32,000 nucleotides of DNA, taken from the NCBI GenBank assembly GCA_043808785.1, contig JAZDEL010000002.1:150001-182000 (forward strand). Direction: 5' to 3'. The DNA is from Candidatus Iainarchaeum sp. (GTDB lineage: Archaea; Iainarchaeota; Iainarchaeia; Iainarchaeales; JAZDEL01). The translations under genes were made by a program, and so were the position numbers. The notes beneath the pieces are model-generated. The model ran no database searches and was not told the DNA's origin. It saw only the letters and a list, made by a program, of their open reading frames with translations. Positions 1 through 32,000 of the stretch are shown here, piece after piece (position 1 is the first letter of the stretch; every line of letters begins with the position of its first letter).

Positions 1-1004
1 TCCTTTTCCTTCTCCTTCATTCCCTTTATTGTTGTTATGGCCCTTGCCTGCACTATGTAGGTTTTCTTAGCCTCGACAGCCCACTCTATATCCTGCGGGG
101 AGCCATAATGTTGCTCTATCCTCCTCCCTATTTCCGCAAGCTTCACTATTTCCTCGTCCGAAATTTTCTGCAGGCTCCTTTTCTTTTGAGGCACATCCGC
201 CTTCTTGCTCCCCCTTCCCGCCCTTTCAAGCATCCACTCCTGCTCGCTCATTTTCTTCTGCGCTATTGCGAGGGTTTTTTTGTCAACCCTGTATGTGTCG
301 GGCGTTACCGCGCCCGAAACAACAACCTCCCCAAGGCCGTAAGCAGCCTCTATAACAATAACATCATCCTCCCCGCTTGCGGGATCCGCGGTGAACATCA
401 CCCCTGCGGTTTCGCTGTTAACCATTTTCTGCACAACGACGGCAATTCCGACCTGGCTTGTTTCGAAGCCCTGCCTTTTCCTGTAATATGTGGCCCTTGC
501 AGTGAAAAGCGATGCCCAGCACATTTTGACTTTCTCAACAAGGTCCTTTCCGCCGAGCACATTCAGGTATGTTTCCTGCTGTCCCGCGAACGAGGCGCTT
601 GGCAGGTCCTCCGCTGTTGCTGATGAGCGCACAGCAACATATTCGTCCTCGCTGCTTGTAAGCCCCAGCCCCAGCCTGCGCGAGCACATCTTTGCATATG
701 CCTTCCTTATTTCAATATCCAGCGCCTCGGGCATTTTTGAGGCGAGAATAAGCTGCCTTATTTTTTCGGTTGTGCCGTTAAGTTGTTCCGTGTTTTCAAC
801 GTCTATCGCACCTATTTCCTTGTTTATAGTGTCCCTTATATTCGCCTCGTCAAGGAACGAAAAATAGGCCTGCGATGTGACTATGAACGCGGGCGGCACT
901 GGAAAGCCCGCATTGACAAGCTCGCCGAGGTTTGCTCCCTTTCCCCCGACAATGCCCACATCGCCCTTGCGTATTTCTTCCAGCCAGGCAATATCCTTCT
1001 TCAT
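1..1004 (-). CDS. ppsA: Phosphoenolpyruvate synthase, N-terminal ~334 codons; the gene continues past the window start
   Basis: Absent from the ORF track because it is open to the window edge. Manual reverse translation from the ATG (rc of 1002-1004) gives MKKDIAWLEEIRKGDVGIVGGKGANLGEL...SSATAEDLPSASFAGQQETYLNV...GSPQDIEWAV...YIVQAR, the typical PpsA/PPDK nucleotide-binding N-domain. Confidence 0.85.
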   Translation of the reverse strand, partial: MKKDIAWLEEIRKGDVGIVGGKGANLGELVNAGFPVPPAFIVTSQAYFSFLDEANIRDTINKEIGAIDVENTEQLNGTTEKIRQLILASKMPEALDIEIRKAYAKMCSRRLGLGLTSSEDEYVAVRSSATAEDLPSASFAGQQETYLNVLGGKDLVEKVKMCWASLFTARATYYRKRQGFETSQVGIAVVVQKMVNSETAGVMFTADPASGEDDVIVIEAAYGLGEVVVSGAVTPDTYRVDKKTLAIAQKKMSEQEWMLERAGRGSKKADVPQKKRSLQKISDEEIVKLAEIGRRIEQHYGSPQDIEWAVEAKKTYIVQARAITTIKGMKEKEK

Positions 1005-1196
1005 TTGCACCGTATTATAAAAGTGCAACTATATTTATATGTTCTTGCCTGCCCCTGCCCGGCATAACCCGCTGCCGAACCCTGAAAACCGAAGAATTAG
1101 CGTTTGTTGTTTTTATTGCCGGCAAACCAAAAAACTGGCGTTTGTTTTTGTTTGTTTTGCCGTTTTGTTTAATTTCCCTTCTTGCCGCTGCGCTGC

Positions 1197-1420
1197 TTAC
1201 TTCTTCCCCTTTCCCGTGTCTTTCCCTTCGGGCTTCTTTCCTTTGTCCTCGCCCTTCTTTTCCTCGCCCTTGCCGCCCTTTCCCTCGGCCTTCGCGTCCT
1301 TGCCCTTCGCGGCATCGGCGCCTTCCTTGCCCTTGTCGGCCTCGCCCTTCGCCTCCGCGCCCTCTTTGCCTTCCCCTTCCTCCTCTTTCTTCTCTTCCTT
1401 CTCCTCGAGCTTGACCTTCC
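1197..1420. repeat. Polypyrimidine (+ strand) low-complexity tract encoding the L10e tail
   Basis: A is almost absent from the + strand here. Line 1201-1260 contains 7 G and no A, and line 1261-1320 contains a single A. The tract is built from reiterated ccctt/cgcc motifs. Confidence 0.8.
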
Positions 1421-1964
1421 TCGGCAGGGTTCCTATGGACTTTATGTCCGTGCCGACGCGCACGCTAACCTTGCATGGCAGCCTTGCATTCGCGCGCAGG
1501 AGTATTTTCTTTGCGGCCTCGACATGCTCTTCAGCAACAAGCACGCTGAGTATTTTCAGCCCTTTCCTCGCCTGTATCGCCCTTCCTATAGGCCTGCCGA
1601 AAGGGTGAGACATCCCTTTCTGTATCCTGTCCGCATGCGCCCCCTGCGCCTGCTTGTTCTCGCGCAGCACGTGGTAAGGGTAAATCCTTATCTTCATGAA
1701 GAACGCGTCTTTCCCAAGCGCCTTTGTCAGGCCGCGGGTTACAAGTATCCTCACGCTCTCGATTGCGTTGTCCCTTATCTGCACAGCTTCCTCTACTTTG
1801 AGGTCAAGGATGTGCGTGTATTTCCCCAGGGGGTTGCCCATATTGAACTGCCTGGTTTTCATTCCCGGGGTTGCGCCTATGTAGTTCTTCCTCGGCACGA
1901 CATCCGCAAAGCGCGTGTATGCGCGCTTTATCCGCCTATAGCACTTTCCAGGCCTGAGACCCAT
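1197..1964 (-). CDS. rpl10e: Ribosomal protein uL16 (L10e) with a ~75-aa Lys/Glu/Gly/Ala-rich C-terminal tail
   Basis: MGLRPGKCYRRIKRAYTR...YPYHVLRENK...HPFGRPIG matches the L10e core. The track start at 1973 is GTG. The ATG at 1964 (cat 1962-1964) gives the canonical N-terminus. The tail is KVKLEEKEEKKEEEGEGKEG...GKDTGKGKK. Confidence 0.9.
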   Translation of the reverse strand: MGLRPGKCYRRIKRAYTRFADVVPRKNYIGATPGMKTRQFNMGNPLGKYTHILDLKVEEAVQIRDNAIESVRILVTRGLTKALGKDAFFMKIRIYPYHVLRENKQAQGAHADRIQKGMSHPFGRPIGRAIQARKGLKILSVLVAEEHVEAAKKILLRANARLPCKVSVRVGTDIKSIGTLPRKVKLEEKEEKKEEEGEGKEGAEAKGEADKGKEGADAAKGKDAKAEGKGGKGEEKKGEDKGKKPEGKDTGKGKK

Positions 1965-2168
1965 AAAAAACACCGTGCAATGAACCGCTGTATGCCCGTT
2001 ATATCCAATCCTTTGCCTATCGCAAATCAGGGAATTATTACAAATTCTGCCATGGAACGGCTTTTAAAGGTTTGCTGGCGGCTGCGGTTTGGGTTGGCGA
2101 GCCCTTCTTCGCGTCAACATAACTTCTTTAAATATTTGGGCAGGTTGCGGCGCACGGCAGCCGAGCAA

Positions 2169-2552
2169 TCAGCCGCCCTCGCCGGGCACTCCCTCCTCAA
2201 GGCACCTCTTTACAGTATCCAACAGTTCCTTTTTCCCGAACGGCTTTGTAACATACGCGCAGAGCCCCTGCTTTTTGAACGCCTCAATCTGCTCGTTTGG
2301 CGCGAACATCACGGTAAGGAACATTATGGGCGTCTTCTTGTCCCTCTCCCTTATGCGCTGGAACACGTCCCAGCCCGACATGCCGGGCATCATTATGTCT
2401 AGGATAACCAAATCAACCTTCTCCCTTGCGAGCTTTTCAAGGCAGTCGTCGCCGGAATATGCGGGCAAAACCTCGTAGCCCTCGTTCTCGAGCATTATCT
2501 TCACCATCTGCACGATTGCCTTCTCGTTGTCAACAACCATTATTTTGGCCAT
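2169..2552 (-). CDS. Stand-alone CheY-like response regulator receiver domain
   Basis: MAKIMVVDNE...DLVILDIMMPGMSGWDV...VTKPF carries the receiver Asp pocket and the conserved Lys. The ATG at 2552 is preceded by a G-rich, SD-like run (rc caggggggcttcaaaATG). Confidence 0.85.
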   Translation of the reverse strand: MAKIMVVDNEKAIVQMVKIMLENEGYEVLPAYSGDDCLEKLAREKVDLVILDIMMPGMSGWDVFQRIRERDKKTPIMFLTVMFAPNEQIEAFKKQGLCAYVTKPFGKKELLDTVKRCLEEGVPGEGG

Positions 2553-2640
2553 TTTGAAGCCCCCCTGTTTTTTTCTTTTCGCCCGCATTTTTTATCCAAT
2601 AAATCCCGAAGCGGTTAAAAAACTTTCCCGCCGTTCGGCG

Positions 2641-4041
2641 TCATGTTTTCGCGCCAAGCGGCAGGGAAAAATAAAACGCCGAGCCCTTCCCCGGCCTTGA
2701 TTCCGCCCATATATTTCCGCCGTGCGCCTCCACGATTCCTTTCGAAATCGCAAGCCCCAAGCCGAGCCCCTCGGCAGGGCGCTTTGCCGAGCGGTCCGCC
2801 TGGTAAAATTTCGTGAAGAGCCTGTGCATGTCATTTTCAGCAATCCCTATTCCAGTGTCGCTTACAGCAACAACAATGTCGTTCCCCCTTCTCTCCGCCA
2901 ACACCTCGGCCTTCCCCCCGCAGGGGGTGAATTTTACCGCATTCTTTATAAGGTTGCCCAGCACCTGCACAACCCTTGTGTTGTCCGCGGTTATGTTCGG
3001 CATGCCTCCGCATTCGCGCGCGACCAGCGCTACTTTTTTCTTGCATGCAAAGGGATCCATTTCCATAACCGCGCTTTCAATAGCCTTGCACACGCTCATT
3101 TCGCCCTTGTCGAGCCTCAGCCTTCCCGAATTTATCCTGCTGAAATCCAGGACATCGTTTATCAGCCTGCCGAGCCTTTCCGAACTCTCGGTTATTATCG
3201 CTATTGCCTCCCTCTGCTTCGGCGTGAGCGTTCCGCCTTTTTCTTCGTTGAGGATGTCGGCATAGCCCCTTATCGGCACAAGCGGCGTCACAAGCTCGTG
3301 CGAAACTATGTTGAAGAACTCGTCCTTCTCCCTATCAAGGCTTTTTAGCCCCTCATTTGCCTTTGCAAGCTCCGCTGTCCTCTCCCTCACTTTGTTTTCC
3401 AGTTCGTCGCGCGCTTTGAGCAGCGCATCCTCGATGGTTTTCCTCTCGAGCGCCACAGCAGCCTGATTTATGAACGTCTCCGTAGCCTCCCTGTCTGCAA
3501 GGCTTTTTCCCCTGCGCATTATTATTGCCGCATTCCCCAGCAGCCTGCCCTTTCTCCTGAGCCCCATCGCATAGATGTCGCCGATGTTGAACAGCCTTTC
3601 GATCGCGCCGCACGCAGCCTTTGGCACCTGCCCGAACATCAGCCTGTAAATCCCCCCTTCAATCTTTTCAAGCCTGCCGCCCGTCATTCCCCTTATGGCT
3701 TCCTCGTCCGCAACGAACTTCATCTCGGGCAGTTTTTTTCCGAGCAGCCTGTCAAGCTTTTTCGCGTTGCCCCCGAGCCCCGCAATCGCGCGCAGGCGGG
3801 TGCACTTTTCCTCGTGGCTGAACGAGTTAACGCAGACAATCGCGTCCCCCGTGAGTTCCCCAAGCCTTTCCGCTATGTGCAGGTAAATGTCCCCTTCCTG
3901 CGGGAACTCGACGAATTCCATGGCGGTTTTTGACAGGAACCGCAGGCTGCGCAGGTGTTCCCCGCTGCCGCCATTTTCCTCCGCTGCGGCTCGCCCGCCA
4001 ATTTCCAGCCCGGCAGCCTTCCCGCTTTTCCGTGTGCGCAT
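2641..4041 (-). CDS. Sensor histidine kinase (GAF-like N-domain, coiled coil, HisKA, HATPase_c)
   Basis: The H-box is FFNIVSHELVTPLVPIRGYADIL. The N box is NLIKNAVKFT and the G boxes are DTGIGI...GLGLGLAISKGIVEAHGG. The gene lies directly upstream of the receiver gene. Confidence 0.85.
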   Translation of the reverse strand: MRTRKSGKAAGLEIGGRAAAEENGGSGEHLRSLRFLSKTAMEFVEFPQEGDIYLHIAERLGELTGDAIVCVNSFSHEEKCTRLRAIAGLGGNAKKLDRLLGKKLPEMKFVADEEAIRGMTGGRLEKIEGGIYRLMFGQVPKAACGAIERLFNIGDIYAMGLRRKGRLLGNAAIIMRRGKSLADREATETFINQAAVALERKTIEDALLKARDELENKVRERTAELAKANEGLKSLDREKDEFFNIVSHELVTPLVPIRGYADILNEEKGGTLTPKQREAIAIITESSERLGRLINDVLDFSRINSGRLRLDKGEMSVCKAIESAVMEMDPFACKKKVALVARECGGMPNITADNTRVVQVLGNLIKNAVKFTPCGGKAEVLAERRGNDIVVAVSDTGIGIAENDMHRLFTKFYQADRSAKRPAEGLGLGLAISKGIVEAHGGNIWAESRPGKGSAFYFSLPLGAKT

Positions 4042-4061
4042 GCCGATAATATGCCTTTTCG

Positions 4062-4077
4062 GTTAATAAACCTTTTT
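4062..4077 (-). promoter_or_regulatory. BRE/TATA-like box (rc AAAAAGGTTTATTAAC) ~25 nt upstream of the kinase ATG
   Basis: 20 nt separate the box from the ATG at 4041, a spacing consistent with a leaderless or very short-leader transcript. The same AAAGGTT-W-rich motif recurs upstream of several other genes. Confidence 0.45.
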
Positions 4078-4107
4078 GCAGGTGCTTCGCCGCAAGTTCC
4101 CCGCGCA

Positions 4108-4488
4108 TCAGCAGACCTTTATCTCAATCCGCGAATATGCGGGCTTCGCATATATCGCCTGCTTCACGCGCTCAAGCACAACCATGCCCCGCAGTTTTAA
4201 GTATGTGATGTCCCTGCTTATTGCCTCCTGCTTCCTGCCCAATCCGGAGGCGACCTGCGAAACCGATTCGGGTTTTTCATCCGCGTGCGTTTGCATGAGG
4301 TAGCGGAGCAAATCCATCCTTTTCGGGGAAAGCAGTTCGTCAAGCTGCGCGTATGTGTCGAGGTAAAGCGCGTTCTTGGGCTGCTTTATTTCGCTGAGCG
4401 GCTTGTCCGAGAAAAGTTCGTCATAATCGGCCTCTATGTCCCGCCCTATGAATATTGTCAGCGTTTGTTCTTTCTGTTTTTTCCCCAT
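4108..4488 (-). CDS. Winged-HTH DNA-binding protein (HVO_A0114-like / COG4190-like), putative antitoxin or regulator
   Basis: MGKKQKEQTLTIFIG...LDELLSPKRMDLLRYL...SVSQVASGLGRKQEAISRDITYLKLRGMVVLERV...YSRIEIKV. The LSPKR-x-LL plus wHTH layout matches that family as I recall it. The ATG is at 4488 (cat 4486-4488). Confidence 0.6.
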   Translation of the reverse strand: MGKKQKEQTLTIFIGRDIEADYDELFSDKPLSEIKQPKNALYLDTYAQLDELLSPKRMDLLRYLMQTHADEKPESVSQVASGLGRKQEAISRDITYLKLRGMVVLERVKQAIYAKPAYSRIEIKVC

Positions 4489-4516
4489 GTTTCTCACCAG
4501 TTTGAAGTGTGATGTG

Positions 4517-4532
4517 ATAACATATATGTTAT
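4517..4532. promoter_or_regulatory. Perfect 16-nt palindrome ATAACATATATGTTAT between a TATA-like box (4544-4558) and the wHTH gene ATG; candidate operator
   Basis: The sequence was read directly and is its own reverse complement. It sits about where a transcript from the box at 4544-4558 (rc AAAAGGTTTATTAAC) would start. Confidence 0.4.
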
Positions 4533-4574
4533 ATAACGTGCGTGTTAATAAACCTTTTGCATTGCCTTTTGCCT

Positions 4575-4919
4575 TCATTTGGAAAGCCTGTTCATGAAAT
4601 ATGCCTCTTTGTACCTTTCCCAGTTGTTTTTTATGTCCGCCCTGCACTCCCTGAAAGCCCGCATCGATATTTCGCCGTCAAGGCATCTTTCGTGCTTTTG
4701 CCCAAGCCCCCTGTAAAAACGGTGCACATGGCAGTATCCGTGTGCGGTATCGAACATTATTATTTTGTGCACGCCGCTGCCTGTCTCGCATACCTGCATA
4801 ACCGTGAATGCGGCAACGCGTTTCTTTCCGCCGCTGAGCGTGATGCTTGTAAACATGAAGTCGCCCGCACCCATCCCAAGAGGGTGCCTTTTTTCATAGA
4901 CTTCCGCATCCATGCCCAT
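4575..4919 (-). CDS. Small His/Cys-rich protein (DUF6516 / TumE-like pattern), possible toxin partner of the downstream wHTH
   Basis: The 114-aa ORF contains FDTAHGYCHVHRFY, a D-x-A-H-G-x-x-H-x-H pattern I recall from DUF6516. A TATA-like ATATTTATAAG (rc of ~4945-4957) lies ~30 nt upstream. The gene is co-directional with the wHTH gene, 86 nt away. Confidence 0.5.
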   Translation of the reverse strand: MGMDAEVYEKRHPLGMGAGDFMFTSITLSGGKKRVAAFTVMQVCETGSGVHKIIMFDTAHGYCHVHRFYRGLGQKHERCLDGEISMRAFRECRADIKNNWERYKEAYFMNRLSK

Positions 4920-5020
4920 CCTAAATACTTCGGAAAATCTGGCTTATAAATATGCGCAGGGTTCATTTCCACTGCGCGGACGTGCGCCCTGAACTTCAGC
5001 ACGCTTTTTTGCAGGCGCAA

Positions 5021-5566
5021 TCAGCGCCTGTGAAACAGCCTTTTAAAGAATCCTTTTTTTGGTGCAGGTTTTGGCGGCGTTATTGCTAATTCAGGGGGCG
5101 CTATGACCTCCGCGGAATATTTGCCGGTCATTTTGATGTTTCCGCGCCTGAGCCACGCTTTCTCCATCCTTTTGCCAAAATCAGTCAATGCCATCCTTTT
5201 TGGAGTAGGTTCATACCACGTAACTTTTGTTGCTTTGTGCTTTTTTAGTGCCTGATTTATCAATTCTGCCCCCAATGATATCTTGTGTTTCCTCGCAAAC
5301 ATTAAATTCCCGCGCCAGTGCTTGTTTACCCATATATACTTGATTTTTATTGAAGCATTTGCCCCATAAATCCCCTTTACCTTATATGTTATAAAACCGT
5401 GGAGGGTATTTTTGTCTACTATTGCTACGAGGTGGTGCCCCTTCTCCTTCGTTATTCCATTGTCTAGCATAAGTTTTACTCCGTAGCTTATATTGGGGAG
5501 TTTCCGGGCAGTATGCTTCGGCTTTATAAAAACAACCTTGAACTGTTCATCACTTCCCTCGTTCAT
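5021..5566 (-). CDS. Hypothetical protein, low-GC, weak GNAT-like core, basic C-terminus
   Basis: The ATG at 5566 (MNEGSDEQFKVVFIK...) is used because the longer track ORF runs through the tRNA gene. Sampled lines 5221-5280 and 5341-5400 are ~32-35% GC. IKYIWVNKHWRGN...LGAELINQALKK weakly resembles an acetyltransferase core. Confidence 0.5.
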   Translation of the reverse strand: MNEGSDEQFKVVFIKPKHTARKLPNISYGVKLMLDNGITKEKGHHLVAIVDKNTLHGFITYKVKGIYGANASIKIKYIWVNKHWRGNLMFARKHKISLGAELINQALKKHKATKVTWYEPTPKRMALTDFGKRMEKAWLRRGNIKMTGKYSAEVIAPPELAITPPKPAPKKGFFKRLFHRR

Positions 5567-5592
5567 ACTTGCCACTTTCCCAGAAATAGGAA

Positions 5593-5663
5593 AGCTGGGC
5601 AAGGGAGTCGAACCCTTCTCTCCCGGTCTGCAGCCGGGTGCATAGCCACTCTGCCAGCCCAGC
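5593..5663 (-). tRNA. tRNA-Cys (anticodon GCA), no encoded CCA, no intron
   Basis: The rc reads GCTGGGC-TG-GCAG..TGC-A-CCCGG-CTGCAGA-CCGGG-AGAG-AAGGG-TTCGACT-CCCTT-GCCCAGC-T. It has a 7-bp acceptor stem, a 5-bp anticodon stem with loop CU-GCA-GA, a T-loop TTCGACT and discriminator U as expected for Cys. Confidence 0.9.
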
Positions 5664-5685
5664 ACGCGGTTGCGCCCGCGTGTGA

Positions 5686-5720
5686 CGCGTGCTGCCTGCG
5701 GCAGCACTAGCCTGCACGCC
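5686..5720 (-). repeat. Copy A of a GC-rich hairpin element, in the tRNA-Cys 5' leader
   Basis: The stem is gtgctgcc (5689-5696), the loop tgc, and the return arm ggcagcac (5700-5707). 5686-5697 is identical to 18159-18170, and 5699-5720 is identical to 18223-18244. Confidence 0.85.
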
Positions 5721-5780
5721 CTAATTCCCGAAACCGCGCCGCTGATATACTATTTAACGCTTTGCATTTAAAGGTTTGTT

Positions 5781-6722
5781 ATGCCCCCCGAAGCCGAGTC
5801 CGAGTGCTGTATTCTGGTTAAAACAGCGCCCGAAATCTCCCTTAAAACCCATTACGTGCGCAGGTATTTCATGGGCAAATTGGCGAAGAACATGAAGGCG
5901 GCGTTCCGTGCGAAAGGCCTCAGCGGGAACCGTATGGTTAAGGGGAGGGGGCGCATCTTCCTGTACGCGCCGGAGGCGAAGGCGAAGAAACTTGCAAAGG
6001 TTCTTCCCTACATTTTCGGCATCCATTCCTTCGCCCTTGCCGAGGCGCACAAAACCACGGAGCTGAACGAGATTGCGGATTTTGTTGTTGTTTTTGCGCG
6101 CAAACTTATAAAACAAAACAACACATTCGCAATCCGCGGCAGGGTTGCGGCGGAAAAGAAATACTCCTCGAAAGACCTCGAAATCGCGCTCGGTTCCGCG
6201 GTTCTCGAAAGCCTGAAAGAAAAAAAACCTAAAGTGAACCTCTCGAACCCGAAGCGCGAGATTTTTGTCGAGGTGCAGGGACGGGAAACTTTCGTTTATG
6301 CGTGGCAGGAGAAAGGCGCAGGGGGGCTTCCCCTCGGCTGCGAGGGCACGGTTGCCGTGCTCTTCGAGGGCAAGAAGGACGAGGCGCTCGCCGCATTCCT
6401 CGTCATGAGGCGCGGGTGCAATGTTTTCCCTCTCGTGAAAAGCAAAACCGCGAAGGTTCTCGCAAACATAAAAAAACTGGTCCCGTGGAATTCGTGGCGC
6501 AAGTTCAAGCCAACCCCGATGCGCGAACTCGGCGTTTTGGTTTCGAAGCCCGATATCTCGGCAAAGGCGCTGGTGCTTGCGGACGCGAAGCCGAGGAAGC
6601 AGGCGCTTTCCCGCGGAATGCCCGGAAAGTTTGACGCAAAGGTGCCTCTGCTTTACCCCCTCGCGTTTTACCCCAAGGAACTGAAAAATGAAAAAATGCG
6701 CGCGATTGCCGGAGGCGCCTGA
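5781..6722 (+). CDS. ThiI-like THUMP-domain protein in which the PP-loop motif is not recognisable
   Basis: The N-terminus CCILVKTAPEISLKTHYVRRYF and the following THUMP-like region resemble ThiI. Where ThiI has LLSGGIDS, this protein has AVLFEGKKDE. The C-terminus VPLLYPLAFYPKELKNEKMRAI resembles the ThiI PLIG-x-DK-x-EI segment. Confidence 0.65.
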   Translation: MPPEAESECCILVKTAPEISLKTHYVRRYFMGKLAKNMKAAFRAKGLSGNRMVKGRGRIFLYAPEAKAKKLAKVLPYIFGIHSFALAEAHKTTELNEIADFVVVFARKLIKQNNTFAIRGRVAAEKKYSSKDLEIALGSAVLESLKEKKPKVNLSNPKREIFVEVQGRETFVYAWQEKGAGGLPLGCEGTVAVLFEGKKDEALAAFLVMRRGCNVFPLVKSKTAKVLANIKKLVPWNSWRKFKPTPMRELGVLVSKPDISAKALVLADAKPRKQALSRGMPGKFDAKVPLLYPLAFYPKELKNEKMRAIAGGA

Positions 6723-6723
6723 A

Positions 6724-7380
6724 ATGATAAGCGCATTGATTTTCGACCTTGACGGCGTTCTTGCCGACACCCCGGGCGTTTATTTCACGCTTATCCGCGA
6801 TTTCCTGAAAAGCAAGGGCTTCACATACACCGAGGAGCAGTTCTCGGAGCAGATAGGCGTGCCCTTCAGGATAAAGGCCGCATCGCTGAACAAAAAGTTC
6901 GGCGCGGACATACCTTATGAGGAATACCAGCGCGCGGTAAAGGCAAAATCCCTGGAGATTTTCGGGCGCAGCCTCAAGCCCGCGCCGGGGCTTCTCGACT
7001 TGCTCAAAATGCTGAAAAAAAATTCAATCAGGGTTGCTGTCGCAACAAACAACAGCGAGGAATCGACAACGAAAATCCTGAATATTCTCGGCTTGCGCGG
7101 TTCGTTCGAAGCTGTAATTCACTTCGGCATGGTTTCGAAGCCGAAGCCGGAACCGGATGTTTACCTTGCCGCAGCGAAAGCCCTCGGCCTTCCCGCAGGG
7201 GAATGCTGCGCCGTCGAGGACACCGCGCTCGGCATAAAGGCAGCGAAAGCCGCGGGAATGAGGTGCATAGCAATCCCCTCCCCCCTCGACCTGCACGGCG
7301 ATTTCAGCATTGCCGATGCGAAGGTTTCAAAACTCTCGGAGATAAATATGAAATTGCTAAACCGTTTGGGTGAGAACTGA
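6724..7380 (+). CDS. HAD-superfamily phosphatase (beta-phosphoglucomutase-like subfamily)
   Basis: Motif I is LIFDLDGVLADT. VAVATNN, KPKPEPDVY and CAVEDTALGIKAAKAAGM supply motifs II-IV. The ATG at 6724 lies 1 nt after the upstream TGA (6720-6722). Confidence 0.85.
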   Translation: MISALIFDLDGVLADTPGVYFTLIRDFLKSKGFTYTEEQFSEQIGVPFRIKAASLNKKFGADIPYEEYQRAVKAKSLEIFGRSLKPAPGLLDLLKMLKKNSIRVAVATNNSEESTTKILNILGLRGSFEAVIHFGMVSKPKPEPDVYLAAAKALGLPAGECCAVEDTALGIKAAKAAGMRCIAIPSPLDLHGDFSIADAKVSKLSEINMKLLNRLGEN

Positions 7381-8688
7381 ATGCGCATAGCAGTATTCTC
7401 CGACCTGCACCTCGGCTTCAGCACATCCGAGAGGGGGGATGAAAGTTTCAATGCAGCGCGCTCGGCATTCGAACTTGCCCTCGCCAACGGTGTCGAACTC
7501 GTGCTACTTGCAGGGGACATTTTCGACGCCGCAATCCCCTCGCAGGAAACCCTGCTCGGCGCATTTGTTATTTTTTCAGAATTTGCGGAAAAGATGAAAG
7601 CCAAAGACAACGCACTTGAACTAACCCGCACCCCCCGCGAAGGGGGCAAGGCAGAACTGCTTGCCCTCCCCCCGATAATCTCAATCCACGGCACGCACGA
7701 GTTCAGGGGGAAGGATTACGCGAACGTCCTGCAGTTGCTTGAGCACGCGGGCTTCCTTATTTACCTGCACACGCAGAAAATAGCGGTGAAAAAGGGCGGC
7801 GAAACAGTTGTTGTGCAGGGCATGGGCGGCGTGCCTGAAAAAAAGGCGCTCGACGCTTTGCACGCGCTCGCCCCCGAACCCGAAAAGGGAGCCGTGAACA
7901 TTTTCCTACTCCACCAGTCAATAAAGGAATTCCTCCCTTTCGAGGATGACATGGTCGCAACGCTCTCGCTTTCAAGCCTGCCGCAGGGCTTCGACATCGT
8001 AATCAACGGCCACCTGCACTGGCATAGCACCGAGCGCCTGCAGCAGGGCGGAACCCTGCTCATGCCTGGTTCAACCATAACCACTCAGATGAAAAAACTC
8101 GAGAGCGAGAAGGGGAAGGGGATTTTCATTTTCGATACGGGGGAAGGGGCAAAGGCGGAGGCTGAAAGCGGCAAAGGGGCAAAGGAAAGAACCGCGCGCT
8201 TCCTCCCCCTCCCTAACCAGCGCAGGTTTTTTTATCACAAGGTTGAGTTTACGAACTCGGCCGCGGAGGATGTTTTGCAAAAGGCAAACGCACTCGTGGA
8301 AAAAGACCTTGCGCACGTGGCTGGCGCTTCCTCCCCTACTCTTCCCCCGCTCATACGCCTCAAACTCTGCGGAACCCTCGCCTCGGGGGTTTCGAATTCG
8401 GATGTGCAGCTTGGCGCGCTCGATGAAACTTTCAGGGGCAGGGCAATCCTTTCAATCAGCCGCGAGTTCGAAACAGCTGGCTTCAAAAAGAAAATCGCGG
8501 AACTGCGCGAGATGCAGCACTCGAAGAAATCAGTTGCGGCGATGGGCATCGAAATCCTCGAAAAAAACCTTTCCGAAACAGGGTTCAACAACGCTTTCGA
8601 CGCGCGCCGCATCTTCACGCTTCTTGCCGAAGGGGAAACGGAAAAGGTCGCGGAACTGCTGAGCGGGAAAGGTAAAGATAATCCATAG
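7381..8688 (+). CDS. mre11: Mre11/SbcD-family metallophosphoesterase nuclease
   Basis: Phosphoesterase motifs are present: FSDLHLG, LLAGDIFD, IHGTHE, LLHQ and INGHLH. The length is 435 aa. The ATG directly abuts the HAD stop codon (TGA 7378-7380, ATG 7381). Confidence 0.75.
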   Translation: MRIAVFSDLHLGFSTSERGDESFNAARSAFELALANGVELVLLAGDIFDAAIPSQETLLGAFVIFSEFAEKMKAKDNALELTRTPREGGKAELLALPPIISIHGTHEFRGKDYANVLQLLEHAGFLIYLHTQKIAVKKGGETVVVQGMGGVPEKKALDALHALAPEPEKGAVNIFLLHQSIKEFLPFEDDMVATLSLSSLPQGFDIVINGHLHWHSTERLQQGGTLLMPGSTITTQMKKLESEKGKGIFIFDTGEGAKAEAESGKGAKERTARFLPLPNQRRFFYHKVEFTNSAAEDVLQKANALVEKDLAHVAGASSPTLPPLIRLKLCGTLASGVSNSDVQLGALDETFRGRAILSISREFETAGFKKKIAELREMQHSKKSVAAMGIEILEKNLSETGFNNAFDARRIFTLLAEGETEKVAELLSGKGKDNP

Positions 8689-8699
8689 TTTTTGCAAAC

Positions 8700-9080
8700 C
8701 TATCCGATAACTCTGCTGACAATTACTACGATTAGAAATGCAACAATGGCGAGTAAAACCTTAACTGCCAGGTCATTAATTGTGGCAATTACACCATATG
8801 CAGTTAGGAAAATAATAACAAACGTCAAAATAATAATCCATTTTGTTAGGCGTTCCATTTCCCAGGAACTGATTAGCGTTAATCCATTTGGCCCAAGATT
8901 ATAATATTTCTTATTTTTGCCTCTAACAAACGAGTCTTCCATTAGCAAAAAGCCATTCTTTACCAAAAGATTCCTATCCTCTTCCGTGACAATTATGTTG
9001 TGCACTCTCTCTTCAGGCAGTCTTCCGTCAGGGTAATCCTTGTATAATGCCGTGAATAACTCTTTTGTTTTTTTGTCCAT
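8700..9080 (-). CDS. Low-GC orphan: small protein with a soluble N-domain and two C-terminal TM helices
   Basis: MDKKTKELFTALYKDYPDGRLPEE...WIIILTFVIIFLTAYGVIATINDLAVKVLLAIVAFLIVVIV. The ATG at 9080 is 4 nt after the acdA stop. Sampled lines 8761 and 8821 are 33-37% GC, against 52-60% in flanking lines. Confidence 0.55.
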   Translation of the reverse strand: MDKKTKELFTALYKDYPDGRLPEERVHNIIVTEEDRNLLVKNGFLLMEDSFVRGKNKKYYNLGPNGLTLISSWEMERLTKWIIILTFVIIFLTAYGVIATINDLAVKVLLAIVAFLIVVIVSRVIG

Positions 9081-9084
9081 GATT

Positions 9085-10467
9085 TCACTTATCCACATAG
9101 TAATCCACAAGCGCCGCGAGCGCCCGCGCGCAGTCGAAAGGGCTCATAAATGTGCTTATTCCCTTCTTCTCTAAGTGCATCCTCTGCCTCTCGCTGTAAA
9201 CGCCCCCCGCGCTCATCACAACAACGGGCTTCTTCCTGTTCTTCAGCACCTTGTAAACGCTTTCCACAATCCCCTTCTCAAGGGTAGGGACCTGGAACAG
9301 CAGGATGAGAAGCAGCATATCGACATTCTTGTCCGCGAGCACTGCATTCACGGCAACCTCGTACCTCTTGTTGTCCGCATCCCCTGTGAGGTCTATGGGG
9401 TTTGCAATCACGGCATATGCGGGGGATTTGCTTTTTATCAGCATTTTTGTTTTCCCGCTTATCTCCGCCATCTCGAGGCCGTTCTGCACCAGTGCGTCCG
9501 TGCCCAGCACCCCGTAGCCGCCGCCGTCGGTTATTACCTGAACCCTTTTTCCGCGCGGCGCTGGCTCTGTTGAAAAGACGCGCGCGAAGTCGAAGACTTC
9601 CTCCATCGTGTGTGCGTGAACAATGTTCGCCTGCCTGAAAACCGCTTTGTAAACCTCCGCGGAACCCGCAAGGCTGCCTGTGTGGGAATGTGCGGCCTTC
9701 GCCCCCCCTTCCGTCATGCCGCCCTTTATCGCAATTATGGGCTTTTTGAAGCCCATCTTTTTCGCAACGCTGAAGAATTTCCTGCCCTCCCTCACGCCCT
9801 CGACATAAACCACAACAACCTTCGTGCTCTTGTCGTGCGCAAGGTACTCTATCAAATCAGCCTCATCCACATCCATCGCGTTCCCGTAAGAAACAAACTT
9901 GTTCACCCCGTAGCCCTTCATCGCGTCCCAATCTAAAATTGCCGAGCCCAGTGCACCTGACTGCGAAATGAAACTCACAACCCCTTTCCCCGGCCTCCCC
10001 ATCCTCGAGCGCGGCAGGAAAAGCATGTCCACGCCAGAAGCGGTGTCGAGCACGCCCAAGCAATTAGGCCCTACAACGCGCATCTTGTTTTTGTATTTGT
10101 GCATGATTGCGGCGAGTTCGGCAGTAAGGCCCTTCTCCCCAATCTCCCCGAAACCCGCGCTTATGATTGTTACCGCCTTAACCCCCTTCTTCCCGCACTC
10201 TTTCAAAACCATCGGGACGAATTTCGACGGCACAACCACTACAGCGGCATCGACAGCGTGCGGAATTTCCTTCACGCTCGCATAGCACGCCTTCCCCATT
10301 ATTTTTTTGTGGTTCGGGTTCACCGCGTACACTTTCCCCCCGAACCCTCCCGAAATAAAGTTTTCCAGCACAGCCTTCCCTATGCTGCGTTCCTGTTGGG
10401 ACGCGCCTATTACGGCAATGCTTTTAGGGCTGAAGAAATATTCCATCAGTTTCGCGCGCGGGTTCAT
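9085..10467 (-). CDS. acdA: ADP-forming acetyl-CoA synthetase, alpha subunit (CoA-binding/ligase-CoA domains)
   Basis: FSPKSIAVIGAS...GKVYAVNP...VGPNCLGV...SQSGALG...AAHSHTGSLAGS includes the catalytic His loop. The length is 460 aa. Confidence 0.85.
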   Translation of the reverse strand: MNPRAKLMEYFFSPKSIAVIGASQQERSIGKAVLENFISGGFGGKVYAVNPNHKKIMGKACYASVKEIPHAVDAAVVVVPSKFVPMVLKECGKKGVKAVTIISAGFGEIGEKGLTAELAAIMHKYKNKMRVVGPNCLGVLDTASGVDMLFLPRSRMGRPGKGVVSFISQSGALGSAILDWDAMKGYGVNKFVSYGNAMDVDEADLIEYLAHDKSTKVVVVYVEGVREGRKFFSVAKKMGFKKPIIAIKGGMTEGGAKAAHSHTGSLAGSAEVYKAVFRQANIVHAHTMEEVFDFARVFSTEPAPRGKRVQVITDGGGYGVLGTDALVQNGLEMAEISGKTKMLIKSKSPAYAVIANPIDLTGDADNKRYEVAVNAVLADKNVDMLLLILLFQVPTLEKGIVESVYKVLKNRKKPVVVMSAGGVYSERQRMHLEKKGISTFMSPFDCARALAALVDYYVDK

Positions 10468-10510
10468 CTTGTTTCCCCCCGAACCAAAGCCAACCCGAAT
10501 TCCGCAGGGT

Positions 10511-10834
10511 TCATTGCGTTTCCCCCTCTACCCATTTCAGGTATTCATCGCTCCCTTCCGCAACATCGTAAAACAAAATCGCGGGGTTCTCGTAACTGTG
10601 CATTCCCTTCACGACCTCTGTAATTTTTTTCGCGTGCTTTTTCATGGTTTTCGCGAAAATGAGTGCCTCCTTCTCCTCGTGGATTTTCCCGTTCCACCTG
10701 TAAACAGAATCTACCTCGTGCACCATGTTCGCGCATGCAACAAGCTTTTTCTCCACAAGGGCGAAGGATATCTTTCTGGCTTCCTCCGCGTCCCTGCAGG
10801 TTATGTAGACACAAACAAAGCCTTTGCTCACCAT
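10511..10834 (-). CDS. cutA: CutA1 divalent-cation tolerance protein
   Basis: VCVYITCRDAEEARKISFALVEKKLVACANM...SVYRWNGKIHEEKEALIFAKT...HSYENPAIL is the CutA fold signature. The ATG at 10834 is preceded by GGGGG. Confidence 0.8.
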   Translation of the reverse strand: MVSKGFVCVYITCRDAEEARKISFALVEKKLVACANMVHEVDSVYRWNGKIHEEKEALIFAKTMKKHAKKITEVVKGMHSYENPAILFYDVAEGSDEYLKWVEGETQ

Positions 10835-10880
10835 TCTGCCGCCCCCATTCCGCAGCACCGCCAGCATGCCCATGCAACAG

Positions 10881-11843
10881 TCACCACTCCACCGCCTCGC
10901 ACAGTTTCCCCGCCCTGAGAAGTTTCCATTCCGCGTTCACAATCTTCTGTATGTGCGCAATCTGCCCCTTTGTCAGGTGCGAGAACCTCTTCTGCATCAT
11001 AAGCGCCTTCCCCAATGGTTCCATGGAAGGCTCAACCGTTATGCGCATCCTCTTCCCCTCAACCTCATAAACAGGCCAGAGCCCGGACATAACCATGCGC
11101 TTGCCGCACTCTATCCATTCCCCTTCCTTGAGCCCCCAGCCTGCGCATGCGCACAGCAGTTCTATGTATTTGAAGCCGCGGATTTTCGACGCCTTCTTAA
11201 GTTTCTGCATGAAATCCAGCGGGAACGCGGTTGATGCAGTGGCAGCGTAAGGTATGTTGTGCGCGACCATTATTTTCATCATGTCCTTGCGGAAGTGCAG
11301 GTTGCCCGGCAGTTTTTTCACAGCGGGGGTCGTGCTTGTGCTTGCGTAAAGCGGGGTTGCCGCGGTCTGCTCGAACCCCGTGTTTGCGAATGTTTCATTG
11401 TTGTAGCAAATATAAATGATATCATCATTCCTGCTCGCAGCTCCGCTCAGGCTCTGGAACCCTATGTCATACGTTGCCCCGTCCCCGGCAAAAGGAACCA
11501 CGTTAATGCCCTTCGCCTTTCCCTTCGCTTTCAGCCCCATCCCTATTCCCGCAGCGGTTGCAGCTGCGTTCTCTATCGCGTTATGCACCCACGGTATTTT
11601 GTACGCAGTGTAAGGGTATGTTGCCGTGAGGGTCATGCAGCCCGAAGGATTAACCATTATCGTATTTTTCCCCAGCGCCTTCAGCGCAAGCTTTATCCCG
11701 AGCACGGCGTTGCAGGAAGGGCATGCGAACGTGCCGCCGGTAATAAGCCAGCCCTCCTCCATTTTTTTTATGTCAAGCGTTTTTTCCGGCATTGCAACAC
11801 ACCCGCCAATTCCGTCTCCCTTCCGCATCCCCGCCTTTTCCAT
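10881..11843 (-). CDS. porB: Pyruvate:ferredoxin oxidoreductase beta (TPP-binding) subunit
   Basis: ACPSCN...NPSGCM...FAGDGATYDIGFQSLSGA...YNNETFANTGFEQT is the TPP motif region. The start may instead be the ATG at 11792 (MPEKTLD). Confidence 0.85.
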   Translation of the reverse strand: MEKAGMRKGDGIGGCVAMPEKTLDIKKMEEGWLITGGTFACPSCNAVLGIKLALKALGKNTIMVNPSGCMTLTATYPYTAYKIPWVHNAIENAAATAAGIGMGLKAKGKAKGINVVPFAGDGATYDIGFQSLSGAASRNDDIIYICYNNETFANTGFEQTAATPLYASTSTTPAVKKLPGNLHFRKDMMKIMVAHNIPYAATASTAFPLDFMQKLKKASKIRGFKYIELLCACAGWGLKEGEWIECGKRMVMSGLWPVYEVEGKRMRITVEPSMEPLGKALMMQKRFSHLTKGQIAHIQKIVNAEWKLLRAGKLCEAVEW

Positions 11844-11868
11844 TTCCCTTCCGCCCTTATCGGCACAC

Positions 11869-13026
11869 CTACATTACCCATCTCCTTAGTTCCTTTCCCG
11901 CGTTTCTTATCTGCCTGAAAATTTCCGCGTAATCCTTAACCTCGACCCATCTCCCGCCAAGCCCGGCAATGTACGACGAAACCTTTGCGCCGCTCCCCGC
12001 AAGCGCGGCCCTGACCTCGGGGTAAAGTATTCCCCCCGCGCCCGGCGCAACCGACTGGTCCACAACCGCAACTTTCTTCACGCCGCGCAGCGCAGCGGCA
12101 ATCTCATCGCGCGGGAAAGGCCTCAATACGCGCAGCCGGAGTAAGCCAACCTTCTTTCCTTTCGCCCTCAGTTCGTCAACCGCGGTTTTCGCTGTGAGCG
12201 CATTCGAGCCGATAATGATAATCGCCTCTTTCGCATCCGCGAGTTTGTAGCGTTCGACAACATCATACTTCCTTCCCGTGAGTTTCGCCCACCCCGCATA
12301 CGCCCTCTTCATTTCCCCCAGCGCATCCAACTGCGCGCGGTGCATTTGCGCCCTGAAATCCATGTACTGCGGCATTGCTGGCGTGCCAAGGCTCATCGGA
12401 TTCCGCGGGTCGAGAATTGTCTGCGGCTTATATTTCGGCAGGAACCTGTCAACGGTTTTCTGCGAGGGAATCTCCACTTCGTAGCGGGTATAACTCTGCA
12501 CAAACCCGTCCATGTTTACAATGGAAGGGAGCATTATTTTTTTGCTCTCCCCCACGCGGAATGAAATTATCACATTATCCAGAAGTTCCTGGTTGTTTTC
12601 GCTCACTGTTATAAGCCAGCCGCTGTCCCTTGTTGCCATAAGGTCGTTGTGGTCGCACCACAGGGTTATGGGTGCGCTTACCGCCCTGCTGCCGTTAACC
12701 ATTACTACGGGCATCCTCGTGCCAGAGGCAATGTACAATTCCTCAAGCATGAGCAGCAAGCCCTGCGAGGATGTTGATGTGAAAGTCCTCGCGCCAGCCA
12801 TTTCCGCGCCTATTGCAGCGCTCATTGCGGAATGCTCGCTGTCCATTACCTTAAACTGCGCCTTAAACCTGCCCTCCGCCTTCCACTCGCTGAGGACGTG
12901 AATCATCTCGGTCTGCGGGGTTATGGGGAAGCATGGCATGCACTCAACGCGGGAGAGTACGGCGGCATGTGCGGCGGCGGTGTTCCCATCAAGAAGTTCA
13001 ACCACTTTCTTCCCGCCCTTTGCCAT
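11869..13026 (-). CDS. porA: Pyruvate:ferredoxin oxidoreductase alpha subunit
   Basis: MAKGGKKVVELLDGNTAAAHAAV...CFPITPQTE...MDSEHSAMSAAIGAEMAGARTFTSTSSQGL. The ATG is at 13026 (cat 13024-13026). Confidence 0.9.
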   Translation of the reverse strand: MAKGGKKVVELLDGNTAAAHAAVLSRVECMPCFPITPQTEMIHVLSEWKAEGRFKAQFKVMDSEHSAMSAAIGAEMAGARTFTSTSSQGLLLMLEELYIASGTRMPVVMVNGSRAVSAPITLWCDHNDLMATRDSGWLITVSENNQELLDNVIISFRVGESKKIMLPSIVNMDGFVQSYTRYEVEIPSQKTVDRFLPKYKPQTILDPRNPMSLGTPAMPQYMDFRAQMHRAQLDALGEMKRAYAGWAKLTGRKYDVVERYKLADAKEAIIIIGSNALTAKTAVDELRAKGKKVGLLRLRVLRPFPRDEIAAALRGVKKVAVVDQSVAPGAGGILYPEVRAALAGSGAKVSSYIAGLGGRWVEVKDYAEIFRQIRNAGKELRRWVM

Positions 13027-13072
13027 CACAATCCCCTTCCTTTTGCCTCTCCGTTCCCGCATCCTTGCGCCC

Positions 13073-13366
13073 CTATCCTTTGTGCCTCTCCATTGTTATG
13101 CACTTTGTAGGGCACACGCTTGCGCATGTTCCGCAGCCCTTGCATGCGCCATAATCGCACCTTGTCGTGCCGTCCTTGTTCAGCTTTATCGCCGTGTCGG
13201 GGCAGTAAATCCAGCACAGGTGGCACTTTATGCACTTGCTCCTGTCGAACTTCGGAACGTGCGTCGCCCACGAGCCCATCTTCGGTATGTGCTTTCCCGC
13301 GTGCGCGTGCGGCACGCCGTTAACGCCCGCGTTTTTTATTTTTGCCTCATCAACAAACTTGCCCAT
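13073..13366 (-). CDS. porD: Pyruvate:ferredoxin oxidoreductase delta subunit (2x[4Fe-4S] ferredoxin)
   Basis: Two cluster motifs are present, CIKCHLCWIYCP and CKGCGTCASVCP. The length is 97 aa. Confidence 0.9.
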   Translation of the reverse strand: MGKFVDEAKIKNAGVNGVPHAHAGKHIPKMGSWATHVPKFDRSKCIKCHLCWIYCPDTAIKLNKDGTTRCDYGACKGCGTCASVCPTKCITMERHKG

Positions 13367-13396
13367 GTCCGCACCGCCGCAAATTTTCCCGCGCCT

Positions 13397-13942
13397 TCAT
13401 TTGCCCCCGACAATTTCGTAGCACTTCCTTGCCGCCTTCAGGTTCTTCTCAACAACCTCGCGCTTCAGTTTTTTGCCCATTTCAATCTTAACTGCCTTCT
13501 CGAACTCGCGCCATTTTACGGGCGCGAAAAGTTTCACAAGCGCGCCAAGCATTGCGACGTTAGCGACATTCCTCCCCACCAAATCCACGGCGATGTTCGT
13601 TGCATCAATCGCGCTGCACTTCCCCCTCACGTGCCCGCAAATTCCCGTGCGGTATGAGTTAAGCAGCACAACGGTTTTCGCGGAAATCCCCGCGCTCCAC
13701 TGCTTATCCCCTATTGTGGTGTCGAGCACGACAACCGCATCGGGCTCCTCGATGTAGCCCGTAATTTGAATCGGCTTTTTGTCCATGCGCACAAAGCTTG
13801 TCAGCGGCGCCCCCTCCCTCTCCGCCCCATAGATTGCGAAATCCTGCGTGTGGAAGCCGGAAAGGTAAGCGGCGCGCGCGAAAATCTGCGCCGCCTTTTT
13901 AACGCCCTGCCCGCCCCTGCCGTGGAACCTTATGCCGTACAT
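13397..13942 (-). CDS. porG: Pyruvate:ferredoxin oxidoreductase gamma subunit
   Basis: MYGIRFHGRGGQGVKKAAQIFA is the canonical gamma N-terminus. The ATG is at 13942. ATTAATAT (rc of ~14003-14010) lies upstream as a possible TATA box. Confidence 0.85.
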   Translation of the reverse strand: MYGIRFHGRGGQGVKKAAQIFARAAYLSGFHTQDFAIYGAEREGAPLTSFVRMDKKPIQITGYIEEPDAVVVLDTTIGDKQWSAGISAKTVVLLNSYRTGICGHVRGKCSAIDATNIAVDLVGRNVANVAMLGALVKLFAPVKWREFEKAVKIEMGKKLKREVVEKNLKAARKCYEIVGGK

Positions 13943-14119
13943 CCAAGCGCCCCGCATATTCCTGCTGCCAATGTTTGCGCAGCGGTAATTAGAGGGGGGA
14001 AGAGATATTAATAGTTTGCGCTGGCACAGGAAACCCGCCCTCGTTAAATTTATTAACGCCAATGTACACATATTTATCGGTTAGGCGCCTCTGCCTTAAC
14101 CGGCAACTCTGGTGGATTC

Positions 14120-14335
14120 ATGGAACGCAAATTTTCGGCGGTTGTTTCGAAAGAGGGAAAGTGGCACGTTTCCTACTGCCCCGAACTCGGGGTTTCATCG
14201 CAGGGGCGGACAAAGAAGTCCGCGCTTGCAAACCTTAAGGAAGCGGTGGAGCTTTACCTTGAGCACGACCCTGTATGCCTCCCCGAGAAAAGGGAAGTTG
14301 TTGAGTTCAGGGCAAAGGTAATGGCGCATGCCTAA
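14120..14335 (+). CDS. hicB: HicB-like antitoxin (UPF0150 fold), copy 1
   Basis: MERKFSAVVSKEGKWHVSYCPELGVSSQGRTKKSALANLKEAVELYLE. It overlaps the downstream hicA by 8 nt (ATGCCTAA). Confidence 0.75.
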   Translation: MERKFSAVVSKEGKWHVSYCPELGVSSQGRTKKSALANLKEAVELYLEHDPVCLPEKREVVEFRAKVMAHA

Positions 14336-14552
14336 AACTGTTTCAGGCATCGAGGCTGTCAAGTTCCTCTGCAGGCACGGCTTTGACATCTACAGCAGGA
14401 AAGGCTCGCACGTGAAGCTTGTTTCCCTCGAAAGGCATGCCAAAGCCATAGTGCCGATGCACAGGGAACTTTCAAGGGGAACGCTCAACAGCATCCTGCG
14501 GCAGGCAAAGCTGAGTGATGGGGAAATTTCCGAACTGCTCGGCGGGCGATAG
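14328..14552 (+). CDS. hicA: HicA mRNA-interferase toxin, copy 1
   Basis: MPKTVSGIEAVKFLCRHGFDIYSRKGSHVKL...VPMHRELSRGTLNSILRQA contains the HicA GSH motif. Confidence 0.8.
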   Translation: MPKTVSGIEAVKFLCRHGFDIYSRKGSHVKLVSLERHAKAIVPMHRELSRGTLNSILRQAKLSDGEISELLGGR

Positions 14553-14583
14553 GATTATATCCTACCTTGCGTATTCTTATTTC

Positions 14584-15168
14584 ATGGCGAAAAAGGCAAA
14601 GGTAACGCGGAAGCAGATTGACGAGATGATTGAAACCTGCATAGGAGCTGTTAGAGATGGCGTAAGGATGCCTCGTGAAACGAACATATATTTCTTGAGG
14701 ATGTTGAAATCTCTGCGGGGCAAAAGGCGCTCTGTTCAATCTGCCAGTTATGTGCCCCCCGCGTTGAATTATTTGCTTGAGGCGCGTAACCTGGGGCTGA
14801 TTAAGGATAAAACACAACTGCGTTTTGTGAGAGCCGCAAACCAAGTCAGGAACACGCAAGTGATATTTCATCGTTTAACATATGCCGGGGCGGAGGGGCA
14901 CATTATTAGGCCCGAATATATTGAGCTTTTCGGCGACAGCCTTTATTATGTGCCGCTCCAGGAAAAAATCGATATGATAAATCGGGTTCGTAGCCATGGC
15001 GGCTTCCGTGAATTGATTGCCTTGGGGCGCGAGCTGGAATATCGCAGTAGGCGGGATGTTCCATTGGAAGGTATCCTGCAAAAAGTGCGCGAAAAAGTTG
15101 ACCATATTTTGGCAAATAGGTCGCCCGTTAAACCGCGCAAATTGCCGATACAAAGAAAAAGGAAATAA
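14584..15168 (+). CDS. Hypothetical basic protein with no family recognised
   Basis: The 194-aa ORF starts at the ATG at 14584 (MAKKAKVTRKQIDEMIE...). A TATA-containing palindrome taggat-tat-atccta (14553-14567) lies upstream. The gene follows hicBA-1. Confidence 0.45.
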   Translation: MAKKAKVTRKQIDEMIETCIGAVRDGVRMPRETNIYFLRMLKSLRGKRRSVQSASYVPPALNYLLEARNLGLIKDKTQLRFVRAANQVRNTQVIFHRLTYAGAEGHIIRPEYIELFGDSLYYVPLQEKIDMINRVRSHGGFRELIALGRELEYRSRRDVPLEGILQKVREKVDHILANRSPVKPRKLPIQRKRK

Positions 15169-15174
15169 AACCCG

Positions 15175-16335
15175 CTACGGCAAAAAGTCCCTGTTCTTTA
15201 TCTTCTCGGGCAGGTATGTTTTCGCAACAAAGTCAAGCGACCTGTGCGCAAGCGCCTGCTGCTCTATCCTGACCTTTTCCGTGAGCGCCTTCTTCAGCTG
15301 GTGCTGCCAGTCCTTGTTCTGGAACCACGGGTAATCTAACATCTCCTTCGCGCGCTTTATGTCCCCTTCCTTCATTTTTTCGGTCACGTTCTGCAATTTG
15401 TAGGTTTCTATGTCATTAAGGTTCATCCCTATGTATTTCGCGTCCGGCACTGCCATGTAGTGCGAGTGCGCCGCGAGCGCCATTGAGCCCTGCTTTATCA
15501 CGCTGTAAATGTACCAGCCATAGGGGTCTCCATCGCAAAAAACGTAAACAGGCAGTTTCTTCTCCGTGTGCAGCCTGTTCACAAGCCTTCTTGTCCCGCG
15601 CGCGGCCTGCCCCCCGGTGCTCACAAGTATGGCCTTGTTCTTCTGCGCGAACATTTCCTCGACAAGCCTCTCGTACATCGCCTCTGTTTCAATCACAAGC
15701 ACGTATTTCGCGTCGACATCCCTTATCTCGATTTCCTCGGGTTCCATGCGCGACATTACGCTCCATCCCCCCCTTCCGAGCTTTGCGCAGTTGAAGGTGT
15801 CGTTGTTGTGCATCCTGTCCCTCAGGGTTATGTCGCCGTAAAGCGTCCCCTTCGGGTTTGCGTGAAGGTTAAGCTTCTCCCTGATTGTGTCGACAGCGTG
15901 CTCAAGGTCGACAAGCACGCCGTCCGACTCGCCCTGGTCCTCGAATGTGTTCTCCTTGCTGTCCCCCACTGTGTGCTTGAGTTCGTAATAAACCTCACGG
16001 ATTGAGGCGGTTTTGTTGTGCGTGAGATAATCGTGCGTTTTGGCCGTGACCAGCATTGTCTGCATGAACTTCCTTGCGTGCCCTATGTTCAGAAAACCCC
16101 TTGTCGTGCTCTTGTCCCCTAACTCAATAATCCTCTTGTCCTCGCTGAACTCCACGTTCCCGCGGCCGCGCTGCATTGTCACGAACTTCGGCTCCTTTTT
16201 CTTCATTATGTCGTTTGCAATCCCCTCCGCCATGGAGTGCAGGCGCTTTGCAATAATCTGCGGCGTCTCCTTTTCCCCGCCGCGCGTGCCGCGTATGCCT
16301 GTTTTCCCTGTGCCCTTAGCCTTGTCCTTTGACAT
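15175..16335 (-). CDS. top6A: DNA topoisomerase VI subunit A (Spo11-like)
   Basis: IREVYYELKH contains the catalytic Tyr region. LVIETEAMYERL and VFCDGDPYGWYIY form the Toprim domain. The track start at 16341 is TTG. The ATG at 16335 is preceded by GAAGGTGG, an SD-like sequence. Confidence 0.9.
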   Translation of the reverse strand: MSKDKAKGTGKTGIRGTRGGEKETPQIIAKRLHSMAEGIANDIMKKKEPKFVTMQRGRGNVEFSEDKRIIELGDKSTTRGFLNIGHARKFMQTMLVTAKTHDYLTHNKTASIREVYYELKHTVGDSKENTFEDQGESDGVLVDLEHAVDTIREKLNLHANPKGTLYGDITLRDRMHNNDTFNCAKLGRGGWSVMSRMEPEEIEIRDVDAKYVLVIETEAMYERLVEEMFAQKNKAILVSTGGQAARGTRRLVNRLHTEKKLPVYVFCDGDPYGWYIYSVIKQGSMALAAHSHYMAVPDAKYIGMNLNDIETYKLQNVTEKMKEGDIKRAKEMLDYPWFQNKDWQHQLKKALTEKVRIEQQALAHRSLDFVAKTYLPEKIKNRDFLP

Positions 16336-16402
16336 AATCAACCACCTTCAAGCCCTGCAGTAATTTTCCCAATCTCCCTCTCCCCGCCTTCCCGTATTTC
16401 AC

Positions 16403-18310
16403 CTACGCCTTTCCCTTCCCCGCTTTTGCCCCTTCCTTCGCTGCAGCATCCTTCGCCTTCTTTGCCGCGACATCCGCAGCATCCTGCTTCCTCTTCAGGT
16501 TCTTCTTTGTAGCCTTCTCCGTCTCGTCCACTTCCTCCTTCAGTTCCGCAGCCTCCTGCGCATCCTCCAATTTCAATTTCTCCAGCACCAAATCCTCAAG
16601 GTTCTTCTTGAGCGCCTTTTCGGAAGCCTTTGTAACCGCGCTCAGCGCCATCACAACCTCGGGTATGTACTTGTAAAACATCTCCCTTTTCTGCTGTTTC
16701 TGCTTGTCCCTGATTTTGTGCACTATGTATTTTCCCGTGTGCCTGCCCCCCTCCATCAGCGCAAGCCGCAGTTCCTCAAGAACCTCGGGTTCCTCCGCAA
16801 TCGCCTGCTTCCCCGCGCCTGTGTACGGGACGTGCACCGAGATGAAATTAACAAACACGCTTATGGGCGCGTTCTCCATATCTTTTATTCCATAGCGCTT
16901 CCAGTCCACGCTGTTCACGGCCTTTGTTATCGCGCACCCCCCGCCGTCAAACAGCAGCGGCGCGCGGTTTGCGAACCTCATTACCTCGATCTTCCTTTCC
17001 TGCGCCCCGTCCTCGTTTGTCCCCATAACCCTGCCCGCGTCTCCCCCGTAAGCAAGCGCAACCTCTATCTGGAAAGGGAACCCGCCCGAATATACCTGCG
17101 GCTTTCTCGTGATAACCGACATGAATTCGGGCTTCACAATCCCTTCCAAACTTTTCCTTATGCGCTCCTCCCCTATAGGCCTCAATCCATCCGTGCGCGG
17201 CGCGATGAAATCAATCTTCTTGAACGCGTTTATAATCTCCAGCGCCTCGTCCCACGTAACCTGTTTCGGGTCCTTGTTCATATCGAACGAAACCTTTGCC
17301 TGCATGTCCGAAACAGCCTTGTCCCCCATCCTGTCGAACTCCGCCTTAAGGAAGGATGAAACTTTCCTTGCGTCCGTGGTTTTGCTGTAGGTCATTATTT
17401 CATCTACAGTAATTCCCTTGGGGTGCGGCTTCATCTCCAGCGGCTTCTCGGGGATGTATTTCATAGTGCGCTCGAAAATCGTCGTCTCGTTCGCGGGATC
17501 GGTAAACCTTATCTTTGCGTGCGGGTTCGCAATCGCAGTCCTGCGCAAATACTCCAGCGGAGCCTGGTCGCTGTTTATGTATTTCACCCCGCGGAACCTT
17601 GCCTTTACCGCGGTTCCCTTGAATTCGCTCTTAAGTTCCTGCAGGTTTGTGACCTTAGCCTCGTTCTTTTTCGTGTCGATTGTGACCTCAAGGCTTATCG
17701 GGTGCCCCTTGCCGCTGCCGGTTATGATTTTCGTCGGCTGGCCCGTCGTCATCTGCGCAAGCATTGTGCATCCCGCACACCCGATGCCCTGCTGGCCGCG
17801 CATCTGCATCATCCTGTGGAACTTCGTTCCCGCGAGCAGCTGCCCGAACGCCTTTCCCACGGTTTCCTTTGTAAGCCCCGGCCCGTTGTCCTTTACCGTG
17901 ACCTCGTAATACTCGTTCCCGAGTTCCTCTATTTTTATGTCTATATCCGGAAGGATGCGCGCCTCCTCGCACGCGTCAAGCGAATTGCTGACATACTCGT
18001 GTATAATGGTTGTAAGCGTCCTTATCTTGCCCACAAGGCCGAGCATCTGCTTGTTCTTCTTGAAGAATTCCGCAACGCTGTGCTCCTTGAACTCCTTTGC
18101 AAGGTCCTCGGCGCTCACGGTGCGCGAGGTTTCCTGGCCCGCTTGCGATCGGGCATGCCGCGTGCTGCCTCGCGATTCTGCCCTCGGCAGAATGCGCGCA
18201 TTCGGCTCAAGCCGAATAGCGTCGGCAGCACTAGCCTGCACGCCGCCTTTGCCCTCTTCCGCAGCCTTTGCTGCGGCTTTCTCAGAACCCTTTCCCTTAT
18301 CCGAACCCAT
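16403..18310 (-). CDS. top6B: DNA topoisomerase VI subunit B (GHKL ATPase), start uncertain, with K/A/E-rich tails
   Basis: SVAEFFKKNKQMLG...IIHEYVSNSLDA...VKDNGPGL...GQQGIG are Bergerat-fold motifs. Candidate starts are GTG 18415, ATG 18310 (with an AT-rich box ~25 nt upstream) and GTG 18118, which would give (M)SAEDLAKEFKEHSVAEFF, the canonical length. Confidence 0.85.
   Translation of the reverse strand: MGSDKGKGSEKAAAKAAEEGKGGVQASAADAIRLEPNARILPRAESRGSTRHARSQAGQETSRTVSAEDLAKEFKEHSVAEFFKKNKQMLGLVGKIRTLTTIIHEYVSNSLDACEEARILPDIDIKIEELGNEYYEVTVKDNGPGLTKETVGKAFGQLLAGTKFHRMMQMRGQQGIGCAGCTMLAQMTTGQPTKIITGSGKGHPISLEVTIDTKKNEAKVTNLQELKSEFKGTAVKARFRGVKYINSDQAPLEYLRRTAIANPHAKIRFTDPANETTIFERTMKYIPEKPLEMKPHPKGITVDEIMTYSKTTDARKVSSFLKAEFDRMGDKAVSDMQAKVSFDMNKDPKQVTWDEALEIINAFKKIDFIAPRTDGLRPIGEERIRKSLEGIVKPEFMSVITRKPQVYSGGFPFQIEVALAYGGDAGRVMGTNEDGAQERKIEVMRFANRAPLLFDGGGCAITKAVNSVDWKRYGIKDMENAPISVFVNFISVHVPYTGAGKQAIAEEPEVLEELRLALMEGGRHTGKYIVHKIRDKQKQQKREMFYKYIPEVVMALSAVTKASEKALKKNLEDLVLEKLKLEDAQEAAELKEEVDETEKATKKNLKRKQDAADVAAKKAKDAAAKEGAKAGKGKA
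18159..18244 (-). repeat. Copy B of the GC-rich hairpin element, carrying a 52-nt insert that forms two further hairpins
   Basis: The outer stem pairs 18162-18169 with 18224-18231. The inner hairpins are attctgcc-ctc-ggcagaat (18175-18193) and attcggc-tcaa-gccgaat (18200-18217), separated by gcgcgc. The flanks are identical to 5686-5697 and 5699-5720. Confidence 0.85.
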
Positions 18311-18415
18311 CAAAACACCGTTTGAAATTGTTATTTTTTGTTTTCCCCTGCCCGTCCGCAATTTTCTTTCCCCGCCTTTTCCCTGCGCCCCGACTTTCCC
18401 TTTCCCCCCGCGCAC

Positions 18416-18943
18416 TCACAGCTCGAACTTTTCCCTTCCCGATTTCTTCAGTTCCCTTTCTACAGTATTGTGCGCCGCGCCGCCGAGCAGCATCTCGACT
18501 GCACGCTTCGCCTTTGAAACATCGTCATATTTCCCTATTACCGAAATTGTTTTCCCGTAAACCGAAACATAACATCCTGTTTCGTCCTCGATTTTTTCCC
18601 TTGTTCTCCCCTCACTTCCTATCACGCGGCCGCGCTTCTGTTCCGCGGCGTTTGAGGATTTTCCCGCATACTGCCCTATATCGATTACCTCAAGGCTGTA
18701 ACCCTCCTGCAGCAGGGCAAGCGCGTGCTCGGGTGAAAAGCCGCGGGCAATCGCCCTCACAATCTCCAATGCCTTGTAGCCCTTGAGCGCATCCCCCCTT
18801 TCTTCAATGCTCACTTCCCCGCTCCTGCTGTCGAGGGTTATCCTGGTGTTTGTTTCCTTCTCTATTTCCTTCTTTGTCCTGCCTGCGGAGCCTATAATCA
18901 CGGCAACGCGGTCAAGAGGCACCCTGATATATTCCACAGCCAT
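18416..18943 (-). CDS. Two-KH-domain RNA-binding protein (archaeal Dim2/Pno1-like)
   Basis: VAVIIGSAGRTKKEIEKETNTRI and RVIGSEGRTREKIEDETG are GxxG KH motifs. The SD-like GGTGA lies ~4 nt before the ATG. The gene is downstream of the RIO kinase gene, a common archaeal arrangement. Confidence 0.8.
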   Translation of the reverse strand: MAVEYIRVPLDRVAVIIGSAGRTKKEIEKETNTRITLDSRSGEVSIEERGDALKGYKALEIVRAIARGFSPEHALALLQEGYSLEVIDIGQYAGKSSNAAEQKRGRVIGSEGRTREKIEDETGCYVSVYGKTISVIGKYDDVSKAKRAVEMLLGGAAHNTVERELKKSGREKFEL

Positions 18944-19031
18944 CGCTCACCCGCGGGATAATGTGATTTGAAGACCTATATAATATTTATTATTAATATA
19001 TATAATAGAGCCCAAGAGTGTTTAAAAACCT

Positions 19032-19056
19032 AACCCGCAAACTTGCGGGTTTTTGA
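19032..19056 (-). terminator. Hairpin plus T-run downstream of the RIO kinase gene
   Basis: aacccgcaa-ac-ttgcgggtt (19032-19051) is a 9-nt inverted repeat. On the minus strand it is followed within a few nt by TTTTT (rc of 19024-19028). An AT-rich promoter tract for the KH gene follows at 18975-19008. Confidence 0.4.
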
Positions 19057-19085
19057 GGTGTTTTTTTGGATGTTTTTGCAGGGTT

Positions 19086-19937
19086 TTATTTGCCGTGTTT
19101 TTTTGGGTTTTTTCCGGCAGTTGATTTTGCAGGCTGTTTTTCATACTCCTTCGCCCTTTCCTTTGCCTCGGCATACAGCGCCTCAAAATCCGTCTCAAAC
19201 CCCAGCTTCTGCAGGCAGTTCGCCATGTTCTGCACGTCGCGCCTGAAAAATTCCCCCGCATTGGGGTGGTCGAGGAGCACCGCCTGCCCGCAGTCTATGA
19301 GCACAAGTTCGCCGCTCTGCTGGTTCACAAGGATGTTGTACTCGCTCATATCCGCATGCACCAATTCCGCGTTTGCGTAAAGTCGCGCCAGCCAATCAAC
19401 CGTTGTTTCGTGCAGTTTTTGCACGTCCGTGAATTTCTGGCCCATATCCTTCAATGTGGGCGCCGCCTCCCCAGCAGGCGTGCCTATGAACTCCATAACC
19501 AGCACGTTCTCCCTGAAACCGAGAGGCATCGGAACCCTTACGCCAGCCTCCCTCGCACGCTCGAGGTTCCTGTGCTCCTTTTTTGTCCACGCATAAACAA
19601 GTTCGCGCTTGCCCTTTTTTATATCTCTGAACCTTTCGTCCCCTGTTACATATTTCTCCATGTGCCTGAATGCGGATGTTTCGATTTTGTAAATTTTCAC
19701 CGCCCTGAAATTGCCGGAGGCATCAACAGCGCGGAAAACATGCGCCTCCTTTCCCGTGCTTATCACGAATTCAAGAACCTGGAATAATCCGCGCTCAGCA
19801 AGCTTGTGTATCGAGGTAATTGTGCGCGCGTCGAACACCTGCGCGAAAACTCTCCTTGCCTCCTCCTGCTTAATGTAGGAGCGCAGGTTCAGCGCGAACT
19901 TCGCGTCGTCCTTCTTTTCCTCTGCCGTGCGGGCCAT
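19086..19937 (-). CDS. rio1: RIO-type serine protein kinase (Rio1-like)
   Basis: ISTGKEAHVF...AVKIYK...W(x)KKEHRNL...LVMEFIG...LVHADMSEYNILV...LIDCGQAV are the RIO kinase subdomains. Confidence 0.9.
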   Translation of the reverse strand: MARTAEEKKDDAKFALNLRSYIKQEEARRVFAQVFDARTITSIHKLAERGLFQVLEFVISTGKEAHVFRAVDASGNFRAVKIYKIETSAFRHMEKYVTGDERFRDIKKGKRELVYAWTKKEHRNLERAREAGVRVPMPLGFRENVLVMEFIGTPAGEAAPTLKDMGQKFTDVQKLHETTVDWLARLYANAELVHADMSEYNILVNQQSGELVLIDCGQAVLLDHPNAGEFFRRDVQNMANCLQKLGFETDFEALYAEAKERAKEYEKQPAKSTAGKNPKKHGK

Positions 19938-19960
19938 AACCTGAATATGTGCTGTTTTTT

Positions 19961-19973
19961 GTTATTAACCTTT
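19961..19973 (-). promoter_or_regulatory. BRE/TATA-like box (rc AAAGGTTAATAAC) upstream of rio1
   Basis: 23 nt separate the box from the ATG at 19937. The motif is the same as upstream of the kinase and aIF2-beta genes. Confidence 0.45.
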
Positions 19974-20047
19974 CTGTGGCGGTTTCCGCGCCCCTATTCC
20001 CGCGCTAAATGGCGGAATGAGTTTCTGTGTATTAGTGGCGACCCTGC

Positions 20048-20824
20048 CTACTTTGAAGGCACCGGCATTGCAATCTTTTCATACGCGCCCGAGCCGCTTC
20101 CGATATTCTGCAGGCAGTTCTGCTTCTGCACGCCGTCCGTTATCTTCTCGCAGTAGGAGGAATTCCTCAGGCGCTGCGCCATGTTTAAATAGCAGCTGTC
20201 CTTCTGGTAAGAAGTCTGTATCTTGTCGCAGAGCGCGGGGTCCGAACTCTGGTATGAGAAGCTTGAATAGCAGCTGTCCCTCTGGGCAATGTCCGACATC
20301 TTGTCGCAGAGCGCGGCATCCTTCAGCTGGTTGGCGAGGGACGAGTAGCAGCTGTCCTTTGCGCTGACATCCGCTATTTTCCCGCACACAGAACTTTCCT
20401 TCTTGTCCGAAGCATACGTCTGGTAGCACTGCTCCTTCAGGAACTCGGCATCTGCGCAGGCATTGGGGTCGCCCTTTGCCTCGGCAACAAGCGCATAGCA
20501 CATTGTCCGCCTGTCCTGCGATACCTTCCTGCAAAGGGAACCGTCCTTGTGCTTTGCGGAAACCCCGATTATGCAGAAGTCCTCAAACGAGCCCTGCTGC
20601 AATACAGGCATGCCCGAGCATACGCCCAGTTCCTCGTCTGTTGTAAGCTGCCTCGCTGGCGCCGCGCCAGCAGTCATAGGGCACTGCGCCTTGTCGCTGA
20701 CTGTGCTCCCGTCGGCGCAGACGTACATTACAGCGGCTCCGCCGCTTGGCACTTGCTGAGGGCAGCCGAAAAGGAATACAAAGCCGACCAATATTATGGC
20801 AATTGCCTGTTTGTGCATATTCAT
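20048..20824 (-). CDS. Secreted/lipoprotein-like Cys-repeat protein
   Basis: The signal peptide MNMHKQAIAIILVGFVFLFGC ends in a lipobox-like LFGC. It is followed by six tandem C-x(9-10)-C-Y modules. Confidence 0.65.
   Translation of the reverse strand: MNMHKQAIAIILVGFVFLFGCPQQVPSGGAAVMYVCADGSTVSDKAQCPMTAGAAPARQLTTDEELGVCSGMPVLQQGSFEDFCIIGVSAKHKDGSLCRKVSQDRRTMCYALVAEAKGDPNACADAEFLKEQCYQTYASDKKESSVCGKIADVSAKDSCYSSLANQLKDAALCDKMSDIAQRDSCYSSFSYQSSDPALCDKIQTSYQKDSCYLNMAQRLRNSSYCEKITDGVQKQNCLQNIGSGSGAYEKIAMPVPSK
20075..20533 (-). repeat. In-frame tandem coding repeats (24-26 codons, ~78 nt period)
   Basis: Repeat-starting Cys residues fall at 98, 123, 147, 173, 199 and 225. The DNA shows recurring aatagcagctgtcc and atcttgtcgcagagcgcgg blocks, for example near 20188, 20222, 20266, 20300 and 20343. 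Confidence 0.8.
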
Positions 20825-20944
20825 AATTTCATTAAATAGTCAGCATTCTTATATATAATTCTGCTGTTTTGGGTTTCAGGCATGCCTTGGCACCCAGGCC
20901 GAAACGGAACATCAAATGAACCCAAGGTGCACGGTTCCCGAATC

Positions 20945-21305
20945 TCAGCTTGTTTTGTAGCCGAATTTCCTGTCGTAATTCTTGTGGTCGAGGACTTCAA
21001 GGACGATTGAAATTACCTCAATCTCCGTGCCCCTGATTGCGTATATCATTCTCCAGAACGAGCCCAGGTCGAGTTTCCAGAGGTTTTCGACCCCGTACTT
21101 TTCCCTGTATTCCTTCGGGATTTTTTCCCTGGAAATGTGGTCGCCGTACTTGTAATCGTATTTTAATTTCTCTATTCCCTTGTCGATGATTTCCCTTGTC
21201 GATGATTTTCAGCATCTGGACGCTCTCGCCGTTCCCCTCTTTTGCCCGTTCCCTGAGCTTTTCGAGTTCCTTCCCGAATTCTTCCGAGGCGATAACCCTG
21301 AACAT
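20945..21305 (-). pseudogene. RelE/ParE-superfamily toxin gene disrupted by a 16-nt tandem duplication
   Basis: As it stands, the ORF shifts frame after ...MLKIIDKG and stops at 21018. Deleting one 16-nt copy restores a 113-aa ORF ending at TGA 20945-20947: ...KIIDKGIEKLKYDYKYGDHISREKIPKEYREKYGVENLWKLDLGSFWRMIYAIRGTEIEVISIVLEVLDHKNYDRKFGYKTS. Confidence 0.75.
21175..21206. repeat. Perfect tandem duplication of ttcccttgtcgatgat (2 x 16 nt)
   Basis: 21175-21190 and 21191-21206 were read directly and are identical. Because 16 is not a multiple of 3, the duplication shifts the frame. Confidence 0.95.
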
Positions 21306-21574
21306 CAGAGTTCCCTCCCTTTCTTTGCCAGCCTGTCAAGTTTCGGGTTCGAGGCAATCCATGCTATCTTATTGTCTTTCGTAAAGGTTATCTTGTTGGA
21401 TTTTTCCAGGTATTCGAGTATTACGTTCAGCGTCTGGTACTGCACCTGCTTCGGCAGGCCCCTCCAGAGCGCGTTTTTTGTGGGGTATTCTTTCGAGCCC
21501 CTTATTGCCTCCTCCACCATCATCACGGTGTCAAGTCTGGGGTAGTGCAGGACAGTGGTTGTAATCGCCCTCAT
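21305..21574 (-). CDS. Small wHTH-like protein, putative antitoxin of the broken RelE-like gene
   Basis: The ORF is 89 aa. The ATG at 21574 is preceded by AGGTGA. Its TGA (21305-21307) overlaps the toxin ATG (21303-21305) by 1 nt. Confidence 0.55.
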   Translation of the reverse strand: MRAITTTVLHYPRLDTVMMVEEAIRGSKEYPTKNALWRGLPKQVQYQTLNVILEYLEKSNKITFTKDNKIAWIASNPKLDRLAKKGREL

Positions 21575-21689
21575 GGTTTCACCTGTTGTATAAGTTTGTA
21601 TATGTATAGATTTATAAATAGCGCCCAGGCAACCCTGCGAAATGCTTATATTCCTGCGAACCGTTAGTTCTAATGCCGAGGCTTTGCAG

Positions 21690-22524
21690 ATGGCGCGACT
21701 AAATGAGCCGAAAATTCTTCTTATCAGCGGGACACATAAAAACGAAGAATTTTCGGATTATGTCGCCAGACTTGCTGAAAAAATAATAAAAAAAAGCGGC
21801 TACAATGCAGAGTTCCACGAGATTCCCATTAAAGACACAATACTTGGAGTTGCGCTATTGGCTGATGAAAAAAAGGCAAACCTTGTTTTTGAATTCCATT
21901 GCACTAACGAGACCGCGGATTACTGGACGAATGAAGTCTGGGAAAAAGAAGGGAAAAAAAATCAGGTTGTCGCTCACCACCGACCAGAGCAAGGAGCTCA
22001 GCAGCGAATTCGCAAAAAGCGGGGCGAGGCTAGTTTCCGAGTACAATGTGGACTTCCGTATGTTCCCTGTGAATTCGGTTTTGCCGCGCGGCACCCCTTA
22101 TTATGTAATCGAAATAAAGTCCGCATACAGGGATTTTCCGCGGCAGCTCCGGCATAGGGCAATTGAGAGGGCGCCCAAGGACATCAATCGGGAGTATGTG
22201 GAGTCGGGTACCTCGATAAAGGAAAACATTAGCCGCCTTGGCATACTGCCTGAAACTATGGCAAAAGCGATTGCAGGGCAGATAAAAGCGCAGGTTCAGT
22301 TGTATAAAGCAGGCAAGCCTCCGACGTGGGTATCGGGAAAAGTGAAAAAGGTGCCGCAGGAATATATGCCTGCCAAATCCCGCAAGGAACTTTTGGAATC
22401 GGGCGGCGGGGAATTGAAACGGCTGGAATTACAAAAAAGATGGAAATTAAGGAAACAGAAAATTAAGGAAAGCTTTAAGCGGAACCTCGGCAAGGCATTC
22501 ATGCCGAAGAGAAAACTCGTATGA
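21690..22524 (+). pseudogene. Putative zinc-hydrolase-like protein (HxxE...H pattern) split by a frameshift at an A8 run
   Basis: Frame 0 reads MARLNEPKILLISGTHKNEEFS...VFEFHCTNE...WEKEGKK up to the A8 run at 21954-21961. The reading continues sensibly in the next frame (IRLSLTTDQSKEL...GTPYYVIEIKSAY...). Removing one A fuses the two parts. Confidence 0.55.
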
Positions 22525-22545
22525 AAAATCGGCGTGCGGAAAGAA

Positions 22546-22887
22546 TTACGCGTGCCTTCCCAATTTTTCCAAATAGCCCTTCTTCCTAAGGTGCTCCGCC
22601 TGAACGCCCGTGTAGCGCCACGTAACGTCCCCTTTTATCGGCTGGAAGTCCCAGAGCCTCACTATAACAACGTCGTTCTCCCTTATCCACACCCTTTTGC
22701 GCATCTTGCCCGGGATGCGTATCATGCGCTCCGTTCCGTCCTCGCACTGAACCTTTATCTGGTCCGAGCCGTGCAGTCTTGTCACAATGCCCAGCTGCTC
22801 GAGTTCGTCCCTGTGCGGCAGCCGTATCCTGCGTATCTCTTCCTGCTCCCTTGCCTGCCTTTCCTCGAGTTCCTTCCTGCTAAGCAA
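22546..22887 (-). CDS. eif1a: Translation initiation factor aIF1A
   Basis: IRLPHRDELEQLGIVTRLHGSDQIKVQCEDGTERMIRIPGKMRKRVWIRENDVVIV is the S1-like OB fold. The only in-frame start upstream of the core is the TTG at 22885-22887. Confidence 0.85.
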   Translation of the reverse strand: MLSRKELEERQAREQEEIRRIRLPHRDELEQLGIVTRLHGSDQIKVQCEDGTERMIRIPGKMRKRVWIRENDVVIVRLWDFQPIKGDVTWRYTGVQAEHLRKKGYLEKLGRHA

Positions 22888-22928
22888 CAGCCCACTTCCC
22901 TTGAAAATTCAAAAAACGCCTAAATTGC

Positions 22929-23219
22929 TCAAATCCTGAATATCTGCACGTGCGGAACCCCCGCAATCCTAATTATGTCCCGCCCGTTTATTAAACCTTC
23001 CCCGAGAGCAACGGCAACTGCCTTCTCCCCGAAGAGGTTAACGCTCCCTGCGGATGCGAGCAGCCTTTTCAGTTCCTTTGCATCCGTTGGCTTTCCCCCG
23101 TAAAAATCCCTGTTAATCGTAACTGCGTGCTTTCCGTCCTTCAGGCTTTTTCCGAGGAGTTTTTTGTCGCAGCAGGCAAGCACTGTTATGCCGCGCGCAC
23201 TGTGGATTTTCGCATACAT
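22929..23219 (-). CDS. DUF424-like small protein (COG2412-like)
   Basis: MYAKIHSARGITVLACCDKKLLGKSL...INRDFYGG matches my recollection of DUF424 proteins. The ATG is at 23219. The longer track ORF overlaps aIF2-beta. Confidence 0.55.
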   Translation of the reverse strand: MYAKIHSARGITVLACCDKKLLGKSLKDGKHAVTINRDFYGGKPTDAKELKRLLASAGSVNLFGEKAVAVALGEGLINGRDIIRIAGVPHVQIFRI

Positions 23220-23329
23220 AATAAGCACCAAAACTTCGGGCGCAACGCGGTTTGCGGGGTTCGCTTCCCGCGTACCTGCGCAGCAAAGCGCCGGTTTCCG
23301 CGCGCTTTTTCCCGCCCGCGCCCCCCGCA

Positions 23330-23749
23330 CTACAGCTTCGGAAGCGGCGAAACCGCGCCGCACGCCTCGCACTTTATCGTCTTTACTCCCTGGTGGTCTA
23401 TGAACTTCGTGTCGGGCCTGCCGCACTCGCTGCAGAGCACAAACCTCTTCATGTATGCGTTGAACATCTTTTCAATCTCAATCTGCGAAAATTTGCTGTT
23501 GAGCACAAGCTTCCCGTCCCCCACTGTCGCGGAGGTTGCGGTTTCCTTTGTCAGGAACTTCAGGACGTGCTTCTGCTCCCTGTGTATGGCATTGACAATC
23601 TGGTTGAAATTCCTCACTAATGTTTTGTTGCCCTGTATGTAGGAATCGGGCCTCGGCATCTCGAACCTCACGCGCTCCTTTGTCTTCTCGGGGAGGTTCT
23701 TGTACGCCCTTTCGAGCATATTTTCGTAATCCGCATCACTGCCTGCCAT
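23330..23749 (-). CDS. eif2b: Translation initiation factor aIF2 beta subunit
   Basis: MAGSDADYENMLERAYKNLPEK...RNFNQIVNAIHREQKHVLKFL...FVLCSECGRPDTKFIDHQGVKTIKCEACGA ends in the C4 zinc ribbon. The 348-aa track ORF is an artefactual upstream extension. Confidence 0.9.
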   Translation of the reverse strand: MAGSDADYENMLERAYKNLPEKTKERVRFEMPRPDSYIQGNKTLVRNFNQIVNAIHREQKHVLKFLTKETATSATVGDGKLVLNSKFSQIEIEKMFNAYMKRFVLCSECGRPDTKFIDHQGVKTIKCEACGAVSPLPKL

Positions 23750-23770
23750 GCAAAAATTGGGGGGCGGTTT

Positions 23771-23789
23771 GTTTAAAAAGAAAACCTTT
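23771..23789 (-). promoter_or_regulatory. BRE/TATA-like box (rc AAAGGTTTTCTTTTTAAAC) upstream of aIF2-beta
   Basis: 21 nt separate the box from the ATG at 23749. Confidence 0.4.
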
Positions 23790-23875
23790 GCGCGGGCTTC
23801 AAAATCCGCCGATATGCCTTCACGTTCAACCGTCGGTTTTTTATTCAAGTTCGGGGAAAAGTATTGTGTGGTAAA

Positions 23876-24097
23876 ATGGAAAGAAAATTCAAGATAGTCG
23901 TGGAGAAGGGCATTGACGGCTATTTCATAGGCGAGGCGCCCGAACTGCCGGGCTGTTATTCGCAGGGAAAAACACTCGGCGAACTCATGGACAACATGAG
24001 GGAGGCGATAGAGCTTTACATGGAATCCGCGGAGCAGACAGGCGTGCCGCGGGAAATAAGGTTTATTGCGATAAAAGAAGTTGTGGTAAATGCCTAA
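23876..24097 (+). CDS. hicB: HicB-like antitoxin, copy 2
   Basis: MERKFKIVVEKGIDGYFIGEAPELPGCYSQGKTLGELMDNMREAIELYME is paralogous to copy 1. The ATG is at 23876. Confidence 0.75.
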   Translation: MERKFKIVVEKGIDGYFIGEAPELPGCYSQGKTLGELMDNMREAIELYMESAEQTGVPREIRFIAIKEVVVNA

Positions 24098-24317
24098 ACT
24101 CAAGCCCCTTTCTCCGCAAAATCTGGCAAAAATCGCAGGCAAGCTCGGCTTCAGGCCCCTGAGGCGGAAAGGCAGCCATGCAACATTCGCGAATAGCGAA
24201 GGCAGGATTCTCGTAATCCCTATGCATTCGGGCACGAAGATTGACCGCGGGCTTCTGCTGAAAATAATAAAAAAGGATTTCGGGATTACGAGGGAGGAGT
24301 TTGAGAAGCTGCTGTAA
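24090..24317 (+). CDS. hicA: HicA mRNA-interferase toxin, copy 2
   Basis: MPKLKPLSPQNLAKIAGKLGFRPLRRKGSHATF...IPMHSG. It has the same 8-nt ATGCCTAA overlap with hicB as in copy 1. Confidence 0.8.
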   Translation: MPKLKPLSPQNLAKIAGKLGFRPLRRKGSHATFANSEGRILVIPMHSGTKIDRGLLLKIIKKDFGITREEFEKLL

Positions 24318-24399
24318 GCCTCGGAGCCAAATTCCGCAAACCGCTTGCCCGGTTCATGCCGCGCTCCTTCCTGCAAGCAGCCCTTCGCGTTTCGCCTTC

Positions 24400-25983
24400 T
24401 CAGGTTGCGCGCCTCCCGTGCAGCAAGCCGCGCAGTTCAAGTTCTTTTCTCGCGCCATCAATAAGTTCATTTATCTGTTTGACTTCCCCTTCTTTTCCGT
24501 CCAGTTCCGCAGCCTGCGTGAAGAGCATTTCATGCCAGTTCACCTTCCCGTTTGTTTTCTCCTGATGTTCGACAAATTTCCTGTAGTGAACTCCGGGCGG
24601 CGCTGGAACGCAGCCGAAAACCGAAATAGGAATGTGGTATTTTTCTGCGACAAGGAAAAGGAATTTTCCGCTTTCGAGCATGTTGCGCAGCGGCTCTATT
24701 TTCCCTTTCCCATTAACATTCCCGAAAACAAAAAACGCCTCTGGCTGGAAATTCGGCAGGGAAAGATAGCCTGCATTGTTCATTTCCTCTAGCAATTGCA
24801 CAACCATTTCAACGCTGTGCGGCTTCCTTATGTAATTCCGTAGTGTGTCGTCGGAGCCGGACTCAACAGGTATCGCAAAGCGCACAAGGATTCCTTCCTT
24901 TGCCAGCTCGCCGAGGCAGTGCAGCGCTTTGCAGCCATCGGCCAGCAGCGAGGAAATCGTAAGCCCGTTCGGGAACTGGATGCACCTGAAGCCCTGCTCC
25001 CTGCAGAACCCGAGTATTTTTATTCCGTCCTCCCTGTGTTCGGGCATGAAACCGAAAAAATTGTCGTCTTCGAAACTTATTGTATTGTAACGCTCGCTCC
25101 TGATTTTTGAAATTTCCTCGAAAATCTTCGGCATTGGCAGCCTGTCCCAGAATTTGGCTGTTTTGCCGTGGCTGCCGCATAATTGCTCATGAAACTCTTT
25201 GATGTGGCAGAACTCGCAATTGAAAGGGCAGCCGTTGCTGGTTGATATTTCCGTTGCAGGAGGGAACGGCGTAGGGCCCGCGTGCGGGTTGTTGAGTTCG
25301 CTGTACGCGTCAGGGGCACTTCCATTTGCGCGCTTCAGGAACTGCCTGTTGTACGAATACTTGTAATTCCTTAGGTCGAGCGCAGGCAGGGGTGTTTGAA
25401 CAAACGCGCCGTTTTCGCCAACATATGCAATCCCGCGGATTCTTGAAAGCGCCCCGAAATATTCCACCTCCGCAAGCACTCCCTTTTTTGGCAGCAAATT
25501 TGCAAGTGCAACTGTCGTTTCCTCAGCAAGCCCTATGCCCCTGCCAAGCACGATAATATCAACGCCCTCTATTTTTTCGCTCTCCGTGCCGAAGCCGAGG
25601 ATGCCGCGCGCATTGCAGGATGCAGCAACCCCGCCCATTATAACAGGCACGTGCGGAAGCGCAGCCTTAATCATGTGCACGAGTTCAGCCTTTATCCCCT
25701 GCTCGGCAAGAAGGGTGTGTGTAATTCCTATGGTATCTGGCTTCTCTGCAATAATTTGTTTCAGCAGTTCCCCGTTGCCAAAGCCGTACTCACGTAAGCC
25801 CGCGATTTTGCCCTCCACCTTTCTCCTTGCAAAGGGCGCCTCTATGAAGCCGTCAATAATCTTAACTTCGTGCCCGTTTTTGCACAGCGCATCAGCAGCC
25901 AGCATAAGCCCGAGCGGAGCCTGCCCGCGCGGCTTTTCACCAGGAATGAGTTTTGCTGTCTCGACAAGAACTATCTTCGCCAT
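24400..25983 (-). CDS. B12-binding-domain radical SAM enzyme (class B-like), substrate unknown
   Basis: The N-terminal Rossmann-like domain reads MAKIVLVETAK...APLGLMLAADALCKNGHEVKIIDG...PDTIGITH...VIMGGVAAS. The radical SAM cluster motif is TSNGCPFNCEFC (CxxxCxxC). The ATG at 25983 is 1 nt after the panD TAA. Confidence 0.8.
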   Translation of the reverse strand: MAKIVLVETAKLIPGEKPRGQAPLGLMLAADALCKNGHEVKIIDGFIEAPFARRKVEGKIAGLREYGFGNGELLKQIIAEKPDTIGITHTLLAEQGIKAELVHMIKAALPHVPVIMGGVAASCNARGILGFGTESEKIEGVDIIVLGRGIGLAEETTVALANLLPKKGVLAEVEYFGALSRIRGIAYVGENGAFVQTPLPALDLRNYKYSYNRQFLKRANGSAPDAYSELNNPHAGPTPFPPATEISTSNGCPFNCEFCHIKEFHEQLCGSHGKTAKFWDRLPMPKIFEEISKIRSERYNTISFEDDNFFGFMPEHREDGIKILGFCREQGFRCIQFPNGLTISSLLADGCKALHCLGELAKEGILVRFAIPVESGSDDTLRNYIRKPHSVEMVVQLLEEMNNAGYLSLPNFQPEAFFVFGNVNGKGKIEPLRNMLESGKFLFLVAEKYHIPISVFGCVPAPPGVHYRKFVEHQEKTNGKVNWHEMLFTQAAELDGKEGEVKQINELIDGARKELELRGLLHGRRAT

Positions 25984-25984
25984 C

Positions 25985-26326
25985 TTACTTCGCCCTATTT
26001 TTGGAGTCCGCATGCACAATCTTCGGCATGATTTCCTCCCCCTCTTCCAGAAGCGCGAACGCGGCAATTATAACCAAGTCCCCCTTCTTCGCGCGGTGCG
26101 CTGCTGCGCCGTTCACTATTACTTCTCCAGAGCCGCGCACTGCAGGAACAGCGTAGGTTTCAAACCTTTTCCCATTCGAAACGTTCCACACCTCTACCTT
26201 CTCGTGCTGAATTATTCCCGCAGCCTCCATAAGCGCCCCGTCAATTGTTATGCTCCCTTCGTAATCCAAATCCGCGCCCGTAACCGTGGCACGGTGGATT
26301 TTGGATTTCAGCATTATTAATTGCAT
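25985..26326 (-). CDS. panD: Pyruvoyl-dependent aspartate 1-decarboxylase
   Basis: [30 protein letters not shown]...GKRFETYAV...[23 protein letters not shown] contains the Gly-Ser self-cleavage site within YEGS. The ATG at 26326 is 5 nt after the methyltransferase TGA. Confidence 0.85.
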
Positions 26327-26331
26327 CCTAC

Positions 26332-27117
26332 TCACTTCCGCGCGAGGAAAACATCGTAATTTTTTTCCCCTGCAATATCCACATATGTTTCGATGTCTTT
26401 GAATCCCGCCTCTTTCATGAATTCAAGCAGTTCGGAGTGGCGCATGTGGTATGCCCTGCAGAGCAGTTTCACCCTTTCGGTTTGCTCCGTGCCGCCGTTG
26501 CATTCCGCCCTCACGATTGCCTCAGGCTCCCATGTGCGCACATGCCTTACCAAATCGTGCGTAATCTTCCATTTCAGTTCGACATCCTCGCCGCTTATTT
26601 TCTTCCTGCCGAAGTTTTCATTAAATATGGTCTGCTTCGGCGTGAAGCTCTCGCGTGGGGAGCAGTCTACGTAGCAGAGCCCGCCAGGAGCCAGCACGCT
26701 GTAGAATGCCTTTATTGAACGTGCGATTTCATCTTTCGCGCGGGAGCAATCAACTTCCTCCCTCCCCCATGAAACCGCATAAGGCAGGGAATTTCCCCTG
26801 CACATCACAGCATCGAATTCCTCCCCGAACTGCTTCGGCAGTTCGCGCCACCTTGCGTGCAGCGCCCTTATCTTCACGCCCTCCTTTGCGCAGTTGCGCC
26901 TGAACTGTGCAAGCATCTGCCTGCTGCCGTCGGTGCACACTAAATCGTAGCCGAGTTTTTTCAGTTCTATCGCCGGATATCCTACGCCGCAGGAGCCGTC
27001 AAGTATTTTGCGTATTTTCCCGCCCCTGAACAGCGCATCCAGAGATTTCACATATGTGCCATTATACATGAAATGCAGGCTCGTTTCCCAGAGCCACACC
27101 AAGTCCCTTTTCGCCAT
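26332..27117 (-). CDS. Class I SAM-dependent methyltransferase, glycine/sarcosine N-methyltransferase-like
   Basis: Motif I is [42 protein letters not shown] resembles the GNMT C-L-G-N-S-F segment. There is a long post-core region, as in GNMT-type enzymes. Confidence 0.75.
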
Positions 27118-27189
27118 AAGACTCGCCTACATAACTGCACCCTGCCAAACTAATATAATTTTCCAGAAAATATTAAGCCAAAATGATAA

Positions 27190-27199
27190 CTTTATATAC
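27190..27199 (+). promoter_or_regulatory. TATA-like box CTTTATATAC ~27 nt upstream of the Lrp-like gene ATG
   Basis: The divergent AT-rich intergenic region 27118-27221 also contains taatataatttt (27151-27162), a candidate box for the minus-strand operon. Confidence 0.45.
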
Positions 27200-27221
27200 A
27201 ATTTTATCCATATACTAAAAT

Positions 27222-28208
27222 ATGGCGGAATGGCTTAATCCCTTCAAGGAACTTGGCCTTGACAGCAGGGACAGGAAGATAATGTACGAACTTGATGTGA
27301 ACGCGCGCCAGAGCAGCGCGCAGATAGCGAAAAAGCTGAGGCTCGATAAGGCTGTGGTGAATTACAGGATAAAAAAACTCCTTGACGCTGAAGTAATCCT
27401 CGGCTTCTACACGATAATCGACACAACAAAGCTCGGCTATGAGGGCTACAGGCTTTACCTTAAATTCCAGAACCTCGACGCAAAGAAGGAGGGCGAGATA
27501 ACTTCATTCATAGTTAAAAGCCCGCTTACGTGGTGGGTCGGCTCGATAGACGGGAACTGGGATATGGGCGTTTTGCTCTGGGTGCGCAACGTATATGAAC
27601 TCAAGAAATTCTGGTGCGAGTTCATGGAAAAATACGGCGAATATGTGCAGGACGAGGTAATTTCAGTTTACGCAAACCTTTACCATTTCAGCTATGCTTT
27701 CATTTACCCGGGAAAAGTTGCCGAGCCCGCAATGCAGGAGGTAGGAAGCGCGGAAAAGGTGCAGGCAACAGAAAACGAGGAGAAGGTCCTGCGCGTGCTC
27801 GCCGAGAACGCCCGCATGCCGACTGTTGAAATCGCGGAAAAAACAGGATTAACCCCGATGGTTGTTAAATATGCGATAAAAAAAATGTCCGAGAACGGGG
27901 TGATAAAAGGATTCAGGGTTATGTTCAACCTCGGCCTGCTGAATTACACTTACTATAAGGTGGATGTGAACATCTCGGACTTCTCGCGTTATTCCGCGTT
28001 GTTCGATTTCGCAAGGGCGCAGCCGAACGTAATTTACATTGACAGGACAATAGGCGCAGGGGACCTTGAAATGAACCTGCTTGTTGAAACGCACGAGCAG
28101 TTCCACGACATAATGCGCGAACTTAAGGCGAAGTTCCCCGGGGTTGTAAGGGATTACAGTTACATGATTTATTCGAAGATACACAAGATTGCCTATTACC
28201 AGCACTGA
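27222..28208 (+). CDS. Tandem (duplicated) Lrp/AsnC-family transcription regulator
   Basis: There are two HTH_AsnC-like units, DSRDRKIMYELDVNARQSSAQIAKKLRLDKAVVNYRIKKL and ENEEKVLRVLAENARMPTVEIAEKTGLTPMVVKYAIKKM. Each is followed by a RAM-like domain. Confidence 0.8.
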   Translation: MAEWLNPFKELGLDSRDRKIMYELDVNARQSSAQIAKKLRLDKAVVNYRIKKLLDAEVILGFYTIIDTTKLGYEGYRLYLKFQNLDAKKEGEITSFIVKSPLTWWVGSIDGNWDMGVLLWVRNVYELKKFWCEFMEKYGEYVQDEVISVYANLYHFSYAFIYPGKVAEPAMQEVGSAEKVQATENEEKVLRVLAENARMPTVEIAEKTGLTPMVVKYAIKKMSENGVIKGFRVMFNLGLLNYTYYKVDVNISDFSRYSALFDFARAQPNVIYIDRTIGAGDLEMNLLVETHEQFHDIMRELKAKFPGVVRDYSYMIYSKIHKIAYYQH

Positions 28209-28266
28209 AAAGAAAACCCTTTTATAACAGGTCGGACATTCTAATTGCCGAACCGCGCGTGGTTTT

Positions 28267-28779
28267 ATGCTCGAAGGGCTTCAGGTTTTTCTGGAACAGT
28301 TAATCGCGAACTACGGCCTGCTCGGGCTTTTCATTGCCTCGATAATAGGCAATGCCACGATTTTCCTCCCCCTGCCTGTGGACTTGCTTGTTTTCGCCCT
28401 CGGCGCGCTTGTGCCCAACCTCTGGACGGCATTTGTAATCGGCGTTGTCGCGGGCCTTGGCGCCGCTATAGGCGAGATGAGCGGATACATGCTCGGCCTT
28501 GCCGGAATAAGCGCTGCGGAGAAGGCGAAGCACAGCGAGTTCAGGCTCCTCGGCGATGTTAGGGAAAGGGTGGAGCGCTGGGGTTTCCCTTTCATTGCGC
28601 TTGCATCATTCATACCTTTCCCTTTCGACCTTGTAGGGGTTGCGGCGGGAGTTGCAAAATACCCCGTGAAAAAGTTCTTCATCGCAACCCTGATAGGCAA
28701 GGTTCCGAAGTTCGTGCTTTTCGCATTCGCGGGCTTCCTCGGCTGGGCTGCAATAAAGAGCTTTTTCGCGCTTGGGTAG
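28267..28779 (+). CDS. DedA/YqaA-type (VTT/SNARE-associated domain) membrane protein
   Basis: The protein has multiple TM helices and the segments GNATIFLPLPVD and FIPFPFDLVGVAAGVAKYP, typical of the family. Confidence 0.7.
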   Translation: MLEGLQVFLEQLIANYGLLGLFIASIIGNATIFLPLPVDLLVFALGALVPNLWTAFVIGVVAGLGAAIGEMSGYMLGLAGISAAEKAKHSEFRLLGDVRERVERWGFPFIALASFIPFPFDLVGVAAGVAKYPVKKFFIATLIGKVPKFVLFAFAGFLGWAAIKSFFALG

Positions 28780-28791
28780 GCGAAAATAAAA

Positions 28792-28834
28792 AAACCAAAA
28801 CCGCGATGCGGTTTGTCTTTTGGTTTTTATTTTG
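28792..28834. terminator. Bidirectional hairpin flanked by A/T runs between convergent genes
   Basis: aaaccaaaaccgc-gat-gcggtttgtcttttggttt is followed by tttttatttt on the + strand and by tttttttatttt on the minus strand. Confidence 0.45.
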
Positions 28835-28864
28835 GGCGGTTATGGTTGCCGCAGTGCAGCGCTT

Positions 28865-29707
28865 TCAGAGCCCGGCAAATGAAACCGCGAGCCAAACCAA
28901 AACCATCAGCACAGTCTGCGGCGGCAGCGCGGGAAGAACCCTGCCTTCCTTCCTCGAGCAGTAATCTATCGTCCACAACAGCCCCGTGAGGGAGGCAAGG
29001 AGAATCAGCACAGGGCCCACGAGGAATAGCGGGAACGCCATTGCGTTTTTCCCCGCAGCCATAACCGAAACCGCGAACATAAGCGGCATAACCATATCCC
29101 CCGTGCCCAGTTCAAATGTATGTTCCGGCGTCGGCATCGCATATGTGAATGAAAGGTTCTTTTTCGTCACGGCCTTCGCAAGCGTAACCATGTGCTTGGT
29201 TTTGAATACCGCAATAAAGTCATAGAGCGCAAGCAGGATAAGGAAAACAAGCACGGGCAGGATGCCGAGTGAAACTCCCAAAAGTGCACCAGCGCCCGCT
29301 GTAGCGAGTACGCTCGTGACATTCCTGAGCATCAAATTTTTGGAATAAATATTCCTCAGGGCAACAAGCCCCGCAGCGGGCAGGACAACCAACAAATTAT
29401 TGAAAAAAGACGCGAAAACAAGAGTGCTCGTCCCGAAAATTGCAAGGCTCTCGAAAGCCTTGAGCAGTATGTAAAGCAGCCTCTCGCGCAGGTATTTTAT
29501 CGCAACAAGCAGAATTGCAGTGAACCCGAGTATGTACCCGAAAAGCCAGGCGCTGTTTTCCACTTCCTCAGGCCCCTTGCCCGGGGCAATCGTTGCGCGC
29601 ACCTCCTCCTTTATGAGCGTGTTCGCGGTCCACAATCCGAGAGCCTGCGTTATGAGGAAAAGCGCAATCAGCTGCAAAAAAAGGCCGCGCCTTGTTTTGG
29701 AATCCAT
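28865..29707 (-). CDS. Presenilin/signal-peptide-peptidase family (A22) intramembrane aspartyl protease
   Basis: It is polytopic and carries LALYDFIAV (YD), ELGTGDMVMP (GxGD) and VLPALPP (PAL) in the canonical order. The ATG is at 29707. Confidence 0.85.
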   Translation of the reverse strand: MDSKTRRGLFLQLIALFLITQALGLWTANTLIKEEVRATIAPGKGPEEVENSAWLFGYILGFTAILLVAIKYLRERLLYILLKAFESLAIFGTSTLVFASFFNNLLVVLPAAGLVALRNIYSKNLMLRNVTSVLATAGAGALLGVSLGILPVLVFLILLALYDFIAVFKTKHMVTLAKAVTKKNLSFTYAMPTPEHTFELGTGDMVMPLMFAVSVMAAGKNAMAFPLFLVGPVLILLASLTGLLWTIDYCSRKEGRVLPALPPQTVLMVLVWLAVSFAGL

Positions 29708-29823
29708 GCACTGAAATATGGCGCAAGTTTTTATAAAGCAGTGTTTGCTGGAAAATTTTGGCGCCAAAATTGTGCGGTGATAATTATATATATGCGGTTG
29801 CAGTTATAGTTTCAGTTAGAATT

Positions 29824-32000
29824 ATGAAAAACACCCGCCTAATTGGAACCCGCGGGCAGGCAAGCCCGCTGGTTGTCCTTGCTCTTTTGTTTGCAATAGC
29901 GGTCGCCCTTTCCGCGCAGGACAGCAGGGCGCCCTCGGGCATGGCATCCCTCTTCTTTCAGGAGAGCACGGCAACAAGCGAGCAGATAACATGCTATTTC
30001 ACGGGCTCCTTCGCAGCATCCCCTCAGAACTGCTACACCGCGGACGGAAAATTTTCATGCTCGGGCACGGGAACATGCATGGTTGCTGTTGAAGGCTCGA
30101 GCGGCTATAAAGTGGACTGGAAAAGCAGCTGCGGGGGGTATGCAACAACCGTAATCGACGGCACAGGCGAAAGCATAACTTTCAATTGCGAGCCATCCCA
30201 GCAGCCGGCAGCGACATCGGCTGACATAAAGGAGCAGGTAACCTGCAAATTTTTAAACTCGGGTTCCCCGCAGAAATGCCGCACCACCAACGGAAAATTC
30301 TCGTGCGACGGCACTGGAACCTGCACAGCGGAAGTTTACGGCGCAAGCGGCACAAAATTCGAATGGGACAGCACCTGCAGCGGTTATGCCTCGACAACGG
30401 TTGACGGGATTAACAAAACAATAACCTTCGAATGCCCGCAGGCTTCAGGCACACCAACGGAAACTCAAACACAGTCAACTTCGCCATACTCCTGCCCGTC
30501 AAACTGCGTATGCCTGGCTGAGGCGGACGGAAAGAACCTTGGCTACTCTTTTTGCGGAGGCACGCCCACGGTTTGCAGCTACGACCAGTATAAGGTGCCC
30601 AAGTATTGTTATTATGCAGGGCAAAAGGCGGAACCGCGGGCAAATACTTACCCGTCCGCAACCCAGCAACAGCTGACAACCCAAGACCTAACCCTGATGG
30701 CGGTCCTGTATGCTTACTACACGGAAAATTGCGGGCAGGCATGCGAGGATGCGAGAAAGTTCTTGGCGGAAATGAAGGCGAAATATTCCCCGAATTTTAT
30801 TTACAGCGAGGGAGTTCTCCACGCTTCCGATATCCGCTCCGAAAACGACCAAAAAATTCTTGATGTTCTGGGCATGACTATAAAGGATACCACTCCGACA
30901 ATTGCCATTGGCAGCAAACTATTGCACAAGCTTGATACTGAACAGATAGAGCAAACAATAAAGGAATGCATCGATAACCCCGGGTCGTGCGGTCCCGTGC
31001 CGTCTGTCCTGGAACCTTTTGCGGCATCCCCGCCGAAGATGTATGTTGCGGGGCAGCCGCAAACAAGCCGGCAGCAAAATCAGGTTCCCCCTTCGGGCCC
31101 GTGCAAAGAGGGCTCAACGGCATATTACACCTGCCCCGCGAACAGGGTCGGGGAGCAGCCGCAGATGCCCTGGTGCGTGTGCAAAATAGATGCGTGGCAG
31201 TGCGACCCCCGCCCTGAAAGCGCCTGTCCGCCCGTTGATGCCTGCCCTGCAAAAATAGATATGGAGCTTGACAAGAAAGTTTATTACCCCGGCGATGCTG
31301 CCAAACTCAGCGTGAAGATTTATGATTCCTCGGGAAAACCTCTCCCGAACCAGGCTTTTTACCAGCATACTTACAGCCCATCCGGCGCGTTCAAGCCGCA
31401 AAGTACAAATTTCGCCATGAGGGTTGGCAAAGACGGCACTTACACATCCGAAGGCAGGATTCCAAGCGACCTGCCGCCGGGCAGGGTTATTACAGGCGCT
31501 TACACAATGGGCTATGAGGCGTGGTGCGCCTCTGTCAATGATAATTTTGAATTTGAAATCGCCGACAGCGCGGCTTTGCAGCCTGTGTGCGGCAACGGAG
31601 TATGCGAGCCCGGCGAGGGGCAGACATGCACTGTTGCAGCAGTAGCCTGCAAGCCGGATACAGTATGCGAGATTCCGAAGCCGAGCTGCAGCGTTCCCTG
31701 TCCGCAGGACTGCTATAGCAAGCCGACGGTGCAGAGTACAACCCTGCACGCCGCCGAGAATAAGTTCAAGCTTTCAATTAACCAGACCGTCAGCTTCGGT
31801 GAGCCGAATAATCTTTCGCTTACGCTCGTCAATGTAATTGTCCCGCAGTGCAAAGAACTCAGGGCGGAGCAGCCAAAATCCGTGCTCGAGACAGAGCAGC
31901 CAAGACCGGCGCTTGAGAGGCCTGCAGTTCCCGTACCGGAAGAAAAACCGCCTGCAACAGCCCCAGCCGGGCAAACCATGGAAAAGGCAAGGGACAAGGT
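29824..32000 (+). CDS. Large secreted Cys-rich surface protein, 5' partial (runs off the window end)
   Basis: Absent from the ORF track because it is open-ended. Manual translation gives the signal peptide MKNTRLIGTRGQASPLVVLALLFAIAVALSAQ. It contains a duplicated ~67-aa 8-Cys module (29986-30189 and 30235-30435), a thioredoxin-fold-like segment (30688-30972), an MG/Ig-like segment (KKVYYPGDAAKLSVKIYD) and a CGNGVCEPGEG motif. Confidence 0.7.
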   Translation, partial: MKNTRLIGTRGQASPLVVLALLFAIAVALSAQDSRAPSGMASLFFQESTATSEQITCYFTGSFAASPQNCYTADGKFSCSGTGTCMVAVEGSSGYKVDWKSSCGGYATTVIDGTGESITFNCEPSQQPAATSADIKEQVTCKFLNSGSPQKCRTTNGKFSCDGTGTCTAEVYGASGTKFEWDSTCSGYASTTVDGINKTITFECPQASGTPTETQTQSTSPYSCPSNCVCLAEADGKNLGYSFCGGTPTVCSYDQYKVPKYCYYAGQKAEPRANTYPSATQQQLTTQDLTLMAVLYAYYTENCGQACEDARKFLAEMKAKYSPNFIYSEGVLHASDIRSENDQKILDVLGMTIKDTTPTIAIGSKLLHKLDTEQIEQTIKECIDNPGSCGPVPSVLEPFAASPPKMYVAGQPQTSRQQNQVPPSGPCKEGSTAYYTCPANRVGEQPQMPWCVCKIDAWQCDPRPESACPPVDACPAKIDMELDKKVYYPGDAAKLSVKIYDSSGKPLPNQAFYQHTYSPSGAFKPQSTNFAMRVGKDGTYTSEGRIPSDLPPGRVITGAYTMGYEAWCASVNDNFEFEIADSAALQPVCGNGVCEPGEGQTCTVAAVACKPDTVCEIPKPSCSVPCPQDCYSKPTVQSTTLHAAENKFKLSINQTVSFGEPNNLSLTLVNVIVPQCKELRAEQPKSVLETEQPRPALERPAVPVPEEKPPATAPAGQTMEKARDK

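Follow-up and report, generated by a model that had tools for sequence, protein, structure and literature searches.

The feature in the 5' part of top6B in this Candidatus Iainarchaeum genome is a V1 cassette plus a D double hairpin, that is, two repeat families nested one in the other. The composite is probably, in our judgement with moderate confidence, mobile or selfish DNA of this Iainarchaeota (DPANN) lineage, a two-module hairpin cassette of the kind of the Rickettsia palindromic elements (RPEs) and REP sequences that was inserted in frame in top6B. Among the readings offered by the original prediction, that of a REP/MITE-like palindromic family is the best supported, by multi-copy modules, by sites filled here and empty in relatives, and by nesting of D across the genome. 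The concern that no further copies might exist is removed, both modules being multi-copy, and chance or a sporadic duplication is ruled out by copy number together with covariation. No description of such a modular hairpin-element family was found in the literature searched.

Two related cassettes and the nested insert

Two exact copies of the 22-mer CGGCAGCACTAGCCTGCACGCC lie in the window (the whole 32,000-nt stretch analysed), at 5699-5720 in copy A and at 18223-18244 in copy B, with no other site in the 1.42-Mb genome, and the repeat was matched in 0 of 100 dinucleotide shuffles, even at 2 mismatches. The 12-mer shared by 5686-5697 and 18159-18170 is also exact, and both repeats stand as first described.

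Copy A is a V1 leader cassette on the minus strand (5664-5724; match to the V covariance model, R1, over 5665-5724, 50.2 bits, E = 5e-14) that precedes the tRNA-Cys(GCA) gene (5593-5663, minus strand; ARAGORN; Rfam RF00005, 56.8 bits). It comprises the 5' motif GGCGTGCAGGCTA (5708-5720), the hairpin alpha, GTGCTGCC-GCA-GGCAGCAC (5689-5707), and a 3' 'delta' hairpin, ACGCGG-GCGCAA-CCGCGT (5664-5681), which abuts the tRNA +1, all on the minus strand. The 5' end of tRNA-Cys is, as had been stated, 22 nt from the repeat block, and it is 25 nt from the foot of the hairpin. About 29 nt separate the end of the TATA-like TTAAATAG from the 5' motif downstream of it, and copy A fills the interval between this box and the tRNA-Cys +1, the place of a tRNA 5' leader, where it is presumably transcribed. 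An Rfam search of the window gave tRNA as the sole match.

In copy B (18137-18244, minus strand; defined by sequence and module comparison), the 5' motif occupies 18232-18244, the two arms of alpha 18224-18231 and 18162-18169, and the linker GCGGCAT 18155-18161, followed by a 3' 'gamma' hairpin, GCCCG-ATCGCAAG-CGGGC (18137-18154), again on the minus strand. Its 8-bp alpha stem encloses 54 nt versus 3 nt in copy A, which bears out the predicted net gain of 51 nt with the frame of the long top6B ORF kept. The enclosed sequence is a D unit of the GCGCGC-linker subtype (18170-18223), a 54-nt double hairpin in place of alpha's GCA loop, matched on both strands by the D covariance model, R2 (18167-18225; E = 8e-12 and 1e-10). 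Its order is ACGCT, ATTCGGC-TTGA-GCCGAAT, GCGCGC, ATTCTGCC-GAG-GGCAGAAT and CGCGA; the two inner hairpins, the GCGCGC between them and the 14-nt palindrome GAATGCGCGCATTC (18190-18203) had thus been read correctly. Both of the further stems that had been placed beside copy B are real. That at 18137-18154 belongs to the element, as a hairpin module with loop GATCGCAAG and 6 genome copies, whereas that at 18259-18276 (CCGCAGC-AAAG-GCTGCGG, minus strand, in a K/A/E-rich coding stretch) lies outside both families, is unique genome-wide save for one 2-mismatch match at chance level, and may have originated by chance.

The model R1 misses the top6B copy because of the D insert and the differing 3' module, and we assign this copy to V from the exact 22-mer, the common alpha stem and the R1 matches to its sister V1 copies (tRNA-Cys, L32e, ndk). 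Aligned with the L24e-ndk spacer copy, it shows 93% identity over 109 nt. Of 112 positions compared between the top6B and ndk composites, 10 differ, and the four differences that fall in stems (4/4) make up two compensatory pairs. Compensatory changes in V affect 7 of the 8 alpha pairs and both beta helices, with a covariation score of 0.50-0.58 versus 0.17-0.21 in shuffles (reached by 0/500), and the signal collapses once pairing partners are slid. The basal pairs of D, which played no part in sequence selection, covary as well. Fold energies (-61.3 kcal/mol, z = -2.66, for the top6B composite; -30.2 kcal/mol, z = -1.47, for copy A) are weak evidence by themselves, and it is copy number and covariation that carry the case.

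The two overlapping beta helices of V would suit either a pseudoknot or a switch. A P1 helix of the 5' motif and the beta region is predicted by RNAfold, but its register varies between copies and it was left out of the model. The GAGC...GCGAA apex has the tandem G.A motif of a K-turn, but the 3-nt bulge is missing on sequence inspection.

Start codon and coding state of the insert

The most probable coding range of top6B is 16403-18310 on the minus strand (635 aa; Pfam Topo-VIb_trans, 3e-52, and HATPase_c). The reading frame is open from 18415, with in-frame candidate starts at GTG 18415, ATG 18310-18308 and GTG 18118-16. The TATA-like AAAAAATAA (18331-18339, minus strand) lies at -29 to -21 relative to ATG 18310, and TATA-like hexamers show a roughly tenfold peak genome-wide at -27 to -25 upstream of ATG starts. 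Leaderless mRNAs are therefore probably usual in this genome, and ATG 18310, judged by the position of its TATA-like box, is probably leaderless too. The cassette begins 66 nt downstream of this ATG, and a short K/E-rich N-terminal peptide is common in top6B orthologues. TATA geometry and orthologue N-termini together place the cassette inside the coding region, and the insert is thus probably coding and not 5'-UTR, specifying residues ~23-58 (GVQASAADAIRLEPNARILPRAESRGSTRHARSQAG). A true start at GTG 18118 would shorten the protein to 571 aa and make the element 5'-UTR; no Shine-Dalgarno sequence or promoter was seen there.

The peptides predicted for the cassette-encoded stretch are GGVQASAADAIR, LEPNAR and ILPR, and the tryptic peptides predicted from the insert are AAEEGKGGVQASAADAIR, LEPNAR and AESR-GSTR.

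The structured 5'-UTR, or regulatory or processing signal dedicated to top6BA, that the original prediction had also proposed finds no support in these data. Besides the promoter geometry and the orthologue N-termini, the cassette is absent at 81/81 other top6B loci examined, sister species among them, neither V nor D was found within 1.2 kb of top6B in any of 80 other Iainarchaeia, and the same cassette occurs in the unrelated uS3, L32e and L24e-ndk. A conserved protein motif (VQASAA.../EPNARILP) was rejected in turn, because compensatory stem changes alter its residues (GST to SGT) and copies also lie in a tRNA leader, tRNA introns and spacers.

Stop-free in-frame insertions, presumably translated, are found here in the unrelated top6B, uS3, L32e and ORF C2:47608-48153, in the last of which no start codon follows the nested D units. 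The sister species adds at least 7 further in-frame V cases: at least 7 of its 15 V copies away from tRNA genes are in frame in K/E/A-rich protein tails, and six of these seven use the same frame though all three frames are open. The alpha-loop lengths of 3, 54, 57 and 108 nt are all multiples of 3. Translation would predict inserts of such lengths, frames free of stops and repeated use of one frame, whereas splicing needs none of them, and this tells against a very improbable alternative, that of a protein-coding mini-intron which the archaeal tRNA-splicing endonuclease, together with the ligase, excises from the top6B mRNA and the other mRNAs, in which case the frame of the cassette would not matter for the protein. 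V cassettes do form the intron bodies of a tRNA-Cys (C4:123735-123890) and a tRNA-Tyr of this genome, which favours excision, and so does the broad substrate specificity of DPANN splicing endonucleases, as far as the account in PMC3239211 goes. However, a bulge-helix-bulge scan, which is weak and recovers 1 of 4 annotated tRNA introns, found nothing convincing around V, D or V+D in top6B, and the sole candidate that keeps the frame, which would excise 288 nt (18407 to 18119), falls on a GCGC palindrome with wobble flanks.

Distribution, nesting and proposed movement of the modules

V is a [C/T]TAG-tagged cassette with two covarying hairpins, in which an invariant AG stands directly 5' of alpha in 13/13 aligned V copies, mostly within [C/T]TAG. 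Its 5' motif GTGCAGGCTAG is found unaltered at 9 places in the genome, and R1 gives 12 matches here and 39 in the sister species; in the phylum sample searched with R1, V-positive genomes number 20 of 121, from 11 of 53 genera. The suspected link to tRNA precursors is real and broader than supposed, the outer element belonging to a covarying tRNA 5'-leader family that also forms tRNA introns. V abuts the +1 of 5 tRNA genes here and of about 10 in the sister species, and a TATA-like box lies ~25-33 nt upstream of its motif at tRNA genes, as would suit the 5' end of a primary transcript. These contexts lend some weight to the possibility, which we consider unlikely but not negligible, that V acts as a functional RNA, whether or not it carries D, namely as a structured 5' leader or a processing or stability signal on pre-tRNAs, co-opted at operon junctions (KH-top6B, uS3-L29, L24e-ndk) for cleavage or end protection. 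The covariation of all V helices, with the two beta helices that fit a pseudoknot or switch, is in keeping with such a role, as are the sense orientation of every V copy with a clear host transcript and the distance of at most ~200 nt to a gene junction in three of the four gene-associated V1 copies. On the other hand, V is patchily distributed among genomes and, within a genome, at only some tRNA genes, the orthologous tRNA-Cys leader of the sister species carries a V of another subtype, and the orthologous top6B, ndk and uS3 sites of relatives are empty. The same cassette also sits deep in protein tails and in tRNA introns, and RNase P RNA is present in the genome (107.7 bits), so that a special tRNA leader is not required. 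A conserved promoter or transcription-factor site was rejected, since the 12-mer GTGCAGGCTAGT is missing from 40 relatives and the stems covary without their sequence being kept.

Outside the tRNA-Cys leader and the top6B N-terminus, V1 copies lie in the uS3 C-terminal tail, the L32e N-terminal extension and the L24e-ndk spacer. The six V1 copies combine alpha variant, presence of D and 3' module (gamma or delta) in several ways, a mosaic that implies repeated insertion, loss or recombination. Filled and empty sites were compared with one congeneric genome (84% complete) and more distant relatives. In the sister species the L24e-ndk site is empty (stop codon, 5 nt, ATG), the uS3 tail is without a V element, and the species-specific 297-nt segment from the KH-protein stop to the conserved Top6B core (18119-18415, minus strand) has no counterpart, with ~70 nt there versus ~300 nt here. 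The ndk insert is bordered by the 16-nt direct repeat CAAGGGGAAAAAGAGG, itself K/G-coding sequence; flanking duplication is clear at this insertion only, other copies being without a direct repeat.

The consensus layout of D is GCGCT-H1-GCGCSC-H2-AGSGCG, with a bulged T or A beside the GCGC/GGGC foot and two hairpins of different stem sequence (ATTCGGC versus ATTCTGCC or ATTTTGCC). R2 has 72 matches in this genome counting both strands, at ~38 mostly intergenic loci, and 44 in the sister species, and 5 further genomes out of 41 are positive; perfect un-nested D dimers number 26 in this genome. D always sits where the apical loop of another hairpin was, and in all composites whole units are nested in apical loops, be it of V alpha, of a 20-bp 'ccaggcttttggaag' hairpin family or of D itself.

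This precise placement in apical loops at ~38 D loci is hard to reconcile with the least probable of the explanations weighed here, that nothing is mobile and that the shared 22-mer was left behind when similar purine-rich K/E/G-coding tracts underwent ectopic gene conversion or segmental duplication, the hairpins being incidental. All four gene-associated V1 copies lie in K/G/E/A-rich, purine-rich sequence that could have supplied homology, co-copying of flanking coding sequence would keep the frame automatically, and the coding nature of the ndk repeat agrees with this. Yet the copies in the tRNA-Cys leader and the tRNA introns are without such flanks, the stems covary over many copies and across genera, and the genome has 1024 perfect hairpins versus 332 in shuffled controls, i.e. 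three times more.

Under the mobile-cassette reading that we favour, the usual home of V would be the transcribed leader directly before tRNA genes, with tRNA intron bodies as a further site, and V1 would have spread by copying, from the tRNA-Cys leader or alongside it, into the K/E-rich low-complexity tails of highly expressed housekeeping genes, its recipients being the top6B and L32e N-termini, the uS3 C-terminus and the L24e-ndk junction. D, a double hairpin in its own right, would spread by taking the place of apical loops in hairpins already present, and the V1+D composite would have entered top6B in frame, behind a probably leaderless AUG. The insert is most likely translated, giving ~36 extra residues in a disordered N-terminal extension, like the RPEs, rather than acting as a top6B-specific regulator. 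Copying could take place at the DNA level, by targeting of extruded or single-stranded hairpin loops or by recombination between similar tails. In this genome (92.9% complete) no Y1/RAYT gene (PF01797) was matched and no reverse transcriptase (PF00078) was found, and RAYT/IS200-605 mobilisation and retro-copying were rejected on these grounds. No transposase or other mobilising gene linked to the cassettes was found either, and no terminal inverted repeats, fixed-length target duplication or related full-length insertion sequence (IS) were seen.

A wider conjecture, to which we give only a slender chance, is that V and D form one class of RNA-structured mobile modules, any of which can make up the leader of a tRNA, the body of a tRNA intron or an in-frame stretch of protein, so that tRNA introns, structured leaders and low-complexity extensions of DPANN archaea would share one origin and move in a transcription- or RNA-linked manner without a classical transposase. 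RNA-linked movement would explain the strict sense orientation, the preference for highly expressed genes and the loop-targeted nesting.

If the favoured reading is true, tiny self-folding cassettes are tolerated and propagated by a reduced archaeal genome even within its most essential genes, those for tRNAs, ribosomal proteins and a topoisomerase, and a single type of cassette makes up a tRNA leader, a tRNA intron and a translated stretch of protein. This would bear on the origin of archaeal tRNA introns, on the growth of K/E-rich extensions of DPANN housekeeping proteins and on transposase-free repeat movement. For annotation, start-codon calls and 'N-terminal extensions' in such genomes can hold repeat-derived sequence.

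Comparison with known repeats and mobile elements

The RPEs (Ogata et al. 2000) are, as far as the summaries in PMC10969869 and PMC3733652 describe them, palindromic repeats of ~100-150 bp. The cassettes described here resemble them in being short and palindromic at ~100-150 bp, in lying in frame and stop-free in unrelated housekeeping genes to which they would add a peptide segment, in occurring also in intergenic and RNA-gene contexts, and in having no associated transposase. Unlike the RPEs, V and D are found in an archaeon, have unrelated sequences and consist of smaller interchangeable modules that nest by apical-loop replacement; they concentrate in low-complexity K/E-rich tails, not in folded domains, and the V cassette doubles as tRNA leader and tRNA intron body. 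Membership of the RPE family is not claimed.

REP, BIME and REPIN elements, with RAYT transposases, include GTAG- and CGTC-tagged REPs (PMC3733652). Both REPs and the present modules are GC-rich hairpins of 20-40 nt, and the short conserved unpaired tag by the stem may be a further likeness, although the [C/T]TAG of V differs from the GTAG or CGTC of REPs. Both often form inverted pairs or clusters, belong to species-specific families of tens of copies, and have occasional intragenic copies, those of REPs notably in replication and repair genes. In contrast to REP systems, this genome is missing a Y1/RAYT gene; the sister species has one IS605-type Y1 gene, flanked by unrelated CCCCGCGG hairpins. 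The two hairpins of D are not mutually complementary, so D is not a REPIN, and loop nesting and locations in tRNA leaders and tRNA introns are not REP features.

Insertion aimed at the apical loop of a palindromic repeat is shared with elements of the IS1397/ISKpn1 type. These are full insertion sequences with a transposase that target REP loops, whereas D, a pair of hairpins 54-57 nt long, has no capacity to encode a protein. The absence of visible terminal inverted repeats, fixed-length target duplication and a parental IS sets V and D apart from MITEs.

Archaeal tRNA introns and split-tRNA leaders have been proposed to transpose, including intron transposition in Thermoproteales (reviews PMC4090602, PMC3293823). 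Transposing tRNA introns are defined by a bulge-helix-bulge and confined to tRNA genes, whereas V is seen in spacers and in the tails of protein genes as well, and the scan that recovers 1 of 4 annotated tRNA introns detected no bulge-helix-bulge at its borders. What the two have in common is the reappearance of related short structured sequences in leaders and at several intron positions, and this recurrence in and around tRNA genes suggests that the cassettes have moved among tRNA loci.

Two copies in the window and the V1 subfamily

The window corresponds to G000:C2:150001-182000, and genes neighbouring top6B assign its genome to the Candidatus Iainarchaeum lineage (Iainarchaeota/Diapherotrites, DPANN). 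In this genome (G000; 1.42 Mb, 10 contigs, 52-53% G+C) the 22-mer at window positions 5699-5720 and 18223-18244 is identical in both places and has just these two occurrences, and 0 of 100 shuffled controls contained a match with two mismatches allowed. The 12-mer common to the two copies is exact as well, and the folds given in the original prediction were reproduced: copy A (5664-5724, ahead of tRNA-Cys) forms the hairpin GTGCTGCC-GCA-GGCAGCAC, and in copy B (18137-18244, in top6B) this stem encloses 54 nt, a net gain of 51, with two hairpins, GCGCGC between them and a 14-nt palindrome at 18190-18203. Taken alone, the folding energies of the composite and of copy A (z = -2.66 and -1.47) are unimpressive against the GC-rich context. 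The feature is real, and the modular family to which it belongs is apparently undescribed.

The outer part of both copies is a [C/T]TAG-tagged two-hairpin cassette (V), which in copy B encloses an inner double hairpin (D). Both copies belong to V1, a subfamily of six members with the alpha stem GTGCYGCY, whose host genes were confirmed by Pfam. The stem is GTGCTGCC in the tRNA-Cys leader (3-nt loop, no D, 3' module delta), in top6B (54-nt loop with D, gamma), in the C-terminal tail of uS3 (108-nt loop with D and a second D nested inside it, delta) and at C10:15250-15350 (57-nt loop with a variant D unit, gamma), and GTGCCGCT in the L24e-ndk spacer (54-nt loop with D, gamma) and the N-terminal extension of L32e (3-nt loop, no D, delta). 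Gamma is a hairpin with the loop GATCGCAAG, present in six copies in the genome with covarying stems, and delta reads GGGCGCAA(A/C)CGCG. Alpha variant, presence of D and 3' module are combined in several ways among the six, a mosaic that could only have come about if insertion, loss or recombination between copies happened repeatedly. Identity between the top6B and ndk composites is 93%, with 10 differences in 112 nt; four fall in stems, and all four form two compensatory pairs.

The V1+D copy on contig C10 (G000:C10:15200-15430) lies between copies of a 23-nt repeat, GAAACAATTAAAATAG(A/G)T(A/G)GCGC, of which there are three, with spacers of 33 and ~121 nt; the repeat contains a TATA-like box ~20 nt 5' of the V motif. 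These repeats might be promoters in tandem or a degenerate array of CRISPR-like type, and V1 may be expressed as a stand-alone RNA.

Modular, covarying hairpin cassettes

The V motif GTGCAGGCTAG has nine exact copies. It stands 55-70 nt 5' of five tRNA genes (Cys, Met, Tyr, Asp and Leu-GAG), four times exactly and before tRNA-Met with one mismatch, and these leader copies end at tRNA +1; a sixth tRNA-associated copy is found 3' of tRNA-Ile. The congeneric sister-species genome (G001; 84% complete) has the V architecture before ~10 of 36 detected tRNA genes. Behind the tag follow hairpin alpha (apex GAGC-N-GCGAA) and a beta region (CGGATC...GGATCC-TTCCG). An alignment of 13 leader copies shows compensatory changes in 7 of 8 alpha pairs and in both of two overlapping beta helices, with a covariation score of 0.50-0.58 vs. 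0.17-0.21 for shuffled alignments, which was reached by 0 of 500 shuffles and was lost once pairing partners were slid. The covarying beta pairs would fit either an H-type pseudoknot or a switch between two states. A covariance model of V (R1) detects 12 copies in G000 and 39 in G001, and across a sample of the phylum (E <= 1e-4) 20 of 121 genomes, from 11 of 53 genera, contain a match, with 33 copies in one genome.

Two R1 matches in G000 lie in tRNA introns. A second tRNA-Cys gene (C4:123735-123890) has an intron of 82 nt that is essentially one V cassette, folded into a rod in which extra 5' sequence pairs with its 3' arm, and the 218-nt intron of tRNA-Tyr (C4:152107-152397) contains V with the gamma hairpin also seen in the top6B copy. 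That V can be a tRNA intron body suggests that mRNAs might lose the cassette by splicing, but a scan of low sensitivity, which recovered 1 of 4 known introns, found no bulge-helix-bulge motif bracketing it. At G000:C1:150994-151150, tRNA-Ile(GAT) is followed by V, behind which the 3' end of the tRNA recurs as an imperfect 20-nt copy (TTAAATCTCATCCCCCCCAC), as though V had come in along with a replacement for the end of the gene.

Used as a query, the D core retrieved 13 near-identical copies. A census of perfect hairpins counted 1024 in G000 vs. 332 in shuffled controls, the most frequent arms being ATTTTGCC, ATTCGGC, ATTTTGGC, AATTGGC and ATTCGGGC. The D-type hairpins are arranged as dimers with a spacing of exactly 6 nt (26 perfect un-nested dimers in G000), laid out as GCGCT-H1-GCGCCC-H2-AGGGCG or, in the top6B subtype, as ACGCT-H1-GCGCGC-H2-AGCGA. 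Their upper stems vary in sequence among copies with complementarity kept. The feet are rich in GC and contain one bulged T or A each; they also pair and covary, having played no part in picking the sequences. A covariance model of D (R2) has 72 matches in G000 when both strands are counted (~38 loci, including window 18167-18225), 44 in G001 and, among 41 relatives, matches in five genomes beyond G001. In all composites the inner unit takes the place of a host hairpin's apical loop; hosts are V alpha, the 'ccaggcttttggaag...' hairpins (a family with 20-bp stems adjoining tRNA genes) and D itself.

Where the long hairpins are 'empty', their apex is GAGY-N-GCGAA, as in V alpha. In the 3' flank of tRNA-Arg(TCT), G000 has a D unit in the apex of a 20-bp hairpin (C9:34258-34400), and the orthologous flank in G001 (L039) consists of one AT-rich hairpin, a tail of purines and one GC hairpin.

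Copy B in the top6B reading frame

From 18415 as far as the Top6B core, the top6B frame stays open, and it offers three in-frame starts. ATG 18310 has AAAAAATAA at -29 to -21; neither a TATA-like nor a Shine-Dalgarno signal was seen in front of GTG 18118. In a genome-wide survey of 546 ATG-started ORFs of >=150 aa, TATA-like hexamers show a sharp, ~tenfold peak at -27 to -25, and a second, G-rich peak of Shine-Dalgarno type, lying at -12 to -8, marks operon-internal genes, two separate peaks which imply that the genome mixes leaderless first genes with Shine-Dalgarno-led internal ones. With a TATA-like box before ATG 18310 and the frame open, the element probably lies within the coding region, and the proposal of a structured 5'-UTR finds no support.

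Top6B orthologues often have a short K/E-rich peptide ahead of AEELAKEFKEHSVAEFF, and the distance from the first ATG to SVAEFF has a median of 28 and a maximum of 78 codons, vs. ~81 from ATG 18310. Given the open frame, the promoter signal at ATG 18310 and these K/E-rich N-termini, the most economical reading would be that V1+D was inserted in frame into a pre-existing K/G/E/A-rich N-terminal extension. Many Iainarchaeia Top6B proteins (loci L093, L118, L126, L157 and others) carry a K/E-rich low-complexity N-terminal extension of 20-60 residues, in keeping with a separate initial observation of K/E/G/A tails in housekeeping proteins.

The alpha-loop lengths of 3, 54, 57 and 108 nt are each a multiple of three, and the uS3 and L32e copies are in frame without stops. 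Of the 15 V copies that G001 has outside tRNA surroundings, at least 7 are in frame in K/E/A-rich tails or extensions, in hosts that are L32e-, S15- and PyrI-like by sequence and in three C-terminal tails; 6 of the 7 share one frame (peptide SAAEPxGEAHGSRADPSA), all three V frames being open. Loop lengths, stop-free copies and the recurrent frame would agree with translation of the insert.

The ORF at G000:C2:47608-48153 encodes a 181-aa protein with no Pfam match, in which two nested D units lie in frame between the sole available start codon and a conserved core (GGALIAVLGVGKGSWGH...); no start codon occurs 3' of the units, which would likewise agree with translation.

Filled and empty sites, and the nature of the cassettes

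From the stop of the KH-protein gene to the conserved Top6B core (SADELSKEFKVHSVAEFF) there are ~70 nt in G001 vs. ~300 nt in G000, and the G001 gap contains no V- or D-like sequence. At the ndk site, G001 has the L24e stop, 5 nt and the ndk ATG, and G000 has the composite between two copies of the 16-nt direct repeat CAAGGGGAAAAAGAGG. The K/E/A-rich uS3 tail of G001 is without the element, the tRNA-Arg(TCT) 3' flank differs in its cassettes between the two species, and at tRNA-Cys promoter and tRNA are kept with a leader cassette of a different subtype. The 12-mer GTGCAGGCTAGT was absent from 40 relatives; judged from such comparisons, V is species-specific in sequence and not in architecture. 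A signal shared by a tRNA precursor and the top6BA mRNA had been envisaged: the tRNA side stands, V abutting five tRNA genes, whereas a top6B-specific signal is not supported, R1 and R2 giving 0 matches in top6B loci of Iainarchaeia elsewhere (80 loci, each taken with 1.2 kb of flank).

V and D are modular, covarying, multi-copy hairpin cassettes with apical-loop replacement and turnover between close relatives. They are strictly sense relative to host transcripts and prefer tRNA flanks and introns and the low-complexity tails of highly expressed genes. The main alternative, a functional RNA acting as leader, processing or stability element, draws on covariation, sense orientation and placement after TATA boxes, but sits poorly with the patchy spread, the replacement of the subtype at one site and the empty orthologous sites. 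The feature is most likely a form of palindromic mobile repeat and not a top6B-specific regulator; among the options first raised, a REP/MITE-like family is favoured by multiple copies and empty sites in relatives. The cassettes would be selfish or neutral repeats of the REP/RPE kind, persisting where a stable hairpin and ~20-60 added residues are tolerated. No mobilising enzyme was found: G000 has no Y1/RAYT and no reverse transcriptase gene, and G001 has one IS605-type gene with unrelated hairpins. At the DNA level, the cassettes might move through nicks or switches of template where hairpin loops are extruded, or else through ectopic conversion between similar tails.

The nearest functional analogue is provided by the Rickettsia palindromic elements, which lie in frame in housekeeping genes (PMC10969869; PMC3733652); intragenic REPs have also been noted in replication and repair genes (PMC3733652). 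V and D cluster as REP/REPIN-RAYT systems do and resemble them in having a hairpin with a tag, which in V is an invariant AG, usually within [C/T]TAG, and not GTAG or CGTC; they lack the defining transposase and the self-pairing doublet, and they do not qualify as MITEs. tRNA-intron transposition offers a precedent for the movement of related sequences from one tRNA position to another (PMC4090602, PMC3293823), but not into protein genes. A general survey covers REP-like palindromes in archaea, the terms 'nested', 'RAYT' and 'DPANN' being absent from its text (PMC12306157), and literature searches on palindromic or hairpin repeats of DPANN or Iainarchaeota returned nothing specific.

The sister-species top6B (G001:C17:3665-5253, L008/L010) has a ~1.6-kb insertion after HEYTTNS in the ATPase domain, which looks like an intein because it continues in frame (VTWDTPTVIRTNDGVRIARIGEVVD...); the top6B of the window has none. 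The species-specific segment of 297 nt in the window is flanked by the inverted repeat GTGCGCG / CGCGCAC (18409-18415 and 18121-18127) and bracketed by the direct repeat GTGAG (18116-18120 and 18414-18418), which may be the borders of the whole insertion, though short enough for chance. With the segment removed, the stop codon of the KH gene would share the tetranucleotide GTGA with the GTG start of top6B, as is typical of coupled junctions.

Follow-up and report, generated by a model that had tools for sequence, protein, structure and literature searches.

A bacterial-type panD gene within a patchily distributed methylase cassette of a Diapherotrites archaeon: a candidate operon for beta-alanine methylation

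What is a gene for pyruvoyl aspartate 1-decarboxylase (PanD) doing between the genes for a methyltransferase and a radical SAM enzyme in an archaeon? The locus lies in a 32,000-nt stretch of DNA (hereafter the window) from a metagenome-assembled genome of Candidatus Diapherotrites, a member of the DPANN archaea. The source organism is of a tiny, symbiotic type. A first-pass annotation, made from the sequence alone, had proposed that the three genes are translationally coupled and encode a new pathway, in which PanD supplies beta-alanine that is then N- and/or C-methylated under the control of a divergently transcribed Lrp-type regulator. We refer below to the GNMT/GSMT-like methyltransferase as MT and to the B12-domain radical SAM enzyme as rSAM. 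The features of the locus, with the evidence for each, are as follows.

24400..25983, minus strand: rSAM, class-B-like radical SAM enzyme, 527 aa (PF02310, PF04055, structure model)
25985..26326, minus strand: PanD, pyruvoyl aspartate 1-decarboxylase, 113 aa (PF02261, TIGR00223, alignment to E. coli PanD)
26332..27117, minus strand: MT, GNMT/GSMT-like class I SAM methyltransferase, 261 aa (Methyltransf_25, NF051855, PDB profile matches, Foldseek)
27118..27221, no strand: divergent promoter spacer, 104 nt, 72% AT (base composition)
27222..28208, plus strand: tandem (duplicated) Lrp/AsnC (FFRP-type) transcription regulator, 328 aa (two HTH_AsnC/HTH_24 modules)

The three enzyme genes share the minus strand and are separated by gaps of only 1-5 nt. 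MT ends in a TGA codon (26334-26332) and the panD ATG follows 5 nt downstream at 26326; an alternative GTG start at 26335 overlaps the MT stop as GTGA. The panD TAA (25987-25985) is separated from the rSAM ATG (25983) by a single nucleotide. These reading frames and junctions are as the first-pass annotation drew them, and the motifs that it named can be read in the translations: ILDGSCGVG and CRGNSLPY in MT, LDYEGS in PanD and CPFNCEFC in rSAM. Given this arrangement, co-transcription of MT, panD and rSAM is very likely, and the spacing suggests translational coupling as well.

By its residues, PanD is predicted to be a bona fide, catalytically intact enzyme, capable of both autoprocessing and decarboxylation. 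It scores 155.5 bits against PF02261 (cut-off 25) and 135.5 bits against the equivalog model TIGR00223, which exceeds the cut-off of 106. A gap-free alignment with E. coli PanD (PDB 1ppy) shows that K9, H11, Y22, G24-S25, R54, T57, Y58, N72 and I86 are retained, and the self-processing site G24-S25 is identical in the two proteins; the earlier family call is therefore sound, with all catalytic and processing residues kept. The closest homologues outside the window lineage are bacterial and at most 65% identical (about 60-65% for ordinary bacterial PanDs). This marks panD, on sequence grounds, as a gene of foreign, bacterial-type origin and, because its next-best relatives are bacterial and so distant, as a lineage-specific capture.

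The radical SAM enzyme joins an N-terminal B12-binding-type Rossmann domain (PF02310, 38.7 bits, cut-off 32.1) to a radical SAM core carrying CPFNCEFC (PF04055, 45 bits, cut-off 29.5); the B12-domain match is weaker or missing in some members of its family. The three cysteines of the CxxxCxxC motif, C252, C256 and C259, are invariant in the family alignment, which contains no other invariant cysteine. Among the class B subfamilies HpnR (34 bits against 650), PhpK/Sden_1168, BchE (23.9 against 481), KedN5 and ApyD, rSAM falls below every cut-off; the best score against any NCBIfam equivalog is 37.5 bits, for Sden_1168, where 575 are required, and there is no PDB sequence match at E<0.01. Just 5 of 1.84 billion representatives match it at E<1e-30, so that the family is, judged by these searches, very rare and uncharacterised. 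The AF2 model (pLDDT 89.8) finds its best Foldseek matches in CysS and TokK (TM 0.54-0.58, E 1e-16 to 1e-15), and superposes on both of these and partly on the Cbl domains of methionine synthase. The B12/radical-SAM assignment thus survives, with both Pfam domains above their cut-offs and the model nearest to cobalamin C-methylases, and the enzyme would use cobalamin. The cobalamin-free dehydratase AprD4 is nevertheless as good a structural match, so neither methylation nor B12 use is assured. MiaB and RimO appear among the weaker Foldseek matches. Assignment as a methylthiotransferase of the MiaB/RimO kind was rejected: none of the three N-terminal cysteines that such enzymes conserve to bind an auxiliary [4Fe-4S] cluster has a counterpart among the invariant cysteines of the family alignment. 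The tetraether synthase GDGT-MAS does not figure among the top 50 structural matches.

MT scores 49.6 bits against Methyltransf_25 and, weakly, 73 bits against NF051855, the NCBIfam model for glycine/sarcosine methyltransferase, short of the equivalog cut-off of 350; members of its family score 61-83 bits. PDB profile searches return GSMT (1.3e-23) and GNMT (about 3e-19), and the top Foldseek matches are GSMT, GNMT, PsmD, TylM1 and CypM, the structural neighbours including C-methyltransferases and sugar or peptide N-methylases. As had been proposed from its motifs, the nearest solved relatives of MT are GSMT and GNMT, which by sequence and model would place it closest to amine N-methylases. 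SAM motif I (ILDGSCGVG) aligns with LDVATGTG of GSMT, and the active-site segment that follows strand 4 (CRGNSLPY) aligns with CLGNSF; its GNS triplet is invariant in the family alignment and nearly so once a non-orthologous MT is added. The family also bears a specific 12-residue motif, and an Arg (within PRE) that a sequence-profile alignment, and that alone, places two positions off the carboxylate-binding Arg of GSMT (DQRN segment; R175 in GNMT). No SDMT partner for MT is encoded in the window.

The divergent tandem Lrp regulator and its AT-rich spacer are likewise present as claimed. Pfam recognises two HTH_AsnC/HTH_24 modules, and the RAM ligand domain (AsnC_trans_reg) registers below threshold in the second half only (21.8 bits, cut-off 25). 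The two halves, residues 10-162 and residues 175-322, can each be aligned with an entire archaeal regulator, examples being PH1519/FL11, the 150-aa 2efn-type regulator and LrpA. Assignment as a siroheme decarboxylase was rejected on scores (AhbA 23.2 bits against 140, AhbB 19.6 against 125), and no AhbAB/NirDL chain occurs among the PDB matches of the regulator at E<0.01. The spacer (27118-27221) contains a single palindrome and a single direct repeat of 12 nt, together with a TATA-like element upstream of the regulator gene that carries the motif CAAAATGATAAnTTTATATA, which is largely common to the related loci L001, L003 and L006.

Does this gene trio recur? What recurs is a smaller unit, in which a winged-helix regulator (a tandem Lrp in archaea, TrmB in bacteria of the candidate phyla radiation, CPR) is divergent from MT and/or rSAM. 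Orthologues of the window regulator lie divergently beside one or both enzyme genes in 11 distinct loci, the window counted. A tandem Lrp adjoins rSAM in eight distinct loci and TrmB does so in three, while a tandem Lrp adjoins MT alone in three more (L003-L005). MT and rSAM occur together without PanD at two loci: in one (L006/7) a tandem Lrp is present and the MT and rSAM genes overlap by 1 nt; in the other (L009/10) TrmB accompanies rSAM and a non-orthologous, TehB-like MT, with bacterial-type neighbours on the contig. Elsewhere rSAM stands alone, again without PanD, with a tandem Lrp (L011, L012, L017, L020, L022) or with TrmB (L008, L013). Judged by these sequences, the cassette is patchily distributed in DPANN archaea and CPR/Patescibacteria. 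Genes near the cassettes are often translation-related. The MT-PanD-rSAM trio itself is confined to the window and L001, and PanD is absent from all 13 of the other distinct loci that bear the MT or rSAM family. The expected synteny is therefore borne out in part, in that the tight packing recurs in L001, and fails in the loci of all other relatives. This absence of PanD beyond one narrow lineage implies that the ancestral function had no need of it and, taken together with the bacterial affinity of its remaining homologues, that an older cassette, whose core did not include PanD, later acquired it. Since MT and rSAM are each found alone with a regulator, a single shared substrate is not required either.

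Comparison with L001 is instructive in a further respect. Flanking housekeeping proteins are 92-97% identical between the two loci; PanD is 89% identical, rSAM 80%, the Lrp regulator 71% and MT only 36%. By these figures the locus evolves fast, and MT has been replaced between the two genomes. L001 nonetheless packs its trio as tightly as the window does, with PanD 1-5 nt from both neighbours in each, and the retention of this spacing through the replacement of MT suggests that PanD and rSAM are kept as a pair. In L001 the regulator moreover carries, as a fusion, a second domain with a stronger likeness to GSMT (166.5 bits against NF051855, cut-off 350), an arrangement that echoes the two-enzyme, stepwise synthesis of betaine.

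The explanation that we favour, with a probability of roughly 0.4, is a fast-evolving accessory operon in which an older methylase cassette has captured panD and would methylate a small amine, here perhaps beta-alanine. Its base would be the cassette of a local winged-helix regulator divergent from a GNMT/GSMT-like MT and/or a CysS/TokK-like B12-domain rSAM, for which a small amino-acid-like amine would be the most likely substrate, N-methylated by MT and C-methylated by rSAM. A bacterial-type, catalytically intact panD would then have been inserted between the two enzyme genes in this lineage only and co-transcribed with them, PanD generating the beta-alanine substrate intracellularly from aspartate and the regulator sensing an amino acid. 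Beta-alanine methylation by the operon is plausible, and it is possible that PanD feeds beta-alanine to MT and rSAM in a dedicated pathway. Several observations weigh against this explanation: cassettes outside the one lineage have no PanD, MT and rSAM can each occur alone with the regulator, MT scores far short of the GSMT equivalog and has varied structural neighbours, its family Arg does not line up neatly with the carboxylate-binding Arg, and AprD4 matches the rSAM model. The window also encodes CoA-dependent enzymes (an ADP-forming acetyl-CoA synthetase and a 2-oxoacid:ferredoxin oxidoreductase), and PanD could therefore simply serve CoA supply.

That last thought leads to an alternative which we regard as doubtful but tenable, namely that PanD is a metabolic passenger from bacteria, making beta-alanine for CoA/pantothenate or for exchange with a host, and is merely co-expressed in an amino-acid-regulated operon whose MT and rSAM have unrelated targets. 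The two CoA enzymes indicate that the cell uses CoA, PanD is a canonical equivalog with every Asp-specific residue present, the cassettes of all other lineages do without it, and the locus, with its swapped MT and the fused regulator of L001, has the look of a recombination hot spot. On the other hand, the first-pass annotation had reported no panB, panC, panE or coaBC gene in the window, and indeed no pan or coa Pfam family is matched among the window ORFs scanned, panD aside, nor does any occur among the called genes of L001. To our knowledge, the pantoate branch is usually missing from DPANN genomes, which would leave beta-alanine without a route into CoA. The position of PanD exactly between both enzyme genes, and its retention with rSAM despite the exchange of MT, also fit poorly with a passenger. 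It is distinctly less probable that MT and rSAM modify a protein, an RNA or a membrane lipid rather than a free small molecule, with PanD unrelated to either. The occurrence of rSAM alone with a regulator in most loci would suit a universal cellular target, translation-related genes often adjoin the cassette, and the Foldseek matches include RNA and protein modifiers (MiaB, RimO) for rSAM and a peptide N-methylase (CypM) for MT. Yet a dedicated, divergent regulator of the amino-acid type is rare for constitutive modification enzymes, translation genes are simply plentiful in such small genomes, rSAM has no conserved N-terminal cysteine for a methylthiotransferase auxiliary cluster and does not have GDGT-MAS within its top 50 structural matches, and the fused GSMT-like domain of L001 points toward small amino acids.

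Two further readings also place PanD and its neighbours in one pathway. The original proposal of a conserved, dedicated three-enzyme pathway, leading for example to a beta-alanine-betaine-like osmolyte, had its enzyme families right and draws on the tight packing of the trio in both loci, the GSMT/GNMT-like character of MT and the second GSMT-like domain of L001. Its central inference largely fails on synteny, given the 13 loci without PanD, and the trio in the window and L001 amounts to effectively one observation because their flanking proteins are so similar; betaine synthesis, moreover, offers no role for a radical SAM enzyme. The comparisons thus leave this pathway weakened, and we consider it improbable. 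Most improbable of all is a route in which rSAM C-methylates aspartate, PanD decarboxylates the methylaspartate to a beta-aminoisobutyrate-type product and MT then N-methylates it. There is a precedent in CrpG, a PanD homologue that decarboxylates 3-methylaspartate in cryptophycin biosynthesis, and both the likeness of the rSAM model to sp3 C-methylases and the retention of PanD and rSAM as the constant pair would suit such a scheme. The idea is entirely speculative. PanD has a canonical equivalog score and shares about 60-65% of its residues with ordinary bacterial PanDs, both of which tell against it, and the alignment to E. coli PanD reveals no substitution that would point to a changed substrate pocket.

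The captured-panD operon can also be seen as one instance of something broader, although we think this extension unlikely as a whole: the regulator-MT-rSAM cassette may be an undescribed small-molecule methylation system, exchanged between DPANN and CPR organisms and yielding an N-/C-methylated amino-acid derivative, with panD capture turning its product into methylated beta-alanine. As part of the same joint reading, the L001 regulator would itself possess a catalytic or sensing GSMT-like domain. If this is true, the methylated product would have a use in symbiotic life, such as that of an osmolyte, signal or antimetabolite, and panD capture would have made the cassette self-sufficient in this lineage.

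Each component can be set beside a known system. The window PanD aligns over its full length with the bacterial enzyme from E. coli (PDB 1ppy) and has the catalytic and self-processing residues in common with it, but lacks the C-terminal tail (113 versus 126 aa), and its gene lies in an archaeon, inside a methyltransferase/radical SAM operon instead of adjoining panB or panC. The regulator resembles the archaeal Lrp/AsnC (FFRP) proteins FL11 (PH1519) and LrpA, with an HTH in each half and alignment over their full length, and its gene diverges from the operon that it probably controls, the usual layout for a local regulator; unlike FL11 and LrpA it consists of two complete units fused in one 328-aa chain, to which L001 adds the C-terminal GSMT-like enzyme domain. 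MT has its best PDB matches, by sequence and by structure, in GSMT and GNMT, and shares with them the class I SAM fold, the GNMT-type cap, motif I and the GNS segment, although it is only about 20% identical to GSMT of Methanohalophilus portucalensis (PDB 5gwx/5h02), with a C-terminal half that aligns poorly. Finally, rSAM is built like the class B C-methylases CysS (PDB 9n1b) and TokK (PDB 7kdx): a Rossmann/B12-type N-domain precedes a radical SAM barrel that bears CxxxCxxC, and the C-terminal region is helical. It is, however, only 14-15% identical to them and shorter by about 100-130 residues. The two C-methylases are encoded in large antibiotic gene clusters and have pantetheinylated intermediates as substrates, while rSAM is found alone or with one methyltransferase in tiny genomes.

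The genes for the methyltransferase (MT), aspartate 1-decarboxylase (PanD) and B12-domain radical SAM enzyme (rSAM) form a tightly packed, almost certainly co-transcribed unit with a dedicated divergent regulator. The coordinates and close packing given in the first-pass annotation agree with both the ORF list and the sequence, as does the divergent placement of the regulator across an AT-rich spacer (104 nt, 72% AT). The features of the locus are as follows.

27222-28208, plus strand: tandem Lrp/AsnC regulator
26332-27117, minus strand: MT gene, with its TGA stop at 26334-26332
26326, minus strand: ATG start of panD, 5 nt past the MT stop
25987-25985, minus strand: TAA stop of panD, the rSAM ATG coming next at 25983
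23864-24317, plus strand: HicB-HicA toxin-antitoxin pair, convergent to the rSAM gene and about 80 nt from its stop

An alternative GTG start for panD at 26335 would overlap the MT stop; the ATG at 26326 gives the usual PanD N-terminus (MxxxML). All four locus proteins are identical to NCBI entries MFH1224596-MFH1224599, from a 'Candidatus Diapherotrites archaeon' MAG. HicAB-type modules are frequent markers of variable regions, and the equivalent region of L001, a contig from a near-identical relative, has a HicB-like gene without a HicA match. A RiPP cluster is unlikely because a precursor gene would not fit into the roughly 80 nt between the rSAM stop (24400) and the convergent hicA. The window also encodes aIF2-beta, DUF424, aIF1A, RIO kinase, topoisomerase VI, 2-oxoacid:ferredoxin oxidoreductase, ADP-forming acetyl-CoA synthetase, a histidine kinase with a response regulator, and tRNA-Cys. 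Since CoA-using enzymes are among its products, the cell needs CoA; as had been noticed before, the scanned ORFs of the window give no match to any pan or coa family. Two further ORFs run past the window ends. One, of at least 720 aa at 29737-32000 (plus strand), is absent from the mechanical ORF list and has a signal-peptide-like N-terminus, MKNTRLIGTRGQASPLVVLALLFAIAVALSA. The other, at 3-1028 (minus strand), has an N-terminus like that of a PEP-utilising enzyme (PEP synthase or PPDK), and its homologue in L011 follows the rSAM gene and has an apparent intein-like insertion.

Whereas the family assignments made at first pass stand, the proposed conserved three-enzyme trio does not. We compared the contexts of all retrievable MT and rSAM relatives, using stored gene calls and genome and metagenome scans (the genome scan with a four-sequence alignment as query), followed by jackhmmer searches and ORF maps of all loci. 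PanD occurs only in the window and L001, so that what recurs is the regulator with MT and/or rSAM. The arrangements, by contig, are these.

Window and L001: tandem Lrp, divergent from MT-PanD-rSAM
L006/L007: tandem Lrp, divergent from MT-rSAM, with a 1-nt gene overlap
L003, L004, L005: tandem Lrp, divergent from MT alone
L011, L012 (archaeon DeMMO3_27), L017, L020, L022: tandem Lrp, divergent from rSAM alone
L008, L013 (Patescibacteria): TrmB, divergent from rSAM alone
L009/L010: TrmB-type HTH, divergent from a TehB-like, non-orthologous MT plus rSAM, with bacterial-type neighbours
L002 (53% identity), L019, L021: rSAM without neighbours of these kinds
L018: rSAM at the contig edge, its upstream side cut off

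For a distant rSAM relative, P0021, the contigs are too short for gene context. In a neighbour-joining tree, which is rough and indicative only, MT-linked rSAMs lie on deeper branches, and archaeal Lrp-linked and bacterial TrmB-linked members are intermixed. This suggests transfer of the rSAM family between DPANN archaea and CPR bacteria, with the regulator replaced. Some of these loci have other neighbours. In L004, another Diapherotrites MAG, a gene for a NadE/QueC-like ATP-pyrophosphatase (L004:7131-8000) lies between the tandem Lrp and MT, directly upstream of MT and abutting it, so that here, under the same divergent Lrp, MT has another enzyme partner. Just upstream of the tandem-Lrp/MT pair of L003 are an Asp/Glu racemase gene (L003:4384-5070) and an ABC transporter, which could point to substrates of the aspartate or glutamate type or be coincidence. 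L005:1-3819 encodes a 2302-aa MCM helicase product with several intein and LAGLIDADG insertions, and on the metagenome contig L023 six distant radical SAM paralogues follow one another (4583-12892), five of the six on one strand.

The regulator has two HTH_AsnC modules, which bears out its description as a duplicated Lrp/AsnC protein. Each half aligns to archaeal Lrp-type proteins over the full length of the latter (PH1519/FL11, the 150-aa 2efn-type and LrpA); the RAM ligand domain is matched in Pfam only below threshold (21.8 bits against 25), and only in the second half. A siroheme decarboxylase of the AhbAB/NirDL kind was rejected, with scores far below cut-off and no structural relatives. 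A promoter-like block, CAAAATGATAAnTTTATATA, occupies 27176-27205, some 20-45 nt ahead of the regulator's start codon; it is largely common to four loci (window, L001, L003 and L006) and is probably a TATA/BRE element plus operator.

Comparison of the window with L001 reveals how fast this operon changes. Flanking housekeeping proteins are 97% (aIF1A), 94% (aIF2-beta) and 92% (RIO kinase) identical, and the operon proteins 89% (PanD), 80% (rSAM), 71% (regulator) and 36% (MT; window 26332-27117 against L001:3765-4517). The MT gene has been swapped for another gene of its family. Synteny stops at the 3′ end of the regulator, which in L001 is a 593-aa protein (L001:1844-3625, minus strand) consisting of the tandem Lrp and a C-terminal GSMT-like domain. 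With the motifs CLGNSL and IDERN and 166.5 bits on the model for glycine/sarcosine methyltransferase, this domain is far nearer to true GSMT than are the stand-alone MTs. The L001 protein joins regulator and enzyme in a single chain, a fusion of the Rosetta-stone kind.

The MT itself matches Methyltransf_25; among named families it comes closest to glycine/sarcosine N-methyltransferase, albeit at only 73 bits against a 350-bit cut-off. Nine homologues were found, among which a 12-residue segment is invariant or nearly so; a scan of viral contigs for the family gave no match. Against the PDB, the family profile finds GSMT (1.3e-23) and GNMT (about 3e-19), with generic methyltransferases well behind. 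The predicted structure (pLDDT 89.9) has similar scores to GSMT and GNMT, to the C-methyltransferases PsmD and SeMT, to the amino-sugar N-methylases TylM1 and CalS10 and to the peptide N-methylase CypM. The MT is a GNMT-fold enzyme outside the GSMT equivalog; enzymes of this fold are most often amine N-methylases. Identity with MmtN, the methionine S-methyltransferase of DPANN/CPR (PMC9135737), finds no support: the 60 best PDB profile matches include no MmtN chain, and GSMT and GNMT are clearly ahead.

PanD is securely identified (PF02261, 155.5 bits; TIGR00223, 135.5 bits against a cut-off of 106), and a gap-free alignment to the E. coli enzyme keeps K9, H11, Y22, E23, G24, S25, R54, T57, Y58, N72 and I86. 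Beyond L001 (89%), its best homologues are at most 65% identical, and those with names are all bacterial (Deltaproteobacteria, Dadabacteria, Binatia and Thermodesulfobacteriota). GC3 is somewhat lower in panD (0.60) and the rSAM gene (0.59) than in housekeeping genes (0.65-0.75). We show that panD is a bacterial-type, lineage-specific insertion into a pre-existing, fast-evolving cassette. Literature searches on panD with B12-rSAM enzymes, or on Diapherotrites with pantothenate, returned nothing relevant.

The reading we prefer, at a probability of roughly 0.4, is that panD was captured to feed beta-alanine to the cassette: the cassette would methylate a small amino-acid-like compound, and PanD would supply beta-alanine for it in this lineage. 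Such a link is favoured by the position of panD between both enzyme genes, by retention of the PanD-rSAM pair despite the MT swap, by the GSMT type of the MT together with the second GSMT-like domain in L001, and by a regulator of the amino-acid-sensing type. Against it, PanD is missing from all other loci, the regulator may be accompanied by MT or rSAM singly, the substrate pockets of the enzymes lack an assignment, and CoA metabolism could be PanD's simple role. PanD as a passenger in the operon comes second, at a somewhat lower probability. Smaller shares go to modification of a macromolecule by the cassette enzymes, to a CrpG-like order of steps and to the strong form of the original proposal, with a conserved trio.

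If PanD truly feeds MT and rSAM, a route to a methylated beta-amino acid would be described in archaea for the first time, and a radical SAM family without a characterised member would gain its first hint of a substrate; were PanD no more than a passenger, the locus would be an ordinary accessory operon within a recombination hot spot. More robust are the regulator-MT-rSAM cassette common to DPANN and CPR and the Lrp-GSMT fusion. With a domain-appropriate regulator in each, the cassette offers a concrete case of exchange between ultra-small radiations, and with two or three genes it is tractable to express heterologously.

The locus combines known enzyme kinds in a new way, from which a new pathway is not demonstrable. 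Profile searches support the family proposed for the rSAM (PF02310, 38.7 bits; PF04055, 45 bits), which has only two close relatives (80% and 53% identity) in a 5.8-billion-cluster database. The family is extremely rare: of 1.84 billion representatives, HMMER places five below an E-value of 1e-30 and 32 below 1e-10. There was no match to PDB sequences at E<0.01, and no NCBIfam equivalog came near its cut-off. HpnR, BchE and the tetraether synthase Tes/GDGT-MAS (lipid or cofactor enzymes) found no support, and a methylthiotransferase was rejected because the N-terminal Cys triad is not conserved (no conserved N-terminal cysteines). In searches with the AlphaFold model (pLDDT 89.8, pTM 0.89), the cobalamin-free dehydratase AprD4, then MiaB and RimO, follow the best matches. 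On this model the rSAM is a class-B-like enzyme, probably a methylase with putative use of cobalamin, its nearest structures being CysS and TokK (E 1e-16 to 1e-15, TM 0.54-0.58), which are cobalamin-dependent iterative C-methylases.
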